DNA from: Psammoneis japonica | Lineage: Eukaryota | Length of the DNA stretch: 64,000 bases | Assembly: GCA_008632985.1 (NCBI GenBank) | Contig: QPGO01000032.1 | Location: forward strand, 307,330-371,329 | Reading direction: 5' to 3' | Shown here: positions 1 to 64,000 of the stretch, one piece after another | Numbering within the stretch: position 1 is the first letter of the stretch | Layout of the letters: the number at the start of each line of letters is the position of its first letter | Translations under genes and position numbers: made by a program | The notes under the pieces: generated by a model | The model's input: the letters and a program-made list of their open reading frames with translations, nothing else | Databases searched by the model: none | Told to the model about the DNA's origin: nothing

Positions 1-530
1 GACAAGCTTCCCTTCTTTCTCTGGGCTGTTGTTGGAGGCAAGATATAATGTGTTAGAACAATTGATTCGAAGGTTGCACGTTCTATTTCGCAACCGGCTA
101 ATGTTTCACTCACCTCTTTGCTTGTACACCCACGTTACTAGCTTTGGATCTTCCTCGTAATGGAAAGGAACCAAGCAGTCGCCATGCATCGACTTGTATA
201 GCAATAGCCTGGAGAACATTGTTTCCCAGGTTTCTCGGGTGGTTACACACCACACAAATCCAATTGACTCGAGACGCGTAATGCGCTCTTCCGACAAGGA
301 ACTTCTGTGTGCTCTTTGCTTGGAGACCCAATTTCCCAATTTGGGATCAGTCTTGTACTTGCGAGGGACCAAGCAATCGCCATTGCGCTTCCTGTAATCC
401 ACAAGGCGATCGAACATTGTGTCCCATGCCTTGTCGGCATGTGAATTATCTTCTTCTTCCTTCTCAATCTCATAATCAATAGTCTTAATTTTCTTGTAGA
501 CAGGTTCGAACATTTCGAGATCGTTCATCA
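1..530 (-). CDS. Helicase-associated (HA) repeat protein, partial; runs off the left window edge, 5' exon structure uncertain
   Basis: Two HA repeats: WDTMFDRLVDYRKRNGDCLVPRKYKTDPKLGNWVSKQR...RLESIGFVW and WETMFSRLLLYKSMHGDCLVP. A GTGAGT...CAG intron at 26-113 restores QRAQRKKGSLS. Confidence 0.85.
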
Positions 531-1331
531 TGGTAGCAAAACGCTTTAAGCTCAAAGCAGGAGGAGATAAAGAACAAATTGATGTGATAGAGATATTGAA
601 ATAGTGGGAGTCGCCGATGTAAATGTACCTCAGTTGGACTTGTGAGAGGAATAAAAGGACAACGCTCAAAATGCTGATACTTTTTGTGGGTCGACCTTCG
701 CTTCGTTTGCAATACCGGGAACGGGGTCAATGACTCATGCTTCTGAACCCGATTTTGTCCATCGTAACTGCTGGTACCGACTTGCGTAGGAATCACGCCC
801 AATAGTGTTTCATGTTCGAGAACAGTACGTGCCTTTGGAAATGCCATGGACTTTATTCAGAAAAAGTGTGACCTTAAATAAACTAAAACTAGGGATAAAT
901 AGAGTACTTAATATCGTATCAAAATGAAAATGACTTGGTCTTTTCGATTCCTGTCCGGGCATTAGCTCTTTTATGAACAATACATAATAATTGTTTTGAC
1001 AATTGCCTCAAAATTTCAAATTTTTATCAATCAAATATTATGTTAAGCGAATATGTCCAACACTATGGAAGGCATATCTGCGTCCTGTTTCTGCTTTCCT
1101 CTTCAAACGCATATTTGTCCCAAAGCAGTAAGCTCTTAATGAGGGATGCTGGCTGATAAAAAAATCGACAATAATGAATTGGAAGGGACAGAACATTCAA
1201 GGCAATCGTGTTTCTTATTTAGGTCACGTGAGGCCCAACGGACTTTTTATGGTTGTTCATGCGTTCTGTCTGTCTTTCGTTCTGTTGTTAGTTCGGCTGT
1301 CGCGGTGGGGGAGCTTCTTCCGTACCACTTA

Positions 1332-2175
1332 CAGACCTCCCAGTTGGGAGTGACGGGGAGCACAAAATGCTGTGGCCAGTGCTTGTTTCTGCTGTCTGCT
1401 GCTCGCACGGTGTTGCCGCACCAAGCAAGAGAAACAGCACACAGAGTGGCAGATTGTGCAGCTTCTTGCCATTCATTTTTTTCCTTCAATTTTTTGTTCA
1501 AGTGCCAAAACACACCCCCCTTTGTTCGACCAGCGAAAAAGCTCTTTGGCTGCTTCAGCCAGCCTTCACAGCCCCCGTTTGGTGGGGGAGGAGGCTCTTT
1601 TTTTTGAGTGAACCATCAACTGTGCAACAAGCTTGTGCATGTTGGAAAATTCTTTGACTTTGCAAGGAACAGCGCAGCAGCATCTGGCCAAGGGCAAGAA
1701 CAAAGGCGGCAAGTGTTGACCCCCGGTTGAGTGTTGAACCCCCAGCACATCACGCCTTTTTGTCTTTTTTTGCCCCCACTGCTGACTCAGCATGTGCTGA
1801 AGGTTGTGAGTGCAGTGCCACAATGTTCAATGGCAAAGCTTCACAAGTGAGAGACATGGCGACACACCGGAACGCCGAAAAAAGCCAACACACATGCGCG
1901 CACCAATGCAAGCAAACAACCAACTGGCGTGTGCTTGCTCTCAAAAGTTGGGCATGAACACAACTGACAGTTTTCTTTGATGTTGTTGGTGTGTTCTGTG
2001 TGTCATGGTGAGCACAGTGGCAAGTGACAAGCTGCGGAGCCTTGAGCTCACGAGCAGAGGCGCCAGCAGCAGCACACACAGGAGAGAGAGAGAGGAAGAG
2101 ACCCGTTCACACTCATCCACTTTGGGCTTGCTTTTTGGAATGGTGAGCTGTGGTCCAAGTTGAAAAACACTTTTT
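1332..2175. other. TpA-free block, probable decayed repeat remnant
   Basis: No TA dinucleotide found in ~845 bp by manual scan; TG/CA-rich; no recognisable protein. Confidence 0.75.
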
Positions 2176-2367
2176 TAAAGAGTGCCGAGATGGAGAGGGA
2201 AATCTTCCCTGAGTTGCGAAACTTTTTGGATTGAATCGGAATTGAATGCGTGGAATGAACGCATGGCCGGAACGGCGAAGTTGCGCGTTTCCGGGTTTCT
2301 TTTGTGGCTGCACCCACATTCAAGCTTGCGAGCTTGCGGCGGCGTTGAGCGCAGACAAGAGTTGACC

Positions 2368-4687
2368 ATGAGCACCGAGATCTCCTCGTCGTTGTCACGG
2401 CTCCCCTCCCAAAAGCAGAGCACTGCTAATGGAGATAGCGACGAAAGGGTTCAAGAAGAGGAGCGTCTGTCATCGGACTTGGCCTTGTTCCTTTCGAATC
2501 CGTCGCTGAAGGCAGCCTTAGCGGATGGGTCTCTGGACTTGGCGTCTTACTCGTCGACGGTGGAGGAAGAATTGCAAGAGCTGGAAACCAAATGCATTGA
2601 TGCATACCGGTCGAAATCAAAGGAGATTTCAGTGCTAAGGAATGACTTGGAATCGTGTGACGCAGTCTTGGGAGCGCTGCAGGAAATGCTTCTGGGGTTT
2701 CAGGCTGATCTAGGCGGCCTTAGCGGTGATATCCGGAGCTTGCAAGACAAGAGCAAAACACTGGGCGTGCAGTTGAGAAACCGACGTAAGGCTGAAGCGG
2801 GTCTACGGGGGTTCCTAGAAAAGGTAGTGGTGGCGCCCAACTTGACAAACACTGTCTGTCGAGGTCCAGTCAATGGATTGTTTCTAGAAAGCGTGCAAGA
2901 GTTAAATTCGATTCATCATTCTGTACATTCGAAAGAACCGCAAGAGTGGTCGGCAAACCAGCCTCCATCAGAAACTGTTGCGGGCCAAGAAATGAAGCTC
3001 CATGTGCACAAGCTGCGCCTTGTTGCTGTATCGAGAACACGGGACTACTTCCTTTCGCAAATGGCACTCTTGAGAAGGCCGAAAACGAACGTGCGTATGA
3101 TTCAGGTTCACGGTCTCCTCAAATACTCGGATCTGCAAGACTTTCTGCAGGAAGCATGTCCTGAAATTGCTACTGAGATTTACAACGTCTATGTCGAATC
3201 CATGGGCAAGGTGAGTCGCGTTTGATTTGTAAATGTCCATCTTTTCCTGATTCCTTCTCAACACTTCGTTTCATTGTATTGTCTCCCTCGCGCAGACACT
3301 CTATGCTCTGTTCCGTACATACCAAGCTCAGTTGCATCAATTGGATTCTACCAAAGTTTCTGCCACTCGTCATGATGTCATTGCTATTGATGACGCGGCG
3401 CTTCGAGATGCCTTGACCACAAAGGCCAAAAAACGAGTGGATAGTTTCTGTTTGGGAAACCGTATTGACAATGTCTTGGACACGACGGAACCCATTTTGG
3501 CGCATGTTGCGCTAGCCGAGGGCAAGAGGTATCCTTACGAGATGCTCTTTTGTTCCTTGATGATACACCTTATGGACGCCGTCACCAACGAACACGTATT
3601 CTGTCGTCAGTTCTTCAAGCGCGATGCATTTGGACCACTGTTTCATCATACCTTGGGCCTCTTGTTGGAACAGTTGGAGAATTATCTCTTTTCCTGTCAT
3701 GATGGCTTGGCTCTCTTGCTCATGATCAAGACTACCCACGCGCATGGGCGATTAATGAAAAACCGCAAAGTGCATTCGATGGACGGCTTCTTCCAGAACG
3801 TGACGCAGTTGCTCTGGCCTCGTCTCAAGACCGTCATGGATGCTCATCTTCGAAGCATCAAGAGCGCCACGGCACAGAAATTGGGTGGCGTTGATATGCA
3901 TGCGCACTATGTATCGAGACGTTATGCAGAGTTTACCTGCTCCATTCTGTTGATTCTGCACAAGGGCAACACCACGTCGAACCAACCCAAGTCACCGCTA
4001 AAGAGAGCCGTCTCTAGTGACAGCAACAAGAGCGCGCCGTCGGTAAAGCCTTCTTCAGAATCGTTGAGTGGCTCTATGCACCGCGGAAGTGCTGGGGATA
4101 TGCTGTTGCAGGACCTCCAGGCCATTGCGGACGAGACGGTGTTATTGTTAGAACGTTTGGCCGATGAACACGCGTCTAACAAGAAGCGAATCGTATTTAT
4201 GATTAACAACTTGGATCAGATCATTTGCATCTTTCAAGAACGACGCGTCGTTGGGAAGGAACTGAACAAGTTTGTAGAGCTCCTCATGACGCAACGAGAA
4301 ATGTTTGTGGAAGAGGAACTGCTTCAGACCTTTTCCAAAATGATTGCCTTTGTGCAGCAAACCGAAGGTCATATTTCATCCAGCGCAAAAATGACAAGTA
4401 ACCAAGTGGTGAACGCACAAGTGGTGGAGAGTTTGGTTCGAGAGTTTGCCGTCAATTGGAAGCAGGGAATTGAACAAATCAACCGCAACGTTCTGAGTTA
4501 CTTCTCCAACTTTCGAAACGGAATGGAGATTTTGAAGCAAGTCTTAACGCAGCTCTTGCTCTATTACACACGATTCCAAGATATCATCAGAAAGGTGTGG
4601 AGATCAAAGCCCCCCGCGTTCTGCAAGGATCTTGTCAATACGAGTGTCATTCTTGCTGAAATCAAAAAGTACGCTTTGGCTATCTGA
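2368..4687 (+). CDS. VPS52: GARP complex subunit Vps52; exons 2368-3210 and 3296-4687
   Basis: CDAVLGALQEMLLGFQADLGGLSGDIRSLQ...LRNRR, LLWPR, FSNFRNGMEILKQVLTQLLLYYTRF. GTGAGT...CGCAG intron 3211-3295 joins the two ORFs in frame. Confidence 0.95.
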
Positions 4688-4868
4688 GCATAGGTATGTA
4701 ATTTGTACAAATACCAATCATTTAGTATTTCTATAAAGCTATCTCAATGTTCTGTAGCAGAAGTAGTTCTGATTCGGATGGTACTGGGTTGCAGCTTGTC
4801 ACTTGCCATGCGTTGGCTATGAACAGTAGCTGGCTGGGAAGACATCAGGTCTACGATACCAGCATCTT

Positions 4869-5501
4869 TTAAAACAAAGTTTTGCTGATGAAACTGTCAG
4901 TCTGGTATTCCTCATCATTCGTTGTGTCATATGCACATAACATTCTGAAAAAGGCGGGTGTTGATGACTCAGCCTGTTCTCGCTCTTCTCGTTCTTCCTC
5001 TAGTTTCTTTTTCAGTCTTTCCCACGCAGCCCTTGGGCCTATCATATCAAAAAGGTCGACAACATTACTCTGCTCTCCCTCATCTACCTCTTCTCTTTTC
5101 TCTTCTGAGTATATGATTGGCTCACAGCCAGCCTTTGGAACGATTACACGTACTTCACCAGGATGGGATAGGCTTGCACATCTGTTGTAAACGTCGTATG
5201 TTTCTTCGTCCACCGGAATTGCTGTATTGAACTTTAACTTTTCATTCGATGCGTTCTTAAAATGAACTTCTCCTTTGCGATCAGTCACTCTTATATTTTC
5301 CGTGTCGACCTCACTGCTTTCCGAGACCACTAGTCGCAGAAGCATGGCGTCGTCCGTTTCCCGTACTAAGCAGGATCCGATACGGCACACCTTGCCCTGG
5401 TCGTCAGTTCCATAAATGCCCTTGACAGTGGCGCTCGTCTTGCCCTTTGCAAAGCGGCATTCGTAATTCGAATCATCGTTTGACGGTGTTTCGAGGATCA
5501 T
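4869..5501 (-). CDS. Divergent HSP20/alpha-crystallin-like protein
   Basis: Intact 210 aa ORF; KFNTAIPVDEETYDV...GEVRVIVPK resembles the C-terminal strands of the alpha-crystallin domain; similar to ORF 8131-8670. Confidence 0.5.
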   Translation of the reverse strand: MILETPSNDDSNYECRFAKGKTSATVKGIYGTDDQGKVCRIGSCLVRETDDAMLLRLVVSESSEVDTENIRVTDRKGEVHFKNASNEKLKFNTAIPVDEETYDVYNRCASLSHPGEVRVIVPKAGCEPIIYSEEKREEVDEGEQSNVVDLFDMIGPRAAWERLKKKLEEEREEREQAESSTPAFFRMLCAYDTTNDEEYQTDSFISKTLF

Positions 5502-6425
5502 TGTTGTTGGTGCGTTTTGAGTTTCAGGTTGTTATTTTTTGTGGAAAGAATGAGAACGATTTCGATTTTCGATTGGTTCGCGGTTCTCGTTGTCGGAGGG
5601 AGGTGCGCGACACCGCCAAATTACGAGACACGTAGAAATCAACAGAACTAATGTACCAGGGTGATGACGTGGCTAAAGAACATCACGTCTGAAATTCGCG
5701 ATTAAAACCCGGGACTGGACGCTTCGAACGCAACTCACGCAATTTTCAAAGGCCTCCAGAGGCCTGTTCTTTGTTATTCTTTTGTATATGCACCCCTTCT
5801 GGAAAGTGACATAAAGCCATTTCGAAGACCCAAAGTACCCAATGCACTCTGGTCCTCGTATTGTCCATTGCAAAGTGCGTTCACGCCGACGCTTCGCTTC
5901 ATTTCCTGGCTTTTAGGAACAGTGCGCCATTCCATGGCGCTCAACGCTCAACGGACGCGCACCCAACCAAGCGATTGCTGCCGCCACCCACTTGCTGGCA
6001 CTATGTCGTTATGATGAATAAATGCGTTTTTTTTTTTTCTGGTTGAAAGGCTTTGTATCATTTCTCACTCCTGTTGTACATCACGGAGCGCCATACCGTA
6101 GAATCGAATGTCGATGTTGGCGCGTGATGAATGAATCATCCGACTGCTCGCGTTGCGGCCGTCGCGCGGGTGTCGCGTTGTTGCTGGTTGCTGCCACTGC
6201 CATTTCGCCATTTTATGCATGGTACACCGGTTACACCGGCAACTGTAAATCGCAGATTTCGTTCACACCTTGTGCGTCCTTTGCCGCTTAGTTTGGAGCT
6301 GAGTATGGCAGAAGAACGGTAGAGTGAAACAGTTAGAGAGAGAGGATTTGTGACTTGCGAGCTATTCAGAAAACGCTACTGTGCTTTCGCTCTGTTCGTG
6401 CGGATTTTGAAAAAGTAGCAAGCGA

Positions 6426-7400
6426 GTGAACACGAGACCACATCATGAAACGCCAACAAAGCATCTTTATAGGCTCCATTTCGTGCTGGCCTTGTACATG
6501 CTGGTCTGTGCACTTGAATCAGTCGAGACGGTCGCAACGTCCCGCCTGTCGATGCAGTGGGTGAATCATTTGCACATATTGGGTATCGTCCTGGTGCGAT
6601 GGCACGATATGTTACCCGCACTAAGCCCTGGAAAGAGGGACGACGACATATCTTGGATTGGGGTTGTGGTGGAGGGGGACTCTCTCTGGCTTTGGCAAAA
6701 GAGGGCGCCGAAAATCTCGTTGCGGTTGATTTGAATGCAAACGCCGCCAAGCTTGCTAGGAAAAGGCTGAAACCCTATCCGAATGCCTCTGCACGGAGAC
6801 CCTATGAGAATCCTTTCGTCCGACGAACACCGGGACAACTTGGCTACTCGTCCCGATTTGATGTGGTTGTTTCGTTGCGGGAGCCCTCAGTCATGGAACC
6901 ACAATGGTGCGCCGATACCCACCGGAGTATGCCTTGTTGCAAGCGACCCAAGCATGTCGTGACGGAGGCTCAGTTGTTGTTGGTACATTTTATGATGATA
7001 CAAAGTATCTTGAAGCCCTCACGGTTCTTCTTGCTGGATTTTTTGCTAAAACGTGCTATTCAAATTGGCCTTGGAGCAAGCTCAATCTCATGGACAAAGC
7101 AGCTTTCTGGATTTGTTTAGCATGCTGATATTGGGGGAACGAACTCGTTTTATTGTAGTATTGGGAAATCTCGCAGTCGCCGAAAGCATCAAAAGGAAGA
7201 GATGGCAGTCACTCTCCATCGTATTTGGCATCTTTGTCGGTGGAAACTGTTGGTGCGAGCTGTTGCAGGCCATCGATTCGTGAAAATATGAAACTTCAAA
7301 TGAAAACGCAGGACTTGTCGGCGTCAAACACAGCTTGCGATGGATGCCTCTTGCGACTATGCCGTTGGATAAAAAATCTGATGCTGCATTAGTGTCTTTC
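6426..7400 (+). CDS. Class I SAM-dependent methyltransferase with hydrophobic segments; fragmented by frameshifts, ends approximate
   Basis: Motif I HILDWGCGGGGLSLALA, then LVAVDLN and FDVVVS; coding signal shifts between frames. Confidence 0.6.
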
Positions 7401-8130
7401 TTGTACAATCGCTCAAGGTTTCCAATCGGGCGTTTTTTGCGAATCTATGAAGGGACGAAGTCTGGAAGGAGGGTGCATCGGAAGTGACTTGAGCATTGGG
7501 GCCTATTGCATTAGCATGCCTCTATAAGCCGCCGGCACTGTGGTACGACAGGTGGCACACCCCTCTCATGCTATCTTCTTTCCATCGTCGAGCTCGACAC
7601 GTTTGGCAGCAGAGGCGGCATTGGCTCTTACCGGAAGCCGCATCCATGGTAATCTCCTGCGCTCAAGTAAAGACGATACTAGCTAGGCAACTTCGGCATA
7701 TGCATTGCAACTCTACAAGTACTGTGTGTGGAGCTTGATCCTTTTCGCCGCTTTCTTCTTCTTCTTGGTCTGCTCTTGCCCCTCGGGAAAGACCCGTGGG
7801 GTCGCTCATCGTTTTTGTGTATTCTCTGTTCCAAATGGTAGATATGTTCGCTAATAGATGTTACTATTTCTATTGGTTGGACCAGGCTTGACATCAACCA
7901 GGCCGTTGGAAGATTCCTGCATGGTTCACGTCAACGACGGGACCAGATCGCCTGTGGTCGTGCGTAATTCGAGCTCCATCGTACTTCATCGATCGTACAA
8001 ATTTCTACGATGGTACCTTCGCGGGACTGATCGGCAGACTCAAACTCAGGCATGATCGGAACTCCTCACCTTTTCTCACAAAACGCAACAAATATCCACC
8101 GTAGTTCCTTCACTTTCAAATTGCTTCGCA

Positions 8131-8670
8131 ATGATTTTTCCACCCATTTGGAGCTCTACTAAAGGTAGCGGATGTGATGACCGTTTCCCTTCATACAAGA
8201 TTGGCGCATGCCTCATTACGCAGGACTCTCGTGGCTTGCAGCTGTTGTTCCATATTGCTGGTGTCAAGACAGAAGACTTGTCCGTTGAAATTGTCGACGG
8301 AATTTTGACAGTATCAGGCCACGTTATGGATAATGGAAGGATTGTTTCGGAATTCGAAAGAACTTTAAATGTCGACATTGAAACGTTTGATGCCGCGTTT
8401 GCCAGCGCGAATGTTGTGAGCGAACAAGGTGTGCTTGTTGTTAGATTCCCAACACATAAGCACACGGAACGAAAAAGCCAACGAGACAGAAAAATAAACT
8501 TTTGGTATAGACGCTCAGAACCACCCCCGCAGCCGCCTCTGCAAGAATTCGAAAAAGTCGAAGTGACTCTACTTCAACCAAAAATTGTCGACGAGCAGAG
8601 GCGACCGGTCGAAGACAATGATCGGGTCCTCGGAAATCGCAGTCGCATCGGCATGATTGTATCATTTTAA
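8131..8670 (+). CDS. Small heat-shock protein (HSP20 family)
   Basis: IAGVKTEDLSVEIVDGILTVSG...FERTLNV...GVLVVRFP. Confidence 0.8.
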   Translation: MIFPPIWSSTKGSGCDDRFPSYKIGACLITQDSRGLQLLFHIAGVKTEDLSVEIVDGILTVSGHVMDNGRIVSEFERTLNVDIETFDAAFASANVVSEQGVLVVRFPTHKHTERKSQRDRKINFWYRRSEPPPQPPLQEFEKVEVTLLQPKIVDEQRRPVEDNDRVLGNRSRIGMIVSF

Positions 8671-8752
8671 AATAAGTATTAGAGAAGGAGATACTAGTTT
8701 CTAATAAGAATTCAGTCAAACTGTCGTCTAAAAAGTTTGTTTCAACGCGCAG

Positions 8753-10696
8753 CTACACGTCCGCCCAAACAAATGCCTGAAAGACTCGCGGATCAAAGTC
8801 CGCCATACATTCATCCCACGCATTTTGGTCGATATATGCAAAGTTTGATTCACTTAAATGCGAGCAAGCATACCATTTCAACATGGCCTTGAGAGATTTG
8901 ATGCTGCTGCAACGTGTTCGAGTCGCCATTCTTGTATTTGTTGACACGTCCACCAAGTTGGGCATGGAATCGATCAAATCATAACAGAACGAACCGGAAT
9001 TCGTTGGTACCTTTACAATGCTGACAACGTGCTCACGAAAAAACAATGCAGCTCCCGCCTTTCTATCCGCGTGGCTCTTTGTTTCACCCTTGGACAGCGT
9101 TTTGAGGAATTCATCCAAATGAGCGTCATCCAGCATATTCCCACCCGTGGCACCGACAAACTTTTCCTGCGACAAGAGCTTATGATCCACCATGTAATCG
9201 TGAACGTCCGATGGGATAATCAATGCATCACCCTCCAGCTGAAGTTTGGAACGGATTGCTTTCAGAATGGGCCCACACTGTGTGTCAATGACATAGCGAA
9301 CAGCTTCGTCCGACACGGATTGGCGGCTCGTTAAATGATGAGAAACCACCAAGGGGGAAATGACGGCACATCCGTTTGTCGAATGTCGATATCGCCCTTG
9401 GAAGGTATCCAACCCCATAACGGCAATCTTGCGCAACGAGAGCATATAAAAAACAAATCGGGTCAGCACATTATACAACGACTTCAGCTTTACAAACACT
9501 CAAAACGCCGTACCTTGTTTTGCTGCTTCAAGAGTCTGTACTCTTGTGTATACTGTTGTTTTAGTTTTCGAATTGGCACTCGCTTTTCAGGCTCAACTCT
9601 TCTCTTCGCCAATTCTTCGTCCTCTTGGCGGATTGCTCGACCCGCAGGAGCCGCCAGAGGAAACCCTGAAACCTGACTGCCTGGAACAGCCTGGTCATAA
9701 CTGGGTGGAGGAGGCGGTTGTGGCTGATCCGACATGATTTTGCTGTAGCTAGGCGGAGGTGGAAACAACTCATCCGCCGTGGGAACGTGAAAGCTCAAGG
9801 ACGAGCCGGGCTGTGGCGGAGGTATGGGCGGGGGCGGAACGGGAGGAGGCAAGTCCTGATCGCCCTCGTTGTCCAATAGCAAAGACATGGAATCAGAGCG
9901 CATCGATGCCGTGAGATCGCTAACTTGACTGGACTCTTCGTTATCAGATAACCCGAGGGAATGCGTACTTTCCCCGTTGGTTTGCTCAGAGTCCATTTTC
10001 TTTTCGGATGGGAACTTTGTCCTGAGTTGTTGTAATTTGCTCAACGCCGAGGCCGCCACATCTCCTCCTTCCCCTTTTGCTTTTAGCCGTTCCTTTTTTC
10101 GTTGTTGGATCTTTTGTTGCAACTCCATCATTTTCCTCCTCTCAGCTTCTCTTTGTTTTTGGATCTGAGCCTGATGCCGCCGCATCTGTTCCTGATGCAG
10201 CTTCAGCTGTTCCTGGTACTTTCGTTGTCGTTCGGTTTCTTCTGCATCCATCCATACAGCGACTTGTTCCAGTTTTTGAATCACATTTCGCATGTCTGCA
10301 TCGTTCTTTTTCCTCCTTTTCGCATGCGCTGGAGAACGATAGTAATTATGGGTTGGGATTGCCTCCAACGAAAAAGCTGCAAAGCGCTTCCCATAGATAT
10401 AAGCGTCGTCCAAGCGACGTTGGGAATATGCATCTTCAAAGGATTCCAGAACCTAATCAATATCATTTCAAGTGTTGAGACAAGTCTTTTATCAATCACA
10501 GCAGTCACTTTTACATGAAAAATACCGTTCGTGCATTGCACAATCTCACCTTGTCTGCCGCGTTGTAGTAGCGATCAATATGGAAAAACTGGCTCACGAG
10601 AGGAACGCCCTTTCCACTTCCCATTTCTGCATCCGCATTCTTCAACGCCTCACGGCGTGCATCGCTGGGTCGTATTCGACTTACGCTGCTCGTCAT
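8753..10696 (-). CDS. USP8/AMSH-type N-terminal domain, coiled coil, Pro-rich PPSY region and candidate cysteine-protease domain; exons 10696-10550, 10452-9514, 9427-8753
   Basis: Introns 10453-10549 and 9428-9513 give an in-frame splice. IDRYYNAADKVLESFEDAYSQRRLDDAYIYGKRFAAFSLEAIPTHNYY resembles USP8_dimer; C-terminal NGCAVIS / FREHVVSI / LIDSMP. Confidence 0.75.
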
Positions 10697-11019
10697 GGTT
10701 GCTTCTCTTTTGTTTTGGAGTCCCGCTGTCGGCGTTGGAGTTGTTTGCTTTTTCGCTCGCGTCTTCTTCGAAAGAGCATCAACGCGCGCGAATATGAATA
10801 TTCTATCACCCGCGATGATGCCAACGTAATCGTGACATCATGTGTCCGTATGTCGCCCGGTTGGCACGAGTTTTTGGATTTCGAAATTTTGACAACGTTC
10901 GTCACTCTGCATGCGGCGGACTCACATCATTTTCGTTATTGTCATGCGGTGATCACCGCAATCGGCTCTCTGTCCTTGAAACTTCATTTCCACCTCTGCT
11001 GAACAAGGCGGTGCTCGTC

Positions 11020-12279
11020 ATGCATGGGCGATTTGTAATTTGCTTGCTTATTGTCTGCTGTAGTGTTGAAAGGTCGTCTGCGAAAAGCCTCATTGTTTCT
11101 AACTCACAAAGGCAGCATTGGAAGGTTGCTACGTTGCCATCATCAATCATGGCATCGAAACGAACAAAAACAACAGACAATAACAATAACGATGTATCGG
11201 TAGTACGAGGCGGAGGATCCGGGGATCAGCACGAGCTACTCAAAGGACGACTACTGGTATTTTCAGTGTCTGCCTTGTATGGAACGCTGAGTGTAGCAAT
11301 GCGTCTCGTTTATAGCCGACCCGATGCACCGACACCCGCGGCTTTAAGTTTTTGTCGATCATGGATCACAGCAATATCCTTTTTGTTGTTTTCAAAACAA
11401 AAGCAAGAAAAAGAGCCATCAACACAAGCAACGCCACCACCATCATCAAGACCTCTGTGGACGGTTGGCATGGAGCTTGCATTTTGGACCGTGACGGCCT
11501 TTGCGCTGCTTTCTGTAGGACTGAAAAAAACCGAATCCGCCATTCGTGCCTCCTTCTTTACGCAAACCTCCGTAATAATCACGCCGCTCTTGTCTATACT
11601 GGTGGATGGTCAATCCATTGAATCCTCTGTTTGGGTCGGTTGCATCATGGCGCTGCCGGATTGCTCATTTTGACCATGAGTCCAAGTAGTTTGGAACAAG
11701 ATGCGTCCTCGCTGTTTAAGCTGAGTGTCGGAGATATCATGGTATTGGCAAGTGCCGGTTGCTGGTCGGCTTATATTTTACGAGCAGCGACTGTAGCTCG
11801 ACCCTATCCGCGGTACAGCTTCAATCTGCATATCCAAATTTCGTGCCGCAGCAAACACAATTTGGCTCCTGGCGACAGGCGGTTTGGCGGCGTCATCTGC
11901 TACCAAAGATGCAGCTGTCGGCGACTCGAGTTTGCTCTCTGGACTATTGGGCATCGTGGATAGTCAGTGGGCAGGCTGGAGACACGATTTCGTCTCGTGG
12001 TGTCTCGTGGCGTACGCCGCCACTGGACCAGGAGCCTTGGCGGCGGTACTGCTCCAACGGGGATCACGACACGTATCAGCGTCTGAAGTCAATGTCATCT
12101 TGTGCTGCGAACCAATCTTTACAACGTTTTGGTCCTTTTTGATTTTGGGGGAAACCACATCGTTGCGAGAAGCCTTTGGTGGCATGTTGATTATAATGGC
12201 TGCAATTACCGCTTCGGGGACACTGGACGGATTCCTTGGTAGGCTGACAGGTTCGACAAAAAAGGAAAAGGGAGACTAA
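11020..12279 (+). CDS. EamA/DMT-family transporter with N-terminal targeting peptide; frameshifted
   Basis: SALYGT, RASFFTQTSVIITP, GDIMVLASAGCWSAY, EPIFTTFWSFLILGE; multiple TM segments across three frames. Confidence 0.85.
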
Positions 12280-12935
12280 TCTCCATGAACAATTGCTATC
12301 GCTACAGTGGTCTGCTATGGTTCCTCCTTTCGCGTTGCAAATACTTCTAGGTAGAGAGTGGACGAGGAGCAAGAATGAAAAAGATTCGTGGGACTTCCTG
12401 TTATCTTGTAGAAGTAGCAACCTCACTTTTGAAGTCGTTGATGCCATTGCGCGCACTCTAGAATAATGATAAATGTGTTTGAGAGAGCTATGAAACAAAT
12501 GAAGGGCACTGATCACCTGCTGTACAGCACTGTTGTCGCGAGCAGATAGTGCTCAACGATGAATTTGTCCGAGGATGCCATGGCAACAGAGTTGCCTCTT
12601 TGTGTTACATAGTTAAAAATAGAGTAAAGGGTTATCCTGAGATCTACTACAGTACTCTCATGTAAGGTAAGGGATAGCTAGAAGAGGTAGAGAGTTGCAA
12701 ACTGATGAAACCCGAGCGTGGAAGTTTTGTGACCGTTGAAGACCGTTATTAGGCGTTATTCAACGGCAAACTGATCATTAAATTTTATTTGTACTTTACA
12801 ATGAATATTTAAAAAATTGAAAAATTCAATCTACGTGAGTAAGAGTAGAGTGCGGTAAAACGTAAACAACACAACAACACACACAACCAACACACCTGCA
12901 ATAAGGCAGAACGCAGATCATCAGAACCGAACGCA

Positions 12936-14343
12936 ATGGCGACCGCCCCCGAAGTCACCACCGTACCCGCAGATGTTGCCGAAATGACCCTCAAGGATCA
13001 ACCCGAGACGATAGAGAAGGGTCTCGAAACACAAGTCAGCGACGCAGCTTCTGCTGCTTCATCGCCTCCCTCGTCGGAGAATACCGGTCCCAACTTTGGA
13101 AAAATTTCGTGGGACATTTGCGATCGTCTCCGCTGCGAATCGTGTGGTCACGCGGTATCGGCTCCCATCAAGCAATGCCGTTCCGGTCACGTGTTGTGCC
13201 TACTATGCTCCAACAAGGTTACCACCTGCCCCAACAAGGCGTGTGAAATTTCGCTCAAGGGAGACTTGTCCGTCAATACCAGTCTCGAGAAAATTGCAAA
13301 CGATGCCGGTGTCGTTTTGCCGTGTCGTTCCATACATTGTGATTGGCGTGTCCCGCTCAGGGATTTGGCGCGTCATGAAAAGTATTGCATGCTGATTCGC
13401 AAGGGTATTTTGAGTGCCAGTATTTATCCCGAAAAGGAAACAGAAGAATCGAAATTGGACCCCGATTTGATTGCCAAAGAGTCGATTCGTCAGGAATTAA
13501 ATTGCTCTCTTTGCAATCACGCCGCACCGGCACCCATTATGCAGTGTCGAAACGGACACGTACGTGCTATTATTGCCTGGGTAGGCTGGAAAAATTTGAA
13601 GACTCGTCGTGTCCGCTGTGCGAAGGACGGGATGATGCCGTGGTCCGCAATTTGCATCTCGAGGGCATGGCAAACGTGGCAGAAGTATGCGTGCCGTGTC
13701 GCAACAAGGGTTGTGACGTGACTGAAATTGCTCATAAGGACCTCAAGATCATTTGGAGGTTTGTGAACATCAACCCATCAAGTGTATTCATTGCAACATG
13801 AAAAACAGCGACCAAGTGGAAGTATCTTTTGAGAATTGGGATGCCATGTGGGAACACTACAAAGAGGAGCATTTACAGTCCTTTCCCGCCGTGTCGCTGG
13901 ATAAGTTGGTTGTGACATCAAGCAAAATTAAGTCGGTCATGAGCACCGAAAAGGGTCTAGGTTTCTTTTCGTGGAATCACTGCCTGGATCCAGCCACGGG
14001 ACAGGCCGTTCCCATATTCCCCGGGTTGCTGTATCACAAGCCACAGGATGCCTTTTACTTTTCGGTTCGCATCATGGGACCACTGGATTCCAACCAGTTT
14101 TACCAGTTGCGTGTCAAGCCCCATGATTCTGCTGAAGCCCCGCTCGCCGTGGAGGCTTGTCTGCCGCCCACGTCGTACCGCGTGGGATATTTGGACGAGG
14201 CTAGTTTGGCAACGGCGGCCAAATTGCTTCAAGCTGGACCTTGTCTGGTCCTTTCGAGACCCACTCTGGAACACATGTTGTCTGTGTCGTCAGACGGTGG
14301 TCTACTGTTTTCCGTTTGCCCAGTAAAAAGCGAAAGTGCATGA
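12936..14343 (+). CDS. SINA/SIAH-like E3 ubiquitin ligase with duplicated RING plus Zn-finger module; frameshifts near 13560 and 13750
   Basis: CESC...PIKQCRSGHVLCLLC...CP and CSLC...PIMQCRNGH...CPLC...RNLHLE, each followed by PC...C...H...C. Confidence 0.8.
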
Positions 14344-14800
14344 ATTACATAGTGCATTGTAGTAATTAGAGGCCGTGCTGTTTTCGGATAGAGTGGATAA
14401 ATAATACAGACAGCAGCGGTTTCTCTACTGAAGTTTACTACAGCTAGAGAGAAAACTGAATATCATGTTTAATAGTCTTGGTACTTGTCTCGTCTAGCGG
14501 AGGCCTCCCGTAAAAAGAAGGAAGGTTTGCGCCACAGAAATTTCTTACCTTACTTCTTTGCTGATTGTAATCTTGTGCCAAATCTACCTCCACGGAGCTG
14601 TTTGTAGAAAGAAAGGAACTAATCCCTATAGCTCATTCGGAGAGCTTCACACCGAGATCCTCTTGCCATAGCTGATGCTCAACAGAGACATACCATAGAG
14701 TGTTTAGCTAGAAATGAGCTAGAATCTACAGAGATACTGTCTAGACAGAAATGAACTTGAATCTACGTATGGCGCGGCCAACCTGTCGGGAAAAACAAAC

Positions 14801-16137
14801 TCAATCATGTTCATCTTCTGATGCATAATCGTTGTCACTCGCATTTCATATGTTTCACTTTGTTCACTCTCGTCGTCGTCATCATTTTCTTCTGATGCAC
14901 AATCGTTGTCACTCGCATTGACATAGGTCTCACTATGTTCACTCTCGTCGTCGTCATCATCTTCTGATTCAAAATCGTTGTCACTCGCATTGTCATCGGT
15001 CTCACTTTTTTCACTCTTGTCATCATCCATGCTCAACAAATCAGTCTCCATCTCTGACTCTGATGGCCACTCATACTGGTCCTCGGCCTCGGCGATAGCT
15101 TGATCCATTGTTTGAAAGTCATTCGTCAACCAGAAAGTTCCGTACACTCGGTTGGGAGCTTTACTTCCGACAAGAGAGAGTGCGGCATTTTCAATTTGCC
15201 CGGGAACCACAGTATGCACATACGCCAATCTACCATCAGGACAACACTCGCACGTGGTGACAGTGGGGTGTGGCGGTACCGTTCGTATGGTCTGATTGAA
15301 AGCCAGTCGACGACGCTTGAATTGACCATTTACGTACCTGGGTTTGTCATGAAGCAATTCAAGGCACGCCGGGCGAATCAGCTGCATAATAAGTTGAACT
15401 ACGAAAGCCCATGCCCAGTCGTACACTTCGTTATCCATTCGTGCCACACTTGCGCGATGGGACAGCCGACGAATGATGCGTTCACGGAGGAGGTCATCAT
15501 TGTCACCTAGTAACTCCGACGCGTGTTCTAAAGTCAATATTGGGTACGAACCATTATACCTCAACCCATTTGGTTCGGCAACAAACTCTCGCTCAAACAA
15601 GTCGTGGTGACAAAAATACCGTTTCGTCAATACTGGATACAAACCAGTGGCCTCCGCAAGTTCAACCGGAATCTCGTATGTCTTTTGAAAAGCAAGAACC
15701 ATATGTGCCTGTACAAGCGCTGCCAATACGTAGAGTGTGTCACCTCGAAACAGGAATCGGTGGTGGTTAAGTTCAACAGGGTGCTGTTGAAGATTGAGCA
15801 AACTAGGGCCTCGGTCGGAAAGAATCGAGTGGACCAGATCATTCCACCCAACCGCGCCAAGCTCGTCGACGAGTATGTTGAGTCCGCGTTTCTTCTCCCT
15901 GCGAATCGCTTTGATCGCCGTTCTCGCACAAGCACGATCGCGGTTGGACTGCAACCTGACATCCTCTCCAAGAATCTCCTTATTGTCAAGATGCTTCCAT
16001 GTCATGTCGTCGCCGACGATTTGACGAAGTGTTCTGCACGTCCGCTCACACCGAAGTAACGTCTTGGTGTCGCGGGCTGCAAGGATCAGTATCTTCCGGA
16101 TAAGTTCTACCGGGAGCGCTTCAAAGAGGCTTGACAT
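14801..16137 (-). CDS. F-box protein with H3-like and H4-like histone-fold segments and an acidic repeat tail
   Basis: F-box LFEALPVELIRKIL...RTCRTLRQIV...W; histone-like blocks described in findings. Stop is probably 14801 once one A is restored in the third tail repeat; the ORF track reads on to 14719. Confidence 0.75.
14803..15020 (-). repeat. Three coding tandem copies of ~72 bp (acidic SETxxNASDND repeat)
   Basis: aatcgttgtcactcgcatt recurs at ~14828, ~14901 and ~14973. Confidence 0.9.
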
Positions 16138-16500
16138 GATCAAAAGTCTTGTCCAGTCCTAGAGACGTGTCTTCTTTACGAAATATAGTATGGTGGCGAC
16201 AGCAACGTTGACTGTTGTCGTCCCGGCTATCGCTGTCATTGCCGGGCATGAGAATGAAGACGAAACATCAAAAATCGCGCGGGCGGCGCGGGAAATTTTG
16301 TGGGTGGAAGCAGGTCCGCCTACCTTTGAAAATTTGCGTTTTTGCCTGTCCTTCGCTCACGGCGACAAAAGGCGAGCTGGCATTTTCTACGTAGATCCTA
16401 CGTAAAGTAATACCACAAATCGGCACGCGAAAATCCATGCAAGCCATTTCGATCGCGGCACTCCGACAAACACGGATATATCCAACAAAGCAGAGAGACC

Positions 16501-18159
16501 ATGGCGGAAGAAGAGCAGGCAGCACCCAAGGCACCGGTACGTGGTATGACATTGTATTTTGAGTGACATGGAGAAATAGAGTTGAAACGCTGGGCAACAG
16601 ATGTGGTTGTACCAACATGCCCATGGGCGAATGTGATAGTCATACCACGACACGTAGACTCCGGTACAAATTCTACGCGACAACCCGGACATATCTGCCC
16701 TTCATGACTGAAAAATGAGAAAGATACCGACCATGGGATTTTGAACGATCTTTCTGTTACTCATGACTTACAGTATGTATGTTTCCCCCATACTGCAGAC
16801 CTTTGATTGGCTCCCAGAGGGATGGAAGCGTTGGCGACGGCGAATACGACGCGATTGTCATGGGAACGGGTCTCAAGGAATGTGTGATCTCTGGTCTACT
16901 TAGTGTTCAGGGAAAGAAAATCCTCCAGGTGGACCGTAACTCGTACTATGGCGGTGATGGAGCCTCGCTTAACCTTACCAATCTCTTTGAAAAGTTTAAC
17001 GCGGGTCAGGTTCCCTCCAATCTGGGCCAGAACCGCGATTACAATGTGGATCTTATCCCCAAGTTTATCATGGCTTGCGGCAACCTCACCAAAATGTTGC
17101 TTCACACCAAGGTGACTCGTTACTTGGAGTTCAAGTCGGTTGCCGGGTCCTACGTGTACAACGACGAAAAGATTCTCAAGGTTCCTGCGACACCCGAGGA
17201 AGCCCTTCGGTCGCCACTCATGGGACTTTTCGAAAAGCGCCGTTTCCGTAAGTTTCTGCTCTACATTGACCAGTACGAGGAGAACAAACCCGAGACGCAC
17301 GAGGGGCGTGACTTGACTAGAATGACCATGCGTGAGCTCTACACCGAGTTTGGTCTTGTGGATGCGACTCACCAATTCATTTCCCACGCCATGTGCCTCG
17401 AGTTGGACGAAACCCACATGGACAAACCCGCTCTCCCCACGGTGAAGAATCTTCAGACGTATTGCTACTCGCTCTCGAGGTACGGTACCTCGCCGTACAT
17501 TTACCCGGTGTACGGTTTGGGTGGACTGCCCGAGGGCTTTTCTCGCATTTGCGCGATTCACGGTGGTACCTTTATGCTCAACCAGGACGTGGACGAGATC
17601 CTGTTTAACGAGTCGGGTGCTGCCTATGGCATCAAGGCTGGCAACCAAATGGCCAAGGCCAACATGGTGATTGGTGATCCCTCCTACTTCCCCAAGGAGA
17701 AGGTCCGCCCCACTGGACTTGTGGTGAGGTGCATTTGCATCCTCAACCACCCCATTCCAAACACCAACAACAGCGAGAGTGTCCAAATCGTCATTCCCGG
17801 TCCTCAGGTGGGACGTGTCAATGATGTCTTTGTTGCTGCATGGGCCACACGCTCCAAGTGTCGGCTCCCGGCATTTACATTGCCATTGTTTCGACTCGTG
17901 TCGAAAGGAACAGCCCGACCAGGACGTGGCGCCTGGTCTCAAGCTGTTGGGACCCATTTTGCAGCGCTTTACCAGTGTCCAAACCACGTACGAGCCAGTC
18001 GAGGACGGTGGCAAGGACAAGTGCTACATTTCCAAGTCGTTTGACGCGACCTCGCACTTTGAGGCGGACTGTGACGACTTTTTGTCCCTGTACAAGCGGG
18101 TTACCGGAACGGACCTTGACATGAGCATTAGTGCCGATTCGGTCGAGGGAGACTACTAG
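16501..18159 (+). CDS. GDI: Rab GDP-dissociation inhibitor; exon 1 16501-16536, intron 16537-16798; apparent small deletions near 16830, 17832 and 17905
   Basis: EYDAIVMGTGLKEC, DRNSYYGG, RDYNVDLIPKF, SPYIYPVYGLGGLPEGFSR, GGTFMLN, SFDATSHFE. Confidence 0.97.
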
Positions 18160-18305
18160 ATGACAATGGTGCACGAGATGTTTCATTCCCTTGCTTGCGC
18201 GGGATACCTTTGTACTCCAATCTCGCTGTGAGATCTTAGTTTTTCTAGAGAGGATAAAACTGTATGTTTAGTTTCAGTATGATAGTAGCGATTTCCAATT
18301 ATCGT

Positions 18306-19064
18306 TAGCGCAGTTTCGAGCCTCTTCCTCTGCTGCCACGTCCGCTGCTACTTCCCCTCCACGATCTTCCGCCTCGGCCGCGCCCTCCTCTCGACATGGA
18401 CACCGGTTTCAGACCTGTTACTTTTTCGGCTTCCAAGGCGGCCAACTCGGATTCTGCCTTTAATATCTCTTGTGCATTGCCTTTGCCTTGGCTTGCTCCA
18501 CACGTTCCTTGGCGTTTTGAATCTTGGACTGCTTGGAATCCTTTTGATTCGATTCTTCTTGCGCCAAGGCTTTTTCAACGCAAGCACGGCATTTTGATTT
18601 CCCCTCACCTTTGGACCACTGATTTCTATTGAATGACGAGCAATTTAGTGATTGAGAGCAAATGCACACACACGACTTTCTTCCGATTCACCCGTGTTTG
18701 TTTTGGCTTTTAGCTTGGCAGCGTCCCGTTCCTTTTGTTGTTGTTCTGCCACACATTTTTTGCACTTGAGTGGACCTCCGTCCTTTCTGTACCGTTCCAA
18801 GGCCTAGAGTATATGTTCAATAATATTAGAAATGGTTAACAACTCATTAAGACTCTTCTGATGTTACAGTAGCAGCTTGGGAAGTACTGTATGACATTCT
18901 GTGGCAAAGCTCTACGGGAATGCATGCCGGCAGGACGCCGAATCACGTTGAGAAAAACATCGACTTGCCTTTTTCGAGAATTCATCTCCAACTAATCGTT
19001 TCCTTCGACAGAAGCTACAATCAAACTGCCCTGCCCACTTTTCTGTCACTACTGGCGTCGACAT
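18306..19064 (-). CDS. Stc1-like tandem Zn-ribbon protein with RGG tail; GC-AG intron 18804-18968; frameshifts, 3' end approximate
   Basis: CSFC...EFSKK|ALER...LKCKKC and C.ICSQ...SFNRNQWSKG...KCRAC, ending SRGGRGRGGR. Confidence 0.75.
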
Positions 19065-19535
19065 GACGCTATTCTCTTGCTCCAACACCCAACAAAAAGA
19101 GCGGACACAGTTGGCTTGCTCTGTGTGCTGTGTACTGTGTGTTTGTGTTTTTGTCGGCGGCAGTTTCTGAGCGAAAATTCACAACGACGCCCGAAATTCC
19201 ACATTCCTCCATCCGCGACAATGACACTTGGCATGCAACTACTTCTACCGGTATTACGGGTAGGGTCTAGAGGGTACTTCTACTCTATAGCTAGAGGCCA
19301 TCTTCTTGAGTCCACAACAACGTTTGTACCGGTAGCGACTCAGGAATTCGAATGTTAATGACTTTGGAGGGCGCCTCGTGCCCTTGGTTTATAAGCTTGT
19401 TGACGGTAGGCGAAGAGCACCGTCATGACAAGCGCAATTACACAACCCATTCGATATTTTGCGTGTGCCTTCACAATGCTTTTTGAAGTATTACGTGCAC
19501 GAGAATAGAAATCATCGATGAGTGTGATCAGGTCG

Positions 19536-20915
19536 TCACGTTTGGCACTTTGCGTTCAGCTTGTGTACAATGTCTTTGCCACGTACGAGACCTTCTTGAT
19601 CCGCTTGCTTCAAAGCATCCCAGAGCTTAAAATCCATCCAATATGCCTTCTTAACTATTGCCATTAGCTCATCGGTATAATACTGGTCAAGCTTGCGAGC
19701 TGTCTGTCTATGATGCACTCCGACAACACCCTTGTGCTGTTGGAAGCCGACAATTGTACCTTTGTCTTTGTGCAACGACGGCGGACGCATTGCGTAGATC
19801 GATTCATTAGAAGGCTTTTTCCTTTCTTCTCGATAATGCTTTCCAAATGACTTCCATAGACCCACTTGCTCTAATAGTTTCTTGGTGTGATAATCTGCAC
19901 GGTCCATGGTAGCCACATAGTTAAAGTTAGGCATGAACTCCGACAAGCCACAAGACCATGCTTGTGGTCGCCAATGTACATCGCTGTACCAAGATACTCC
20001 AGTCTTTACATGAGTTTCACGGTTGGGCACCTCGGTAATGTTGGGCGAGGTCACGAGATTCACAAATTCTTCAAACGTTACATTCTTTCGCCCAAAAAAG
20101 TGTTCTTCGTTCTTCACCTTGTCAAGATACGCCGACAGCAACCGCTCGGCAGGATGACGAATAAAGACGGCCTTGGTCCACGAAGGATCAAAGAAGACTT
20201 GTCTCTGTACACTTGGTCGCATGATATCGAGATGGAATAGATCCTTGTCCTTCTTCACCCATGGCAAGCTCTGGTAGTCTTTTGCACCGATTGTGAATCG
20301 CAGAAACTGAATCCATTGAGTGATCCCGACCTTTGGTATACCGCAAAAAGCTAATTTTCCTTGAGGAAAAACAATCATACGATCATAAGGACCAGAACCG
20401 CCTTCCATGCTAAACCGACTGCACCCAAAAGGAAAGAGCTCCTCCATGGCAGGTGGTGTAGAGTTGGTATTTCCCATCATCGACTGACACCATTTCATCG
20501 GCGGCTCCAGTCTATCATTTGCTTCTTTGCATTGCTTCTTGAGGCTTGACAAGTCCGACTTTTGCAATTTCCATTTTCGAAAAAAGTCAGCTTCCTCACG
20601 GGTGGCAAAGGGATAGACACTGCTGTTGCATGCTTTTTCCGTAAAGCACGTACTCGTCCAATGCTGTTCTTCGCAACAGGCTTGGAATGAGATCGGGTGT
20701 AAAGCCTCTGGTAGATTCCTGTACTCCGACAATAAAATATGATCGTCTCTTATCCTTTCAGTATCATCGGTCTTTGTTTTTCCCATTATTACAAAAAAAT
20801 TCAACATGCACATTGCCACCAACAGCGCCATCACGCCTGCAAATAGCAAGCATCGCTTCGGCCTTCTTATTGCGTGCTTCCCATTCTTTCTTCGCCTGGC
20901 ATGCCCAGAAATCAT
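19536..20915 (-). CDS. Golgi-type carbohydrate sulfotransferase (Sulfotransfer_2 family)
   Basis: Type II anchor; FCGIPKVGITQW (5'-PSB), FIRHPAERLLSAYLDK (3'-PB), DVHWRPQ. Confidence 0.9.
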   Translation of the reverse strand: MISGHARRRKNGKHAIRRPKRCLLFAGVMALLVAMCMLNFFVIMGKTKTDDTERIRDDHILLSEYRNLPEALHPISFQACCEEQHWTSTCFTEKACNSSVYPFATREEADFFRKWKLQKSDLSSLKKQCKEANDRLEPPMKWCQSMMGNTNSTPPAMEELFPFGCSRFSMEGGSGPYDRMIVFPQGKLAFCGIPKVGITQWIQFLRFTIGAKDYQSLPWVKKDKDLFHLDIMRPSVQRQVFFDPSWTKAVFIRHPAERLLSAYLDKVKNEEHFFGRKNVTFEEFVNLVTSPNITEVPNRETHVKTGVSWYSDVHWRPQAWSCGLSEFMPNFNYVATMDRADYHTKKLLEQVGLWKSFGKHYREERKKPSNESIYAMRPPSLHKDKGTIVGFQQHKGVVGVHHRQTARKLDQYYTDELMAIVKKAYWMDFKLWDALKQADQEGLVRGKDIVHKLNAKCQT

Positions 20916-21096
20916 TAAAGGCAGATTATATTATGATGTCATTCATGAAGGAAGCCACTCATTTCCAGCTCATCTCAGCTCTCAGCGCCATTGCCAGACT
21001 GGGATGATAGCGGCATGCGGCATCGGCAATCGGCATCTTTGGAAGTCGGGTTAGTTATCTGTGTTGGGCGGCTGAGGTTTTCAACGCGTCTTCCGA

Positions 21097-21178
21097 TCTA
21101 TCTATCTATCTATCTATCTCATCTCTCTATTCTACAGTAGGGCCTACCTACCTACCTATCTATCTATCTATCTATCTA
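21097..21178. repeat. Compound (CTAT)n/(CTAC)n microsatellite
   Basis: tctatctatctatctatctatc...cctacctacctacctatctatctatctatctatc. Confidence 0.95.
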
Positions 21179-21449
21179 AGGGCTATCGAGCAAGTGTTTT
21201 CTTTGATTATCAATCTATCGAGAGTTCTTAGAACGCGAGTTCCGCGAAAGGGGCACATAATAACACGGAAAAACACAGAGGTATGTGGCTGCGTTTGAGT
21301 TCTGACAAGCAAAAAACCACGATGCAAAAGAGCAGGGAGGTTGGGCAGTGACCAAAGGCTTTATTATTAAACTTAGCAAAAGAGTTTGCTGGATCAGACA
21401 TTGAATCCTTCAACCTAAGACCACTGCAGCATAGCGTTTCGCCCGCTCT

Positions 21450-22092
21450 CTAGGAGGACCCTTCGGAGCTGGATGAAAGAGGAATCTCCACCGCTTCTTC
21501 TGCGACCTTGACAAAGTCTGCAAGCGCTGCTACTGTCGATTTGTACGGCTCTGAAAGCTGTTCAGGTGTAATATCTCGTCCTCTAATGCCCAAACTCGCC
21601 ACACTATCCATTTGCTCCAAAGACTGGATAAAGCTCTTGTACGAGCTGTTCAGCTTGTCCGCATCCGGCCCGTCCTCTCCCCCACGAATAATCACAAAGC
21701 AATTCTTTCGAATTTCCGAAAGCGGCGTTACACGAACAGCTTCTTTGAGTTCTTGAAATTGCGAGTTTACCACGTACAATTCTATCGAGTCGAGTTGCTT
21801 CTGAGCACGCTTCACGTTCCTCAAGGCGATGTTGAAGCCACCTTGTTTGTAACGTCGGCCGAGGCCACGGATGGCGCGCCCACCGCCACAAAGGCAGCAG
21901 ACGTCAGCCCAACAAACTTTTAGAAATCCACTCTCGACGCGATGACGCCATTTCGCAAGCGGTCGTTGTTCCCATGATTCTTGGTTGATTTGGTGTGAAA
22001 CCAGCGACTGGTGAAATGGACGTGCTCAGCAGCACGAAAGCAATCGCGCAGATTCCTGTCTCCAAGATTTGCTGTTTAAGATGGTTCGACAT
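21450..22092 (-). CDS. Plastid thylakoid-lumen PsbQ-like protein; frameshifted
   Basis: Signal peptide ending VAG-F, twin-Arg SSRREW, Ala-rich lumen signal, then a helical domain (PLSEIRKN...YKSFIQSLEQMD). Confidence 0.65.
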
Positions 22093-23390
22093 TGTTATTT
22101 CTCTCTGTGCAGTGAATGATAAGTTGTGATTGCAACATTGTTCTCCTCTGCTCGCTGCCTCATTGTCGTAATGTCGGTGTCATGAAAGTACGTGGCGCGC
22201 AGTTTTTAGTCGAACGATTCAAAGGAGAAAGATACTGTGACGTCATCGAACAGCAACGGCAATGTCGCGCAAACATCAAACATACATCAGCAGTGTGTGT
22301 GACATGCGACGATGAGATTGCAGCGGCTGCTACGCCCGCTCCTAATCGCGTTGATTCCAGACCTAGTCTCGGCTTTAGTTGGGGTGAGAATCAGAAGTCG
22401 TCCTGAATGGAGCCAGTAGGCCTCGCAATCATGTGCCCGCAATCATGCCGTTGTCAATGGCGCTTGGGGATGTTACTGTGTCACTGACCAACCACTGGGT
22501 ATCATTCTTGAGGAAAAAGAAGCGGGAAAACCCGGTGTCATGGTGAATCACTGACAGACAATGGTTCCGCATCATGAGTGGAATGGTTGCACCGGGAGAT
22601 ATGCTCTTGCAGGTGAACGGGGAAGACGTTTCAAAAAGGTTTTTGATGATGTTATGAGCTTGCTTGGATCTGCACCTGACGAAGTACAGCTAACTTTAGG
22701 AGATGGTCTTGGAAGAATGGATATTGCCTCTAATCTGGCTAAACGGCTTTCTCCGGAAGATGCTCTACTGGCTGATGCTGTGGTTCGCGCTGCAGTGAGA
22801 GAGGTTCGTAAAATGGGAGTCTGGGTAATCTTCTCGGGTGGAGATTGTCATTGGTGCTGGTGTACAGGATAATGGAAAGCGATGTTTGGTGCGATTCTTT
22901 GCTATATTCTCAACCGATGGCGGCGGAACAACATATAGCTGCAACGTGTCAGCCACAGGAGTTCGAAAAAGGAATGATAGTCCGACAGAGATCGTGCCCT
23001 GTCCTGCGCAAAAGACGAGGGGCTTGGTCAAACCATTGATCTAATTATAGAGAATAAGCAATAGGGTAGTCATGGTGCTGGCAGCTCAGCTAGCGATATC
23101 TAGCTAGCTAGAGAGAGGTACCGTAGAACCATCTGTGATGATTGATGATGCTTGACGCACAGCTGGACGGCACCGTACGAGGTACAGACGCATCACAACC
23201 TTGAGCGGCGCGCGCGAAGTCGCGCTGAAGATGGGATCCCATTTCGAAAGAAATGTTAACCTACGTAGATGGATACACAATAAAAAGCAAAACGGCAGGT
23301 TGTGTCAAATTTGAAAGTCGAGCGACACGAACAAGCCGTCGCGTTGGTTTGGAACGGCTTCTGTTTTTCTGCGATTGAATTGGACTGAAA

Positions 23391-24423
23391 TGATGGCTCT
23401 CGATTTTTGCCGTGAAAATGTGAGGAACAATCTCATTAACAGACCAATAATGAAGATTGTAACGTACACTTCGTTGGTGATGGGCGTTTCGATGGTTATC
23501 TTGGTATCGATTCCCTTTCGTGCGAGAAAAACGGCGGATCTGTATAGCGTAGAGACAAAACCCGCGAGTTTAGAGTCATACAGGACACGATAAAGTCACT
23601 ACTGAAGGACATGAATGCAGACTTTGGAAATAATGCAACAAGGACTTGCCGAAGAAATCTTCAGCGACTTGCAAAGTACAAGCGAGTCTACAGAACTGTC
23701 GGATTGGTGAATTACTGTGTTGGAGAACGTTTTGAATTGCTTAGTAAGCTAACAAAATACAATCGAGAGTATTATGCCAGCAAATGGGGTTATGAAAACT
23801 TCTTTGGAAGCATCGACGAATTGCCGACACAAGCGTTATCACCCCACCCGCCTGGATAAAGGTTGTTTATCTTCACCAGCTGGTGTCGGATGCACGGAAT
23901 AGCGACAAGTTTGAATGGTTTCTTTGGATTGATTGCGATGCCTTGGTGGTAAAGTTTGACTATAGTGTGGATGATGTCCTGAAAAATGTGCTACCCGGCG
24001 TCCAACCTCACCACCATGTGGTCGTCGCGAAGACCCGAACGCTGCTTTCAATTGTGGCATTATGTTTATCCGTAACGTGATTGGTCTCGAGATCTCCTTA
24101 GCCGCGTCCTACAAACGGCTTCAAATGAACCATGCGAACGAACAAATGGTGGGAACAACAGCTTTTCTAGATTTGCACCAAGGAACACTCACGACGAACA
24201 ACGTCATTTCTACATTACACCCGATCGTCACACAATCAATGCCATGAGATCCGATCGCCGCAACGAATTCAATGAGTCGACGTCATTTATTTGGCATCGT
24301 ATCAATTGCCACAAGCACGCCTATTGTGATAACCGCAGTTTGGCTTTCTTCTGCGCTCACATGCCAAATGGTTCGTATCCGTCAGAAATCTGCGAAGATA
24401 TTGCACCTGGAACACCATGTTAG
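23391..24423 (+). pseudogene. GT34 (GMA12/MNN10-like) glycosyltransferase with many frameshifts; pseudogene or assembly error; ends approximate
   Basis: YNREYYASKWGY, WIK, FEWFLWIDCDALV, FNCGIMFIRN spread over different frames. Confidence 0.7.
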
Positions 24424-24581
24424 ACTCGAGCAGGCAGTTGATAGAGCTATTTCTCATTCTAGTAGAGTAGATTGTACTAGAGAAGTGTACCGTAGTGTAA
24501 GAAATTCTATGTCAATGATACCATAAAACTCGTAGACTACTAGCAGTACAGACTCGAAAACCGCGGGCTATCTCCCGCTAT

Positions 24582-25713
24582 CTACTCTTTAACCCACCAG
24601 AGATCCTCGCATTTCTGGCTGTTTGGTCCAAGCTTTTGTTTAAAGTATTCGACGACTCCTTGGGCGTTCTCCTTTGGTGTTGTGCCACTTTTTGGAACAG
24701 GAGGATCCTTAAGAGTGAAGCCAGCTTGAAACAAAATCACCAGCGAATCGAACAGGTTCTGACGTCCAAACCGACGCCCTCCGTCAGTACATTCTTGACG
24801 ATACCCGACTCCAGCAGCCTTGGTCCTCCCATAATGACCTGTGGCTCCTTGCCTTCCACATCCACCTTGAGCAGTGCAATTTCAAAGTCGTTCTTCTGAT
24901 CGAACCATCCCTGCTCCTCGGCAAATTTGTCTAGACTAATCAGTGTTGTTTTCGCTTGATGCTCGTCCGTGTGTGTGTCAGCGCCGTCCTCCAACGGTTT
25001 CAAAAAGGCTTGCCGGGATTCTTGGGTGCAAATAGCATCATTTCCTCTCCATGCACATTCGACACGGCGTTTGGAAAAATTGTGACATCACTGTGGTCGT
25101 TCAGGCGCAACGAGTCACACAGTCTCTGGATATTTCCTGGATTTGGTTCGAACGCAATCACATTGTGACCCAATGCGGAACTTAGTAAAGTATAATAGCC
25201 AATGTTGGCACCCACATCCAAAACATATGATTTTGGGTGGTTTTCGAGAATCTCAGCGAAACGATTATGAACGTCGTCTTCATAGTACTTGCCCTCCTCC
25301 ATTATGGTCTTCCAACGAATCTCATCGTACTCTTTGTTGTGCAGTGAAATACGAAAGTGTGGGTGCGTAATAGTCTCGCGTGCATAAATGCGACCCTTGT
25401 TGGGATCCATCCACACTCCCGATTTCACATTTTGACGGACCTCATCACACGAGAGGTCACCAGAGCCCGGACGAATGATGCTTTTTGATGATGATAGTTT
25501 TGGTCCTTCCGATAATTCCGGCGTCGTTCTCAAAAGGTTTCGTTGATAAAGAGAGTCGTTCCTTGATGTATCTTGCTTCGTGTCTAGCATGTAAATAGCT
25601 TGTAGCAAGGTCATGTACAAGAGGATCAAAAGCGTTGGGCCGACGAAAAGCATCCAATTCGCGCCAAGGAACCGAACAAGCGGACGTGGCTGAGGTCTTC
25701 GTCGAATCTTCAT
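24582..25713 (-). CDS. FkbM-family methyltransferase, type II membrane; frameshifts near 25003 and 24775
   Basis: VLDVGANIGYYTL, VIAFEPNPGN, LLKVDVEGKEPQVIMG. Confidence 0.9.
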
Positions 25714-25789
25714 GTTTATCAGCTGTCAAGGTAAGTTGCGTGACCAGAGTAACAAAGCGGGAATTGAGAGGACTGGAGGATAAAGTGAT

Positions 25790-28700
25790 CATTCGGGAAC
25801 GCTGGCATCAAAGGTGCTCATGCGTTGAGTTTTGAACTTTTCGTTCTTTGAAAAGTCGTCAGTCACGAGTTTTCGGGACTCAACGGTCGGCTCGGCGCGC
25901 AGATGGCAACCCTCCTGCGCCGCAAAAATCATCTCCCAATCCAAGACTGCAACAACAGTCAACAAAACACTTCAGCACCCATTGCACTGCTTCTCCCTCT
26001 CAATGGGTCATTCAAACACTAAGATACAACCTTGTGTGCCATCTTTCGATGCATGCACTTTGCTTTGCCTCCTCCCTCCGCACTGACTCATCTCCCACCC
26101 CCCTTTCTGCTGAACGCCCACTCTTCCGCTGCTGCAGCCACTCCCGTGCTTCTTTGTGCTGTTCATTTTCATTTTCAACAAGCTTTTTTAACCCTGTGAT
26201 TAGCAAAAGGGACAAAGACATAGAAGGTGGAATGACCATCTTTGCCCTCAGTGCATGCAAAGAGCAGCAGCATCAGAAGTGACAAGGGGTGGCAGAACAA
26301 TGCTGTTTCTGCTGCTTCTTTTTCCTCTCTTGGCACGTTCTACAAGGGTGATGTAGCTGGCCTCGACTCTTGTGCAATTTGGAGCAAGGAATTTTGGGGG
26401 ACATGTGGCAGAAAGAGGCCACCCATGATGATGTGTTGTGGCACAAGCGAGTGGTGTGCGAAAAAAAAAACTGAGAAAATGCTGCTGAAAAAGTGAGCAG
26501 ATCAAACAATGATGGTGCAATGAGCTAAACTGAAATGCACGCAGACACATCACAATGACTGTGTGCATTGCCCATGCACTGACATGGCCATTGTCAACAA
26601 CAACTGAGCGAAGCTGCAATTGAGACACAGCAGCTGTCACGTTTTCAAATGCTGTGACATGACAAAAACCTGCAGAGGGAAAAAAGCAGGAAACAGGGCT
26701 GAACAAAAGGAAAACCAGCCTCAATGGAGAATGATGGCCGGTGCAAAACAAAATTGACAAAGACTGGCACATTTCTAAAAACCCAAAGCATGCCCCATGA
26801 GACAAGATGCTCACATTGCAGCACCACATTCTTCCAAACCACAAGCATCATTGCCCATTGCACAACCCAATGTGGGTCAAAAATGACAATGAGTTGACCA
26901 ACTCTAAGAAACACAGCAGGGGCAGCAAGCCTGTTGCCATTTTTGCATCTGCCTTCCACACCCTGTTGCTTGCCATCATCACTCTGATGGTGCCAACTCA
27001 GTCACTGGGCACTGGGCCCAGTCTTTTTGCCTTGCTTGTTTTTGTCAGCTCCCCCCCCCCCCCAGGACAATGCAGAGAGCTGATGAGCTGAAAAATTCAA
27101 GATCAGCTGAGTGTCATGTGTGTGCATGTCTTGGAGTCTGCACAAGGAATCCAATCACACAGAGAAGGACATGCAGGTGGGAATTCTTTCACATCATCTG
27201 TCAATGACAAGGATCATGTTGAGAGTGGGGAGCATCTGCCTCAGCATGGGGCTGGCAGAAAATGGGAAACAAGAGGTTTTGCACACACTGCTCCTTGACA
27301 ATGATCTTTGACAATTTGAACCCAAGTCAGAAGTGCACCACCTCCCAACAACTGGAGTGAATTGTGAAAACCTGCCAGACATTGTCACATTTGTGTGTGT
27401 TTGATGGTCATGTTGTGAAGCTTGCAACAAAGCACACCATGATGCATGCCACAGCACCTTGTCAAAAACTTGTTGTCTCTGTGTGGCATTTTGCACAAAA
27501 AAGAGAGACTCTGCCACCCTTGTGAATGCACTGTCTTCTTCATTGTCAGCACCCCCAATGTTGCTTGCAGCAAGGCTGCCCCAGAGAGAGAGAGAGAGGA
27601 GAGAGAGAGAGACTCAAGAAAACAGCACAGGACAAAGACCTCTGTTGACACTGCTGCTGCTCTTTCACATCAATGGCAAGTGCAAAAGCACTCTCTGCTT
27701 GCTGAATCAAATCAAGCAGCCATTTTTTCAGCTCAGCAGGTGACAGTGCGCAAAACTTAGAGCACCATCAATTGAGCTGGTTTTGGAGGTTGAACTTGCT
27801 TCTTTTGGGGGCAGCAGCTTAAGCCACAAGAAGTGTGGTGTTCCAAATTTGTCACTTGGTCTGACAGAATGACAGTCAATTTTTCCAGCAATCACAGATC
27901 TGCAATGTGCGTGATGCAACATTTTTGAACTGTGTTCACTGTGTCATTGTGACACAACACAATTCTTTGGTGTGGAGCAAATCTCCACCCATGGAGATTT
28001 GCTCCATGGTGGTTGAAGGGTCAAATCCTTGCCTTTCATCAAATGTCAATTTGGAGCCCTGTTCACAATTTAAAGCAGCTCTGCTGTGAAACAAATGGCA
28101 GCTTCAACCCAGATTGCAGAGTGGGTCAATTTGTGCTTCATTCAGCACCACTTTTAAGCTGCTGACTGACAAAAAAATGTGCCACAAACACAAACACAGT
28201 TTCTTGTGGTGCCAAGTCATTGGAGCTGACATGGCTGCAATTTGATTTGGTGTGTTTTGTTTTAGTCTGTGCTTGCACACTGGCACTCTGTTTTTGGCTG
28301 CAGCAGCAGATTTCTGGCTGCAGGCAGTGTCAACCAATTGCCAGGATTGGCTGCAATCAGCCTCACTTTGATTGCAATTGCTGTTGCAAACTGATTGCAA
28401 TGACCTGATTGTCAGGAAAGAGCCAAGGTTGCAATCACAATCGACTGTTGCAATCATTCCAATCAAAATTGAGCTCTTTTTGTGGCTGAAATCAGCAAAA
28501 CAGCTCAATTTCTTTGCCTGCAGTGGGCTTTTCTCCTTGCGGAGTGTGCTCTTGCCAGAGAGCACCCCTGCGTGGGGGGCGCCTGGCTGGCAGGGTGATG
28601 CTGCAGAAAACTTTGCAATTGGTGACACTGGCTGCAGGTGAACACCAAGTGGCATCCATGCTCTCTGTGCAGCTCTTCCTTGTGCTTTGTGAGTGCACTG

Positions 28701-31700
28701 GTGGTGTTGTCTCTTGCAAAAAACTGCAGAAGGTTGTTCAGATGCCATGCTTGTCAAGTGCAGGTGTTAACTTGCTTGTCAGAGAGAACCACAGGCTCTC
28801 TGTGTGCCTGGCTCCAGGTTCTGGGCTGCATGAGTGGCAGCTGCAACCAAGGCTTTGGGACAAAAAAAACATTTGGCATTGGGGGACTTTGTGGAAAGAT
28901 TGGAGGGACGATTGGCAGCGCATTGTTGCAGCTGTTCAATGAGGATGACATTTGTCACAAAGACTTGCTGCTCTGCAACCGTGACACAGAAAGATTGGCA
29001 CAAAAGGCTTTCAGCCATTGAAAATTGCATGGCATGCAATCAACAAAGCTCAATTTCACACAGTTCTACTGGCACCCCAGCCAATCCTCCCATGAATCCA
29101 GTCTTGCTGGGACTTCAAACCAGGATAAAAGGAGAATGACTTGCCCACCATTCACCAGAGCTCTTCATTGCTCCCAACAAGAAGAGAAACTCATTTCAAA
29201 TGGCTGCTGCAAATTTCTCCACATGGCATTTTGCTGCTGCAAAACAACTCTGTGCATCTGGCGGTTCAGCACATCATTGCTTTTTGAAGTTTTGTTCACC
29301 CACTGCCATTCAGAGGTCAATCCTTTGAACAAGTCACTGCAGAGTTTGAAAATTCAAGTGGTGCTGGGGACAATGTGACAAGGGGCCAATGCCACCAGAT
29401 CAGCCCTGCAATGCTCAGCCACAGTTCTCCAAGTCTCATCTGGGGTTGCACAGACACCACCAGTGTCCTCAGCTTGTTGGTTGTTGTCAGGCACGTTGGC
29501 ACGTCATGGGGTCCTTTCCTGCGGAGTTTGGAAGCTTGCTCTTCTGCTTCTGTTGGGGACAAGTTGCTGTGGGGCCACAACACCACAAGATCAACCTTGG
29601 CCAGCTTGCCAGACACTGCCAGTGTCTTTCAGATGTGGCTCTTTCACTGTAGAGTTTGGAAGTGTCTGCTTCACCAGTGGAGACAAGGTGGCATGAGGCC
29701 ACAGCCGCACAAACAGGGCTCAAACAGTTGCTTCAAATTTCAAAAATGAGTGGGACAAAAGCCCACAAAAAATGACCACTTGCAAAAACTGGCTTGGCTC
29801 TGTTGAAAAAAAGGCACATGACTGCCACACAAAACAACACACAAACACAGAGTGGTGCACCCAAGCAGCACCCAAGCAATGACAACATTGCGGGAAGGCA
29901 CACCAACAGAGCCCATGACTTTGCACACACCAGCCCACAAAGAAAAGCCACAGGAAAGGCAAGAGGTTAGAAAAATGTGACATGGGAGAAGCTGTGCTTG
30001 CAGCAAACAACAAGTTGCACTTTTGCAGTTTCTTTGTTTCTTGAAGCTCAGGCAGCTGACAAAAAAAAGCCAAGAAGGAAGAGAGAAACCAATGCTGCAA
30101 TGCTGCCCAAAGGTGAGCCAACTCTCTTTAAGTTGCAAAAGATTAGAACATGATGCAACACCAGCGAAGCCAAGAATCCAAGATGCAAACTGGCTGCAAA
30201 AGACAATGGGCAGCAGCTTGAGTGACAAAGGAGGGAGTGAAGGCAGTGGAGTGACAGCAACAAGAGCACGTGCCAATCATCAAATGAGTGCCAGCTGACA
30301 AGCAAACAAATGAAAATGAGCCATCATGTTCCACCCATTCTTGTCTCTGCTTTGCCAATTTTTTGGCTGTGAACACTCAGCATTTGTGGCAGCTGCACTG
30401 CAAACATGTGCACAAATCATCTCATCAAGAGATCCCACGCAATGTGAGACCAATTTCCTCAAGTCTGGTTCCCCATTTTGATGCTCACAGTTAACCACAA
30501 CAAGCCATTCATTTGCAATGAAGGAGCACTCATCAAGAACACAAGATTCTTGCCAAGCAAGCTTCATTTCCAAGTGAGAGAGACAGTGGCTGCATTTTCC
30601 AGATGGAGGGTGTGGCTTGTGGTGATCCAATGCCAGATGCCAGAGGTTGCCAGCTGGGGCACTGTGTGTGATTTGGCCGCTGGTGCTGTTCCCTTGCAGA
30701 GTTGTTTGTGTGGTGGCAAGGGTTGTGTGCCCCCCGACAAAGAGCTTCCTTCACTGTCATTTTCTCATGGCCACTGCTTGCCCTTTTCTGCATGAGCCAG
30801 AGGCATCCTTTTGTTGCACTGCTGCAGTGGCACTGCAATGTTGGGCATCTAAAAACAAGGCTCGCTGCAGAGCTGCTGCCCAACAACCAGAAAATCAAGT
30901 GTTCTTTGTGCTGGCAAAAAGAAACAGACCACCAACAAGCAAGCCACTGCCCCACGCATCTTGCTCTGTCACTTTGAGTTGCTGGCAAGATTTTGGAATG
31001 TGCATGGGTGTGCACACCGACATGTTGCTTGAAGTCCTCTGAAACAAAGAAACAAAAGAGAAGGCGCCACTCCTGGAACTGCTTCGACACTCATGATCCA
31101 GGCAGCTTCCAAGCTTTTGAACTTTTGTCAAGGCATGACAAAAACAGCCAACATCTTGAGCTATCCAGGATGCTTTTCTCTATAAGCTTCATTTCTGCCA
31201 ACATGAATTCCATGTGCTCGAGTCGTCGCGAAACTTCGCCATCTTGGAAGTGTGGGTGGGTGTGGAAGCTGAGCCAGAAACTGGCACAGCTCAAGCACCA
31301 GAAGTGGCAAATTGCAGCCCCATCATGTGTGGGGGCCACTCTCACTCCAAAGGAGACATGGAGGCAGCTGCAGCATGGGTTGGAAGCATGTTGGAAGTGC
31401 TGGGGTGGGTGGCAGTGGGTTGGGCATGGTGTCTTTGCGCAAGCATGGGAACTTGATCTGCCATCTCACAGGAGCCTCAGCCACTGTGGCAGCAATGCTG
31501 GGAGCAAAATCTGGGGCATGGGGGGACACAGAAGCAGACTTGGAAATCACAGGCACCATTGGCAAATGCATGGAAGAACCTGCAGCTTGTGCCAATTTGA
31601 GAAGAAGGCACCATGGGAAGAACCCAGGGCACCACATGCCATGTCTCCTTGCTGTCCTTGGGAGTGCAAAATGTTTTGAAAACCAGCTGTGCCACAAGAA

Positions 31701-31890
31701 AACATGGGGGCCATGGAAGAAATGCTCGCAGCAGAAAGGACATGAACTTCTGATCATCAACTTGATGGAGCAGAGGCAGAACACCACCAGTGACACCCAC
31801 ACGAGAAGAACATGGGACATTCCTTTCTCCATCAGCTGATGAGGAAATCTCGCGGGCTCGTCGGTCCCCCTTTTTCCGAGGCGTCCTTGC
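25790..31890. other. TpA- and CpG-depleted degenerate block, probably decayed repeats; family not recognised
   Basis: Few TA, mostly in TTA/CTA/TAA/TAG contexts; few CG; overlapping Cys/His-rich, Tyr-poor ORFs in all frames. Confidence 0.75.
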
Positions 31891-32089
31891 TCTACGACTA
31901 GATGAGACAATTCCTCAATGAAATGGTATGCGATAGATATGTTCAAAGAAGGTTTGATCATAAAGCAGATACCACGAGTTTCCACAAAATGAAACTATGT
32001 AGTATGTAGTCTGTAATTGATATGGTATTGCATTGCAGATGTGTGTCTTGATAGATTCACAACGGTATTGAAGAAGCGTCTCGTGTGAA

Positions 32090-32831
32090 TTATAGACAGC
32101 AGAGAGATATTCCAAAAGCAAGTCCCACAAGCGCAAAGTATAACCACCCACACAATAGAGAGATCTCAATCACATTTTTAATGTCCCCGCACTCTTCTCC
32201 GAGTTGCCGCGCGCGAGATACTCCCACCGACAGCCAAATAATCCAAAAGAAAATCACCAGCAAGTAAATAGCCATGCCTGGATCTTCGCAGAGCACATCC
32301 TTTATGCGAGCCATGGATAGGGGTTGTGTCACATCGTCATCATCTTCGGACGACACAGACGCCTCCTCTGCCGGAGATGCCACGGCATAGTAGGTGCCGG
32401 CTTCAATCTTGCCATTGTTCTTGTCCACTTCTTCCTTTCCAGTGACGCCACAGCCATTGCGGGTGTTTCGTTGGTACCGTCGGTATTTGGCTTCTTCTTG
32501 GGCGGCTCATGGCGGATCTTATGGACGATGTACATGGAGGCCACCATATGCAGCGCGCACAACACCGAGTTCATCATTAGCCAGTGCGACCCACGTGCAC
32601 ACCAGCAGTGCCCTCCATGTAATCATCAAGAATACTGGCAGTCTTGACAATTGGAGGAAGGTTCAATAGAAACGTCAGAGCCAGGTAGGGAAAGAAGGCA
32701 CTGGTGCAAATCTCGTTTGCTAGTTCGCACCCCATACCGCAAGCGCGACACGGCAGACATAGCACATAGCTCAACGTCGACCCGACTGCATGAAACGCCT
32801 GCCCGATACTGCGACACAAAATGGCTGCCAT
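32090..32831 (-). CDS. Hypothetical multi-pass membrane protein; frameshifted
   Basis: Three consecutive ORFs with hydrophobic helices (FFPYLALTFLLNLPP; LCALHMVASMYIV; DPGMAIYLLVIFFWIIWL). Confidence 0.6.
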
Positions 32832-33960
32832 ATTTCCATGGATTGATTGCTATTCGTTGTTGATGTGAGCAAAGGAGTCAATGCATGTTCTGCAATGCTG
32901 CAAATGAGATACGGCGGTGATGCAACGTCGCGATGGAGAAGAGTCGCTTCGTTTTGAGGCAATTTACTATCACATGTTAGTTCCACAACCGACATCATAT
33001 GTTATTCATTTTTAAAGTAATTTATCTTAAAGACGTTTTTTAAAATTTCTCGCGTCTGTATGGAAATCATTTTATACTATTATAATGCCGGAATACATTC
33101 ATCCAACGGTTAGATCGCTCACAGCAAGCAGTTCAACCAACCGAAGTTTCTCCTCACATTTTCCCAAAATGTACGCGAAAGAGTCTAAGAGACGGCCTCA
33201 ACATAACGTAGCAATGCTAGAGTCCACTCTCTTTCATACGAGACGGACGTCCAGTTTCTATCGAAAATGACCGATCAATACAAGTGTCGCCGCAAAACGT
33301 TTGATTCTCATAATCGCGCCCTGCGTTCTGGTTTTTCTTCTTGCAGGGCACTTTTTTTTTACAATCAACGTTCTCGACTATCTTGGTTGGAACCAGTAAG
33401 ATTTTGAAGCAGATGGAGCTTGACGGAAAGCGTCTGTCGATGGTTGTGGGAAGTGAAGCACCAACAATTATGAGCCTCGCTTTACGACTGCAACGGAAGG
33501 TATTTTGTGACCGTACCCAAGAAGGGGCTGTAGTATGGAATCCACTTGCCTCCTATGCGACGAGTTTCAAACAAGAATCAAAGAGTGCCTCATACGACGA
33601 GTTTCAACGGCCGGTTCACTTTGAACCTGGCGAGAACATGCAGAATGCATTCCCACTTATTTATTAAAAAAATAGAAAGAAACCGAACTGTTACCGACAA
33701 GCTCGGTGTCGCGTTATGCAGCATGCAGAAAGAAATTACTCGAAACTCAAGAATTGTAGGAGGACAAACTCATTGAAACGAAACAGACTCAGAAAAGGAT
33801 AGAGGGGGGACTCATTTCCACGCCACCTGCAGCATCTGTTGCTTCCATATCCTCCACAGGCTTTGCCTTGTTACAACACCAGAATCCGTGACATTTGCGG
33901 TGCCTTCGGAGAACTGAGAAACCAAAAGTAGGACGTTCCAGCGCTCTTCATTCAACTCAT

Positions 33961-35421
33961 CTAGGTACAGTTTATCCAGGTGTCCTTGTTAAACTCCAAG
34001 CGTCTGATATACTTGAGCTGAGTATGGTGCTTGCGAGAGGTTTTCAAGGAAACGCAGAGGCAAACGACGATCACGGGGACCGCAATGACAAAGAATACTG
34101 TCAAAGAGAGAAAGATGGCAATGAGTAGGCAAGAAACAATGAGACATGTCCGAGAAATATGTCCCAGTCGAAGCACAGAATTCGAGATAGGAACGGGACT
34201 TTGGGGGGAAACTGATGAAGTATCCGAATTCCTGGAGTTTAAGTCGAGGCCAACGTGTCGAAACCGACGGCGTTGGCATAATAGGGCATGAAATGGATTG
34301 CATGCACCTTGTGGTGGTGACAGCGTAACGGGATCACGATCATTGGCTACTTGGAGACATCGGAGCTTCTTGCTGCGTTCCATCAACTCGAAGGCGAAAG
34401 AAAGTCCATGTTTCCAACCTGCGATTCAACCGGCAGAAAAACAAGATGATTTGAGACAGTATTGGAAATCACATTTGCACACTTTCCCTGGAGAACACAC
34501 CTTGGGAGCCCCTGAAGTAATACATGTGACAGGTTTGGGAATCTGATCTTCGGCAGCAGCTTCAAGGGCAAAAAGTGGCAAGTGCTCCTCCTAACGAATG
34601 GCCAGCGATTCTGAGTTTGGAATCTGGATGCTCGCGAATCAAAGCCTTCACCTGCTCTAGAATTATCTCAAACTTTTTCAGCTTTCCCTCGTACTCCTTC
34701 TTCTTGCCGCCTCCCATCCACTTGGGCAGAAATATGGCTTGATGGCCATTGTCCTCGCTGTACAGGTACTCGCGAAAGCCAAGGTGCACGCCAAGATACT
34801 CAGGAAGGTTAGGGTCATCTTTGATTGGATTATCGATAGACGACAGAACTGCACGGGCATCTTGGCGAAAGTCTTCTTTGTTACTGAACCTCGAAACGTT
34901 ACAGTGATCTTCTTGCCTACCGGGTTGGTACCAATTCCGGTAGACAATCTCGTCCTCTTCGTTTTCATCGCTACACACAATCACTTTGAGACCCTCGAGA
35001 ATCCTTCGTCTTGTTTCTTCATCACCTATAACAGCCGCATGCCTCCGCAATTTCATAGCCCCACGGTACATTTCTGCTCGATCTTCATCCTTCACGCTTT
35101 CCCTGTGAGAAATTCCGGGTTTTCCTCGAAGATTGTGAAAGTATCATAGAGGCTACACGGGAGTTCAACAATGCGTTGGAGCGTGTCGGAATCGCCTTGA
35201 AGTTCATTCTTCTTGATCATTGCTCGAAGATCAGGAATGAAAAACATAAAGTATGCGGACATGAGGCCATCGTGAGCTTCGTCAAAAAGCGACTGCCTGC
35301 CCAACGCTTGTTCGAGATCACGAAAGAGCTTGTCGTCGTCCTCGTCTTGCAGTGAAGAGCGGCTGCTCACATTCTCTAACTTTTCTAGTAAGACCTCATC
35401 GCTGCTCTTACTATCGTCCAT
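33961..35421 (-). CDS. Class 3 lipase; one intron (~34418-34500) and frameshifts; 3' end approximate
   Basis: ITVTFRGS, VHLGFREYL, IAGHSLGGALAT, TSGAPK|VGN, VANDRDPV. Confidence 0.85.
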
Positions 35422-35693
35422 CGCTGCAGACTCTGACGAAAGATATCGCACAACCCACAGAAGAAACTTCTTTGTCAACTGCGCTTACATTTTTTGAGAT
35501 TGATGGAGGGCGGATAGGTTCAGGTTTTTGGTGATTTGGGTTATGTTGCTGTTGGGCAGTTCAACCGACGAAGATCCAAGCTCTCAGCATCCTTCCTCAC
35601 AATTCCATGACTACTCGTACACTGCTTGCTCTATTAGAGACATGCATTCACCCGTGACTTATAACGTAAACAATAGCAAGTCCGATCTCTTGT

Positions 35694-36793
35694 TCAATAC
35701 AAATCATATGGAGACGGCAAACCCCATGTGCCTTGCGGGCTGTTTAGCGCATAAAGCCTTTTCATGTCCTCCTCCTCCAACGCAAAGGAAAAGATGTCCG
35801 TGTTGGATTCCATTCGTTCGGCCGAAGAGCTATAGAATGTCACGGCAAAGCCTTCTTGTACTAGAAATCGTAGCGCTACTTGACCCGGACTCTTGTCGTG
35901 CTTCTTGGCAATCTCCAATACTGTAGGATCCTTGCGAATATTCTTGACTCCGCGCCCAAGAGGCGAATACGATTCCACCACGATGTTGTTCTTTTGACAA
36001 TACTCAATGATCTTTTCATGACGAATATAGATAGATGTTTCAATCTGATTCACCATGGGTTGTATCGTTGAACCGTCTTCTTTCAATTGTTTCAAGTGCT
36101 CGTCACTAAAGTTTGACACACCAATGGCTCTGGCCCAACCACGTTTATAATAAGATTCCAACACTCTCCATGCAGCAAGACGATGTCGCCTTGCCGCTGT
36201 CTCCTTTTCAACATGATTTTCGTTGTTTTCACGAGTATCAAAAGACGATGGCCAGTGCAGCAAGACAAGGTCCACGTATCCAACACCCAACTCGACCAGA
36301 GACTTTTCAAAGTCGTGCTCGACTCGTTCCGTAACTTGTTCTGGAGTCATGTTGTTCAAATCGAGCGTAGTATCCTTGGTTGCCAAGGGAGTCACGGGTG
36401 AAACACCTTTGTGGTTAAAAATACGTCACTTCGTTGTTGGAGTTTGCCCGAAACAAACCAATCACCCAGAACCTTTGCAATGGCGTTGTGAGAACGATAA
36501 ATGTAGGCAGTATCAATGTGACGCAATCCTGCTTGCAATGCGAAATGAACCGAGCGGTAAACGCGTTCGGGCAAAAAGCCATTGTGATTGGGATTTGCTG
36601 GGTCCTTGCCATCGCTCGCCGAAAACACTGCGGTACCCAAGGCCATTTGAGGCATTTCCACGCCATTTGCGAGCGTCAGATTTGGGATTTTAGAGGCTTT
36701 GCAAGAAGAAGAATCATCATCGCTGGTTTGAGCATATGCTACAACAAGGATTGCAACAAGTTGAATAACTAGGCGTCGCGTTTGAAGCCTCAT
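35694..36793 (-). CDS. Aldo/keto reductase with signal peptide; frameshift near 36393
   Basis: MPQMALGT, GLRHIDTAYIY, VFLTTK, YVDLVLLHWP, AIGVSNF, VNQIE, SYSPLG. Confidence 0.93.
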
Positions 36794-37093
36794 CGTTGGT
36801 GTTGAACTACAGTATTGGGCTAACCTCATTTTTTTGCTCCTCTCGGGTTCTCGTCCGTCCATCAACCGTTTTCGCGCACTTTTTAGGGCAAGCTGATTGA
36901 TGATTGGTTGGAATACGTCATCATGACGTTGCTCGAAATGCCCGCCAGTTTCGCCAATTTTCGCCAAGAGCCAAGAGTTACGTTGCTCATGGTATTTTGC
37001 TTCCGCAGCCGCCTGTCGTCTTCTCCTCCAGCCCTATTCACAGTTGATTCACGCGTCATTGTCTCCTAACGCCTTGTATTCTATCTTAGAACG

Positions 37094-40000
37094 ATGGGAC
37101 GAACCAAGAATGCCAATCCCAAACGATCTCTTCATGTGACAGTGACGGAACGACGGAATCACGAGGATCATGAAACAACTGCAGCCACGATTGCTCAAGC
37201 GGAGTCCTTGGAACCACGAAGAAAGAAGCAAGTCACGTTTGCACGAGAGCTTGAGTCAACTATTGACATACCATTGATAGAGAATACAGAAGCAACTATC
37301 GTTGAAGAGGATCCGACAGTGCAGCCAGAAGTTACAGTTCATTCCCATTCCCATTCAGAGTGGACCTTGGAAATCCAGTCTGACGAATCGGCGCGAGAAG
37401 AATCAAACCGTGCTTCACCATTTTTGTTGAGGCAATATGATCTGAGCAACACGTCAGTCAGCTTGGGAAGCGAGGAAAACGGCGTTAACTTGTTTGCGAT
37501 AAGAACGGCGGAGGGTGCAGCAACCCTGGTGAAGCATTGTGAAGGTCGATTTGGCAATAAAGAGAAAGACTGGCGTTCTGTGGGAGTTGCTGTCGAGGAT
37601 GGGACAATGTCATTGATTTGCACATTTACGAATACAGTTTTGCAAGTGTCGCTATGGTTGAATCAATTGGCGTTTGAAGTGTCCTGTCCGTCCAATCTCC
37701 CAATTACAACGAGACGAAACCAATGGTCCAAGAAACAGATTCCCTGCCGAAACTTGCGGTTGGCTCTTGGCAGTCTCTTTCCACAGTCTGTGATTGCCGA
37801 TGTAGCCAAACCCCAGTCATCATCTTCTTCTGAAAGTATTACAGCCAAAATGATTTACGACGTGACGGATAATGTGCAACTCTTGGCACAAGACGAGAAC
37901 CGAAAACCGTTCCGTGACATTCCCGGCCTTGTGCCCACCTTGCGTCCTTATCAAGAAGAGGCGGTCGAATGGATGTTGAAGCGGGAAAAGCAGCAGTTGT
38001 ACACGGCAAGAGGGAGTCCAATACCCATCAAGAGTGATGAGAAGGAAGGACGAGAATGGGAAATGGCTTGGGTTGTCTTGGTCCAAGAGACGTCAGAAAC
38101 GAATAGTGAAAGCCAGTGTCAAAGACAAGGCAATATCGTAGTGCCATTGTATGAATGGAACAAACAACAAGACTCGGAGTACATCTTTTACAGTCCCTTT
38201 GCGGGGTGGCTTGCAAAAAGTGTGCAAGAGGCCCACGCCTACTCAATTCAATCTGTTTATCCCGATTGGGATCCGTCCAAGCATTCGAATCCCTACGTGT
38301 CCGGAGGTATTCTAGCGGATTCCATGGGACTAGGAAAAACAGTCGAGGTATGTTCACTACGTTTAGTTTCTGTTGTTTCGTGCCGGTACTGATCCATGGT
38401 GCTAACGCTTCCTCGTGTTTTGCGGCTTTGTCCAGGTGTTGGCTTGCATACTCGCAAATCCGTTGAAAACGAACGACAAAGGCAAAAGCTCTGTCGTTCG
38501 CAATTTGGACTTCTCCACAGATTCCGATCAAGAGGAAAAGAAACAAGACGATAATACTTTAGAAATCGTAAAGGGCAACGTGCCGCCGGCAAAGAGGCAG
38601 CGCACTGGGGAGGCGCAATCGGACGAAACGAGCCACGAAGAAAATGACAGTGGTGTAGGAAACTTTGATTATTGTCACGAATGTGAAAAGGTAAAGGGGG
38701 GCTTTTTGTTTTGCGCAGAATGCCCGCGAGCATTTCACCACGGTTGCACGCCCCAGGGCGACGACCCTGTCAACGAGGATTGGGTTTGCCACGTTTGCAA
38801 AGAAGAACAAGCTACTAGTATTCATGTGGATGGAACGGTGTCGGTTGATACTATTGCAGAGGCGTACGACCAGTATGAAGAAGCTGATGACTTTGATGCC
38901 GGTACTAAAATCCTTAGCATCACTCATGAGATTGTCACGACTCTTGAAGATCATGAGTTTGGGACTTGGTTTCGGCGTCCTGTCGACTGCGACGAGGTTC
39001 CGGGCTACGCTGAAGCAATTTCTAACCCAATGGACCTGGGAACAATAGCTTCTGATATAAGCAGCGGAGAATACGGCAATCGTTATAGCTCTTGGAACGA
39101 AATGGTGGTCTCCATTTTGACTGATCTTGAGTTGGTTTGGCATAACTGCTTTGTCTTCTATGACGAAGGATCTTATCGCTGCAAGATGGCAAAAGTGCTA
39201 CGTCAACAAAGCCAGAGAATGCAGAAGGACAGTCTTGTTTCTCTGTTGGCTGAAGATGTTGTTCGTCGAGTCCAGGGCGCCGCGGATGATTTTGAGAAGA
39301 TGCGAATCAGTGGTATCGAAGAACTGTCGACTCTTCAACGGCAAGCAACGGTGAAGAAGAAGGTTTCAGAGAACTACTCTGACTACGCCTCAATTGGAGA
39401 ATGCCTATGCGGCCATTCTGGGAAATCAAAAAAGACACTCTCCATGGTGGTGTGCCGCTCGTGTTTTGGTCCAATGCATGGGGTGTGCGCTGGATTCACG
39501 TCGGAAAAGCAGCTTCGCGAAGAGACGCAAGTGGGTACGATGAAGAATCAATATACTCACGAAGAATTTTATTGCCGAATGTGCAATGAAGATCATTGTC
39601 CTTGTTGCGCTTTTTCGAGAGATGGAGAGAGCTTGATCCAGAGTCGCGCAACACTTATTGTTGCTCCGCCGTCCATTATTAGCCAGTGGGAACGTGAGAT
39701 CAAAAGGCATACCGCAGTTCCGATGATACCAGACGCCTCCGCTGGTGCATCTTTAGCAAGTACTGGGTTGGTGTCCGGGGAGCGTGATTCAGAATCTTTG
39801 CGTCCTCTGAATGTTCTTGTTTATCCGGGTGTTAGAGAGTTGTGTAACAATGCCGGGCATAAGCCGTCCGTGAATTCGTCTGAAGATGACCGCCCCAAAA
39901 TCCATTTGATTCATCCGCGCGTCCTCGCCGATGCAGATATTGTGCTGATGCCATTTCAGGCGTTGATGGGAGACCTGACGCATTCTGCTGACAACCCATT

Positions 40001-43000
40001 TGTTGATTCACCAGGTAACAGGGGTTCTTCACAGTTGAATCTAAGAAAACGAAAAAGATTTCGGGTTGTCCCCTCGCCTCTAACCAGTATCAATTGGTGG
40101 AGAATATGCCTGGATGAGGCACAGCGTGTCGAAACTCCGACTGCGGCATCAGCGCAGATGGCGTTGAAGCTCCAAACAACGCATCGATGGTGTGTTTCAG
40201 GAACACCGGTCGGTAAAGGTAAACTGGAAGACCTGTACGGTCTAGTTCTATTTCTCGGGTTGACGCCTTTTTCTAGCAGCAGTTTCTATTCAAAATGCCT
40301 GCAGTCCTCGCATCAAGGGGTTATGGCAAGGGTGAAGCATCTGTTGCAGACAGTGTTTTGGCGATCTACAAAGTCATGCCCAAGGGTAAAGCTGGAAATG
40401 GGCGTTCCAGAGCAGGTTGAAAAGAAAGTATTCCTTCGGTTCTCGTCAATTGAGAGACATTTTTACGAAAGGCAACTGGAAGAGACCTTGTCTATTGCAA
40501 GCACAGTGGCAGGAATGCGAGAAAGCAATCAGAAAGCTACACAGATAGAATTGCTTGCTGCTCATTTACATCGACTACGTGCCGCATGTTGTCATCCTCA
40601 AGTTGGTTCTAGAGGTGTCGGACGCCAAAAGAAGAGTCGCAAATCTCAATCCGACAGTTGCGACAATGGATATGGGTCGGTGAATATAAATTCTGGGGTG
40701 CTTACAATGGACCAGATTCTTGATCGATTGATTGATGATGCAAAGACAAAATGTGAGGAAGCCCAGAGACTTGCCGTAATGCATAAAAATGCGTTGGCTT
40801 GCCTGTCGAGACTCAAAGTGGATGCGCGAGGCTTCGGCATTTCAGTTGACGAAAGCGACAAAGAGCTTTTGACTCGAAGCTGTGAAGCATATCAGGAATC
40901 TTTGGATCTTATGGACACCAATGCTGAACCTAGCGCTGTCGTAGGTGAATCCATGATCACAGGCTGCACAGGCTTTCGTAGATCTCGAGAAATAGTTCGA
41001 GACGGAAAGGCCATTCTTGATTGGCAGCTGATATCACACGATGCGTGTGGTGAGCAGACCGAGAGCCATGGTGGTCTGAGGGAGGTGTGGGCGCGAATAG
41101 ATTTTGAAGGCCCTTCCAAAAAGCTAGTTCAGATAAGGATACAACCGATCCGGCATTTGCCAGCAGCCCTGTACGAAGAGCGTGGGACGGGCTTTCATGT
41201 TCTTCGACCGAAAGACTGCATATTGCAGGTTTCCAGCGCTTCTGTTGGTGGCATGTTTGTGGATGTTGTGCGTTTCACGTTGCCGGCATCTGAGCAGAAC
41301 GATACTGCTGATACCTGGTTGACTTTCGGGGGATTTCGTACTAATAAGTCTAAAAGTTGGCGCTTGCTGGTGAAGAACTACCACGGAACGGATCTGATGG
41401 AGTTCCCCCCGCAGGCAACTGCTCGCTCGTTGTACGTAGGAGTGGAAGTGGAACTGATGGAGGCCTCTATTGCAATGGACACCCTTCCGCGTCTTCACGT
41501 GCTACATAATTTGTCGTTGTCATTGTCATCTCTGCTGGAGCAAGGAAAGCAAACACCTGAGAGCGCATCTGATGCTGATGGGTCCCTGTCGACAGACGAA
41601 TCAGGAGCTTCTGCTGATGTAAAAACAAAAATGCTACGCATGAAGGCCGAAGCAGAGAAAATTGAGTCGTTGTATATGGATGCAGCCAGAACTGTTCATG
41701 GTGAGAGTCAACGGCAGTTGCAGATTGCGATGGAACAGCGCAGGTCGCTCGAGCGCGACTTGCTTCGTGTTAAACTCCTAGCCCGAAAGTCTGCGAAGAA
41801 TCCCAATGCCACAGATAGTTACTGGGACGATGCCTGGTGGGATGACCTGTTATCCGCATGCCACTTACATGCCTCTATATCAGAGCGACTTGCACTATGC
41901 GATAAGGTTGCAGGTGATCTGAATGACTTTTACGCGGATACTGTAGCTGGAATAGCAAGTAAGAAGCGATTTCCTCAGTTCCATAATGCCGGTGGGCTGA
42001 AGGTCGCCCTTTCCTTATATATTGATGAGGTGGTGACTCAGAAGCATTCCCCGTGTATCGAGTCTGTAACAAAGTTGAGTGCAAATCCAGAGGAAGACGA
42101 AATAGTTGAAAACAGCCACTGCAAAGTGTGTAGAGAAGACTGGTGAGATCCTTGTTCGCGACCCATATCGAAACATGCGAAAGTCGTCTTTTTATTCCTA
42201 TGTCGTTTCTGACACGATACGCTGGATTCTCCTCCTACGTAGGAATCAAAAAGGGCCCAAATGCAGGCATTGCAAGTTGGAGGATGCGCTGGAGCAGTTA
42301 GAGAACGACCCGGTGTTGCTCTGTGTCTTGAATTCACTTTCGAAATGGACAAGGGAATCGAAAACAACAGGTGCTCTGCGATCCGCAATGCTTGCGGCTA
42401 AGGTCGACGAACGAGCCAAACTGTTTTTCAAGGTTGTCAAAGCAGCAGAGAAAGAAAGATTAGCGGCACGAGCTGCATGGAGTTGTCATTTTGATCTACT
42501 CAGCGATGTTGACGAGCTAATCCAGTGCAAGCAAACCATGAGACTTGCCCATGAAGGAGAGGATTTAAGCGACTTGACCGAGGAAGAACAGAATTTCATA
42601 GTGGCGCCTTGTGACATTGCCGCAAAATGCATGGACCATGAAGCGAGGAATGCAATGGCTTTGGGAGATTTGCGAAGGTGCAGAAATACTCTTCGGTACC
42701 TTAAGAATCAGAATGCAGAGCGGCGCGAAGAAAGAAGGGTCCGTAAACAGCACCGAGGTGGACGTTCAGACGCAGCTGAGGATAGGAAAGCAAGCTGTGT
42801 CGTCTGCCTAAACCCACTTGACGGAGATAGGGCCGTTCTTGGTTGTGGGCATTCATTTCACTACTCTCCGTGCTTGGAGAATATAATGAAACGTGGTTTC
42901 AGTCGTCAGACTATAACTTGCCCATTGCGATGTTCATTGAAAACGAAGCGTGAAGATGTGCTAATTGCAACTGACAAGAGAAAAGACGATGGTAGCCGGT

Positions 43001-43629
43001 CCAGACGTGAAGTGAAAGGGAGTTGGGGTACAAAAGTTACTCGCCTTGTAAGCGACGTAATGGATGTATCTGACCGGGGCGAGAAAGGCATTGTTTTCTC
43101 TCAGTGGGAGGATATGCTGGAAGTTGTTGAGCAAGCTCTAGCGCAGAATAACGTCCACTACGTTCGAGCGACGAGTCTCGTCCACATTGGCGAAAGTCTC
43201 AAATCCTTTCGTTCGTCGGCGAACTCGGTTCTTCTTCTTAATGTGAAGAATGCAGGTGAAGGATTGACACTTGTTGAAGCGACTCATGTCTTCATGGTGG
43301 AACCCTTGCTGAACTGTGGTCTCGACAGTCAAGGTGAGTGAATGCTCGGAGTTGTGTCTCTTAGTCTCTTGGACGTCGTCTTACTCTCCTGTGTCCTTTT
43401 TACATTAGCTATCAATCGAATTCACCGAATTGGACAGGCGTGCAAAACGTATGTGCATCGCTACGTAATTGAAGATACAGTCGAAGTGAAGATCGACAAA
43501 ATGCGGTCAGAAAAACAAGACGATCAAATTGAAGATTTGATCAACAATTCTAAAGTAAAACAAGGTGTACGTGGCGGCGGCATTGATGGTGGATTGAGTC
43601 AGGCAGAACTGCACCAGCTATTGCATTAA
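37094..43629 (+). CDS. SHPRH: SHPRH-like SNF2 helicase / RING E3 ligase with PHD, bromodomain and PHD insert; introns 38348-38435, 42143-42242, 43334-43408
   Basis: LRPYQEEAVEWM, GGILADSMGLGKTVE, QWEREI, WWRICLDEAQ, RWCVSGTP, LRAACCHPQ, RING CVVC..CGHSF..C, FSQW, GLTLVEATHV, QAINRIHRIGQ. All three introns are GT-AG and in frame. Confidence 0.92.
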
Positions 43630-44191
43630 AGTTATATTAGAAGCATGATAGTGGCGACTGCGGCCAGATATCCTTTCCTCTACTATAGCAGCAACAAGTT
43701 GGACGAAGCAGTTTTGTAGCGAGTATGCAGTTCGCAAAATTACCTACTGAATAAGTGAAAAAAATCCATTGTAGCCGCCATCATCTCTCTGTTAAACTGA
43801 ACACGCCCAAATGTTCAGCAAGGATCAGTAAGGGGCAAGAGGAACAGTTTTAAATACACATGCACCCGTACCCAAGCAGGGCTGGTGAGTAATTACTAGC
43901 TAGCTGGTAGCCGCCAAAGATATTTCGAATTTCGGGTGCTCGACATTATAACCGGGTGCCCATGCCCACCAAAATCGAAAAAAAAATCTGTGACAGCTTC
44001 TTTAGTAGTAGAATTGCTTCAACTCGCCAAACAGATGAAAAGCAAGCCCACTTCAAATGGTGGAATGACATGACCAGCAGTATGTCAGCAACCAATTACA
44101 TATCCGTTACAAAAGTCGTGACCCGTTAGCTATCACAGTCTTACTGTATGTTTTAGCTGTAGAACGTGGGAAAGAATGAGTCCGGCAAAAA

Positions 44192-45340
44192 TTAACTTTT
44201 GTTTCGGAATAGCAGTAGCTCCCTGCTAAGATTTCGAGTCCGAGATACATCCCAACCATAGCCATCCTCTCGAGCATTCTTCAACAGCTCAATCTTTGCC
44301 TCTTTTCCACGGCAATAATTAGCGTGGTAAGTGATGGGGTGATCATTTGCGGGACGTCCATTCTTACCAACGGGATAATCGAAGACATCCAAACAACAGA
44401 GACGAGCGGTTGTACTAGTCGATTTGGCTGTCTGCTTTGCGGATTCTCCAGCAACTATTGCATCGACCTCCTTGCCAGTGCAGTGTGTAATGCTTTCACT
44501 TGGCGCATGGTCAGCCTGCTTTGTCAATCCAAATCCCAAGTAGTGAAAAACTCTCCAGAACATGGTTTGGTCGTCCAATCGATTCATTGGGTGACCGCAG
44601 AGCCTGAGTGTTTCTTGAATCACTTGTTGGTAAAAGGCGTTGGAGTGAGACAAATAATAAAAACCGGTATTCCCCTCTCTTGGAATTTCGCCCTGCGTTA
44701 AGCAGGGGTCCGAGCGCGATGTATTGAAACGATGAGCTGGCTGGTAAATGTAATCGTACCGCCGCGATTGGATGAGTTTGCCAAGGTCGTGCGCAAAGGG
44801 ATTCTCGAAAAAGATATTATCGCAATCCGAAAACACAACATCAAATTTGCACCCTTGCAAGATGTGCAAGACCTGTCTCAATTTGTTACAGGAAAGAGTG
44901 TTAAAGCCCCTCTCGCGAAAGAGCATTTCGCCTTGGACCGCGTACTCTGGATTCGTCGGCACGACTCTGGCACCCTGTTTTGTGAGGACTCGGTAAATAT
45001 CCTCGTCCAAGGCTAAAACTGCCCACTGTAGATTTTGTTTCCCAGCCAAGTACTCCCAGTTTTGAAGAATATCGAGGTAGCCATAATTAGCAGCTGTCAA
45101 GATGACAGTCCTTTCCCATCCTCGTCGTTGCTCCTCATGAGACGTATCGTTGCGAAAGACGCCCACGGCCTCGCGCACTGCCAAGGGACAACGATCAGCC
45201 TTACGAAACATTGAACTGCTGGCATCGCTAAAGTAGTCCCCAAGAAAATGCTGGTACGAAGATATCCATGTCATTACAGCCACGCCAACACAGAAAGAAC
45301 AGAGACGGCCTCGGGAAAATAGTCGCGTCTTTCGTCGCAT
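44192..45340 (-). CDS. Nucleotide-diphospho-sugar transferase (GT77-like)
   Basis: Type II anchor; TAANYGYLDILQNW, VVFSDCDNIFFENPF, NTGFYY, DDQTMF, YHANY. Confidence 0.9.
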   Translation of the reverse strand: MRRKTRLFSRGRLCSFCVGVAVMTWISSYQHFLGDYFSDASSSMFRKADRCPLAVREAVGVFRNDTSHEEQRRGWERTVILTAANYGYLDILQNWEYLAGKQNLQWAVLALDEDIYRVLTKQGARVVPTNPEYAVQGEMLFRERGFNTLSCNKLRQVLHILQGCKFDVVFSDCDNIFFENPFAHDLGKLIQSRRYDYIYQPAHRFNTSRSDPCLTQGEIPREGNTGFYYLSHSNAFYQQVIQETLRLCGHPMNRLDDQTMFWRVFHYLGFGLTKQADHAPSESITHCTGKEVDAIVAGESAKQTAKSTSTTARLCCLDVFDYPVGKNGRPANDHPITYHANYCRGKEAKIELLKNAREDGYGWDVSRTRNLSRELLLFRNKS

Positions 45341-46719
45341 TTTTCTCAGAGACTTTTTGTGCCGATCTTAGTCAGTCGCGTCTCTACTGTTGCTTCAAGG
45401 AAGGATCTATCTTTAACAGCGATTGGAGGGTATCTTATCCAACTACTGTCTATACCCTGGATTCAATGCATTGCCTGTGAAAGTTGAAAGTGAAAAGGTA
45501 AGGTGTAAATACCGGTGCCGATACGGTAAGGTTGTTGGTGTTGGCAGTTAGTTGAAGCCGAATGCCGGTCGAACGAGTCGAGAGGTGGCGCGCAGAGTGC
45601 ATGCATTTTGTTGTTTTTTTTGGTTTTTTGTTGCTTTTTGCAGTTTTTCGTTGTTGTGAAAATCGTGTTTGTTCCCCCGTTTGTTTGGCAAGACAAAATG
45701 CAACAGAGCGCCACAGCCGGCCCACCTTGGTTCAGGGGTGGGTGCTGCTGGCTGGTGCCTTGGCAGGTGAGAGATGTTGAGAGGTGCAAGTTGCTGTCAG
45801 AGCAGTGGGAACAGAGCTGCTCTCTCCTCTTTGCCCCCCCCCCCCCCCCCNTGCTCTTTCTTTTTTCATGCTCGCTGCTCTGCTCGGAGAGATCTTCAAC
45901 AGCCAACCCTCTGCTGGTGCAAGTGAAGTGGCAAAAACAAAGGGGAAAAGCTGTCTGGCTGCACTGTGTGAGCCCAGGGGCAAGGCAGCAGCACCCTGGA
46001 TTGCCGGCATTGTGAAGTCACAGCAGCAAGAGATGAGAACCCGCTCACAGCGTGCCACACATGAGAAAACAACAATCCCATGGCAAGTGTGCATGGCACA
46101 ACAAAAAAGGGGGCAGCCAGTTTTAACTTGGCCCTTAAATTTATTTTTCAATGCTGTGCCACCTCCCTGGGCAGCACTTTTTGGCTTTGCCTTCTTGTGG
46201 CACACTGTTTGAAAGCTGCCTGGTGTGATTTTTTGTGTCATGAGGAAGAAGCAGCAGTCTCCACCACTGAGCACAAAAAAAACAGCCTCTGGAAAAGAGC
46301 AGGGTGTGGGTGCAAATGTTCAGCTGTGGTGCCAATTTTGTTTGGAGGGCAGGATTGGAGCTGTGTGAGTGCAGCAGCAGGGTGAGAAAGTTGAGAAACT
46401 TCAGGGCAAGAAATGTGAAGTGAACAAACAGGGGCACCCCCTGTTTCACTTGTTGCACCCACGCTCCAACCAGCACACTGCCTGCCAACCACATCTGGGA
46501 CACCAACAATCTGGGTGTCAAACACCTCCCATCAAGATTTTTTGAAATGAAGCCAGGCAAATTCTTCATTCAATCCAAGACTTTGCCGATTTGTCCAATC
46601 TGCATTCATGAAATGTTCGACAACAAACGTCTGCATTCCTGAAGTTGACATTTTCTCTGCCGCATGCACAAAATAATGACTCTCTGCAAATCATCACTTT
46701 TTTCTTTCTTGCTTTGCAC

Positions 46720-49700
46720 CATGACCACTCCCTCTCCCTCTCCTTCTCCTTTGGTCAATGTCAAGCTCTTGGCTGAAGTTCTCCACCCTGCCGACCTTCC
46801 TGACGTGCCTGCTGTTGCCCTCACAACTGATGCCATTCGTGACATTGTTCTCAAGATGCTCAAGCATCATGATCAGCATGTCTCTCCACTTCTTTTCACC
46901 CTTGGCTCTGTGATGCTTTCTCAAACCAAGAAACGCTCCTGTCCCCATCAGAGCCAGTGGGCTTCCCACTTTCATGTTGCTCTCCATCCCGTGGTTCCGG
47001 AAGGGTCTGCCTTTGACTTCCTCTCCTTCTGCAATCAGGCGCTTTCCTTTCTGCTCCAAAAGTGGCACCTTCATCCCATGTCCCACTTCGCTGTGTTCTG
47101 CTCCATCAGTTCCTTCTCTAACTTCCCACACCCAGACCATTCGCTGGCCCCGTTGTGGACAACCCATGGGTGTGGCATTGCACCTTCATGACACCCACTT
47201 GCAACTTCTTTGATGAGAAGGCCCATGGCATCCTCGCTGGCCCATCCCCTGCCCTCTGTGGTGCCTCTCGGTGCACCTGCAAGTTCCTTTTGTTGCATCT
47301 CCACTCCTTCCTTGTTGGGAAAATTTCCAGTGCTGCTGCCAACCCCATTCTTCAATCCTTTCAAGACTGTCCTGCCTTCCTTGATCTCATTGGCATTGGA
47401 CCTTCCCAGTGTCCCGCCAGCTCTTCTCAGCTCCGTCACTGTTCCCTTTGAGTCTTCTGTGTCTCTGCTGCTTCCAATGCGGTTTGGAACACTCTCCTCA
47501 ATGTCGCCAACCCACCCAACTCTCCGCCTGCTCCATTTTCCATTTTGGGCACTTCTGCTGCCATCACCCCCTTTCCTGATTCCGCCAACTTCTCTGCTGC
47601 TTACAATGGCCTGTCAGAGCTCATCTCCTGCCAAAGCAACATGGTCGTGGTTGTCTCTGATTGGCTCAAGCTTCCTTTGACTCAGCCCAGCATCACCTGT
47701 CTCCTCTCTGCTGCAAACCTTCAGTCTCTCATTCCTGTGTTCTCTGCCCATGATGCCCTTCCAATCAAGTGCAAGCTCCTCCTCTTCCCATCTCCTTGCG
47801 CCATCGCTCTTGCAGATTCCAACCTGCACAACTGTTCCGGCTTCCCCTCCAACCTCCTTGCCTCTGAAATGGACACTTCCCTTGCTGCTGATGCAGCCTC
47901 CCCATCCTGTGCCTCTGCTGCTCATCAGCCACGCCTGCCCCCTCTTGTGACTCTTTTTCCTGTCAGGCTCTTGAGCTGCTTGCTCAAGATTGGCAGATCC
48001 CTGAGCCCCAGGATCTGCCCCCTGCTGAGCCTCTTCCATGCTTCCATCCACAAGCTTGCTCTCCAAATGCTCAGCCTCCTCCCTCCAAACGTCCCCACCC
48101 TTCCTCCGACACTTCTGCACTTCCAACTGATGTTCCTGATGCAATCATGCAGACTGAGGCTGATGACTCTGTCACTCCTCAGCAGCCCCAGTGCGAGATG
48201 GAACTCTTGGACACTCCTCTTTACAAAGCCGCTGCTTGGGCTGCATCCCTGACCTCGCTTCTCTCAGCGACCTCATCGCCTCGCAGAACCCACCAAACCC
48301 CTTTTGTTCCTGGTCTTTTTCATCTGCAGATGCTTCCTCACTGCCTGCTGCTGTGCGTGGCCATCTTCACCAGGAGCATCCTCGCCTGTCTCTTTCCCAA
48401 GTGTCTGCTGCATTCTTTGATGCTGCTGGCTTGCATGTCTGCAGACATTGCAATCACAGCCAATGTGCCTGCTTCTCTTCCATGCACCTCCACAATCACT
48501 TGCAGAATGAGCACTTTGCTCCCTGCTCCACCCTTGATGCCAACATCATCCTTTCATCTCTCCCTGACATTGGTGACTGGCACTCTGCACTCCAATGGCT
48601 TCACTCTTTCACACCTGTGCCTCTGCCTTTCCAAGCTTCCTGCTGCCACAAGCTCTCTCTTTCTGCCAAGAAAGAGCTCTGCTCTGCTCTTCACCATGTG
48701 GTGCGCTGGATCCTTGCTTCCTCCCAACCCCTGTCTGATCCCACTCATCTCATTCCTTTGTGGCAGCGTGACTCTGAGCCTTTTTGGAAGCTGCTGTTGC
48801 TCTTTGAAGCCCTTGTCCTTGCCCCCATCCCTTGGTGCTCTAAATTTGCTCCCACTGTCACCTTGCACCTGGCTCTCTTCCATTGTGGCTCCATTCACCA
48901 GCTCCATCAAGAAGCCTGTTCCCCATGCATCTCGCCTTTCTGTCTCTCCTCCCAACTTCTCCGCCTCCCCCTGCTGTTTTTCCACCCAAGTTTGTGCTGA
49001 TGAAGACAACTTCCACTCCGCCTGCTCCAAGCTCACCTCCGCACTTCCAGCAGCCGCTGTTGCCCCCAAGTGCCTCCTCAACATCCTCAAGCTCTGTCCA
49101 TCCCGCCTGCATCCCTCCAACATTCCCACTGCTCCCTCAACTTGATCTGCTTCCTCCCTTCACAATGAGCCCATTGAGCTCTCCGTCAATGCTCTCCTTT
49201 CTGCTCTTTCCAAGTGCAAACCTGGCACCGCTGCTGGCATCTTTGCAGACTCCACTGATCTCTTCAAATCTTGTGTGCTCCACTCTGCCAGAACCCCACA
49301 GGAGACTCCCAGCATCCTCATTTGCCCTCCTTCCGTGAGCTCATCCTTCTTCTCCTTCATGGCTCCATCCCCTCCTCCATCCATCCCTTGCTTGCCTCGA
49401 ATTACTTTGTCGCCCTCCACAAGGATGCCACCGATCTGGAGAAACTCCATCCCATCGGTGTTGGAACTGCCCTCCGACATGTCACCGGCTTGGTCATCAT
49501 GACCCTGTTTGGCTCTGCTTTCACAGAATGCCCCCTTCCTGATGGTCAATTTGGCACTGGTGTTAAAGGCGGCCTTGACTGTCTCATCCATTCTGCCCAT
49601 GCCAACATTGGGCTCCATCTTTCTGTGGCAGATCCAGCCAAAGTCCTCCTTCTTTTGGATTTGGTCAACATGTTCAACGAAGCTTCCTGTGATGCCTGTC

Positions 49701-49993
49701 ACCACCCACTTTCCTCCATTGATGCCTTCCACCCACTTCTTCCCTTCTTTGATCTTGTGTGCCAAAACTCCAATGCCTGCTGGTGTTGTCGGCCAGACTC
49801 CACCTGGGATTCCTTTGTTCAAGAAGAAGGCTTTGCCCAAGGCTGCCCCCTTGGTCCTGTCTTTGTGAGCCTTGTCCTCTCTCTTGTCCTTTGCCTGATT
49901 AACCAAGAACTTGGTGAGTGCATTCCAGGCTGCTCTCCCACCTCTGTGGGCTCCTTCATCAATGACGCCCATGCTTTTCTTCCCCATCCATGA
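46720..49993 (+). mobile_element. Decayed non-LTR retrotransposon (CRE/RLE-like), truncated just after the RT catalytic motif; 5' end approximate
   Basis: C2H2-like CRHC...HLHNHLQNEH; RT motifs FVALHKD, LHPIGVGTALRH, QFGTGVKGG, LDLVNMFN, EEGFAQGCPLGP, FIND (degenerate [YF]xDD). Confidence 0.85.
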
Positions 49994-50054
49994 CTTGTGA
50001 GAAGCATGAGATGCGCTTCACTTTTGTAGACTGTCTTGTTTCTTCAGGCATTGA

Positions 50055-50600
50055 GAAGGAAAAGTGGGTGTCATGTGCAGTCAATGTGCAGTCAATGTGC
50101 AGTCATGCAAGTGAGGGGTGATTTTTGTGAGCATGTGTGCAGTCTGTGCATGCAAAATTCAAGTGGATTCTGGTGCCACAGTTGGTGTGTTGGGACGCTG
50201 TTGTTGTCTTGTCAGCAGCACATTGGTGGTCTCTGCAGACAGCAGGTCAGTGTTCCACAGTTTGGGCATCCTGCCATTGTCTCAGGGGATTGTGCATGGC
50301 ATTCCCACATCTCAGATCAGCTCCAGACATCCCAATGGGAGGATGGTGCAGGTTTGTCCCTTTACAAACATTGAAGGGCCCTGCTCTGGATGGGCTGGCA
50401 CTCGTTCAGACAGAATGCCAACCTGCCATCTACAGAGACTGCCATGGTGCTGCTGACAAGAAAACAACAGCATCCCAACACACCAGCTGTGGCACCAGAA
50501 TTCACTTGAGCTTTGAGAGCACAGACGGCAAAACTTGCACATCAAAACCACCCCTTGCTTGCATGACTGCATCAACTGCATGATGCCCACTTTTCCTTTT
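50055..50600. repeat. Long imperfect inverted repeat (foldback / MITE-like), arms ~250 bp
   Basis: ttctggtgccacagttggtgtgttgggacgctgttgttgtcttgtcagcagcac on the left matches the reverse complement of ~50447-50500. The + and - ORFs 50036 and 50312 both read FWCHSWCVG.LL.SCQQH. Confidence 0.9.
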
Positions 50601-50829
50601 TGGAAACAGGGTCTGTGTTGTGCAAAATGAGACAAAAAACATGCAGAGTGACATTGTCATGACAATGTTTGCTTGGGGCAATGTTGCCGGCCGGCAACTG
50701 CCACTGCACCACCACCATGCAACTGCAGTGTTTAAAAAATGGGGGACAGCACGCACGTGCAGAAAAAAACTGAAAAACAATTCTCAGAAAAAATTGCTTC
50801 ACCTCAATGACCTGTCAGCTTTGTTGCAT

Positions 50830-50985
50830 GTGATTGTGCCATCTCCTCTTGTCACTGTGCAGCATGCCAGAGCACCGCTTCATCTGCTGTGGGCACAAAA
50901 GGCTGCCGTGATTGTGCCATCTCCTCTTGTCACTGTGCAGCATGCCAGAGCACCACTTCATCCACTGTGGGCACAAAAGGCTGCC
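50830..50985 (+). repeat. 78-bp tandem duplication
   Basis: tgattgtgccatctcctcttgtcactgtgcagcatgccagagcacc...gggcacaaaaggctgcc twice. Confidence 0.95.
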
Positions 50986-51049
50986 AATCACTGTTGCACT
51001 TCCTTCTTGAAAAAGATGGGATGTCCTTTGATGACTTGTGCACCATTCT

Positions 51050-54000
51050 GAGGCACTGAGCAATGCTGCAAAGCAGAGCAATGCTGCATTTTCACATCAA
51101 CGCCAACTGGCTTTGTTGGAAATTCATCCATTGCACAAGTGGCCCTGCACACTCCATGGTTGGTTTTGCTGTGCTGTTTGCAGCCACCAGCATGGATGTC
51201 ATTGTCGTGATTGACAACTTGACATCATGACACCACATTGAAGAAGGCTGCTGTTGTGCATGATGCAGTGGCAGAGCAAGCCAGAGTTGATGCCATGCAG
51301 TTGCAAAAACATTTGTTGGCTCTGACAGACAAGTCCAGAGATCCAGAGCTCCTGCAAGGTCAGGTGGCTGAGTTGAAGGAGATGATCAGCCGGCTTGAGT
51401 CCATCATCAACACCAAGGTGAGCACTGTGCAGAAACAATCTAGTTTTTTTTGCATTTGTGCCAGATTTCTGCCATGCTGTTGCCAGTTTGCTGCTGGACA
51501 TTGCTTCAAATGTTGCTGTCATGGAGGCCAAGTTTCAAGCTGATGCAGTCATTTGCCCTGCTGCAGTGCATGGCAAATGTGAAGTGGCCACAGCCAATGA
51601 CAATGACTTCCCCATGTTGGTGGGAGATCCCATGCTGCCAGTTCATGATTTCAAACCTGAAAGAAACAAGCAATGGCATGGATCTTTCCAGCTGGCATGA
51701 TCTCATCTGTCTGTTGTGGAGGAAGCTGTGTGTGATGTTCTTAAACAGAAAGGGGAGAAAACAACTTGCCAAGGAAATGAGTCCATTTGGGACAGACAAT
51801 TTCATGTTGCACATGGCTGTTGTGGTTGGAATGGACTGTGATGATGATCCAGGCAGAGCATCCAATGTTGGCTCAGCTAAAATTTGAGATCTTGTTGGAG
51901 AAAAAGGATTCAGTGCTGAACAATTGTTTCAGCACTGTTCCAAGGAGCAGAGACGGGTTTGCCAACGGCAGTCTTCAGGACATTTGCGCTGGCAATTTTG
52001 TGCAAGCTGGGAGACACTGTTGATGATGACACCAGCACAGCAAACAACAAATGCACCCATCACAATCCTCCTCCAACAACCTTTCCAGTGTTCCTTAAAG
52101 AATTTGGCAGTGGCGGCTCTGTGGAGACAGACAAAAGCCTGGGACTGGCTCAACGCTGCAGCTCCAAAGCAAGTGTGCACTCTTTCATGGAGGACAAGGG
52201 CTTGCATGGATTTTCTTTGATCAGATGAAATGAACAAGATGGAGGTGGCTGCTGTTGTTGGTTGCCTGCAGTGCCACAGAGGAAGCAAGCATCCCAGCAT
52301 TCCAACGTGCACTTCCAGACACCCTTGTTGAAACCTGTGAGGGTTCTGGAGTCAACAACAATGGCAAATGACTGATGCAATGGGTGTGTCATCATTCAGA
52401 AGATGCCCAGTTGCCACCCATCAGCAAAGCTGATGAAGCCATTGAGCTCATTGATGGCAAGGCTTGCCTTTGTGTTAAAACCAAAATCCATGCATCAATG
52501 AAAGGGATGCATTGCCAAACCGTGCTTGCCTTTCAGAAGAAGGCCTGGCTTGTTGCAGCTATAATTGCAAGTCAGGAAGTCACTGTGCCAAGCATGTGGT
52601 TGATGTTCATGTTCTGGAAGCCATGCAAAAACTGCCCCACTTGTTGTTGAACAGTCTTGCAGCACATGCTCACCATGAGCTTGCTGTGCAATGGGGCAAT
52701 GCAGAGCCTGCTCTTGAAAGCATGATGAAGAAAGTCTTGTTGATGACTTGCAATGGCTGGGGTCAGTTATGAATCCAGCCAAGCACTGTGCCACCATCGA
52801 TGAGTCAAAAACAATGTGAGAGCTGCTCAATGACCATGCTGTTGGAACAGAGAAATCCAAACTGATGCCAGAACCACCACCGGCATGGCATCTGTGCAAA
52901 CCGCTGAGAGACTGTCAGCGCATTGATCCATTGCAGAAATTGATCAAGCATGTGCAGAAAGCAACAAAAACAATGAACAGCGATGCAACTCTGAGTGCAA
53001 CTCCCATTGGGATGCCCAACTGGGCTTTGATGGCAGCTGCCATGGATTGCTTGACAGACCTCCAAAAGGATGAAACTGGTCTCACACAAACAAATCACAA
53101 GAGGAAGCATCCGGCTTTTGACTGCTGTGGGAGCAATCCAAGGTGAGTGCTGTCTGCTCGCATTTGATGATTCATCAGTGCAAAGCAATGCCATTGCTGC
53201 TGTTGCAGAGGTGTTGGGGAGTTGCAGCAGGCCCACAAAGCAAAAAGCTGCTGCTGAGTTGGTGCAAAGGGCCAGGGGTGGAGTGATGACAAGGAGCAAA
53301 ATGGAGAAGCAAAAGAAGAAGCAACAAAAGCATCACACAGGGCACAAGAGTTGCTGCTTCAGAAATGAGCATTGCAAGAATGGTGAGCTTGCTCATCAAA
53401 TGCATTGAGTCACCACCATGCCAACACGTCCTGCTGTGTTGGCCCCAATGGACAAAAGGGACAGGAGCTGGAAGTCACACCATGAGAAACCAGCTCTGCA
53501 TTGAGAGTTGTTGGACAGTCTTGGTTTGTCAAGAGATGACAAATGTGAGGATCTGAGATGCTGTGATGACCATGGGATTCAAGAGGAAAAAAAAACATTG
53601 TGCATCAGTTTCATGATCCCAAAGACTTGTGAATCGAGTGCAGGAATTGACCAGCACCCAGTCACTCTGTAAATTGCTTGCACTGCAAGTGCAAAATCAT
53701 CCTTGGCAGATTCATCAAGCAGCAGCAGGGGTGAGCTGTTGAGAGAAGGAAACTTGCAGAAATCAAGTGGCTGCAGCACAACATCATGGCAAAGGGGTGA
53801 ATGGAGAATTGGCAGCATTGCAGCCAGGTGGGATTCAAAGCTTGGAAGCTGATGGAAGAGAGGGATTGACAGGTTTGCCCACAATGCAAAAAAATTTTGA
53901 AGGCAATTTTGCAACCAATTCTCCAAGCTGCTCAACTCGATGTGCGCCTGAAGGACTTGCCTGGAAAGAAGAAAGCAAGAATTGCACAAAACAATCCAAC

Positions 54001-55260
54001 TCTCTCAAGACTTGCCAAGAGAGACAGAATTGTCCCATCGTCACACCAAAAGGCCTCCACCCAGAACAGGTTGATGAGAAAACTGGATTCTTGGATTTGC
54101 TCTGTTTGCATTGCCACGTTGTGATTGTTTGCGGTGGAGACATGGAAGTTGCAAAGAGCTGTGTTAGCTCACTCACTTGGCATGAAGAATGGTGCGCATG
54201 CTTTGAGTTTGCATGGAACAGAACAGTTGCTTCAATCAGCAGCCTTGCCAGCAAGTGCAACGCAATGCCAAAGGTTGTGAAAAAGGTGCTGACATCAAAA
54301 ATGGCAGCAGTCAAGGTGGTGCGCAACAACTGGCTGAGGCATGCAACTGTTGCTCAAGATGAAAAATTGCTGAGTGAGAAATGGGTTGGGCAAAGTGAAG
54401 CAAAGCACCCTGTGTTCCACAGCAACACTGGAGCACCTCATGAAAACAATGGCAAGCCATCAGATGCTGAGTTGCAGTGCCTGACTTGCTCCAGCTGCTG
54501 TGATGTGTGTGGGGGCAAGGGAGGCACATGCACCCAACCCTGCGGCTGAATGGGGGCACACTTGAAATTCACCCAGGAGCAATGTCAGACTCAGATCATT
54601 TCAACAAAAGTGGGCTGCTTGAGGTGCAGCAGAAATTCCAAGAGGAAGATGGTGGAACATCTTTCCTCAACATCCCAGATCAAGGTCACCAATCCACGCA
54701 GGTGGCTTGGCAGAGTGAATGCCAGTTTGTGCTTTGGCTGACATTTTCTCAGAATGATCACAAATTCAACACATGTGAAGTGCTTCAGTTGTCGTCAGTG
54801 GCAGCAGATGGGTTGGGCAATGCACAGGCTGTCCATGTCTCAAAGTCATTGGGGTGTGTCAAAGTCGGCATCAAGGTCAACTCAAGTGCCAAAGTGCAAT
54901 GAGCTTGTGACATCTGGCTCACCCTTGGATTTCAGGCCAACTTTGTGTGCACAAGCCTGCAACGTAAACAGCAGCTGCTTTGCAGTGATTTTAATTGCAG
55001 ACTCTTTTTGGTCATTTGGAACTCTCAGTTTGGTTTTACCGTGTAATTTCTCAAAATTCACTGCACGCGAGAAATCCAGTAATCCGTTTATTTTTCCCAG
55101 CAATTTGCGTTTTTTCTGGAACAATATACTGGATTGGAATTTTTTAACGGATTAATTACTGGATGAGGCATTTTGGGTAAAATAATGACCTAATTACTGG
55201 GACATTCCAGAAAACGACCTTTTTTTACCGGAATTATTTCTGGATGCCTTGCATCGTCCG
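51050..55260 (+). mobile_element. Decayed PIF/Harbinger-ISL2EU-like DNA transposon: XPG/FEN1-like nuclease, SWIM-like finger, THAP-like segment and DDE_Tnp_4-type transposase; ends approximate
   Basis: EAKFQADAVI...ANDNDF and DCDDDPG..NVG..KI (XPG-I/H3TH); IHASMK...CSYNCKSG...VHV; LRCCDDH; KPSDAELQCLTCSSCC..GKGG..QPCG, GAMSDSDHF, DQGH, GNAQAV. Confidence 0.75.
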
Positions 55261-55698
55261 TTTTTCCGTTAGATGACGCGACAATACAGTGTGTCAACGA
55301 TCATCAACGTTCATTATTGCGCACCTGTGCTTGCACCATGATGATAAAAGCCGCAACCTCATTCTTCATCTCTTTCGTTGCTGTGTTCCGTTTGATGCAA
55401 ACAATGACAGAATGACAAAGCGTTGGCTCTGCAAGTGTTTTTCATTTCTTTGGCCGTCAATTTCCGCAGCGAGGCAAGCATTGTGGTGTTTGTTGGCCCC
55501 ACTCCACCCAAGTTCCCAAGAAAGCCATCTCCTGAGCTTTTGTTTTTCGCGCATTGTGGTGGTCCCCTTCTCTTGTGGCAAGGATCCACGACGGTGCACA
55601 CATCCGCGGGGCTCCGTGCTTCTGCATTCCGTCACACACACGGCGGACGTGTGGCGACTGGCATCTCCCCACCACCAATGCATCCAAGAAAGACCGTG

Positions 55699-55833
55699 GT
55701 CATGCCATGCTTTTTTCATCAGTGGGAGCCACATCGGTCCATCGGTCCAATGATTTGCGTCAGCCAGTCATGCCATGCTTTTTTCATCAGTGGGAGCTGC
55801 ATCGGTCCATCGGTCCAATGATTTGCGTCAGCC
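55699..55833 (+). repeat. 68-bp tandem duplication
   Basis: gtcatgccatgcttttttcatcagtgggagc(ca/tg)catcggtccatcggtccaatgatttgcgtcagcc twice. Confidence 0.95.
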
Positions 55834-56249
55834 GATGCGAGCGCAGTGTCGCTCCGTCCTTGTCCCCATCCGCGGCAGCGGTGTCGCGCAACGTGACGAT
55901 TGATGCCATGTGTCTGCCTCACCTTCTGGCTCTCCCGACTTTTGGTCTGTCGCCTGGAGGACTGCTGTGCCTTCGTCAGCTTGTCCCACAGCATTTGTCT
56001 GTCGTCTGATTTGGGCGGTGCACCGAGTGAAGCTCTGCACGGAGGCCCCACTGATGAACCTTCTAGTGCCATCCCTCTGATGCGTGTCAAGCCAACATCC
56101 AACCGGCGAATCTAGTGTGTCACCGTCTTTTTCCTCATCAACAGCACACCCAGTGACGTGCCTGCACTGTTGCCCTTTGCTCGTTGGATCCCTTTCAGTT
56201 GTCGATGATGAACTCGGTTCCTCTGGGACGCAAAATGTGCACGGTGTGC

Positions 56250-56847
56250 ACCAAACTGTCACATGTTGTTTGTTTTGCCAGTTCTCACATGTTTTCTGAC
56301 ACGCGTGGCATGCTTTTGGCTTTGCAATTTCCCCTGCACAGTCCATCTCCCTCCACTCCGAGGTTGCAACATAGCGATCTCTTGGTGATTCATTGTCTGG
56401 ACTTGTGATGTGCTTTTTTAGCCACGGCAAGAAGAGGCACTCGTGGAGAATGTCTTCTGCCACGAAGTTGCTGCATGCATTGTCACAGACCGCCGCCGCA
56501 GTGCACTCCGTCCACCCAAAGTGCGTTGCCCCGAAAATTTCCTCTCCCTCATCTTGCACACGTTCAATCTCAATGCACCTTTCTCCTTTTACAGGAATCC
56601 CATGCTTGCCGTTGCCAAGACACAAAACAGACAGCAGCTTGTGTTTCCGAAGAGAAGCTTGAGCTTCCTCCTCATCCTTGCACAGGGGATGGGGCTTGTA
56701 GCGGATTCTTTCTTTGTAAGTGTCTGAACCATTGTCGTCAGTGCCGTTGTAATCGTCTGCTTCATCTTCATCAAACTCGACCTCAACGTGTTCTGTTTCG
56801 CCTTTGCCCTCGCCTCCCTCTTCCTCCATCTTGGTTGGCTCTGACAC
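56250..56847 (-). pseudogene. Degenerate protein-coding remnant, probably transposon-derived
   Basis: Protein-like reading (acidic stretch, KLLSVLCL, HECLFLPWL, YVATSEWREMD) inside the repeat block; family not identified. Confidence 0.4.
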
Positions 56848-57104
56848 TCTCTTTTTTGCACCCTAGAATGCGAATTTGACAGCGAGTGAAGGAAACATCA
56901 AGGGTGTGTTGTGCTTGAATGACAACACATCACTTGCTGGGAGGGTGTCTCGCGTCATTCCCACTCTGACGCAGGTGAGTGTTCTCGTCTAGATTCAGTT
57001 TTTGTTGTTGAGAGTTGGCCCAGACACTCTCTTCCAGACACCCTAGAATGCAAATTTGACAGAGTGCAGGAAACATCAAGGCTGTGTCATGCTTGAATGA
57101 CAAT
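56834..57104 (+). repeat. Two diverged ~90-bp copies spaced 180 bp apart
   Basis: gacactctctt...accctagaatgc.aatttgacag...ggaaacatcaagg.tgtgt..tgcttgaatgacaa near 56842 and 57023. Confidence 0.85.
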
Positions 57105-57389
57105 GCAGAGGGTCACAGAGAAGGGCGCGGATCGGGATTGTTTTGTTGTGGGGGTCGCGTTGAGTTTTCCAGGAGCGCCAGTGCATCAAATGTGTCAAAA
57201 CATTAAATCTAAATGACTGATGAAGTTCTGTGCATTTGCTCTAGATGACTGCCACAGAATGGTTTCCATTGTTTGCTGCCACAGAGAGGAGCCGCCATTT
57301 GCTGCGGAATTTGCTGTGAAGTGTGTCTGTTGATGAGAGTGGGCGGAGAAAGTCATGGCCACGGCGGCTGTCACTCCACACAGATTGAT

Positions 57390-58120
57390 GGCACCAACCA
57401 ACCCAACAACTGCAGCCAGAGCACATTGGGGGTCTTTGGTGGACCCCAGGCAGGCTTTAAGAACTGTGGTTGATGCTTTCAAGGCCACTCTGGCACAGTT
57501 GTTGCCCCAGTCACTTTACACCACAATGAGGGTGAGACTTGAAACCCCAACTCCACAGTGAAAGAATGCCATGAATGCATCAACCAACCCAACAACTGCA
57601 GCCAGAGGGCACTGGGTGCCTTTGGTGGACCCCAGGCAATGCTTTGGGAACTGTGGTTGAGAGTTGCAAGGCCACCCTGGCTCAGCTGTGGCCCCATGTT
57701 GCTTCAGCCCACACCGCGCCAAGGGCGAGACTTGAAATCCCAAGTCCACAGTGAAAGGACACCATGAGTGCACCAAACAATCCAGCAACTGCAGTCAGAG
57801 GGCATTGAGGGTCTTTGGCGGACCCCAGGGGACACTTTGCGGGGTGTGATTCTGAGAGTTGCAAGGCCAGCACCCTGGCTCAGCTGTGGCCCTGGCCGTG
57901 TCACTTCTCACCATGCCAAGGGTGAGACTTGAAACCCCAACTCTGCAGTGGAAGGATGCCATGAATGCACCAACCAAGAACCCAACAACTGCAGCAAGAG
58001 GGCATGGAGATCTTTGGCAGACCCCAGGCAACACTTTGAGAACTGTGGTTGAGTTTTGCAAGGCTGTTCTGGTGCAGTTGTTGCCCTTGTGTCACTTCAC
58101 ACCACTCCAAGGGTGAGACT
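57390..58120 (+). repeat. Tandem array 1: ~4 diverged units of ~186-197 bp
   Basis: caaccaacccaacaactgcagccagag...gaccccagg...gggtgagacttgaaaccccaa starting near 57391, 57577, 57770, 57967. Confidence 0.9.
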
Positions 58121-58199
58121 GGATGAGCACCCCAATTGTGTCACAAAAAAGTTGTCAGCTGAGAGCTCTGGCCATTTTGCTGTGCTCTTTGGGTGGGTT

Positions 58200-59400
58200 T
58201 TGAGAGCTTTCAATGTGGTTGGCTTGGTTCATCTGGTGTTGTTTTGGCCCAACATTGCCCAAGACCAGCACAAGACAGACTTGATCACCTCATTTGGACA
58301 ATGGATGGACACCTCAATGCAACAAACTGACTGTGCAGTTGTCAACCAAGGATTCTGGCCTGCTCACTGTGTCCCTGAGGTGGTTTTTAAGAGCATTCAT
58401 TGTGGTCAGAAAGGTTCATCTGTCGTTGTTTGGGTCAAAATCTTGCCCAAAGCTGGCAGCAGACAGACTCATTTTTTGTCTGCTGGACAATGGATGGGTG
58501 CCTCAAGCATGGCAAATGAACCAAACAGCAGTTGCTTGCAGAGTGCTGCAGACAACTCAATGTGACCCAGGGGTGGACTTCAAGAGCAGTGGTTGGCTTG
58601 GCTTGTCTTGTGTTGCAGTGTTGGCCCAACATCAGCACCCCAGCAGTCTGCAGACAGACTCATTTTCTGTCTGGACAATGGACAGATGCCCCAAGCATGG
58701 CAAACAAACCAAGCAGCAGTCAGTTGCTTGTGGAGGGCTCCAGACAACTCAATGTGACACAGGGGTGGACTTCAAGAGTGGCAGCTGGCTTGGCTCATCT
58801 TGTGTTGCAGTGTTGGCCCAACGTCGCCCCAGCAGTCTGCAGACAGACTCATTTTCTGATTTTCTGTCTGGACAATGGACAGATGCCTCAAGCATGGCAA
58901 ATGAACCAAACAGCAGTTGCTTGCAGAGGGCTCCAGACAACTCAATGTGACCCAGGGGTGGACTTCAAGAAAGGTGGTTGTTGGCTTGGCTCATCTTGTG
59001 TTGCAGTGTTGGCCCAACATCACCCCAGCAGTCGCTGCAGACAGACTCATTTCCTGTCTGGACAATGGACAGATGCCTTGAGCATGGCAAACAAACCAAA
59101 CAGCAGTCAGTTGCTTGCAGAGGGCTCAGGACAACTCAATGTGACCCAGGGGTGGACTTCAAGAGTGGCAGCTGGCTTGGCTCATCTTGTCTTGTGGTTT
59201 TGGCCCAACATCACCCCCCAGCAGTCTGCAGACAGACTTGTTTTCTGTGTCAAAATGGTCACCTCACGCATGACAAACACACCAAACAGTTGCCAGCAAA
59301 GGGCTCCAGCCAACTCAATGTGACCCAGGAGTTGACTTCAAAAGTGGCACTTGGCTTGGCTCATCTTGTGATGTTGTTTTGGCCAAACATCACCCCAATC
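58200..59400 (+). repeat. Tandem array 2: ~6 units of ~180-194 bp; related degenerate copies at ~61080-61740
   Basis: caactcaatgtgacccaggggtggacttcaag near 58561, 58753, 58946, 59140, 59320; tgtgacccag again near 61247, 61391, 61631. Confidence 0.92.
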
Positions 59401-59479
59401 TGGGATCTGGCGCAGGTGCCTCCTCCTCTTCCTCACTCAAGAACACTGTTTGTGTCCAAAGGACAATCATCTCAAAGGG

Positions 59480-60960
59480 TTGAGCACAGTTTGGGTGGCT
59501 TGCTCAACTGCAGTTGTGGTGGCAAAGCAAGTGTGCAAAGCAATTTGCCTGGTTGTGGTGGCAGAGCAGCCTCTGTGAGTGCAGAGCTGCACATTGGCCA
59601 GGTGTCAGCCAGCAGAAAAGTCACTTGTGACAAAGTGTTTGCAGCTTTTTCTTTTGAGCACACTCTGCATGTCCCAAGACACAACCTCAATGTGTTGAGC
59701 ACAGTTTGGGTGGTTTGCTTGACTCTGCAGTTGTGTTGGCACCAGAGCAAAGTCTCGGAAGCCTGTGGAGAAACCTGGTGGCACCAAGGTTTTGGCCACC
59801 AGAAAAAGTCACTTCTGCCCAACCTTTTGCACTCTCAGCTTCTGAGCACACTCTTCACATCTCAATGCACAAAGTCAAAGGTTTGAGCACAGTTTGGGTG
59901 GGTTTCTTGGTTGTGGTTGTGCTGGCACAGAGCAGCCTCTGGGTGTGCAGAGAACCCTGGTGGTGAGGTGTTAGCCAGCAGAAAAAGTCACTTCTGCCAA
60001 AGTTTTTGCAGTCTTGTCTGCTGAGCTTGCACTCTGTCCATGTCCCAAAGGACAGTTTCAAAGGGCTGAGCACAGTTTGGTTGGTTTGGTGGGGGGGAGT
60101 GTGGCTGTGGAACTGGAGCAAAGTCTGGGGAGCCTGCAGAGAAACCTGGTGGCACCACAAAGTTTTGGCCACCAGAAAAAGTCACTTTTGCCAAACCTTT
60201 TGCACTCTCACCTTCTGAGCACAATCTTCACATCTCAGTGCACAATCTCAAAGGCTTGGGCACAGTTTGGGTTGGTTTCTTGGATGTGGTTGTGCTGGCA
60301 GAGCAGCCTCTGGGTGTGCAGCAGAGCAAACAGAAAAAATCACTTCTGCCAAGAGTTTGCAGTCTTGTCTTCTGAGCTCACTGTCCATGTCCCAAGGAAC
60401 AGTCTCAAAAGGCTGAGCACAGTTTGGGCAATTTGGTGGAGTGTGGCTGTGGAACTGGAGCAAAGACTGGGCAGCCTGCAGAGAAACCGGCAGTGGCACC
60501 AAAGTTTTGGCCACCAGAAAAAGCAACTTCTGCCAATTCTTTTGCACTCTCAGCTTCTGAGCACACTCAACCTCAAAGGCTTGGACACAATTTGGGTGGG
60601 TTTCTTGGCTGTGGTTGTGCTGGCAGAGCAGCCTCTGGGTGTGCAGAGAACCCTGGTGGTGAAGTGGCTCTGTCAGCCAGCAGAAAAAGTCACTTCTGCC
60701 AAAGTTTTTGCAGTCTTGTCTTCTGAGCTCACTGTCCATGTCCCAAGGAATGGTCTCAAAGGGCTGAGCACAGATTGGGCTGGTTCTTTCTTGACTGAGG
60801 TTGTGGTGGCAGGGCAGCCTCTGTGTGTGTGCAGAGTTCTTGTGTGATGGCCAGGTGTCAGCCAGTGGAAAAAGTTGCTTCCAACTGATGCAAAAAATGG
60901 TTTGCACCCCAAGCTTCTGAGCACACTCTTCCTGTCCCCAGACACAATCCCAAAGCATTG
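59480..60960 (+). repeat. Tandem array 3: ~8 units averaging ~180 bp, alternating A/B subtypes (higher-order dimer of ~350-370 bp)
   Basis: gagcacagtttgg-like anchor near 59482, 59697, 59885, 60068, 60258, 60416, 60583, 60766; agaaaaagtcacttctgcc-like motif in most units. Confidence 0.88.
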
Positions 60961-63900
60961 AAGAACAAGTGTTGGCCAGCAACAGAAAAAGCTCCCTCTG
61001 GCAAATTGTCTGCACTCTCAGTTTCCTCCACTGACCCACAGGCACAAACTTCTTGAGCTGCTGATCACAGCTTGGTTGGGTTGGTTTTAGCCACAATTGT
61101 GGAGCGGCAGTCGGCTTGGGTTGTCTTGTGTTGTTTTGGCTCAACATCACCCCAGCCTGACAGCAGAGGCAGACTTGATCTTTCCATCTGGACAATGGCA
61201 GACACCCCAACAAGTCATCAGCTGGGAATTCTGAGGACCAACTCACTGTGACCCAGGGGCAGAATTTAAGAGCATTTGTTGTGGTTGGCTTGGCTCATCC
61301 TCTTGTGTGTTTTTGGCCCAACATTGCCCCAGACCAAGAGCAACAAACAAATCAAACAGTCGTCAGCTGAGAGTTCTGGCTGACTCACTGTGTGACCCAG
61401 AAGCATGCTTTCAAAGTCTGCCCCTTGAGAGAATTCATTGCAGTTGCCTTGGCTCATCTGGAGTTGTTTTTTTTGGCCTGGCATTGCCCCAGGCTGCCAG
61501 CAGATGATTTTCCACCTGGACAACAGATGGGCACCCCAAGTGTGAGGACAAAAAAACCAAACTTTTGTCAGCTGAGGGGTCTGTCCAAATTGCTGCACCC
61601 CTGAGGGTTCCAGCCAATTTGCCAATTTGCTGTGACCCAGGGGTGATGGGCTTTAAGAGCATTCATTGTGACTGCCTTGGTTTGTCCTGTGGTGGTGTTT
61701 TGGCCATGTGATGCCCCAGCCCAGCAGCAGATGCAACAAAACATTCCCCCTTTCAAGTGTTGAACACCTCAAGAAGCAACAAAGTTTGCTGACATGCAGC
61801 AACTGTGTTTGCCTTGTTCTTTCCAACCAAAAAGAACATGCAGTTTTTGGAAAAATGGAGGAATTCAACCACACTTGCAATGTTCTGAAACAATGGCAGA
61901 GATGGGACACCACATTGCATCAACTCAATGCTGAGCTTTGAGACAGACAACCACAGGTTTTGGCCCTCAGAAAGGCTGGGAAGACAGGTGTTGCTTGAGA
62001 GTCATCATCTTTGCACTTGTGCTCTGAGGCACCTTGCTTCAACCTGGATTCTTTCATTCAGTTTGGTCACAAAATGATCCCAAGGTGAGCTTTGCTTGAT
62101 TTTTCTTCTTTCAGGGAATTCCATCAACCACCAACAACTTGCCAATTGGAGCGAGCATGCACCGCGTGATGCCACTCCCCCAAACATCAAGCACACAAAA
62201 AGACAAGTGATCCCATCAACTTCAAATGTTTCAACAGCTTCTTTGTGCAGCTCTTGACCATTTCTTTCTGTGCAAAACACACACAAGCTAACAGCACCTG
62301 TGTCAGCTGGGTTCATTGAGATTGGAGAAGAGGCAAAGTGAGCTCCCCTCCAGAAGTCAGAAAGTCAGCAACAACATCGTCAATTCTGGTGCTCTTTGTG
62401 AACTTTTGGGTGGAGAATGTTCTCCAAGATGAGGCCATTTTAGTTGCCTGTCCTTTGTGATCTGATTTGCCCAAGAGTTGTTGGCACTGCAATTGTGGTG
62501 GTGAAGATGGGGGCAATGTCCCCCCAAAGCCATCGCAGTTCTTGTGCCCATTGGCTGGGAATCATGTGAAGACATGCCAACTTGCTTTTCTGGCTTTTGT
62601 TGTTCCTGCCGGTGATCTGCTCTTGCCTGCTTTCTTTCCAGCCCCTGACTCTTTGATCCTTGCCTTCAACTTCTCAATCTCAGCAAACCTGACTTCTCTG
62701 CCTTTTTGCCAAGCCAGGTGTCTCTTTTGTTCAGCGACCCGTCCAAAGACATTTGCCATCTGGCTCCACTTTTGATCTGGAAGACTTGCATCAAGCTGAG
62801 CCACCTGCTGCAGGTGCAGGTGCAGTTGGGCATCCTTGTCTGAAGCGCCACTCTCCCAGCCTGTGTGCCATCATGAAACACAGTGGCTGATGCCAAGATT
62901 TTGTTTGCCGGTGCTCATTCTCTGGAAAAATGTTCTGCTGGCATCCCTTTCACAGTTTGAGGAGTCTGGTGGGTGAGTCAAGAACCCCCCCCCCCTCTGG
63001 CACTCCAAGGGACAACCAAATGAAGAAAGTTGGCAGCAGTGTGTGCCTCCCGTCTCTCTGGCTCTGACTCTCATCTGGCTGTTGCCCACATGGGGGCAGT
63101 GCTGGCTTGGTGGAGGAGGGTTCCCCCATCTGCAGAGCCTGGGCATGCCCTCTGGTTCTGGTGCCTTTGTCTGTGTCCAGCCGTGTTTGCCTCACACAAA
63201 CAATGCAGGGGTGCCAGGCTGAACTTCGCATTTTTGACAACTCGCCTCCTGTTTGCGCCAGCTGCACATTTTCTGTGGTCACCCACAACATGCACCCTGT
63301 CATCCCTTTGAGCAAACCCACCACAGATCACCTTGTGGCAGCAAGTCAAGAGCTCTGGACAGTGCCAAAATGGGTTGTCATCGCCCTTCACACATGCCAT
63401 GATGCTGAAGATGGGATGTCTTGAGCAGGGAGCACTCTATCTTCCTGCACGTTCCTTGCAACGCATTGAGGGAAGACAAATTAAAATCCTGGTTGGATGC
63501 ACAATTTGTTCAAATGCTCGTCACCCTTGATTTTTGAGAGGTGTCAACACACCCCGCATTGAAAATGTCCATGCAATTGGGCATTCACACATTTGCACAG
63601 ACAAACACAATTTCAAATTGCCAAAATTTTGAACATAAATTTGTGTGTCCTTGAAAACACAATGCTGTGATTTTGACCCAAGAAAAACGAAAAACCATCC
63701 AAAAAGCACAAGACCATCACAATCCAAGAAGCAGCGACACCATGGCCTCAGGATCCGTTGTTTGCCGCAGATCCAGGAAAGCACTGTTTGATTTGCTTCA
63801 GCAAGTTCATTGCATCATTGTCATTGCTGTTGCAGCTGTTGAGTCTAATTCTTTGTGGTGTGCCTTTCATTTGTGCAGAGCAAAGGAGAGAGCACGCGAC

Positions 63901-64000
63901 GGTCAAGAGGCTTCTTTTTCGCGTGGCGTGGCCAACCTCGCTGTCAACAACGTTGCTGCCAACGGGAACACGGGAACCCAAGAAATGGAAGAAGGGGCAA

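Follow-up and report, generated by a model that had tools for sequence, protein, structure and literature searches.

AMSH (STAMBP) and USP8 are both built on the same logic, an ESCRT-III-binding head joined to a protease, the head being an MIT-like domain (USP8_dimer, PF08969; reference structures 2XZE, 9LE4 and 2A9U) and the catalytic domain being of the JAMM and USP type, respectively. Apart from the protein considered here, this head is known from these two deubiquitinases, both endosomal. In the diatom Psammoneis japonica, contig QPGO01000032.1 contains a gene whose product carries the same type of head and follows the same logic, but the putative catalytic domain at its C-terminus belongs to neither the JAMM nor the USP type. 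This locus raises the question of what kind of enzyme stands behind an AMSH/USP8-type head in this organism. We analysed it in a stretch of 64,000 nucleotides, called the window below, to which all coordinates refer.

Gene model and modular organisation

At positions 8753-10696 of the window, the gene is read from the minus strand and is composed of three exons of 147, 939 and 672 nt, which together make 586 codons. Exon 1 (10550-10696, minus strand, 49 codons) opens with the ATG at 10696 and carries the beginning of the MIT-like domain, its last encoded residues being RYYNAADK. Exon 2 (9514-10452, minus strand, 313 codons) encodes the remainder of this domain, a long helix and a proline-rich linker, and exon 3 (8756-9427, minus strand, stop codon at 8753-8755) encodes the putative protease domain, of 224 residues and papain-like fold. 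They are separated by intron 1 (10453-10549, minus strand, 97 nt) and intron 2 (9428-9513, minus strand, 86 nt), both with GT..AG borders. Exon 3 is not in the frame of exon 2, so that intron 2 has to be spliced out. Concerning intron 1, homologues read ADKVL ungapped across the junction, and the N-terminal block RYYNAADK/VLESFEDAYSQRRLDDAYIYGKRFAAFSLEAIPTHNYY (the slash marks the junction) straddles this intron. In addition, a tblastn search with a complete transcript-derived homologue from Asterionellopsis glacialis (P0004) returned exactly the three exons and read through both junctions (ADK/VL and QQNK/IAV); residues 1-50 of this homologue aligned with positions 10696-10547 of the window. 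The N-terminal and C-terminal motifs quoted in a first-pass annotation of this DNA were all found in the spliced gene, exon 3 containing QGRYRHSTNGC, FFREHVVSI and YDLIDS.

The locus is a normal nuclear gene of the diatom and has ordinary nuclear genes as neighbours; we considered and rejected a setting within a Helitron or another transposon. No ubiquitin gene was found within the 64-kb window.

The MIT-like (USP8_dimer) domain of AMSH/USP8 type extends approximately from 10678 to 10228 (minus strand), a range which includes intron 1. An alignment profile having exon 2 of the window as its first row matched the AMSH MIT domain (2XZE and 9LE4) with an E-value of 1.2e-4. When six full-length homologues were scanned with Pfam, PF08969 was detected above its cut-off of 24.6 bits in four of them (P0005, P0025, P0034 and P0100; 25.1-37.5 bits); P0004 was just under the cut-off and P0095 had no match. 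Exon 2 of the window alone gave no Pfam match; the head is split by intron 1, so it was scanned only in pieces. With the model of exon 2, Foldseek gave no match at E<=1e-3: the MIT domains of USP8, Vps4 and AMSH top the list at E-values of only 0.3-2, and the N-terminal domain of USP8 (2A9U) ranks first with a non-significant E-value of 0.34. The family splits into two paralogue clades, and the head is present in 189 of the 193 long members of clade 1 and in 129 of the 138 long members of clade 2. The profile match and the PF08969 matches thus bear out the AMSH/USP8-like head that had been claimed for this gene.

Behind the head, the model predicts a long unbroken helix (exon-2 residues 41-125, positions 10078-10332, minus strand; DSSP), in a block whose pLDDT is above 90 up to residue 120. 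We consider it as a helix that may form a coiled coil or serve in dimerisation; the coiled coil described previously is seen only as this predicted helix. Then comes a linker which is disordered and rich in proline (exon-2 residues about 146-293, positions 9574-10017, minus strand), with a pLDDT of about 45-60 and without secondary structure in the model. The two PPxY motifs that had been reported are both present within this disordered stretch as PPSY, the first at exon-2 residues 233-236 (9745-9756, minus strand) and the second, read from the sequence, at residues 249-252 (9697-9708, minus strand). The first copy is conserved throughout clade 1, and its P233 and Y236 are invariant in the exon-2 family alignment. 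Indeed, a PPxY motif is present in 188 of the 193 long clade-1 members, versus 20 of the 138 long clade-2 members. To our knowledge, neither PPxY motifs nor a disordered proline-rich linker are features of AMSH or USP8.

Fold and candidate active site of the C-terminal domain

The C-terminal domain (224 amino acids) was modelled with a pLDDT of 94.8 and a pTM of 0.91, and the model adopts a papain-like alpha-beta-alpha fold like that of M48 and DrT1-VTD2. In a Foldseek search against the PDB, the best matches were 8ADD (DrT1-VTD2), 8ADC and 8ADB (both Wc-VTD1), with E-values of 3e-7 to 4e-6, and 2J7Q (M48), with an E-value of 1e-5. All belong to the viral tegument-like deubiquitinases, or VTDs (MEROPS C76, Pfam PF04843; Erven et al. 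2022). Further down the list we observed an MCF-like protein (8e-4) and AvrPphB (3e-3), the latter from the YopT/AvrPphB cysteine proteases (MEROPS C58, Pfam PF03543; 1UKF). A structure search of BFVD also ranked herpesvirus large tegument proteins first. The papain-like fold with C76/VTD deubiquitinases as best matches, anticipated in the first-pass annotation, is thus recovered by structure searches on the model of the last exon. By protein-language-model features, 17 of the 30 nearest clusters fall in a PF04843-marked set, with only 11-17% of the cluster members carrying PF04843; this is a lead only.

At the sequence level, neither Pfam nor PDB sequence searches found a tie to any protease family. 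Exon 3 had no Pfam match at E<=1, PF04843 and PF03543 included; for 38 aligned domain members at E<=10, no protease family (again including these two) was among the 25 families listed, and 23 long or divergent relatives gave nothing at E<=1e-3. Searching the PDB sequences with either exon 3 or the domain profile yielded nothing beyond a chance match (E-value of 1.2). According to the available text of PMC9741609, divergent accepted VTDs are likewise missed by simple profiles.

Four residues could form the active site. Gln10 (codon 9398-9400, minus strand), found in 411 of 411 covered relatives, is the candidate oxyanion-hole residue, by analogy with papain-fold enzymes. Cys20 (9368-9370, minus strand), the candidate nucleophile, opens the helix 20-33 assigned by DSSP and is Cys in 410 of 411 relatives and Ser in the remaining one. 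His133 (9029-9031, minus strand), the candidate general base, opens the strand 133-141 (DSSP) and is kept in all 425 covered relatives. The candidate third residue of the triad is Asp153 (8969-8971, minus strand), located in the strand 147-160 (DSSP), with Asp in 424 of 425 relatives and Asn in one. Sequence and model together point to Cys20-His133-Asp153 as a papain-order candidate catalytic triad, and the conservation of Cys, His and Asp among homologues, which the first-pass annotation had given as a check of its proposal, is nearly absolute. Of the 410 relatives covering the four columns, 408 keep Gln, Cys, His and Asp together. The family is however fairly tight, 42 of 223 positions being at least 95% conserved, so that this four-residue conservation is supportive and not decisive.

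The domain might also be a papain-fold enzyme that acts not as a protease but as a deamidase, a transglutaminase or an acyltransferase, or it might be a scaffold devoid of catalysis. The Foldseek list does include, at low rank, Cif deamidases and further proteins of papain fold that are not proteases, but these matches are weak (E-values of about 8e-3 to 3e-2, TM below 0.3), and the retention of the four residues argues against a dead scaffold. We give this explanation hardly any credit.

Comparison with VTD, YopT/AvrPphB and DUC proteases

The structural proximity to VTDs might suggest a true member of this class, i.e. a MEROPS C76, herpes-tegument-like enzyme. VTDs are defined by an invariant Asp-x-His motif (available text of PMC9741609 and bioRxiv 10.64898/2025.12.04.692294). 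We found this motif in 0 of 426 relatives, whether at positions 153-155 or at 131-133. From linear spacing and strand pairing, residue 155 would correspond to the catalytic His of VTDs; it is Met in the window and mostly Leu (318) or Met (103) among the relatives. In the model, His133 stands on the strand preceding that of Asp153 and not on the same strand. By the same spacing and pairing, it would be equivalent to His141 of M48, which is described as an auxiliary His only (PMC9741609, available text). Since the domain has no Asp-x-His motif and its residues follow the Cys-His-Asp order, it combines a VTD-like fold with a classical papain-order site. Moreover, its sequence showed no detectable similarity to VTDs in the Pfam and PDB searches above, PF04843 included, and the diatom protein, which carries an MIT-like head, is encoded by a host gene and not by a transposon or a virus. 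A true VTD is therefore very improbable. Thus, of the C76/VTD-type deubiquitinase domain initially proposed, the papain-like fold nearest to VTDs is retained and the strict VTD assignment is not; likewise, the Cys-His-Asp order proposed with it is the arrangement of papain, YopT and DUC and not that of VTDs. On the whole, the sequence observations of the first-pass annotation were confirmed and its interpretation was supported in part.

We also looked at the residue following His133. It is Val134 in the window. Among the 425 covered relatives, 422 have Val here and 3 have Ile, never an aromatic residue; the domain is therefore devoid of an aromatic gatekeeper. The available text of PMC9741609 describes the VTD and ZUFSP deubiquitinases as also lacking one.

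The same classical Cys-His-Asp triad without gatekeeper is found in YopT and AvrPphB, which are bacterial injected effectors cutting non-ubiquitin host proteins. The diatom domain could be a YopT/AvrPphB-like protease, recruited by its MIT-like head, whose target would not be ubiquitin but, for instance, a lipidated GTPase, a subunit of ESCRT-III or a protein of the Atg8 type. However, its fold is clearly nearer to that of VTDs, the match to AvrPphB being clearly weaker, and no PF03543 match was found for exon 3 at E<=1 or among the families listed for the 38 aligned domain members. In addition, the DUC enzymes considered below indicate that a classical triad on the same fold can be that of a deubiquitinase, and, outside this family, it is from two deubiquitinases that the head is known. 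We thus judge a YopT/AvrPphB-like activity on such substrates unlikely.

DUCs are deubiquitinases of plants that carry a C2 domain (AtDUC1-3, PDB 9T71; Lachmayer et al., bioRxiv 10.64898/2025.12.04.692294). The available text of this preprint describes them as active deubiquitinases with a classical Cys-His-Asp triad on a VTD-like fold. The diatom protein resembles them in several respects: both are laid out with a domain for targeting at the N-terminus and a protease domain, putative in the diatom, at the C-terminus, joined by a flexible linker, both combine a VTD-like fold with the Cys-His-Asp papain order, and both are lineage-restricted, invisible to sequence searches and proposed to act in endocytic cargo sorting. 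The structural-neighbour profile of the diatom domain is also the same as that of AtDUC1; 9T71 itself was not among the matches from the PDB libraries searched by fold and by sequence.

A further similarity concerns acidic residues. The PSDVHD motif (residues 72-77, positions 9197-9214, minus strand) places Asp74 and Asp77 at Cys+54 and Cys+57; residue 74 is Asp in 424 of 426 relatives, and position 77 is taken by Asp in 375 relatives and by Glu in 45. The acidic residues that bind the ubiquitin tail are at Cys+54/+55 in DrT1-VTD2 (PMC9741609, available text) and at Cys+55/+57 in AtDUC1 (bioRxiv 10.64898/2025.12.04.692294, available text). From these matching positions, Asp74 and Asp/Glu77 may play the same role.

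The diatom protein could then be a divergent DUC lacking C2, in other words an MIT-headed DUC, from a family of K63 deubiquitinases of plants and "selected algae"; in the available text of the preprint (bioRxiv 10.64898/2025.12.04.692294), some algal DUCs are indeed without a C2 domain. Nevertheless, the DUC head is C2-like and the diatom head MIT-like (PF08969), and Pfam detected no C2 family in the exons or in the full-length homologues. At the position of the Phe gatekeeper that follows the His in DUCs, each of the 425 covered relatives has Val or Ile, the domain has 224 residues versus about 270-300 in DUCs, and the spacing from His to Asp is 20 versus 15. Moreover, the available text of the DUC preprint (bioRxiv 10.64898/2025.12.04.692294) mentions no diatom or stramenopile and describes the family as specific to plants. 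Among the matches listed of the 30 nearest protein-language-model clusters, none was a plant cluster. The organisms also differ, plants for DUCs and diatoms for the present family. We consider membership of the DUC family rather unlikely.

A putative deubiquitinase family of diatoms

The last exon was matched at E<=1e-3 by 377 clusters (50% identity), of which 200 reached E<=1e-30, and all the relatives named by organism are diatoms. When viral contigs and contigs of prokaryote genomes were scanned with the domain alignment, 118 and 58 stretches, respectively, matched the pattern, with none of them confirmed as related. The names publicly given to the diatom proteins ("USP8 dimerisation domain-containing protein", "hypothetical protein") overlook the catalytic domain altogether. 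Our literature searches found no paper joining VTD deubiquitinases with diatoms, only unrelated USP8 work when deubiquitinase, MIT domain and diatom were combined, and only unrelated work for AMSH, ESCRT and diatom. The C-terminal domain is a putative cysteine-protease domain not described so far.

The reading that we favour, with some reserve, is that of a cysteine protease of modular build that falls within the YopT/VTD/DUC cluster, a putative deubiquitinase or ubiquitin-like protein protease with an ESCRT-III-directed head. An AMSH/USP8 head joined to a tegument-deubiquitinase-like fold with a papain-like site makes it probably a diatom-specific ubiquitin-removing enzyme. We infer the following scheme, in which catalysis, ubiquitin as the substrate, endosomal location, binding to ESCRT-III and to WW domains, dimerisation, and a role of the domain as a substitute for AMSH are all putative. 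The MIT-like head would recruit the protein to ESCRT-III on endosomes and the long helix might pair two copies, while the PPSY motifs of the floppy linker could tie it to a WW-domain ligase of the NEDD4/Rsp5 type. The 224-residue C-terminal domain would then perform catalysis, with Gln10 in the oxyanion hole, Cys20 at the start of its helix, His133 at the start of its strand and Asp153 on the neighbouring strand, the substrate being ubiquitin or a ubiquitin-like modifier.

According to the available text of PMC9741609 and bioRxiv 10.64898/2025.12.04.692294, every VTD and every DUC that has been characterised cleaves ubiquitin. The distance of Asp74 and Asp/Glu77 from the Cys, similar to that in DrT1-VTD2 and AtDUC1, is a hint in the same direction. 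Against a deubiquitinase, the residue after the candidate catalytic His is not aromatic in any of the 425 relatives, and AvrPphB and YopT, which have the same classical triad, do not cleave ubiquitin (PMC9741609; bioRxiv 10.64898/2025.12.04.692294, available text). A broader proposal, which we put forward only tentatively, is that this is a fourth family within the YopT/VTD/DUC group, owned by diatoms. It would comprise putative deubiquitinases with an ancestral papain-order triad, intermediate between YopT-like proteases and VTDs, which would have gained an AMSH/USP8 head independently and be paired through PPxY with a NEDD4-type ligase.

Lineage-restricted classes of deubiquitinases that are invisible to sequence search are only now emerging, with VTDs in 2022 and DUCs in 2025, and the diatom family would be a further such class. 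A VTD fold with an unflipped active site bears on the origin of the Asp-x-His site from a YopT-like ancestor, a route that is left open in the available text of PMC9741609 and bioRxiv 10.64898/2025.12.04.692294. For diatom cell biology, this family would offer a concrete handle on ubiquitin-dependent endosomal sorting, in which the AMSH/USP8 logic would be repeated with another protease. If the broader proposal of a fourth family is true, an endosomal deubiquitinase would have been assembled convergently from a different catalytic module.

Gene structure and fold of the C-terminal domain

The first-pass annotation had proposed, between 8753 and 10696 of the window, an AMSH/USP8-like protein in which a candidate Cys-His-Asp protease replaces the JAMM or USP domain. 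A minus-strand gene is indeed present at these coordinates, and all the quoted motifs were found in its three exons: exon 1 (10550-10696), exon 2 (9514-10452) and exon 3 (8756-9427, stop codon at 8753-8755), separated by two GT..AG introns (10453-10549 and 9428-9513). The second splice is obligatory since the frames of exons 2 and 3 differ. When P0004, a complete transcript-derived protein (source line taxid 33640, Asterionellopsis glacialis), was searched against the window by tblastn, it aligned as just three segments, which cover query positions 1-50, 48-226 and 448-672 and join at ADK/VL and QQNK/IAV.

The 224-residue exon-3 product (P0003, whose numbering is used here) was modelled from a 38-sequence alignment with a pLDDT of 94.8 and a pTM of 0.91. 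By Foldseek against the PDB, the top matches were 8ADD, 8ADC, 8ADB and 2J7Q, which is M48 of murine cytomegalovirus (E 3e-7 to 1e-5), followed by an MCF-like effector (8e-4) and AvrPphB (3e-3). The three 8AD entries are viral-tegument-like deubiquitinases (VTDs) described by Erven et al. (PMC9741609). VIA-align gave an identical ranking when the Foldseek list was re-ranked and when 48,161 representative chains were compared without Foldseek; in BFVD, the top matches were herpesvirus large tegument proteins and a few Klosneuvirus-type giant-virus orphans. As the first-pass annotation had guessed, the modelled fold is thus papain-like, specifically VTD-like. Protein-language-model features agree with this: of the 30 nearest clusters, 17 fall in the group labelled PF04843, the VTD family. 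Since just 11-17% of the members of these clusters carry that family, the agreement serves as a lead rather than a test. The BFVD orphans, from Catovirus, Indivirus, Yasminevirus and Tupanvirus (231-384 aa), have this fold as well (E 2e-5 to 5e-4, TM about 0.54) and are unannotated domains resembling VTDs or the plant DUC deubiquitinases.

Active site compared with VTDs and DUCs

The active site was examined in 426 relatives aligned to a family HMM. Gln10 is Gln in all 411 sequences covering its column, Cys20 is Cys in 410 and Ser in one, His133 is His in 425 of 425, and Asp153 is Asp in 424 and Asn in one, so that the Cys-His-Asp triad proposed earlier is conserved; the four residues are jointly kept in 408 of the 410 relatives spanning all four columns. 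This is supportive but short of decisive, because conservation reaches 95% or more at 42 of the 223 positions. In the model, Cys20 starts helix 20-33, His133 starts strand 133-141 and Asp153 lies within the next strand (147-160), an order on helix, strand and strand that is the papain arrangement.

M48 also has its Gln at position 10, and the comparison of linear spacing is informative: the diatom series Gln10, Cys20, His133, Asp153-x-Met155 can be set against the M48 order Gln, Cys, auxiliary His, Asp-x-His. In M48, as described by Erven et al., Cys23 and the auxiliary His141 precede Asp156-x-His158 (PMC9741609). We did not find the Asp-x-His motif that defines VTDs in any of the 426 relatives, at either candidate place, and strict VTD membership therefore fails on this count. 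Residue 134, next after the histidine, is Val in 422 and Ile in 3, and residue 155 is Leu in 318 and Met in 103; given the hairpin turn at 142-146, residue 155 would be the partner of His133 on the neighbouring strand of the sheet. This suggests that the diatom family keeps its histidine at the classical site, with a hydrophobic residue where VTDs put theirs.

DUCs are a plant family obtained by structure-based screening (Lachmayer et al., December 2025, bioRxiv 10.64898/2025.12.04.692294). According to this preprint, their active site is the classical Cys318-His441-Asp456 with Phe as gatekeeper, they carry a C2 domain at the N-terminus and a linker that is flexible, and their K63-specific activity stabilises endocytic cargo; YopT, VTD and DUC form a cluster of three families mutually without detectable sequence relationship. 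Compared with DUCs as described there, the diatom domain has the same structural-neighbour profile and triad order, but the protein lacks a C2 domain and a gatekeeper and its protease domain is shorter. The aromatic gatekeeper is absent as in VTDs, and its absence is also common to the diatom domain and YopT. The preprint mentions 'selected algae' with a single DUC copy, which in some cases has no C2 domain, and its main text names no diatom (bioRxiv 10.64898/2025.12.04.692294).

Relatives and genomic neighbourhood

P0003 matches 377 clusters at 50% identity (E<=1e-3), 200 of them with E<=1e-30. A word-indexed search returned 367 longer proteins; as the best of these reaches only 64% identity, that collection does not contain the window's own protein. 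All the matches with a named organism, a minority of the total, are diatoms: Seminavis robusta, Nitzschia sp. Nitz4, N. inconspicua, Fistulifera solaris, Cylindrotheca closterium, C. fusiformis, Mayamaea pseudoterrestris, Amphora coffeaeformis, Pseudo-nitzschia arenysensis, Skeletonema dohrnii, Asterionellopsis glacialis, Gedaniella sp. and Bacillariaceae genome bins. No relative was found in the viral contigs and prokaryote genomes scanned, and our literature search found no report of a diatom family of MIT-headed VTD-like proteases.

In a catalytic-domain tree of 16 named sequences we observed two clades, which are paralogues since Seminavis and both Cylindrotheca species are present in each; the window's gene falls in clade 1, with Gedaniella and Asterionellopsis. 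In clade 2 (P0264, P0204, P0259 and others), the MIT-like head and the four residues Gln, Cys, His and Asp are retained, and large insertions follow the DSLP strand of the protease domain. In two metagenomic proteins, P0261 (1606 aa) and P0263 (1972 aa), the protease domain is close to the N-terminus, at residues 6-241 in the former and 369-607 in the latter; an MIT-like head is missing and the rest of the protein has no Pfam family. Their architecture differs, although a gene-model fusion is possible. Among the protein-atlas neighbours of P0003 are also two clusters of diatom proteins with a UBA domain (about 314-341 aa; scores of 0.85-0.86), in which another related protease domain might be joined to UBA.

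The neighbours of the gene in the window, a methyltransferase gene among them, are ordinary nuclear genes, and no genes of Helitrons or other transposons were seen among them; this matters because the majority of non-viral VTDs are reported to reside in Helitrons (PMC9741609). An Hsp20/alpha-crystallin gene (8056-8667, plus strand) converges on the 3' end, with roughly 80 bp between the end of its open frame (8670) and the stop codon of the protease gene (8753). An EamA-type transporter gene (10819-12276, plus strand), probably spliced given its two open frames, diverges from the 5' end and may have a common promoter region with the protease gene. Vps52_CC and Vps52_C were found in two adjacent open frames (2179-4684, plus strand) that look like a single spliced Vps52 gene; Vps52 belongs to the GARP complex of endosome-to-Golgi traffic, and its closeness to the protease gene (about 4 kb) is probably a coincidence. 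Further on, genes related to ubiquitin and traffic follow one another at 12849-18041, encoding a SINA-type RING protein (12849-13718, plus), an F-box protein (14722-16158, minus) and a Rab GDI (16767-18041, plus), and there is a large SHPRH-like gene (37070-43338, plus) with PHD, bromodomain, SNF2, RING and helicase C over three open frames.

The MIT-like head and the predicted substrate

An AMSH/USP8-like architecture is borne out by the homologues. PF08969 (USP8_dimer) is the sole Pfam family listed for the relatives in the precomputed annotation of the word-indexed search, and the public protein names cover this head only, leaving the protease domain unmentioned. In a Pfam scan of six full-length homologues, PF08969 was above its cut-off of 24.6 bits in four, P0004 stayed below it with 21.6 bits, and P0095 had no match. 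A profile of 18 sequences headed by the window's exon 2 matches, over its positions 10-155, the AMSH MIT domain in 2XZE, the AMSH-CHMP3 complex, and in 9LE4 (E 1.2e-4). Heads of this type recruit AMSH and USP8 to ESCRT-III. Among proteins with more than 250 residues ahead of the protease domain, a family-made HMM detected the head in 189 of 193 clade-1 and 129 of 138 clade-2 members, and PPxY occurs in 188 of 193 versus 20 of 138, making it a clade-1 hallmark.

The model of exon 2 (mean pLDDT 72.4), which does not include the exon-1 part of the domain, gave nothing significant by Foldseek; USP8 (2A9U) was the top entry with an E of 0.34, and the MIT domains of Vps4 and AMSH were close to it. 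The model consists of short helices, a single helix at residues 41-125 (block pLDDT above 90 as far as residue 120), about 150 structureless residues and a helix at 294-310 right before the protease domain. Both PPSY motifs sit in this disordered stretch. A short helix, ASALSKLQQL (exon-2 residues 132-145, about 10018-10059, minus strand), interrupts the otherwise disordered region; its SALxKLQxL form is conserved in the 18 sequences and could be a binding motif.

The invariant PSDVHD motif places Asp74 at Cys+54 and Asp/Glu77 at Cys+57. The acidic residues described as gripping the C-terminal arginines of ubiquitin are at Cys+54/+55 in DrT1-VTD2 (PMC9741609) and at Cys+55/+57 in AtDUC1 (bioRxiv 10.64898/2025.12.04.692294), and the VTDs and DUCs characterised so far in these sources all cleave ubiquitin. 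The lack of a gatekeeper and an active site like that of AvrPphB speak against this substrate. Because of the activity of VTDs and DUCs, the agreement in acidic-residue spacing and a head of the type that brings AMSH and USP8 to ESCRT-III, ubiquitin would nevertheless be the favoured substrate of the predicted diatom protease.

Follow-up and report, generated by a model that had tools for sequence, protein, structure and literature searches.

An F-box protein of Psammoneis japonica with a predicted single-chain histone-fold doublet resembling H3 followed by H4

The window analysed here, a stretch of 64,000 nucleotides of contig QPGO01000032.1 from Psammoneis japonica, contains on its reverse strand an uninterrupted reading frame whose product, P0001, combines an F-box with two histone-like halves, a conserved C-terminal element and a polyacidic tail (Table 1). 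The first-pass annotation had delimited this gene as 15169-16137, a span which lies inside it but covers aa 1-323 only, the gene continuing to 14719. The stretches quoted in that annotation are all present, with positions off by 1-3 codons: TAIKAIRREKKRGLNIL corresponds to aa 73-89 and begins at 15921 rather than 15924, FLFRGDTLYVLAALVQAHMVLAFQKT starts at aa 128, YPVLTKRYF occupies aa 167-175, RIIRRLSHRASVARMDNEVYD starts at aa 220, at 15480 and not 15489, HTVVPGQIENAA forms aa 308-319, and the CECC of the insert that had been pointed out is found at aa 296-299. The very acidic tail described there exists as well: it begins at aa 361, and the net charge over aa 361-472 of the window ORF is -30. 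A tblastn search found no paralogue of P0001 elsewhere in the 64-kb window, and a collection of 15 billion proteins holds no identical copy; full-length relatives show 42-45% identity to P0001, which keeps all four columns that are invariant in the 68-sequence family alignment.

Table 1. Features of the P0001 gene (positions in the window; residue numbers of the window ORF)
Feature	Position	Strand	Basis
ORF of P0001, 472 aa + stop	14719..16137	-	single open frame without interruption
F-box-like domain, aa 6-52	15982..16122	-	Pfam PF12937, E 2.4e-8
H3-like half, aa 65-184	15586..15945	-	AlphaFold2 helices and profile matches to H3/CENP-A
Elements of the H3-like half: αN-like helix 65-84, α1 88-113, L1, α2 132-164, α3 172-184			
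Variable linker between halves, aa 185-214	15496..15585	-	pLDDT about 50
H4-like half, aa 215-333	15139..15495	-	phmmer and profile matches to H4
Elements of the H4-like half: α1 215-228, L1, α2 236-263, insert, strand 304-310, α3 312-326, V-Y-G 331-333			
Insert in H4-like L2, aa 264-303, with conserved P288-P289 and C-x-C-C	15229..15348	-	
Conserved C-terminal element, aa 334-356: W336, helix 344-352 ending at Y355	15070..15138	-	
Polyacidic tail, aa 357-431	14845..15069	-	net charge
72-bp (24-codon) tandem repeat, 2.9 copies, encoding the tail	14811..15021	-	Tandem Repeats Finder, 86% matches, 4% indels
Probable one-base gap in the window sequence	14843..14847	-	extra base in run contigs

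The end of the reading frame is probably not that of the real gene. All three of the run contigs spanning the gap site carry one extra base there; in X2 and one of the two X1 contigs it follows 14846, and in the other X1 contig 14843. This probable one-base gap would put the third tail repeat out of frame and thereby generate the final 41 codons (14719-14844), which are not acidic and probably represent the product of an assembly frameshift. The ORF at 14835..15026 is the alternative frame of the repeat and yields the same odd peptide as the C-terminal end of P0001. A hydrophobic C-terminal motif seemingly common to P0001 and its relatives P0009 and P0010 was dropped, since the end of P0001 probably results from this frameshift.

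P0001 carries a canonical and conserved F-box. The match to PF12937 is above the gathering score (34.1 bits for a cut-off of 24.3), that to PF00646 being under its own cut-off (14.6 bits versus 20.5). The predicted model of this region superposes on Skp1-bound F-box chains with Z 8.0-8.5 overall: aa 2-74 match FBXO3 from its complex with Skp1 (9kbf_C; Z 8.2, 71 residues aligned, rmsd 2.5), 5vzt_B gives Z 8.0, and the comparison with 1fs1 aligns 41 of 41 residues with an rmsd of 1.0-1.2. PF12937 was found at E ≤ 0.1 in 59 of the 68 family members, and 12 of the 15 long members have an F-box match; the L-P motif and the hydrophobic positions are conserved, as is W47 (65/68). Downstream, aa 60-345 of P0001 are matched by no Pfam family, even at E ≤ 10, and the ESM Atlas offers generic F-box clusters only, with no model of P0001.

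The AlphaFold2 model of aa 1-360 (pLDDT 89.6, pTM 0.89) places the two histone-like halves against each other. The intramolecular handshake that the first-pass annotation had anticipated is predicted within one chain in two distant members, P0001 and P0009, which share 20-21% identity. The best structural match to the predicted doublet is HMk from Methanopyrus kandleri (1f1e), on which aa 88-329 superpose with Z 10.4 (150 of 151 residues, rmsd 2.9) and the P0009 model with Z 11.8 (148 of 151 residues), scores of 10-12 that lie below the value of about 13 under which, according to the aligner's note, helical proteins can match by common arrangement. Among the 103 chains that were re-aligned, 28 reached Z ≥ 8; the best 21 of those 28 are single-chain histone pairs (Z 8.7-10.4), whereas it is aa 1-84 that the remaining seven, F-box proteins or chains related to them, match. 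Foldseek with the whole model found nothing in the PDB at E ≤ 1e-3, a multi-domain query weakening such a search, and co-folding of two copies of aa 60-358 scored 0.00 in a run which did not use the alignment and left the chain's own fold uncertain, a score that speaks neither for nor against a tetramer of the H3-H3' kind.

The halves were also compared one by one with single histone chains. The predicted H3-like half (aa 69-185) superposes on CENP-A (7on1_e) with Z 5.1 over 96 of 97 residues and an rmsd of 2.3, and the place of the H3 N-terminal tail is taken by the F-box. The predicted H4-like half (aa 204-335) matches H4 (8ham_B) with Z 3.8, 79 of 91 residues and 20% identity; in the single-chain comparison, H2B ties with H4 for this half (Z 3.8-4.0 for each), which, with its C-terminal element included, superposes equally on chains of the two histones (Z 3.8-3.9).

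The same question was addressed by comparison with PDB sequences. With P0001 as query, phmmer gave nine matches, all to histone H4 and none significant (E 0.5-2.4), in which aa 208-269 align without gaps to H4 21-82; P0008 and P0010, two long members of histone-like appearance, gave 0 matches at E ≤ 1. The core-histone model PF00125 left P0001 unmatched at E ≤ 10; a Pfam Histone match was obtained in 1 of the 68 members (E 1.8e-4), and P0077 scored 19.5 bits against PF00125, below the cut-off of 26.4. Family profiles were built from 12 (A1), 68 (A2) and 73 (A4) sequences. The A2 profile ranked Cnp1 (E 3.7e-4) ahead of H3 (E 5.8e-4) by a negligible margin, its positions 75-177 aligning with H3 47-132 over about 100 residues, from αN to α3; with A1 the E-value for H3/Cnp1 was 0.02. 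For H4, it was 2.4e-4 with A1 and 0.018 with A2, and H4 was absent within 0.01 from the A4 search, whose 27 matches at E ≤ 0.01 consist of 18 F-box proteins and 9 H3/CENP-A. At this threshold the three profiles retrieved F-box proteins, H3/CENP-A and H4 alone, besides MAK16, matched by the acidic tail. The F-box, H3 and H4 matches follow one another in that order along the chain, and in every case the first half matched H3 and the second H4. None of the individual profiles brought both halves below 1e-3, and the core-histone H3 homology over αN and the histone fold is seen at the profile level only. Judged from these alignments, the resemblance to H3 and H4 exceeds chance with family profiles, not with P0001 alone. 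An hhalign comparison of the family's H3-like half with its H4-like half detected no similarity (probability 0.7%), the result also expected for real H3 versus H4. Pfam, the profile searches and the two independent AlphaFold2 models support the composition first proposed from the letters of the DNA: an F-box, an H3-like part, an H4-like part and an acidic tail in one chain.

Conservation within the family is uneven. The most conserved segment is α1-L1 of the H4-like half, where R223, R224, R228 and K/R233, which align with H4 Arg35, Arg36, Arg40 and Arg45 in the ungapped phmmer alignment, are kept in 53, 45, 48 and 58 of the 68 members, respectively; R131 and D133 of the H3-like half are invariant (68/68), R131 belonging to the same basic patch. 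The C-terminal element, predicted with a pLDDT of 91-97, is conserved, with W336 in 65 of 68 members and Y355 in all of them. Variation is found in the H3-like α3 (mean top-residue frequency 0.28), in the linker, whose columns 187-214 hold 16-57 aa across the 68 members, and in the insert, which measures 27-60 aa (median 40.5). Of the 68 members, 19 have every one of C258, C296, C299 and H308, and another 19 have none of them.

The family comprises at least 170 clusters (50% identity) at E ≤ 1e-3, 93 of them at E ≤ 1e-10. Scans of IMG/VR viral contigs (A1 pattern scan and tblastn) gave 46 pattern matches and those of metagenome contigs (A3 pattern scan) 91, none confirmed; such scans require near-exact short motifs, and absence from them is weak evidence. 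Short family matches (107-250 aa) were considered as free-standing halves and read instead as fragments; 12 of the 14 listed start with Met, and several (P0094, P0117) begin inside the doublet. Our literature searches found no description of an F-box joined to an H3-H4-like doublet, just as the first-pass annotation had not recognised the architecture. These proteins form a sizeable eukaryotic F-box family that, as far as these searches show, is undescribed. Because Pfam annotates the F-box alone, in existing genomes its members probably carry the label 'F-box protein' or 'hypothetical'.

The reading we favour, with some confidence, is that P0001 is an F-box protein whose substrate-binding domain is a single-chain doublet derived from H3 and then H4, followed by a cap made of a Trp and a helix and by a polyacidic tail. 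Its most likely function is that of an SCF substrate receptor in which the H3-H4-derived doublet and the acidic tail together would constitute the recognition module. The first-pass annotation had likewise put forward an SCF receptor, one whose mimic of H3-H4 would contact chromatin, histones or their chaperones. Several other explanations have to be weighed against this one.

The doublet could be a generic one (e.g., duplicated from a TAF, Spt3 or NF-Y type of fold) attached to the F-box, its likeness to H3/H4 being convergent or general. Such an origin would account for the modest sequence E-values (2e-4 to 2e-2), for single sequences that are not significant against histones, for a second half which fits H2B as well as H4, for the structural scores of Spt3 (Z 9.4) and SOS (Z 8.2), nearly equal to those of viral H3/H4-type doublets, and for the match of one family member to the TAF9 family TFIID-31kDa (E 0.0031). 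However, no H2A, H2B, TAF or NF-Y appears among the matches listed for the three profiles, and the sole other histone-fold protein listed is HMk, found by the A1 profile against the H4-like half at E 0.039. Moreover, the H3 alignment takes in the H3-specific αN over its ~100 residues, P0009 is 20-22% identical to H3 chains across alignments of 91-99 residues, and the assignment of the first half to H3 and of the second to H4 never varies. We regard a generic doublet as unlikely.

A second explanation keeps the architecture and changes its use: the F-box would bind Skp1 in a setting other than a cullin ligase, like that of a few F-box proteins such as yeast Ctf13 and Rcy1, and the protein would be a histone chaperone, decoy or scaffold that buffers or escorts histones or their chaperones. 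Acidic tails are typical of histone-binding proteins, and a tail with a net charge of -10 or below is present in 64 of the 68 members; the top single profile match, Cnp1, is moreover a centromeric H3, but its margin over H3 is negligible. By far the most F-box proteins work within SCF ligases, the F-box of this family is canonical and conserved in its motif, hydrophobic positions and W47, and an expansion to at least 170 clusters resembles that usual for substrate receptors, all of which makes a role outside the ligase improbable, to about the same degree as a generic doublet.

The doublet might also have remained a histone in its behaviour, replacing an H3-H4 dimer or binding DNA as a half tetrasome and so tethering Skp1/SCF to chromatin. 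Conservation of the positions of the DNA-contacting H4 α1-L1 arginines, with an invariant Arg131 in the H3-like L1, would suit this role, as would the mildly basic doublet of P0001 itself (net +5, pI 8.9). Across the 68 members, however, the net charge of the doublet has a median of -1.5 (range -15 to +15; median pI 6.7), some of them being acidic, and this near neutrality makes nucleosome-like wrapping of DNA unlikely. The α3 of H3 forms the H3-H3' bundle in nucleosomes, and its counterpart here is poorly conserved; positions in the L2 loops which we take to be basic residues in H3 and H4 are occupied in P0001 by Y-P and V-H, respectively; the H4-like L2 is interrupted by the insert of 27-60 aa, and the long acidic tail would repel DNA. 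We therefore hold a histone-like role to be quite improbable. More generally, some of the data argue against a close mimicry of H3-H4 by the doublet: it is near neutral, the α3 of its H3-like half is poorly conserved, and its H4-like half is enlarged by the insert of 27-60 residues and by one more helix at the C-terminal end.

Finally, a chance ORF or decaying pseudogene, for which one could invoke the absence of the exact protein from the 15-billion-protein collection and the frameshifted 3' end in the window, is very improbable given the 472-codon open frame, the 42-45% identity to full-length relatives, the four invariant columns that are kept and the absence of the frameshift from the run contigs.

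An SCF receptor with a histone-derived recognition module could work as follows. The F-box would dock on Skp1, giving P0001 the role of substrate receptor in an SCF ubiquitin ligase, the αN-like helix, which comes right after it, serving as a rigid linker that orients the doublet. The doublet would then act as a platform for protein recognition and not as a DNA-wrapping histone: its basic patch (the H4 Arg35/36/40/45 positions and Arg131) may be a site for nucleic acid, for a ligand that is acidic or carries phosphate, or for the tail of P0001 itself, and the tail may capture basic clients, free histones being the most obvious candidates, or mask the basic patch. The variable linker, H3-like L1 and α3, and insert could provide paralogues with differing specificities. 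A bolder version, which we put forward tentatively and consider unlikely, is that a lineage of cellular eukaryotes joined H3 and H4 anew in a single chain behind an F-box and multiplied it into a large family of SCF receptors. These would display a counterfeit H3-H4 dimer and recruit proteins that recognise H3-H4 (H2A-H2B dimers, or chaperones of the Asf1, CAF-1 or NASP kind) or, through the tail, surplus histones. If it were true, ubiquitylation would control histone supply or chromatin assembly, and the family would be a living exception to the rule by which fused core histones are absent from the eukaryotes of today. Should the clients prove to be histones or chaperones, there would be a testable route to the control of histone supply in these organisms; in addition, structural studies would gain a naturally occurring scaffold that resembles H3-H4 in a single chain.

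Giant viruses, archaea and bacteria are known to have fused core-histone folds, and relics or intermediates in the evolution of the nucleosome are what these folds have been discussed to be. The closest viral likeness is the Medusavirus stheno 'Fused protein of histone H3 and histone H4' (BFVD A0A7S8BDF4), which, like P0001, has an H3-type and then an H4-type fold in one chain and ranks first among the Foldseek matches in the viral library, with a weak E of 6.2e-3 (prob 1.00, 208 columns, 15% identity). Unlike P0001, it is viral, has 263 aa and no F-box, and is assumed to be a chromatin protein; the likeness is structural. The Melbournevirus doublets (7n8n, 9cvt) superpose on the predicted aa 84-360 with Z 9.6-10.2 and on P0009 with Z 10.7. 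According to 10.1101/2021.11.30.470311, the order of viral H3/H4-type doublets is H4 then H3, and PMC8357426 describes nucleosome-like particles formed by Marseilleviridae doublets. These doublets have neither the F-box nor the polyacidic tail of P0001, and neither their order nor their basic surface is found here, P0001 running from H3 to H4 in a family of median net charge -1.5. HMk, the best structural match, differs in that it comes from an archaeon, binds DNA and pairs two folds of archaeal type, without αN, insert, F-box or tail.

The first-pass annotation's view that doublets occur mainly in giant viruses and archaea is consistent with PMC10919886, but it omits the eukaryotic Spt3 and SOS, both of which match the predicted doublet structurally: Spt3/SUPT3H of SAGA with Z 9.4 (6t9k_C) and 9.1 (7kts_I), and the histone domain of Son of sevenless with Z 8.2 (1q9c). 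These are cellular eukaryotic single-chain histone-fold pairs which serve as non-nucleosomal interaction modules and have no F-box; sequences of Spt3, SUPT3H or SOS are not among the profile matches listed for A1, A2 and A4. The partner of Spt3 is TBP, and the histone domain of SOS functions at the membrane and in autoinhibition. Most likely, the P0001 doublet works like these protein-binding modules. For the remainder of its architecture, the model is provided by the SCF F-box proteins (FBXW, FBXL and FBXO, e.g., beta-TrCP, Skp2, FBXO3 and FBXO31), matched by the A2 and A4 profiles at E 2.1e-4 to 2.4e-4, which share with P0001 the N-terminal F-box, the helical linker and the C-terminal recognition domain; where they present WD40, LRR or another known domain, P0001 presents a predicted histone-fold doublet. 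In the reading that we favour, F-box proteins would gain a new class of substrate-binding domain, and a cellular eukaryotic family would have found a new use for a chain that unites an H3-type with an H4-type fold, namely target recognition by an adaptor of a ubiquitin ligase.

The F-box gene of the window encodes a protein (P0001) in which an F-box is followed by an H3-like half, an H4-like half and an acidic tail; this order, proposed in the first-pass annotation, is supported by Pfam, by profile matches and by two AlphaFold2 models, and the observation is confirmed. The span given there, 15169-16137, lies inside the ORF but takes in aa 1-323 only, of 472. All the peptide stretches it quoted are found in the ORF translation, with coordinates off by 1 to 3 codons; its CECC motif corresponds to aa 296-299 and its very acidic tail to a net charge of -30 from aa 361 on. 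No second copy of the gene was detected by tblastn within the 64-kb window, and the neighbouring genes identify nuclear eukaryotic DNA.

Features of the window (nt), elements of the AlphaFold2 model of P0001 (aa) and PDB structures superposing on this model (Z, structural-aligner score)
Feature	Position	Strand	Details
SINA/SIAH-type RING E3 gene	12936-14343	+	tail to tail with the F-box gene
P0001 ORF	14719..16137	-	472 codons, uninterrupted (ORF translation)
Tail-encoding tandem repeat	14811-15021		72 bp, 2.9 copies
Rab GDI	16779-18044		E 4e-154; neighbour of the F-box gene
Three consecutive ORFs	37094-43341	+	SNF2-related, SHPRH helical, Helicase_C domains
Other neighbours	in window		Vps52, besides the SINA-type RING gene and the SHPRH-like SNF2 helicase listed above
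Model, N-terminal part			F-box helices; helices 65-84, 88-113; strand 126-130; helix 132-164; helices 172-184
Model, low-confidence loop	~aa 185-210
Model, second half			helices 215-228, 236-263; insert with short strands; strand 304-310; helices 312-326, 344-352
M. kandleri HMk doublet 1f1e	aa 88-329		Z 10.4, 150/151 residues, rmsd 2.9
Fused H2A-H2B construct 8uqe_B	doublet		Z 10.3
Melbournevirus doublets	doublet		Z 10.2, 9.6
Spt3 / SUPT3H of SAGA	doublet		Z 9.4, 9.1
Bacterial pseudo-dimers 1wwi, 1r4v	doublet		Z 8.8, 6.7
SOS histone domain	doublet		Z 8.2
CENP-A	aa 69-185		Z 5.1, 96/97 residues, rmsd 2.3

The F-box is recognized at aa 6-52 by the Pfam model F-box-like (E 2.4e-8, 34.1 bits for a gathering score of 24.3), and Skp1-bound F-box proteins superpose on aa 2-76 of the predicted structure with Z of 8.0-8.2 among 48,161 PDB representatives. 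Between aa 60 and 345 no other Pfam family is found, even at E<=10, and the other weak Pfam matches are due to the low-complexity sequence of the acidic tail. A word-indexed search retrieved 11 relatives, and an exhaustive one over 1.84 billion cluster representatives yielded 170 proteins at E<=1e-3, of which 93 pass E<=1e-10 and 26 pass E<=1e-30, the closest being 44% identical to P0001, whose exact sequence is absent from the collection searched; none of the clusters looked up has an informative name. In an alignment restricted to the longer family members (A2, 68 sequences), F-box-like is present at E<=0.1 in 59 and W47 is kept in 65. Among 15 long members (486-741 aa), an F-box is present in 12, no domain at all in two and a sub-threshold UVR motif alone in one, with no further domain beyond the F-box. 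The short matches are apparently fragments, as several of the 14 listed start within the doublet (the two histone-like halves). Because most members carry the F-box, the long ones add no domain and the short ones are apparently fragments, F-box, doublet and acidic tail constitute a constant architecture. In a long subfamily (P0007, P0008 and P0010-P0012; 646-741 aa), Asn/Asp/Glu-rich extensions of 140-300 residues precede the F-box and present a common conserved motif D-W-G-E-Y-Y-[VI]-x-D-D; the alphaN-like segment of these proteins (I-R-[RK]-Y-Q-K) looks nearer to H3 than that of P0001.

Similarity to histones emerges mostly from profiles. Compared alone with PDB sequences, P0001 gave nine matches, all to H4 (aa 208-269 against H4 21-82, ungapped, E 0.5-2.4), and P0008 and P0010 gave none at E<=1. 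A profile of 12 sequences (A1) matched H4 (E 2.4e-4), F-box proteins (0.009), H3/Cnp1 (0.02) and HMk (0.039), together with one MAK16 through the acidic tail. The A2 profile matched F-box proteins (2.4e-4), Cnp1 (3.7e-4), H3 (5.8e-4) and H4 (0.018), the H3 match extending over profile positions 75-177 and H3 residues 47-132, from alphaN with its I-R-x-x-Q-K motif through alpha3. The 27 matches at E<=0.01 of a 73-sequence profile (A4) comprised 18 F-box proteins and nine H3/CENP-A. No H2A, H2B, TAF or NF-Y sequence is found among the matches listed for the three profiles; the core-histone Pfam model recognizes one of the 68 members (E 1.8e-4), the TAF9 family is also matched by a single one (E 0.0031), and hhalign detects no similarity between the two halves. 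In our reading of these comparisons, the similarity is real but remote, and specific, the first half resembling H3 and the second H4. Descent of the doublet from H3 and H4 themselves seems to us fairly probable.

The AlphaFold2 model of aa 1-360, computed from the 68-sequence alignment and no templates, has a mean pLDDT of 89.6 and a pTM of 0.89. In the structural search of the 48,161 representatives, unrelated folds come next after the histone-type structures, at Z ~4. Re-aligning 103 Foldseek candidates gave 28 chains at Z>=8: the top 21 are histone pairs, either linked or within a single chain, and the remaining seven, F-box or related chains, lie on aa 1-84. H4 itself superposes on aa 204-335 with a Z of 3.8 and 20% identity, and H2B fits the second half equally well once its extra C-terminal helix is counted. 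A distant member (P0009, 20-21% identical to P0001) was modeled with a pLDDT of 78 overall and above 85 over most of the folded part, and matches HMk (Z 11.8, 148/151 residues), Melbournevirus (Z 10.7) and H4 (Z 4.0), with 20-22% identity to H3 chains. Foldseek returned nothing at E<=1e-3 in the PDB or in a viral library, whose top structure match is the 'Fused protein of histone H3 and histone H4' of Medusavirus stheno (E 6.2e-3). The aligner itself cautions that a Z below ~13 can reflect an arrangement common in helical proteins. The intramolecular handshake, for which an AlphaFold check had been suggested, is predicted in both models. A histone-fold handshake is very likely, given how nearly completely each doublet is covered, how far unrelated folds fall behind in score and how well the sequence matches agree.

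The doublet departs from histones in several respects. It has a net charge of +5 and a pI of 8.9 in P0001, for medians of -1.5 (range -15 to +15) and 6.7 over the 68 members, and the tail has a net charge <= -10 in 64 of them. The best-conserved segments are alpha1-L1 (mean top-residue frequency 0.46, 0.62) and alpha3 (0.49) of the H4-like half, the least conserved being the linker between halves (0.17), H3-like L1 (0.21), the insert in H4-like L2 (0.26) and H3-like alpha3 (0.28). Since alpha3 of H3 builds the H3-H3' four-helix bundle, its poor conservation suggests that tetramer formation is probably not retained. R131 and D133 (in an F-R-G-D motif at the start of H3-like alpha2), P312 and Y355 are invariant (68/68), and W336 is kept in 65; from the A2-H3 alignment, we take R131 to correspond to Arg83 in H3 numbering. 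In the ungapped P0001-H4 alignment, R223, R224, R228 and K/R233 (present in 53, 45, 48 and 58 members, respectively) align with H4 Arg35, Arg36, Arg40 and Arg45 in conventional numbering. In L2 of both halves, other residues stand in place of the basic ones of H3 and H4. As judged from these alignments, a single histone-type basic patch is retained within an otherwise neutral module. The all-or-none pattern of C258, C296, C299 and H308 (15214-15366; all four in 19/68, none in 19/68) suggests a putative zinc site that would hold the insert in place in one of the subfamilies. A separate Cys-rich stretch occurs in the linker of long members (P0007, P0009-P0011).

At the 3' end of the gene, the third repeat copy is out of frame in the window, leading to a non-acidic stretch of the last 41 residues; the other copies, read in the alternative frame (ORF 14835..15026), give the same odd peptide. 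All three contigs (3/3) crossing the site from sequencing runs X1 and X2 present one extra base, which follows 14843 in one contig of X1 (depth 40.4 of 73.3) and 14846 both in X2 and in a second contig of X1 (depth 32.9 of 73.3). Adding either base keeps the acidic repeat in frame for a further 14 codons, up to a TGA at 14803-14801, for ~445 aa. The contigs indicate that the consensus is wrong at a site of allelic difference; the reading frame probably stops at this TGA, the last 41 of the 472 codons being an artefact. The runs probably come from the sample behind the assembly, and the contigs are thus not independent of it. Over 14542-14900, X1 contigs occur in pairs, with depths of ~31-42 each for ~73 in total, which differ by few substitutions (14572, 14602, 14605, 14628, 14819, 14870) and look like two haplotypes of a heterozygous diploid.

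Two ubiquitin-ligase genes lie side by side here, the F-box gene and the SINA/SIAH-type RING gene, an adjacency that may be coincidental. In the latter, Sina_RING is found in ORF 12936-13721 (E 4e-11), and ORF 13798-14343, with no Pfam match, may be its second exon. The three helicase-related ORFs are probably one SHPRH-like SNF2/RING helicase gene broken by short introns or frameshifts. The composition is anomalous over 46001-50000 (GC 0.51-0.54, GC skew -0.25 to -0.35, AT skew -0.19 to -0.28), where ORFs give low-complexity Ser/Leu/Pro-rich translations with no Pfam match; ORF 45732-46241 contains an N (X in translation).

In the full-text literature covered, as judged from titles and the openings of abstracts, no F-box protein containing a histone fold is described among the matches listed, which concern instead SCF ligases degrading CENP-A or TAF12b recruiting an F-box protein. 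Present-day eukaryotes are as a rule without fused histones (PMC10919886), the H4+H3 doublet seems to be confined to Marseilleviridae (preprint 10.1101/2021.11.30.470311), and the F-box goes unmentioned in the passages covered of PMC11222145. The protein presents a novel domain architecture assembled from two known kinds of modules, of real interest for specialists of chromatin evolution and of ubiquitin, with structure and function so far only predicted.

F-boxes have an established role in binding Skp1. By analogy, the N-terminal F-box would dock Skp1 and the protein would act as an SCF substrate receptor, with the doublet as its recognition domain. The alphaN-like helix comes directly after the F-box, inside the segment (aa 1-84) on which the F-box and linker of known receptors superpose, and from this position may serve as a rigid linker. 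Both the polyacidic tail and the conserved arginine patch would indicate charged ligands: the tail may capture basic clients, free histones being the obvious guess, and candidate partners of the patch are nucleic acid, the protein's own tail and a degron that is acidic or phosphorylated. The variable loops and the family size would be consistent with members having diverged in specificity, as they have in other F-box families that expanded. Finally, rather than forming nucleosomes, the doublet would work as an interaction module, a mode of action like that of Spt3 and SOS, which are non-nucleosomal histone-fold modules.

Follow-up and report, generated by a model that had tools for sequence, protein, structure and literature searches.

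The block at positions 25790-31890 of the window, that is, of the whole 64-kb stretch of diatom DNA analysed here, is likely to be repeat- or foreign-derived, probably silenced DNA that has been rewritten by two separate mutational processes. In this block (B1), as well as in further parts of the window (Table 1), TA and CG have changed to TG and CA.

Composition, limits and content of block B1

The depletion of TA and CG in B1 is real and lies far above chance. With expected counts taken from the rates of the normal parts of the window (2500-25700 and 32000-45500), the few dozen TA remarked upon in the initial annotation amount to 27 against ~238 expected in these 6101 bp, CG is found 66 times (~349 expected), and TG and CA reach 650 (463 expected) and 705 (426 expected), respectively. 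The combined deficit of TA and CG is 494 and the surplus of TG and CA is 466 (889 to 1355); one TA-free run of 852 bp (26906-27757) has a probability of ~2e-15 at the normal TA rate. The total of pyrimidine-purine steps shows no change, with 0.230-0.238 in the blocks versus 0.242 in the normal parts, a constancy that fits transitions and that transversions would not predict, and the GC content of TA-poor DNA is not altered (0.47-0.50). The ancestral state of B1 was deduced from its composition and from the neighbouring block.

The sharp edges described initially were recovered. After the TA at 25781 no other occurs until 26020, with CG dense up to 25921; at the right edge CG is back at 31851 and TA at 31893, the ~40 bp offset that had been pointed out, and the CG-poor core spans ~26026-31850. 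An FkbM-type methyltransferase ORF on the minus strand, with its start codon at 25713, borders the left end, which lies 69 bp upstream of that codon. The patch near 31155-31240, said to retain TA and CG, indeed does so, and its part 31173-31243 is common to one contig of run X2, where the flanks differ.

No recognisable coding remnant is present in B1 (0 of 50 ORFs reach the Pfam cut-off), which contains high-copy repeats as well as single-copy parts; block B2 contains a dead retroelement. The high-copy segments of B1 have many diverged copies elsewhere in the same genome, other parts are single-copy at >=85% likeness (depth ~47-57), and both kinds, as defined at that likeness, are TA-free to an equal degree.

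Table 1. Coordinates of the features discussed, in positions of the window
Feature	Positions	Strand	Remarks
TA-free stretch	1331..2426		Upstream of the Vps52 gene and into its first codons; CG o/e 0.4, then 1.09
Block B1, TA-free domain	25782..31892		Fills the intergenic space between two genes; from counts and edges
High-copy repeat segment in B1	27942..28475		Summed contig depth ~2000 versus ~50 in single-copy parts; contig loose ends/joints
Second high-copy segment in B1	29544-30077		Summed contig depth ~750
Patch of normal composition inside B1	31155..31245		3 TA and 5 CG in 91 bp
Block B2, TA-poor and CG-poor	45550..54964		CG o/e 0.0-0.44 by TA-free stretch
Decayed retroelement, both ends truncated	46802..49987	+	Weak RVT_1; tblastn map
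ORF1-like part of decayed retroelement	46802-47859	+	tblastn map
Reverse-transcriptase ORF2, residues ~9-595	48302-49984	+	Broken over three frames
TA-free stretches, near-normal CG	55346..56589		CG o/e 0.62-0.86
Orphan ORF rich in Cys and His	55831-56862	-	Overlaps the TA-free stretches 55346..56589
Block B3, TA-poor and CG-poor	57045..64000		To the window end; holds tandem arrays
Tandem array, period 193	57391-58064		In B3
Tandem array, period 387	58459-59397		In B3
Tandem array, period 373	59550-60785		In B3

TA loss is separable from CG loss

Block B1 is not singular, as ~39% of the window is TA-poor; the observed/expected ratio (o/e) of TG/CA is 1.5-2.1 in TA-poor intervals versus ~1.1-1.3 elsewhere, and the frequencies of CA and TG are near equal in B1, B2 and B3. 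The joint loss of TpA and CpG proposed in the initial annotation stood in part: both dinucleotides are depleted in B1, and all CG-free stretches of at least 200 bp in the window are TA-poor, but a single joint loss did not stand, since TA loss is wider and occurs alone in places. TA-free stretches with a CG o/e of 0.83-1.09 are found at 2177-2426, 25782-26019 and 55346-56063. With TA loss reaching wider than CG loss and standing alone in places, two processes of different speeds fit better. A single deaminase that acts on the A of TpA as well as on the C of CpG is quite unlikely: the core of each of the three blocks does show both losses, and trypanosome and amphioxus ADAT2 are cited as deaminating C in DNA (bioRxiv 10.64898/2026.01.13.699255), but CG o/e varies from 0.0 to 1.09 where TA is uniformly absent, and TA loss without CG loss is seen both in the window and at 6 metagenomic loci, which are described below.

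Context, direction and setting of the TA change

The loss of TA follows a flanking-base context rule. Among the 27 surviving TA of B1, 17 are YTAR (expected share 0.169, binomial p 1e-7), the bias originally noticed, and 1 is RTAY (expected share 0.306, p 7e-4). The tetranucleotides GTAC, ATAT, GTAT and ATAC, previously singled out as near-absent, were observed 0, 0, 0 and 1 times (19.8, 17.0, 19.9 and 16.0 expected), and TTAA (7 observed, 9.8 expected), TTAG (5, 11.0) and CTAA (5, 8.8) are mostly retained. Uniform depletion of the NTAN classes, the suggested check, was rejected (chi2 69.8, a value reached by 0 of 200,000 simulated multinomials). A multiplicative half-site model describes the survivor ratios of the 10 NTAN classes, its factors being ~0.85 for 5'T, ~0.35 for 5'C and ~0.08 for 5'R; this model was fitted by hand to the ratios, the statistical test covering departure from uniform depletion only, and some of the surviving TAs could be newly made from CA or TG rather than spared. 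This bias, together with the edges, supports the initial proposal of a context-specific, probably enzymatic mutational process in a sharply bounded domain.

The direction of the change and its restriction to TA and CG can be read in the decayed retroelement of B2, which has 753 relatives (best E 6.9e-51). Over 48.3-50.0 kb, Tyr of the relatives (941 aligned pairs) corresponds in the window to Cys in 25%, His in 17% and Tyr in 8%, the baseline among intact relatives being Tyr 38% and His 7%, with Cys outside the seven commonest partners (each at least 3%). Arg, in turn, corresponds to His in 25%, Cys in 11% and Arg in 10% (baseline Arg 45%). T and A outside TA are unaffected, as seen in the controls of the dead reverse transcriptase, where Phe is kept in 54% (baseline 42%) and Asn in 33% (baseline 29%). 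By consensus column, Tyr (n=5) reads His 2, Cys 1, Tyr 1 and Phe 1; Arg (n=11) reads His 4, Cys 2, Gln 1, Lys 3 and Arg 1, so that 7 of 11 became His, Cys or Gln, as CG to TG/CA transitions give; and Phe is kept in 12 of 13. The possibility raised at the outset, that intact family consensus sequences might already be TA-free, did not hold for the one identifiable repeat family, whose intact relatives keep Tyr codons and TA. Selection, by which repeats would avoid TA (TA-target transposons, UpA-cutting RNases) and CG (methylation), has a parallel in the known avoidance of CpG and UpA by RNA viruses and mRNAs (PMC3829696). It is nevertheless highly improbable, given that sequence which is dead or does not code has lost nearly all of its TA (o/e 0.03-0.1 across 6-9 kb), that conserved Tyr is replaced in a reverse transcriptase broken over three frames, and that the sharp edges take in promoter-side DNA of host genes.

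The TA-loss process is also present in other genomes. Among 43 metagenomic loci of the B2 retroelement family, 6 have a TA o/e of 0.11-0.33 with a CG o/e of 0.57-1.02, and in these TA-poor loci Tyr is replaced by Cys or His as in the window, with Arg retained. At 146 TA sites of a normal locus (L013), the TA-poor locus L017 reads CA at 56, TG at 49, TA at 6, TC at 17 and TT at 6; CG was kept at 110 of 201 sites, in line with other dinucleotides (41-77% kept). The change thus affects both strands, and CA and TG outcomes are interleaved without strand runs (57 runs versus 53.4 +/- 5.1 when shuffled). From L013 to L017, T>C by 5' neighbour was counted at 31/53 sites for A, 9/15 for G, 15/54 for C and 7/24 for T, and A>G by 3' neighbour at 40/81 for C, 9/37 for T, 3/19 for A and 1/9 for G.

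Modification of thymine at TpA in silenced DNA (5-hydroxymethyluracil or base-J-like), with mispairing to G and T>C as the outcome, is an unlikely source of this pattern. In dinoflagellates, 5-hydroxymethyluracil is concentrated at TpA and TpC, which counts in its favour, and in sequence data T>C looks the same as A>G of the opposite strand; however, hydroxymethyluracil in diatom DNA is unreported among the matches listed, mainly on dinoflagellates, and repair of modified T should yield mixed substitutions, against 105 of 146 sites at CA or TG and only 23 at TC or TT.

The tandem arrays bear on where the change took place. Between tandem copies there are 45 adjacent CA<->TG double differences, followed by 7 in the next class, the pairs being overlapping and non-independent and 2 of 10 alignments uninformative; counted as site patterns per array, 15 combine CA and TG, 7 include a CG survivor and 2 a TA survivor. 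These differences suggest that the change occurred in place, after duplication. Editing of retroelement RNA or cDNA in the ADAR or APOBEC style, followed by insertion of the mutated copies, could draw on the TA-poor zone of L017 and L028, which ends near the end of the element, and on the fact that the sole family identified is a retroelement. We regard it as very unlikely, because editing on one strand predicts one direction instead of the interleaved outcomes of L017, tandem copies diverged in place, TA loss extends to flanking or non-element DNA (25782-26019, 1331-2426), and adenines outside TA are unaffected, as the Asn and Phe controls indicate.

Contigs of a public DNA run (X1, depth ~40-55, possibly from the same sample as the assembly) cover B1 with few differences. 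Seven letters differ from the window in 26550-27063, and ~1% of sites overall. Among the 40 differences listed (of 410), those in B1 include one CA<->TG double, one TA<->CA and 7 CG<->TG/CA; on these listed differences, B1 sites are still segregating. CG<->TG/CA makes up 7 of 19 listed differences inside B1 and 7 of 21 outside, so that faster CpG decay in B1 rests on its ~five-fold lower CG density, differences of this class against X1 being about equally frequent inside and outside. An artefact of sequencing or assembly, in which modified bases would be misread as TG or CA, might be sought behind the ~1% of differing sites, but is most improbable: the X1 contigs, even if from the same sample, are likewise poor in TA and CG, independent metagenome assemblies carry the same signature in related elements, and the coding-level changes are coherent.

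Proposed processes and comparison with known systems

The first of the two proposed processes would be fast and TpA-specific, turning T to C or A to G at TA, site by site and on both strands, so as to leave CA or TG. It would act quickest at R-T-A (equivalent to T-A-Y), more slowly at C-T-A and slowest at T-T-A, and TTAA, TTAG and CTAA would survive because of its slowness at T-T-A and C-T-A; it would be limited to the element or island, with a spill-over of at most ~100-250 bp. The second process would be a slower change of CpG to TpG/CpA, as expected of 5-methylcytosine deamination in methylated diatom repeats. It is presumably methylation-driven, diatom repeats being described as CG-methylated via DNMT5 (PMC9998398). 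The likeness to 5-methylcytosine CpG decay (CG to TG/CA, seen as Arg to His/Cys/Gln and as CG<->TG/CA polymorphism) covers half of the observation and leaves the removal of TA, and the TA-free, CG-normal stretches, unexplained.

In the literature found, TA-specific hypermutation was previously reported only in one unrelated alga, the chlorarachniophyte (rhizarian) Bigelowiella natans, the diatom being a stramenopile; our search found no earlier report of TpA hypermutation in diatoms, which the main text of the Bigelowiella preprint (bioRxiv 10.64898/2026.01.13.699255) does not mention. According to the preprint, of the 231 mutations that mutation-accumulation lines gained within two integrated viral regions, 230 were A>G/T>C, all at TpA, with the de novo mutation rate locally up ~1000-fold, and TpA-poor clusters rich in CpA and TpG showed an excess of RT and DDE domains. 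Shared with the diatom are the change of TpA to TpG/CpA only, on both strands; TpA depletion tied to CpA and TpG gain in clusters of several kb with local limits; reverse-transcriptase-bearing targets; and a proposed defence against foreign DNA. The systems differ in depth, as the TA o/e values of the diatom blocks stand against a Rho of 0.45 in the Bigelowiella NCLDV region and of <=0.43 as the threshold for a cluster. Strong CpG decay accompanies diatom TA loss and the flanking-base rule (R-T-A fast, T-T-A slow) is resolved there, whereas the main text of the preprint mentions neither CpG nor flanking bases; on the other hand, a directly measured mutation rate comes from Bigelowiella.

These likenesses suggest an enzyme behind the first process, which would work on DNA in place, serve as a genome defence and be of the same kind as in Bigelowiella natans. 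The leading, though tentative, candidate for this enzyme is an ADAT2/TadA-like deaminase acting on adenine in DNA; for Bigelowiella natans, an ADAT2-like candidate was named by Mettrop et al. (bioRxiv 10.64898/2026.01.13.699255). Somewhat more speculatively, diatoms and several other marine eukaryotes represented by the metagenomic loci may defend their genomes with a DNA adenine deaminase, in an A-side counterpart of fungal RIP that wipes TpA from transposons and foreign DNA to saturation, on both strands and in place. As part of this reading, the T-A-Y preference may echo the TadA/ADAT2 substrate, the U33-A34-C35 anticodon loop. If true, then together with Bigelowiella, TpA hypermutation would be an old and widespread system of the SAR lineages and not the curiosity of one alga.

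Fungal RIP is alike in outline, in that repeats are disabled by dinucleotide-specific hypermutation through transitions, with sharp limits, some flank leakage and a compositional scar. Its chemistry is opposite, since RIP converts CpA to TpA, with a rise in TA and AT content, whereas in the diatom TpA is removed, CpA and TpG increase and GC content remains steady. With parts of B1 single-copy, a RIP-like repeat-trigger rule is no more than a possibility. Some diatoms carry RID-like DNMT4 genes (PMC9998398), which are not known to be linked to TA loss. ADAR and APOBEC in animals are a further likeness, as deaminase-based mutation of selfish elements, and ADAR prefers U before the edited A (discussion of bioRxiv 10.64898/2026.01.13.699255); they act, however, on RNA or single-stranded cDNA and leave clustered one-strand changes in many contexts, whereas the diatom change is confined to TA, affects the two strands without clustering and extends to non-retroelement DNA. 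ADAR-type RNA hyper-editing was rejected on finding both directions, no runs and changes at TA only.

Dinucleotide composition of the block and other TA-poor stretches

GC content is even across the window, at about 0.43-0.54, and the dinucleotides are uneven. In 500-bp steps from about 26000 to 31900, TA and CG fall jointly, to 0-8 and 0-11 per 500 bp respectively, and the observed/expected ratio (o/e) of TG/CA rises up to 1.5-2.1 where they collapse. In the interval 25790-31890 (6101 bp), and using as expectation the dinucleotide rates of the normal parts of the window (2500-25700 and 32000-45500), 27 TA were counted where 238 were expected, together with 66 CG (349 expected), 650 TG (463 expected) and 705 CA (426 expected). 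The loss of CG plus TA (494 sites) thus approximates the gain of TG plus CA (466 sites), and the pyrimidine-purine step total is unchanged (0.230-0.238 in the blocks vs 0.242 in the normal parts), as transitions predict; selection against TA fits worse than a mutational origin. The longest TA-free run in this block (B1) is 852 bp, with a probability of about 2e-15 at the normal TA rate.

At the left edge of B1, the final TA is at 25781 and the following one at 26020, with CG remaining dense up to 25921; at the right edge, CG is back at 31851 and TA at 31893. Among the 27 surviving TA, 17 lie in YTAR contexts (expected share 0.169, p 1e-7) and one in RTAY (expected share 0.306), and GTAC, ATAT and GTAT are each at zero. 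The initial annotation had described, from the sequence alone, few TA over 6 kb, survivors biased to YTAR-like contexts, an abrupt right edge with CG returning before TA, and a short patch at about 31155-31240 keeping both dinucleotides, in which we count 3 TA and 5 CG (31155-31245); every part of this observation is confirmed. An artefact fits the data worse than a genuine sequence feature: contigs of X1, a public DNA sequencing run possibly from the same sample as the assembly source, match the sequence of the block at single-copy depth.

Two further blocks (B2 and B3) are equivalent to B1, and two other stretches are TA-free with CG partly or fully normal (see table). TA-poor DNA sums to 24.8 kb, so that in this diatom window TA erasure is near completion across about 39% of 64 kb. 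Nowhere is the CG-poor domain wider than the TA-free one. Three stretches lack TA and have a CG o/e of 0.83-1.09, all CG-free stretches of at least 200 bp are also TA-poor, and CG decay is graded, from 0.0 to 1.09, with TA absent throughout.

Location and content of the features described (window coordinates, except for the metagenomic loci, which carry their own)
Feature	Position	Strand	Content
F-box-like ORF	14719-16143	-	
Tandem repeat in F-box-like ORF	14811-15021		72 bp, 2.9 copies, 86% matches
TA-free stretches	1331-2426; 55346-56589		CG partly or fully normal
TA-free stretches	2177-2426; 25782-26019; 55346-56063		CG o/e 0.83-1.09
FkbM-type methyltransferase ORF	start 25713	-	
B1	25782-31892		TA-poor, CG-poor block
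Spill-over example	25782-25921		No TA, CG dense
Part of B1	26340-27407		Single-copy at 85% likeness threshold
High-copy family in B1	27942-28475		Summed depth about 2000
Hairpin	27960-28030		Perfect-looking; inverted repeat around 27975-28024
Reiterated words	28320-28480		TTGCAAT-like
High-copy family in B1	29544-30077		Summed depth about 750
Core of TA/CG-keeping patch	31173-31243		70 bp
SHPRH-like gene	37094-43341	+	Reads as three ORFs in succession (432, 1243 and 411 aa)
B2	about 45550-54964		Equivalent to B1
Single N	45851		Only N of the window, just within left part of B2
Retroelement, ORF1 part	46802-47859		
Strand asymmetry	47000-50000		Strong; GC skew about -0.35, AT skew about -0.3
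Retroelement, ORF2 part	48302-49984		Residues 9-595
Reverse transcriptase frame	49259-49990		244 residues
Orphan ORF	55831-56862	-	344 codons
B3	57045-64000		Equivalent to B1; tandem arrays with periods 193, 387 and 373
L014	125-7641		Apparently intact metagenomic copy
L017	260-3574		Open frames of 706+398 aa, 0 Tyr
L021	1-3318		1106-aa open frame, 4 Tyr
L025	258-2489		Very long open frame, 6 Tyr

Content of the blocks and direction of change

No recognisable gene was found in B1, where 0/50 ORFs passed the Pfam cut-off. Of the 191 stop-to-stop ORFs of at least 70 aa in the three blocks, the longer 126 were searched (50/50 in B1, 43/74 in B2, 33/67 in B3); none matched Pfam at the curated cut-off, the sole useful lead being RVT_1 (E 0.024), and Rfam gave 0 matches in the whole window. 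Self-comparison of B1 revealed no homology, internally or to the other blocks, except for one 54-bp match. Contig mapping identified two high-copy families in B1, well beyond the single-copy depth of about 50, with many copies 85-95% alike; other parts, for example 26340-27407, are single-copy at the 85% threshold. The segment of highest depth also displays a hairpin and reiterated words (see table), pointing to a short, non-autonomous repeat of very high abundance. As RNA evidence, runs X2 and X3 cover the block sparsely or not at all. The core of the patch is common to an X2 contig, but to the left and right of it this contig has unrelated sequence that the window lacks. A small exon of a local gene was therefore dropped as an explanation of the patch. 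Read on the minus strand, the patch resembles coding sequence, and it may be a piece of a gene that was captured or converted.

B2 harbours the sole identifiable element of the blocks, a retroelement truncated at both ends and split across three frames. Its 244-residue frame gives a weak RVT_1 match in Pfam, and a search against 1.84 billion representatives returned 753 relatives (best E 6.9e-51), the full-length ones being about 1200-1300 aa. In L014, ORF1 has 1258 aa with no Pfam match and ORF2 1251 aa with RVT_1 only. An AP-endonuclease domain was considered for this family and not borne out, Pfam giving only RVT_1 in three full-length relatives; a C-terminal Cys/His-Asp motif is visible in the consensus of the family alignment. 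The strand asymmetry at this site coincides with the decayed element, which lies on the plus strand.

Comparison with the relatives gives the direction of change. Where relatives carry Tyr (941 pairs), the window has Cys in 25%, His in 17% and Tyr in 8%, against an intact-relative baseline of Tyr 38% and His 7%, with Cys not among the partners listed; where they carry Arg, it has His in 25%, Cys in 11% and Arg in 10% (baseline Arg 45%). Phe (54%, baseline 42%) and Asn (33%, baseline 29%) are retained at baseline level or above, which indicates that T and A outside TA were spared. In the well-supported consensus columns of the dead reverse transcriptase, the five Tyr columns read His in two and Cys, Tyr and Phe in one each, the eleven Arg columns read His in four, Lys in three, Cys in two and Gln and Arg in one each, and Phe is kept in 12/13 (Tyr vs Phe plus Asn columns, Fisher test p 0.02).

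Among adjacent double differences between tandem copies, CA<->TG predominates (45, the next class having 7, in overlapping pairs and with 2/10 alignments uninformative); site by site, the arrays show CA and TG mixed at 15 sites, CG kept in one copy at 7 and TA kept at 2. Change in place, after duplication, accounts for such differences. Among the 40 of 410 window-X1 differences listed, the 19 within the block include one CA<->TG double, one TA<->CA and seven CG<->TG/CA, and 7 of the 21 outside it are CG<->TG/CA, a comparison that is thus suggestive only.

Metagenomic relatives and the flanking-base rule

A scan of metagenome contigs, with the retroelement alignment as query, yielded 43 loci, most of them of ordinary composition (TA o/e 0.41-0.81). 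Six were TA-poor, namely L017 (TA o/e 0.11), L027 (0.21), L035 (0.24), L025 (0.28), L028 (0.31) and L021 (0.33), with CG o/e of 0.57-1.02. All six display the replacement of Tyr by Cys/His seen in the window copy, with Arg retained at 39-56%. The window element has no close relative at the DNA level among the 43 loci; the six derive from other genomes. The TA-poor zone of L028 and of L017 stops near the element end.

L017 shares 75% identity with the intact loci L013 and L014, and the 146 TA sites of L013 correspond in L017 to CA (56), TG (49), TC (17), TA (6) and TT (6), among other outcomes, with CG kept in 110/201, level with other dinucleotides. CA outcomes are intermingled with TG outcomes (57 runs vs 53.4 +/- 5.1 in shuffles); editing of RNA or cDNA on one strand fits worse than a change of both DNA strands. 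In the younger pair L010/L035, 96% identical with 48 differing sites, TA in L010 corresponds to TG/CA in L035 at ten sites, and the reverse was found at three.

Within the window, dividing the block o/e by the normal o/e gives 0.73 for TTAA, 0.30 for CTAA/TTAG and at most 0.07 in all other NTAN classes, with 0 for ATAT and GTAC. The ten classes fit the product of two half-site factors, hand-fitted to the window class ratios: about 0.85 for 5'T, 0.35 for 5'C and 0.08 for 5'A or 5'G. Between L013 and L017, T>C occurred at 31/53 sites with 5' A, 9/15 with 5' G, 15/54 with 5' C and 7/24 with 5' T, and A>G at 40/81 with 3' C, 9/37 with 3' T, 3/19 with 3' A and 1/9 with 3' G. These counts place the fast step at R-T-A on the T-bearing strand and T-A-Y on the A-bearing strand, TAC being best; this pair yields the same flanking-base rule as the window, and adds its direction. 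CpG loss depends weakly on context, CG flanked by G/C being somewhat better kept.

The initial annotation had proposed a context-specific, probably enzymatic process confined to a domain, which is supported, and had treated TA and CG as lost jointly, which is not supported, given the TA-free, CG-normal stretches and the CG content of the TA-poor loci; a single enzyme behind both losses accordingly fits worse than separate causes. Judged from these sequences, TA loss is a process in its own right, independent of CpG decay and also occurring elsewhere.

The long open frames of L021, L017 and L025, all with His and Cys in excess, are no proof of function, because TA>TG/CA creates no new in-frame stop; for the same reason Tyr-free, Cys/His-rich 'ORFs' remain open and gene callers report dead copies as proteins. 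Repeat annotation is also affected, as hypermutated islands cease to match transposon protein models.

Proposed processes, known systems and genomic setting

Two processes are the best-supported reading of the TA and CG losses. The first would be a fast, TpA-specific A:T>G:C hypermutation, acting on DNA in place and on both strands, limited to repeat or foreign-derived islands with a spill-over of about 100-250 bp. It is probably enzymatic, being specific, complete and sharply limited. An adenine deaminase would be the simplest chemistry, since inosine is read as G, and the T-A-C preference recalls the anticodon-loop substrate of TadA/ADAT2; alternatively, though less probably, TA loss may stem from a thymine modification mispairing with G. 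The second process would be the familiar decay of methylated CpG, slower than the hypermutation and hence leaving graded CG values. CG methylation of diatom transposons has been described as running through DNMT5 (PMC9998398).

The window's scar appears to be of the kind described in Bigelowiella natans, where, in mutation-accumulation lines, the mutation rate of two integrated viral regions exceeds that of the remaining genome about 1000-fold, 230/231 changes there being A>G or T>C and all at TpA; 124 TpA-poor, CpA+TpG-rich clusters of that genome are enriched for reverse-transcriptase and DDE domains, and an ADAT2-like DNA deaminase was proposed (10.64898/2026.01.13.699255). TpA-only hypermutation is reported in this 2026 preprint for one chlorarachniophyte, and the main text of the preprint makes no mention of CpG, flanking bases or diatoms (10.64898/2026.01.13.699255). 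Unlike that case, the host here is a diatom, erasure is near-complete with CpG decay added, the flanking-base rule is resolved, and several unrelated metagenomic elements give evidence too. In our literature search, no paper was found that reports a TpA-specific loss for a diatom, the Bigelowiella preprint alone describing such a process. Fungal RIP is alike in outline and opposite in chemistry, as it makes TpA whereas here TpA is lost; this defining feature was tested in the block, where TpA proved to be removed instead of made, and RIP was rejected.

To our knowledge, mutational genome defence is almost undescribed beyond fungi (RIP) and animals (APOBEC, ADAR). That a diatom chromosome and unrelated metagenomic retroelements bear the same scar suggests a process of wide occurrence among marine protists. 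The present data carry the preprint's finding in a single species over to diatoms and environmental sequences and add mechanistic constraints, with testable detail: R-T-A / T-A-Y fast and T-T-A-A spared, strand symmetry without runs, and independence from CpG decay. This bears on diatom mutation-rate estimates and on efforts to find natural DNA adenine deaminases, a search that becomes directly testable.

The normal parts of the window carry intron-poor eukaryotic genes, including Vps52, Rab GDI, a SNF2/bromodomain/RING helicase and a sulfotransferase. The GDI ORF is 74-86% identical to the relatives listed, the named ones being mostly diatoms (Seminavis, Nitzschia, Amphora, Grammatophora, Cyclotella and others), which assigns the window to a diatom. 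B1 occupies the gap between the FkbM-type methyltransferase ORF and the next rightward genes. The orphan ORF retains TA and Tyr in its acidic N-terminal part, and beyond it is without TA and Cys- and His-rich, with CG near normal; no relatives turned up among proteins of 189-602 aa in a word-index search, and the ORF is possibly a young, hypermutated gene. The large SHPRH-like gene encodes a SNF2 N-terminal part, PHD, bromodomain, SHPRH helical, RING and helicase C domains; two short introns or frame changes presumably separate its three ORFs. A short tandem repeat lies within the F-box-like ORF.

Follow-up and report, generated by a model that had tools for sequence, protein, structure and literature searches.

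What process strips a single dinucleotide from repeat DNA and leaves the genes beside it alone? The question is raised by a window of 64,000 nucleotides (the whole stretch analyzed here) from Psammoneis japonica, in which the flanking genes are diatom-like. Repeats occupy two blocks, at ∼26.25–31.65 kb (block A) and from 45.55 kb to the window end (block B), where TA occurs at 0.02–0.12 of its expected frequency (observed/expected, o/e), compared with 0.56 in the gene-rich rest of the window. Across these TA-poor blocks of 5.4 kb and 18.4 kb, TG and CA are in excess (o/e 1.46–1.93). Measured in 2-kb intervals, the region from 46 to 64 kb had o/e values of 0.02–0.17 for TA, 0.03–0.57 for CG, 1.52–2.06 for TG and 1.45–2.06 for CA; gene-bearing intervals had 0.39–0.67 for TA and 0.72–1.12 for CG. 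Block B (45551–64000) contains 73 TA, whereas 200 mononucleotide shuffles averaged 1134 and never fell below 1064. These values and the shuffles confirm an initial annotation that had described the repeats as nearly devoid of TA and rich in TG and CA.

The block borders, resolved to 500 bp, adjoin intact genes, and neighboring genes are spared. At the sharp left edge of block B the TA count is 25 in 45001–45500, 5 in 45501–46000, and 0–3 per 500 bp from there on; to the right of block A, TA is dense again from 31893. The features are as follows.

25929..26129, + strand: small C-terminal piece of a LINE, from the family of the one in block B, on the left border of block A; a weak assignment, from tblastn of relatives
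26250..31650, no strand: block A, repeat or unclassified DNA depleted of TA and CG (TA 22 vs. 361 expected, 0.06; CG 0.12, TG 1.87, CA 1.79)
45551..54960, no strand: first part of block B, transposon remains depleted of TA and CG (TA 25 vs. 577 expected, 0.04; CG 0.20, TG 1.85, CA 1.61)
48293..49990, + strand: decayed non-LTR (LINE-type) retrotransposon, N-terminal part and reverse transcriptase (25 relatives, at most 48% identity)
51434..54963, + strand: decayed large PIF/Harbinger-type element, with the DDE_Tnp_4-family transposase part at 53749–54963
54961..55345, no strand: island of ordinary composition within block B (TA 20 vs. 35 expected, 0.57; CG 1.18)
55346..57390, no strand: multi-copy segment, TA lost and CG largely kept (TA 14 vs. 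115 expected, 0.12; CG 96 vs. 136, 0.70)
57391..60960, no strand: three satellite arrays almost without TA and CG (TA 4 vs. 210 expected, 0.02; CG 0.06)
60961..64000, no strand: last part of block B, repeats in multiple copies with little TA or CG, continuing past the window (TA 0.05, CG 0.20; summed read depth in run X1, 165–313)

Block A was absent from the initial annotation, as were the island and the CG-retaining segment within block B.

Transposon homology was detected only through sequence searches of large databases and not through Pfam, which gave no transposon domain for 61 block ORFs of at least 120 aa (E ≤ 0.01) or for 115 of at least 70 aa (E ≤ 1); in block A, none of 16 stop-to-stop ORFs of at least 120 aa matched Pfam (E ≤ 0.01). 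The reverse transcriptase ORF (49259–49990) has 16 protein matches, the best at E 2.4e-55, and PF00078 (RVT_1) is present in 13 of them. The LINE has frame changes near 48940 and 49307 and ends abruptly at ∼49990; the fragment beside block A (tblastn E 6e-4 to 7e-3) corresponds to residues ∼900–1035 of relatives of ∼1000–1270 aa. The transposase ORF (53743–54546) has 267 relatives (best E 5.9e-23). DDE_Tnp_4 (PF13359) was found in eight of the 12 relatives scanned, in five of them above the Pfam cut-off, and these matches sit directly after the stretch aligned to the window ORF; the window alignment itself runs to 54963, with a frame change near 54540. Long relatives of the Harbinger-type element also align to 51434–53074. 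Self-BLAST of the window found no long terminal repeats, and a six-frame protein self-comparison of block A with block B gave satellite-level matches only.

By 31-mer depth, 45.8–54.9 kb is single-copy today and 55–64 kb is multi-copy. The depths come from a public run (X1) that is possibly the source sample of the window assembly and has no library type or platform on record; two other runs (X2 and X3) contained next to none of the stretch. Between X1 and the window, single-copy differences numbered only two, and neither was at TA. Word depth in X1 is ∼60–115 over 45551–54960, and contig depth is ∼94–128 over the island, which contains short TTACTGGA-like subrepeats. Summed depth is 230–365 over the CG-retaining segment, and its other copies have TG exchanged for CA, or the reverse, at adjacent letters; this segment includes a 68-bp duplication in two copies (55699–55833, TRF) and a stretch, 55501–56000, with 0 TA and 34 CG. 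The satellite arrays have periods of 193 (57391–58125), 193/387 (58150–59397) and 186/373 (59550–60960). Exchanges of CA and TG make up 206 of the 835 adjacent double differences between satellite monomers, and the next class has 37.

The direction of change was read from protein. A length-matched search for near relatives found none more than 48% identical to the window reverse transcriptase, so that no DNA-level consensus was possible for the window copy; the window elements are 40%–48% identical to their nearest relatives, and ancestral states were taken from conserved protein columns. Across 19 columns in which tyrosine is conserved in the LINE or the transposase, the window has cysteine (TGY) in 10, histidine (CAY) in six and tyrosine in one. 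The LINE contributes 10 columns (five Cys, three His, one Tyr, one Phe) and the transposase nine (five Cys, three His, one Ser, none kept), and all eight conserved phenylalanines of the transposase are intact. Cysteine or histidine thus stands at 16/19 conserved tyrosines; for six ordinary relatives the figure is 4/70 (p = 2e-11). Codons that ancestrally began with A (n = 76) now begin with G in 13 of 20 cases after T and in five of 56 otherwise (p = 2.5e-6). In the LINE, A>G replacement was inferred 16 times, 13 of them after T. The sense strand of the elements carries 10 TG and six CA outcomes; both strands were therefore targeted. TA to TG/CA is the direction of change, and it is specific to TpA, in line with the earlier proposal of a repeat-targeted A:T>G:C change at TpA on both strands.

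The individual motifs on which that proposal had drawn are all present, and relatives have the expected residues. Cysteines at 54487, 54496 and 54499 replace tyrosines found in 42/68, 60/65 and 59/65 relatives; the histidine at 54597 replaces a tyrosine found in 35/41, and that of DQGH (54687) a tyrosine found in 30/38, within a D-K-G-Y motif. The aspartates at 54588 (41/41 relatives) and 54678 (36/38) are both kept. Where the window reads HPIG, relatives have arginine at the position of the histidine. In the reverse transcriptase motif FIND, the asparagine does derive from a substitution of CpG type (C|GAT > C|AAT), as had been suggested; the proposed ancestral FIDD does not hold, since relatives read Y-H-D-D.

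A direct DNA spectrum was obtained from related LINE copies in the environment. L016, which comes from an environmental contig and not from the window, is 74.9% identical over 3575 bp to a sister copy, L014. Among 149 TA sites, L016 has lost 142 and kept seven, with 57 becoming CA and 49 becoming TG (106 together); the non-TA dinucleotides are all 40%–77% conserved (CG 55%). When changes were polarized with a third copy (L007), A>G had occurred at 17/35 positions after T, compared with a fraction of 0.03–0.08 after A, C or G (7/119 after A), and T>C at 9/21 positions before A, compared with 0.08 before C or T. The same polarized spectrum for the sister lineage had no TpA excess. L016 and a further copy, L018, have TA o/e values of 0.11 and 0.21, against 0.45–0.87 in intact relatives, and CG o/e values of 1.00 and 1.02. 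The context-specific spectrum that the initial annotation had proposed for the window repeats, run here on the environmental copy, thus shows a strong excess of TA to TG/CA, and T>C prefers TpA.

L016 lacks CG loss despite its loss of TA, and the TpA loss is therefore separate from the CpG decay that accompanies it in the window. There, CG o/e is 0.06–0.20 in the CG-depleted parts, and conserved arginine is kept in 1/11 and 2/10 columns, compared with 19/27 in L016, which has TA loss only. The replacements are of CpG type: Arg CGN has become CAY, TGY or CAA (His, Cys, Gln), and Ser TCG has become TTG three times. That TpA loss is distinct from CpG decay had been claimed at the outset, and the claim stands on three sequences that lost TA without CG (55346–57390, L016 and L018). 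Where the two can be compared, TpA loss is more complete than CpG decay.

The TA sites that survive are far from random. Of 74 survivors, none has the context R-TA-Y and 46 have Y-TA-R. We rejected the idea that the remaining sites were merely re-created from CA or TG: uniform re-creation predicts 21.6% R-TA-Y, against the 0/74 observed (p = 3e-8). At least two survivors are ancestral, in a tyrosine codon at 49403 and at an Ile|Asn junction at 49900. A one-strand neighbor rule preferring T-A-Y was also rejected. It predicts only cysteine at Y-TA-Y tyrosine codons, where we found six cysteines (TG) and five histidines (CA); the survivor bias is therefore not reducible to a simple one-strand neighbor rule.

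We consider it probable that the blocks are old diatom transposon and satellite DNA altered in place by two independent DNA-level processes, a dominant conversion of TpA to TpG/CpA and CpG decay. In the dominant process, the A of TpA on either strand would have undergone an A:T>G:C transition; ∼90%–98% of TpA sites would have been lost, and the action would not extend beyond repeat or foreign DNA, which is sharply set off from neighboring genes. The second would be ordinary decay of CpG to TpG/CpA, as expected from 5-methylcytosine deamination in methylated transposons. The enzyme behind the TpA changes may be an adenine deaminase, in which case a TadA/ADAT-like protein directed to silenced chromatin could convert adenine to inosine, which is read as G. 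The natural tRNA target of TadA/ADAT, A34, follows the invariant U33. From the likeness of signature we infer that the process could be the same as the hypermutation seen in cultures of Bigelowiella natans (Mettrop et al., bioRxiv 10.64898/2026.01.13.699255). Counting against our explanation, the Y-TA-Y outcomes are unlike the neighbor rule that a single-strand deaminase might give, and an ordinary island lies inside block B.

Might the same targeting of TpA operate through other chemistry? TpA is palindromic and only the A:T>G:C outcome is visible, so that the damaged base, A or T, cannot be told from sequence. Thymine could be oxidized at TpA by a TET/JBP-type dioxygenase, the product, 5-hydroxymethyl- or 5-formyluracil, being one that mispairs with G; alternatively, the sites could arise in error-prone patch repair, in which polymerase eta has a bias for WA motifs. 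The survivor bias and the absence of strand preference at Y-TA-Y speak for this family of explanations, as recognition of double-stranded DNA would account for both features no less well than a single-strand deaminase would. A polymerase-eta type of process should affect ApA too, however, and AA o/e in the blocks is 1.15–1.56, in keeping with the rarity of A>G after A in L016. The preprint's authors favor an ADAT2-like deaminase, proposed without an assay (10.64898/2026.01.13.699255). Overall, we regard another chemistry as unlikely, although it is the most serious competitor to an adenine deaminase.

A further alternative is an artefact: a modified base at heterochromatic TpA, misread as G or C, which the initial annotation had raised as an option, or an error of assembly or polishing. 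The possible identity of X1 with the source sample, together with its unrecorded platform, lends it some weight. Yet de Bruijn contigs built independently from X1 differ from the window by 0–1 letters each (e.g., 45834–48460 and 51269–54234) at ∼60–70× word depth, the depth in the blocks (59–70) being the same as in the unique flank 44500–45790. Other X1 copies show TG for window CA and the reverse, as fixed copy-specific mutations would. Two metagenome contigs that stem from other projects carry the low-TA signature as well, as do database proteins free of Tyr, and Mettrop et al. detected new line-specific mutations by Illumina; an artefact is thus very improbable. We give equally little credence to ADAR-like A>I editing of UA in retrotransposon transcripts, fixed by reverse transcription. 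In its favor, one affected element is a LINE, and ADARs prefer U 5′ of the edited A (Mettrop et al., Discussion), but the DNA transposon and the satellites are affected equally, which argues for action on DNA and not on RNA intermediates. Furthermore, the sense strand shows CA as well as TG (in L016 as in the window), TA depletion ignores element borders and fills whole contiguous blocks, and the B. natans mutations lie in single-copy integrated DNA (Mettrop et al.). Least credible of all is selection against TA, through UA-cleaving RNases or TA-targeting insertions, or descent from a TA-free donor genome. Mild TA avoidance is general, as both the background of the window and the intact relatives show, but depletion is strongest in non-coding satellites, and the 75%-identical sister copy L014 has ordinary TA. 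Conserved residues such as those of the transposase Y-Y and D-K-G-Y motifs were destroyed, and the changes are therefore not adaptive for the element.

Returning to TpA conversion of DNA, the broader proposal is that diatoms share with a rhizarian alga a TpA-directed DNA mutator that silences viral insertions, transposons and satellites, runs near to completion, prefers R-TA-Y and spares Y-TA-R, and is independent of cytosine methylation; we hold the case for and against it to be evenly balanced. If true, this would be an old genome defense, SAR-wide or wider, and a mirror image of fungal RIP. A TpA-removing mutational defense was unknown before the 2026 preprint (10.64898/2026.01.13.699255), and the saturation of its footprint in a diatom, which is distant from the chlorarachniophyte that first showed it, argues that the process is widespread. 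Conversion of TpA to TpG/CpA never makes an in-frame stop, and decayed copies therefore retain long Tyr-free open frames. Such ghost ORFs would lie unrecognized in protein databases: domain models miss decayed copies, for which gene-prediction programs may nevertheless report proteins. Diatoms are dominant phytoplankton with transformable model species, in which knockouts could probe deaminase candidates and the connection with silent chromatin.

The closest known system is that of B. natans, in which the process was shown experimentally, so that the caution in the initial annotation that it might already have been reported was apt; our literature search found no report of TpA hypermutation in diatoms. 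According to the preprint's main text, two integrated viral regions received 231 of 302 new mutations; with one exception, those in the viral regions were A>G or T>C, every such change falling on TpA, and the de novo rate was locally raised ∼1000-fold in culture lines. DDE endonuclease and reverse transcriptase domains were over-represented among low-TpA coding sequences. As described there, B. natans shares with the window the targeting of TpA alone, to TpG or CpA depending on strand, in selfish or foreign DNA within a normal genome, and a long-term footprint of scarce TpA with abundant CpA+TpG that includes DDE and reverse transcriptase sequences. The hosts differ, B. natans being a chlorarachniophyte (Rhizaria), and so do the targets. 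For B. natans the focus is on insertions of NCLDV and virophage origin, and depletion is modest (Rho TpA 0.45 in the NCLDV region), whereas in the window, which shows a long-term footprint, LINEs, a Harbinger-type transposon and satellites have TA at 0.02–0.12. CpG, satellites, other species and context beyond TpA are not mentioned in the main text of the preprint. Relative to that text, the new elements are that satellites and classical transposons are affected as strongly as viral DNA, that TpA loss is separable from CpG decay, that survivors follow a strict tetranucleotide pattern, and that long Tyr-free frames persist.

Hypermutation by base deamination also serves as a defense in animals, through APOBEC3/AID on DNA and ADAR on double-stranded RNA, and amphioxus ADAT2 has been reported to edit DNA (PMC10354150). 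ADAR and TadA/ADAT target an A that follows U, like the TpA of the window; APOBEC/AID, in contrast, give C>T, and ADAR, being an RNA enzyme, would leave its mark on retroelements only, on one strand. We know of no animal-type deaminase of this group that has been tied to a TpA-loss signature. The CpG decay of methylated transposons through 5-methylcytosine deamination accounts for the second signal of the window, the loss of CG, but is unable to remove TpA, unlike the main process. Ascomycete RIP, a genome defense that works by mutation, resembles that process in making transitions at one dinucleotide in repeated or foreign DNA and in leaving sharp compositional blocks. RIP converts C:G to T:A, mostly at CpA, raising TpA and creating stop codons; in the window, by contrast, TpA is depleted at least 10-fold, GC content goes up and no stop codon can be created.

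The window is mostly compact, gene-dense eukaryotic DNA (GC ~0.48), with observed/expected dinucleotide ratios of 0.56 for TA and 1.00 for CG in its gene-dense background. Two blocks, A and B, have a very different composition, and their borders are sharp, falling inside a single 500-bp step. We counted 73 TAs in block B, whereas 200 mononucleotide shuffles averaged 1134 and never fell below 1064.

Features of the window (dinucleotide values are observed/expected ratios)
Background: Vps52, GDP-dissociation inhibitor, sulfotransferase and glycosyltransferase-type proteins, in long open exons
Background: SNF2/bromodomain/PHD/RING protein of 1246 aa, in long open exons
26250-31650: block A; TA 22 observed versus 361 expected (0.06), CG 0.12, TG 1.87, CA 1.79
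45551 to window end: block B; TA 0.02-0.12, TG/CA 1.46-1.93
48293-49987, end at ~49990 (cut off), + strand: decayed LINE-type element; relatives map with two frame changes
51434-54963, + strand: predicted large Harbinger-type element, decayed
54961-55345: island of ordinary composition in block B; 385 bp, GC 0.39, ordinary TA and CG
55346-57390: segment with TA lost (0.12) and CG largely kept (0.70)
57391-60960: three satellite arrays with periods of ~190 and 370-390 bp

The initial annotation, which had read positions 45550-64000 as transposon DNA with TpA converted to TpG or CpA, did not include block A, the island or the CG-keeping segment, a part of which (55501-56000) has 0 TA and 34 CG. 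The island contains several TTACTGGA-like subrepeats and marks the beginning of a multi-copy element. GpC is raised in block A and at 45.5-55 kb (1.26-1.39 versus 1.07 in the background), as expected if TAC became TGC and GTA became GCA, and ApT drops to half in the satellites (0.47). Outside the blocks, a large SNF2-family gene (37070-43338, +; three long ORFs, in which PHD, bromodomain, SHPRH-type helical, RING and helicase C domains occur) lies 2 kb from block B, with no connection to the TpA finding implied, and a short internal tandem repeat (~72 bp, 86%-87% identity; 14811-15027) lies within an F-box-like gene (14722-16158, -).

Pfam searches of 61 block ORFs with a cut-off of E ≤ 0.01, and of 115 with a cut-off of E ≤ 1, returned no match, but large-database sequence searches do find homologs where Pfam fails. 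The LINE ORF at 49259-49990 (+) matched 16 proteins of greater length (best E 2.4e-55 at 47% identity), 13 of which carry PF00078, and nine further proteins of similar length. The ORF at 53743-54546 (+) yielded 267 relatives with E of 1e-3 or below (best 5.9e-23); among the 12 scanned, DDE_Tnp_4 was found in eight (five above the Pfam cut-off), immediately after the matched stretch. Transposase relatives extend to 54963, and long ones also cover 51434-53074. Between the two elements lie a 150-bp inverted repeat (50098-50247 and 50421-50571, 83% identity) and an adjoining tandem duplication (78 bp × 2, 50830-50985); these may be the termini of a small DNA element.

Columns conserved among relatives served as the outgroup for the direction of change in the window (for Tyr, at least 50% agreement and at least six relatives). 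Of the 19 conserved Tyr columns, 10 read Cys (TGY) in the window and six His (CAY), with Tyr, Phe and Ser in one each. Six control relatives with ordinary TA kept Tyr in 43 of 70 columns and had Cys or His in four (window versus controls, p = 2e-11). Phe is kept by the window at 12/13 and 8/8 columns, and Gly at 11/11. Where a codon requires A as its first base (Ile, Met, Thr, Asn, Lys), the window has G after T in 10/16 cases in the LINE and 3/4 in the transposase, compared with 4/36 and 1/20 after other bases (pooled contrast p = 2.5e-6). Among 74 LINE replacements explainable by one base, 16 are TA>TG/CA and 12 are CG>TG/CA, and 13 of 16 A>G changes are preceded by T. Comparison with relatives confirmed the motif readings of the initial annotation, apart from FIDD as the family motif of the reverse transcriptase: relatives have Y-H-D-D.

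Because no intact relative is close to the window copy, we took the context-specific substitution spectrum on an environmental relative. Scanning metagenome contigs with the reverse transcriptase alignment gave 179 relatives. Of the best 80, which were retained, 78 have a TA ratio of 0.45-0.87, and two are depleted: L016 (TA 0.11, CG 1.00) and L018 (TA 0.21, CG 1.02). The LINE frame of L016 (260-3574) spans 1104 codons with one stop and zero Tyr codons (Cys 33, His 51); it keeps 0/13 conserved Tyr columns (Cys in six, His in two) and 19/27 Arg columns. TA climbs back directly beyond the frame end (12 in 446 bp). L016 aligns over 3575 bp at 74.9% identity with L014, a contig of ordinary composition that is 99.9% identical to a further contig, L013. 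The 149 TA sites of L014 are mostly CA (57) or TG (49) in L016, with TC at 19, TA at seven and TT at six; all other dinucleotides are 40%-77% conserved (CG 55%). Polarized by an outgroup contig (L007, 65%-67% identity), A>G in the L016 lineage occurred at 17/35 sites after T, 7/119 after A, 9/119 after C and 2/64 after G, and T>C at 9/21 before A, 6/77 before C, 2/26 before T and 5/17 before G; A>G in the L014 lineage was 0.02-0.07. The excess of TA>CA/TG anticipated by the initial annotation was thus found in L016 versus L014.

Strand asymmetry is strong at 46001-50000 (GC skew -0.25 to -0.35, AT skew -0.19 to -0.28), where the + strand (LINE sense) is C/T-rich; the L016 sense strand is instead A/C-rich. 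The TpA process explains neither skew.

The 74 TAs remaining in the blocks are distributed unevenly among tetranucleotide classes (Y-TA-R 46, Y-TA-Y 15, R-TA-R 13, R-TA-Y 0) compared with 1499 background TAs (257, 398, 392 and 452, respectively; chi-square p = 2e-21), and survivors in L016 and L018 are concordant (Y-TA-R 16/23, R-TA-Y 0). Re-creation of TA from abundant CA and TG would predict 21.6% R-TA-Y (p = 3e-8), and two or more of the survivors are ancestral; target preference is therefore the probable basis of the pattern. A simple one-strand neighbor rule fails, since pyrimidine-preceded Tyr codons became TG in six cases and CA in five.

These changes occurred in DNA. RNA editing of retroelements is not the cause of the TpA loss (level and INDEPENDENCE): the DNA transposon has the same pattern, the satellites are the most depleted part (TA 0.02), and both TG and CA arise on the sense strand (10 versus 6 in the window, p = 0.45; 49 versus 57 in L016). 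Between satellite monomers, CA<>TG accounts for 206 of 835 adjacent double differences (next class 37). The loss is also independent of CpG decay, as TA is lost and CG kept in 55346-57390, L016 and L018; among the 500-bp steps examined in the window, none had CG lost and TA kept. Elsewhere in the window, Arg is kept in 1/11 and 2/10 columns and TCG>TTG occurs three times; there the CpG loss looks like the familiar decay of methylated repeats. The data thus show a TpA-specific A:T>G:C mutational process at the DNA level, limited to repeat or foreign DNA and separate from CpG decay. The proposal of a repeat-targeted change on both strands, distinct from CpG decay, is supported by the Tyr columns, the A-initial codons and the two sense-strand outcomes.

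An assembly slip is excluded by agreement with X1, a public sequencing run kept as de Bruijn contigs that is possibly the source sample of the window and whose library type is unrecorded. X1 contains 81% of sampled words from 50-58 kb, and its contigs (45834-48460, 51269-54234 and others) differ from the window by 0-1 letters each, at a word depth of 59-70, equal to that of the unique flank 44500-45790. The sole N of the window (45851) lies a short way into block B from its left edge; coverage by X1 contigs stops at 45790 and restarts at 45834. Summed depth reaches 165-708 from ~55 kb on, so that part is multi-copy; in the other copies transitions make up 154 of the 204 kinds of change listed, and adjacent TG<>CA pairs are frequent (e.g., 55292/3, 56096/7, 56168/9, 56576/7, 56690/1). 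Systematic misreading by the sequencer is a formal but unlikely origin of the signature. As for chemistry, we infer that the process is that of the alga Bigelowiella natans, in which adenine in TpA would be deaminated to inosine within silenced chromatin. TadA/ADAT enzymes act on U33-A34, which would make TpA a natural context for a deaminase. The main rival chemistry would be oxidation of thymine or error-prone repair; the sparing of ApA makes a polymerase-eta-like WA bias unlikely.

Since TA>TG/CA cannot create an in-frame stop (TAA>TGA is still a stop), decayed copies retain long Tyr-free frames, and the L016 frame is a clean example of such a "ghost ORF." Two of 123 transposase database relatives of at least 150 aa have <0.5% Tyr (P0214, 556 aa, no Tyr; P0272, 201 aa, <0.5%), so the signature is present in other public assemblies, annotated as protein.

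This kind of process has already been described, very recently, in one organism. Of 302 new single-nucleotide mutations in B. natans mutation-accumulation lines, 231 were located in two integrated viral regions; with a single exception these were A>G or T>C, and every such A>G or T>C change was on TpA; the rate was ~6e-7, and the effect was restricted to some lines (Mettrop et al., 10.64898/2026.01.13.699255). The same work reports 124 clusters of windows in which TpA is low and CpA+TpG is high, and 324 low-TpA coding sequences enriched for DDE endonuclease and endonuclease-reverse transcriptase domains as well as reverse transcriptase domains, and it suggests, without reporting an assay, that an ADAT2-like adenine deaminase is responsible (10.64898/2026.01.13.699255). 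CpG, satellites, diatoms, other species and sequence context beyond TpA are absent from its main text (10.64898/2026.01.13.699255), and our full-text literature search returned no diatom report of TpA hypermutation. The window DNA is not from that alga; the named best matches of its GDP-dissociation inhibitor are all diatoms (74%-86% identity), and the first match in an atlas search agrees. Our finding widens the range of this kind of process to diatoms and adds testable details.

Follow-up and report, generated by a model that had tools for sequence, protein, structure and literature searches.

In this study, we describe a stretch of diatom DNA that holds no TA dinucleotide and is still well supplied with CG. 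The stretch (hereafter the segment) covers 717 bp at positions 55347-56063 of the window, by which we mean the whole 64-kb piece of DNA that was analysed. A preliminary description had claimed zero TA and about 45 CG for it, and recounting gives 0 TA and exactly 45 CG (A124 C214 G181 T198), with an observed/expected ratio (o/e) of 0.83 for CG and a GC content of 0.55. The TAs nearest to the segment lie at 55345 and 56064. The likely explanation, in our view, is a decaying multi-copy repeat in a diatom, of which the segment forms the non-coding part and in which a TpA-specific purge would have run to completion and CpG loss would be partial.

Base composition predicts 34.2 TAs for the segment (Poisson P(0) 1.3e-15), and the TA o/e of 0.57 found in the gene parts of the window predicts 19.4 (P(0) 3.9e-9). 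Zero TA is far less striking against the TA-poor remainder of the island to which the segment belongs (P ~0.003), where TA o/e is 0.17 and the expectation 5.9 (P(0) 2.8e-3). The segment is the most fully purged part of a TA-poor 2.4-kb island and no isolated anomaly. TA o/e is 0 and CG o/e 0.79 in the sub-part 55347-55830; the values for 55831-56316, which extends past the segment, are 0.09 and 0.83. TA-free runs of at least 350 bp number 25 in the 64-kb window, and the segment is the sole one with CG o/e above 0.42 (the other 24: 0.01-0.42). In the two gene-dense parts of the window, TA-free runs reach at most 191 and 174 bp, respectively. CA and TG together occur 135 times in the segment where 87 are expected (o/e 1.55). 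The resulting surplus, ~48 in all and ~31-35 once the gene baseline of ~1.17 is allowed for, is as large as the TA deficit.

Long open reading frames (ORFs) at 1-26 kb and 32-45.5 kb, on both strands and with few interruptions, encode ordinary eukaryotic proteins, including Vps52, Rab GDI, a SHPRH-like SNF2/bromodomain/RING protein, an F-box protein, an aldo-keto reductase and a sulfotransferase. The Rab GDI protein is 74-86% identical to mostly diatom proteins (Seminavis, Nitzschia, Amphora, Cyclotella, Thalassiosira). From this likeness and from the ordinary eukaryotic genes it follows that the window is diatom nuclear DNA. The gene parts are intron-poor and have TA o/e 0.57 and CG o/e 1.01. 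Three blocks of the window are purged of TA and CG:

26300-31100: fully purged block between gene clusters; per-kb TA o/e 0.03-0.06, CG o/e 0.04-0.12
46100-54960: fully purged block; TA and CG nearly absent, CA/TG o/e ~1.6-2.0, no recognisable protein domains
57400-63500: fully purged block that holds tandem arrays of ~190-bp units
57391-58064, 58459-59397 and 59550-60785: the tandem arrays of ~190-bp units

Together, the three purged blocks (19,760 bp) have a TA o/e of 0.044 (55 TA), a CG o/e of 0.14 (168 CG), a CA o/e of 1.71 and a TG o/e of 1.82, with GC content unchanged at 0.50. Pfam searches with 129 ORFs of at least 90 aa in purged and island DNA gave no match at the curated cut-off and five weak sub-threshold ones. 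Rfam gave no match at the gathering threshold for 45000-64000. Purged DNA shows little strand asymmetry of CA versus TG (values mostly within +/-0.1), and hence no hint of a strand-specific mechanism. At 47000-50000 the purged DNA has a strong strand skew (G-C -0.27 to -0.38, A-T -0.27 to -0.31), and CA and TG counts are nearly equal there. Purged DNA further contains an inverted repeat at 50138-50530 (110-nt arms, 85% complementary, 173 nt apart) and a 78-bp tandem duplication at 50830-50985 (96% identical), in which all three differing letters are changes at pyrimidine-purine (YR) steps (CG versus CA; TG versus CA at one step). A single N stands at a purged-block edge, at 45851. Upstream of the Vps52 gene, at 1332-2427, lies an 845-bp TA-free intergenic stretch with CG o/e 0.40. 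After 2176 the next TA is at 2427, the first ~250 bp of the Vps52 frame being TA-free with CG o/e ~0.9, and the 5' end of this host gene may itself have been touched by the purge.

The ~190-bp units of the tandem arrays vary chiefly in having TG or CA at a given step, and the diverged units are all without TA and CG. Units were delimited by hand, and the column counts are for whole units only (3, 5 and 7 in the three arrays), partial units being left out. Mixtures of TG and CA make up 23 of the 27 polymorphic YR columns; a mixture of GT and AC was found in 1 of the 44 polymorphic purine-pyrimidine (RY) control columns (Fisher p 1.5e-13 versus YR). The TG and CA mixtures therefore point to a purge in place, after amplification of the units, in which ancestral CG or TA steps underwent one transition each.

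The 55 TAs surviving in purged DNA are preceded by T in 62% and by C in 25% of cases and followed by A in 56% and by G in 22%. TTAA accounts for 19 of them, and RTA and TAY contexts are almost gone. Gene TAs (n=1428) have a 5' T in 22% and a 3' A in 21%. Among the surviving TAs in the rest of the island, 10 of 14 are YTAR, six of these CTAG. Judged by the survivors, the purge appears to prefer RTAY and to act poorly on YTAR.

The segment lies in an island with the following parts:

54960-57400: CpG-retaining island of ~2.4 kb, a multi-copy repeat set in purged DNA (CG/TA map, contig depth)
54965-55346: AT-rich unpurged block; TA o/e 0.60, CG o/e 1.13, 21 TA including RTA contexts
55347-56063: the segment, a TA-free CpG-retaining stretch; TA o/e 0
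55699-55834, plus strand: 68-bp tandem duplication in the segment (TRF 2.0 copies, 97%; pairwise alignment)
55831-56862, minus strand: 344-codon open frame that crosses the island; only ~aa 24-184 conserved
56064-56787: island part; TA o/e 0.09-0.21, CG o/e 0.66-0.83
56317-56787, minus strand: conserved-domain remnant of an uncharacterised, lineage-restricted family (tblastn, 56314/56317-56787)
56788-57400: island part; TA o/e 0.16, CG o/e 0.51

The TA contexts of the unpurged block include GTAA, ATAT and ATAC, and the block contains short inverted and direct sub-repeats. A 36-bp piece of it (55024-55059) is common to other contigs, with heterogeneous flanks on one side: 10 contigs end loosely before it (55023/55024), and past its other end (55059/55063) 11 contigs diverge. 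The block is probably a younger mobile-element end. It adjoins the TA-free segment with a sharp edge at 55346, and its presence beside a purged segment requires the extra assumption of a later arrival. In the 68-bp duplication, 55699-55766 and 55767-55834 have one internal difference, CA versus TG at one step, and three of three CGs are intact in each copy. This split would most simply arise if each copy had undergone a single change, the ancestral step having been TA or CG. The sequence immediately before the ATG of the long ORF occurs again ~180 bp away (56836-56925 and 57017-57103); the two versions vary at a CG/CA step and at two TG/CA steps, and each has retained a CTAG. A self-comparison of the window in a purine/pyrimidine alphabet, which is blind to transitions, found no second copy of the island and only local tandem duplications.

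Positions 55347-55830 are outside any conserved coding region, and 55831-56063 overlap the probably non-coding tail of the long ORF. An exhaustive search found five weak relatives of this ORF (E 3.6e-8 to 2e-4, 29-34% identity), which cover query aa 21-184 or ~24-184 and end 7-22 residues after. Because the homologues end so soon after the conserved part, the remainder (aa 185-344, the last 160 codons) is probably read-through in stop-poor DNA. This tail includes 55831-56063 of the TA-free segment. TA o/e in the domain remnant is 0.21. No Pfam family was found for the 344-codon ORF, there was no match among proteins of near its length, and Pfam gave nothing above cut-off for the five homologues, which are hypothetical or without name in their source annotation. 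Relatives of the domain alignment were also sought in metagenome contigs, where 0 of 43 pattern matches were confirmed. For one homologue (P0121) the best named lead in a protein atlas was DUF6830 (0.89, below the bar), with structural TM values of at most 0.28; the lead is sub-threshold and comes from a language-model look-alike search that led to DUF6830-bearing fungal proteins. Most of the homologues (P0121-P0125) carry an N-terminal motif region, NF.ALLNLP..M..FGPLRLLWEGG.KGEGIL. It was not found in the window by tblastn, only the C-terminal domain being present. Motifs like this N-terminal region may occur in large eukaryotic transposases. In the domain alignment, four columns have Tyr in at least four of the five homologues; at these the window copy has Tyr in two, Cys (TGC) in one and His (CAC) in one. 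Cys and His in place of Tyr are the products of TA to TG and TA to CA changes.

Other copies of the repeat were sought in a public sequencing run, in which 65% of sampled words of 54000-58000 are present. Its short-read contigs were compared with 51000-57390 at a likeness of at least 80%. Of the 170 contigs on this region, 56 are at least 99% alike, 39 are 95-99%, 33 are 90-95% and 42 less than 90% alike, and differences between copies are mostly transitions (430 versus 126 transversions; run X1). Summed depth over 54852-57390 is 214-487 versus ~65-70 for single contigs and therefore indicates ~3-7 related copies of the island repeat. The sister-copy comparison draws on 40 of 569 differences, 25 of them within the segment; eight of the latter are changes other than those given here. 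Within the segment, at least five places (55876, 55889, 55916, 56020, 56038) read TA in a sister and CA or TG in the window, and at least two steps (55909-55910, 56012-56013) read CA in a sister and TG in the window. One sister copy, ~11-14% diverged over 55845-56070 (~226 bp), has at least six TAs where the window has CA or TG; its CG gains and losses are about even, 3 versus 2 among the differences listed. Differences of TA versus CA or TG would also be produced by C to T changes at CpA in the sister copy. Every contig differs from the window at 56000, 56087, 56169, 56462-56472, 56576-56577 and 56910-56911. Possibly the run comes from a different haplotype or strain, the consensus mixes copies, or the filter dropped the contigs of the window's own copy.

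How TA loss relates to CG loss can be followed along the window. TA o/e is below 0.1 in 101 of 319 windows of 400 bp, and these are distributed over the CG bins, from lowest to highest, as 58, 25, 14, 2 and 2. Among 171 windows with TA o/e above 0.4, none has CG o/e below 0.3. At this scale, therefore, TA loss occurs without CG loss and CG loss never without TA loss. The view put forward earlier, that TpA loss is no by-product of CpG decay, is upheld by the segment (TA o/e 0, CG o/e 0.83), by the 101 of 319 windows that are TA-poor at every CG level and, as far as the available part of the source goes, by TpA-only hypermutation measured in another SAR alga (bioRxiv 10.64898/2026.01.13.699255). 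As judged from sequence alone, a TA loss separate from CpG decay is supported. The earlier suggestion that it may act sooner or faster also gains ground: the copies of the 68-bp duplication differ by CA versus TG with all CGs intact, the diverged sister copy has at least six extra TAs at roughly balanced CG gains and losses, and the unpurged block abuts the segment at a sharp edge (55346). TA loss probably ran ahead of CpG decay in the segment copy. Three states lie side by side, namely the untouched 54965-55346, the TA-erased segment and the flanks erased of both TA and CG, and they fit a fast, possibly episodic TA process together with a slower CpG process.

The explanation we favour can be stated as follows. 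The multi-copy repeat of the segment would be a remnant, probably of a mobile element, in the diatom nuclear genome. Context-specific transitions in repeat-rich DNA would turn TpA into TpG or CpA (A to G on one strand or the other), and in the segment copy this process would be complete, with 0 of an expected 19-34 TAs left. A separate removal of CpG (C to T, presumably at methylated CpG) would have taken only a minority of the CGs, leaving a CG o/e of 0.83, and older neighbouring repeat DNA would have lost both dinucleotides. For the non-coding part we infer this direction of change from the sequence comparisons, together with a TA loss faster than CG loss and methylation as the cause of CpG loss. 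The candidate enzyme would be an adenine deaminase acting on DNA, by analogy with the leading idea of the preprint cited above. A putative mobile-element nature of the affected DNA is suggested by copy number, the shared 36-bp end and the sub-threshold DUF6830 lead.

The TA purge could be the same and CpG survive for another reason, if the island were unmethylated or its CpGs were selected as part of a promoter-like or functional element. The two processes would again be separable, and the segment would not inform on their relative speed. Such protection is suggested by the conserved-domain remnant and the duplicated upstream pieces within the island, and by further 400-bp windows poor in TA and rich in CG, which border on genes at purged-block edges (2001-2400, 63601-64000). 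By the formal definition of a CpG island (longer than 200 bp, GC above 0.5, o/e above 0.6) the segment also counts as one (717 bp, GC 0.55, CG o/e 0.83); the definition is uninformative here because genes of the same genome have a CG o/e of 1.01. The sister copies speak against protection. At least seven places read CG in a sister and CA or TG in the window, at least five of them in the segment (55636, 55640, 55988, 56000, 56055; further 56469, 56472). The reverse, a CG of the window changed in the sister, was found at 1-2 places among the differences listed (at least one with sister CA, at 56004; a complex change removes CG at 55896-55897). This imbalance, seven places against one or two, suggests that CpG decay has started in the island. 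Moreover, the ORF looks degraded, with Cys and His for Tyr and a stop-less tail, and CG o/e falls to 0.51-0.66 elsewhere in the same island. We regard protection of CpG as unlikely.

It is quite improbable that the segment was natively TA-free, or became so by selection (for instance against UpA in a transcript), without TA-specific mutation. There is no other copy of the segment in the window for direct comparison, which leaves some room for this idea, but sister copies have TA at homologous places, the surplus of CA and TG matches the missing TA, and tandem copies differ by CA versus TG. The same depletion extends over 19.8 kb of non-coding tandem and dispersed repeats, and there is no Rfam match. 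At its environmental locus, a remote homologue has ordinary TA (CDS o/e 0.58, upstream 0.87), compared with 0.21 in the homologous domain of the window. A natively TA-free source had been named in the preliminary description as a finding that would overturn it; with the TAs of the sisters and the CDS value of the homologue, such a source is largely refuted.

The window copy could instead be ancestral, the sisters having gained TA by RIP-like C to T changes at CpA or TpG. Some diatoms carry a DNMT4 related to fungal RID (PMC9998398, in the part available), and the observed differences are symmetric in form. All repeats of the window nevertheless have the opposite equilibrium (TA 0.04, CA/TG 1.7-1.8), and conserved Tyr is replaced by Cys or His in the window copy. 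In addition, 0 TA in 717 bp would go unexplained, since the gene baseline predicts ~19. An ancestral window copy is thus very improbable. We give hardly any credence to an assembly or base-calling artefact in which modified bases were systematically misread as TG or CA: all contigs differ from the window at several island places and the library type of the public run is not on record, but independently built contigs reproduce the purged sequence (2966 bp at depth 70 equal to 51269-54234 except for one letter, and 469 bp identical to 54623-55091), part of the contig depth carries the window's letters at the TA-relevant places of the segment, and even diverged tandem units are all without TA and CG.

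A wider reading is more tentative, and we judge it possible without counting on it. Diatoms may possess an episodic, targeted DNA-editing defence, in which adenine deamination at TpA with a preference for RTAY would run its course before methylation-linked CpG decay had advanced far. Shared by Rhizaria and stramenopiles, it would be an old genome immunity, SAR-wide or older. TTAA and YTAR would be poor targets for such a defence, TpA would be erased quickly from repeats and incoming DNA, and the locus would record three stages side by side: untouched, TA-erased, and erased of both TA and CG. As far as the literature searched shows, TpA-specific hypermutation of foreign DNA is known from a single chlorarachniophyte, described in one 2026 preprint. 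Its occurrence in a diatom, far closer to saturation, would if true bring in a second major SAR lineage, one with genetically tractable model species, and the process would be a general shaper of repeat landscapes and no oddity of one alga. Since the loss of TA stands apart from that of CpG at a single locus, their order and their independence become testable. Gene annotation in diatoms would be affected as well: purged repeats with few stops give rise to long spurious ORFs, their proteins become unrecognisable, and Tyr codons turn into Cys or His codons.

Several known systems invite comparison. Diatom transposable elements are CG-methylated via DNMT5, and some diatoms have a RID-like DNMT4 (PMC9998398, in the part available). 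As far as that part allows comparison, methylation-driven CpG decay resembles the fully purged blocks in its restriction to repeats, its loss of CpG and its gain of TpG and CpA. It fails for the segment, because TpA is not removable by it, and here all TA is lost and CG kept at 0.83. Strong CpG depletion, the mark of this decay, was not found in the segment (CG 0.83, CA+TG 1.55, TA 0). In fungal RIP, C to T changes at CpA create TpA and deplete CpA and TpG (so described in the available part of bioRxiv 10.64898/2026.01.13.699255). RIP is similar in that it is restricted to repeats or foreign DNA and degrades coding capacity by dinucleotide-specific transitions. Its direction is opposite, as the window repeats lose TpA and gain CpA and TpG; neither TpA enrichment nor depletion of CpA and TpG was found in them (TA 0.044, CA 1.71, TG 1.82). 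In dinoflagellates, another SAR lineage, 5-hydroxymethyluracil in DNA, a modified thymine, reportedly silences transposable elements. It is found preferentially at TpA and TpC. To our knowledge, no 5-hydroxymethyluracil is known in diatoms; in principle the base could give T to C changes at TpA, and we mention it as a lead only. Mutation accumulation in Phaeodactylum gave a GC to AT bias and mutagenic CG, CC and TG contexts, and no TpA effect is seen in the available part of that report (PMC6604790). The literature searched contained no diatom report of a TpA to TpG or CpA signature.

The closest likeness is to Bigelowiella natans, for which Mettrop et al. describe TpA-targeted hypermutation of integrated viral DNA (bioRxiv 10.64898/2026.01.13.699255; the comparison is with the available part of this preprint). 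Mutation-accumulation lines of this alga gained 231 changes in two integrated viral regions, of which 230 were A to G or T to C on TpA; the rate was ~6e-7 per site per generation or ~1000x the baseline, and it was seen in some lines only. Hypermutation of this type would be marked by changes of TpA to TpG or CpA only, independent of other contexts, and a DNA adenine deaminase, ADAT2-like, is the candidate enzyme. In the window, changes at CpG are superimposed on those of TA. The window shares with B. natans the loss of TpA, the gain of CpA and TpG and the sparing of host genes; affected windows are clustered in both, and the affected DNA is unannotatable or putatively mobile-element-like. The two window cut-offs of the preprint select 23 of our 64 1-kb windows, in runs of 6, 9 and 7; for the segment itself, Rho is 0 for TA and 1.55 for CA+TG. 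A process that is not constitutive, as reported for B. natans, agrees with the sharp edge beside the unpurged block.

The two cases also differ. B. natans is a chlorarachniophyte (Rhizaria) and the window comes from a diatom (stramenopile). De novo mutations were observed in B. natans, whereas the evidence in the window is a long-term signature alone. Depletion in the window is near saturation (TA o/e 0.02-0.06), compared with 0.45 in the NCLDV insert of B. natans. The targets in the window are tandem arrays and dispersed repeats in which no viral genes were recognised, in B. natans integrated viral DNA. Most of the affected window DNA has also lost CpG; the text of the preprint, in the part available, deals with neither CpG nor diatoms. 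The surviving TAs of the window are biased to TTAA and YTAR; an analysis of flanking bases was not found in that text and may be held in the supplements. By analogy, the locus is best filed as a candidate diatom instance of TpA-targeted hypermutation atop an ordinary, methylation-type decay of CpG.
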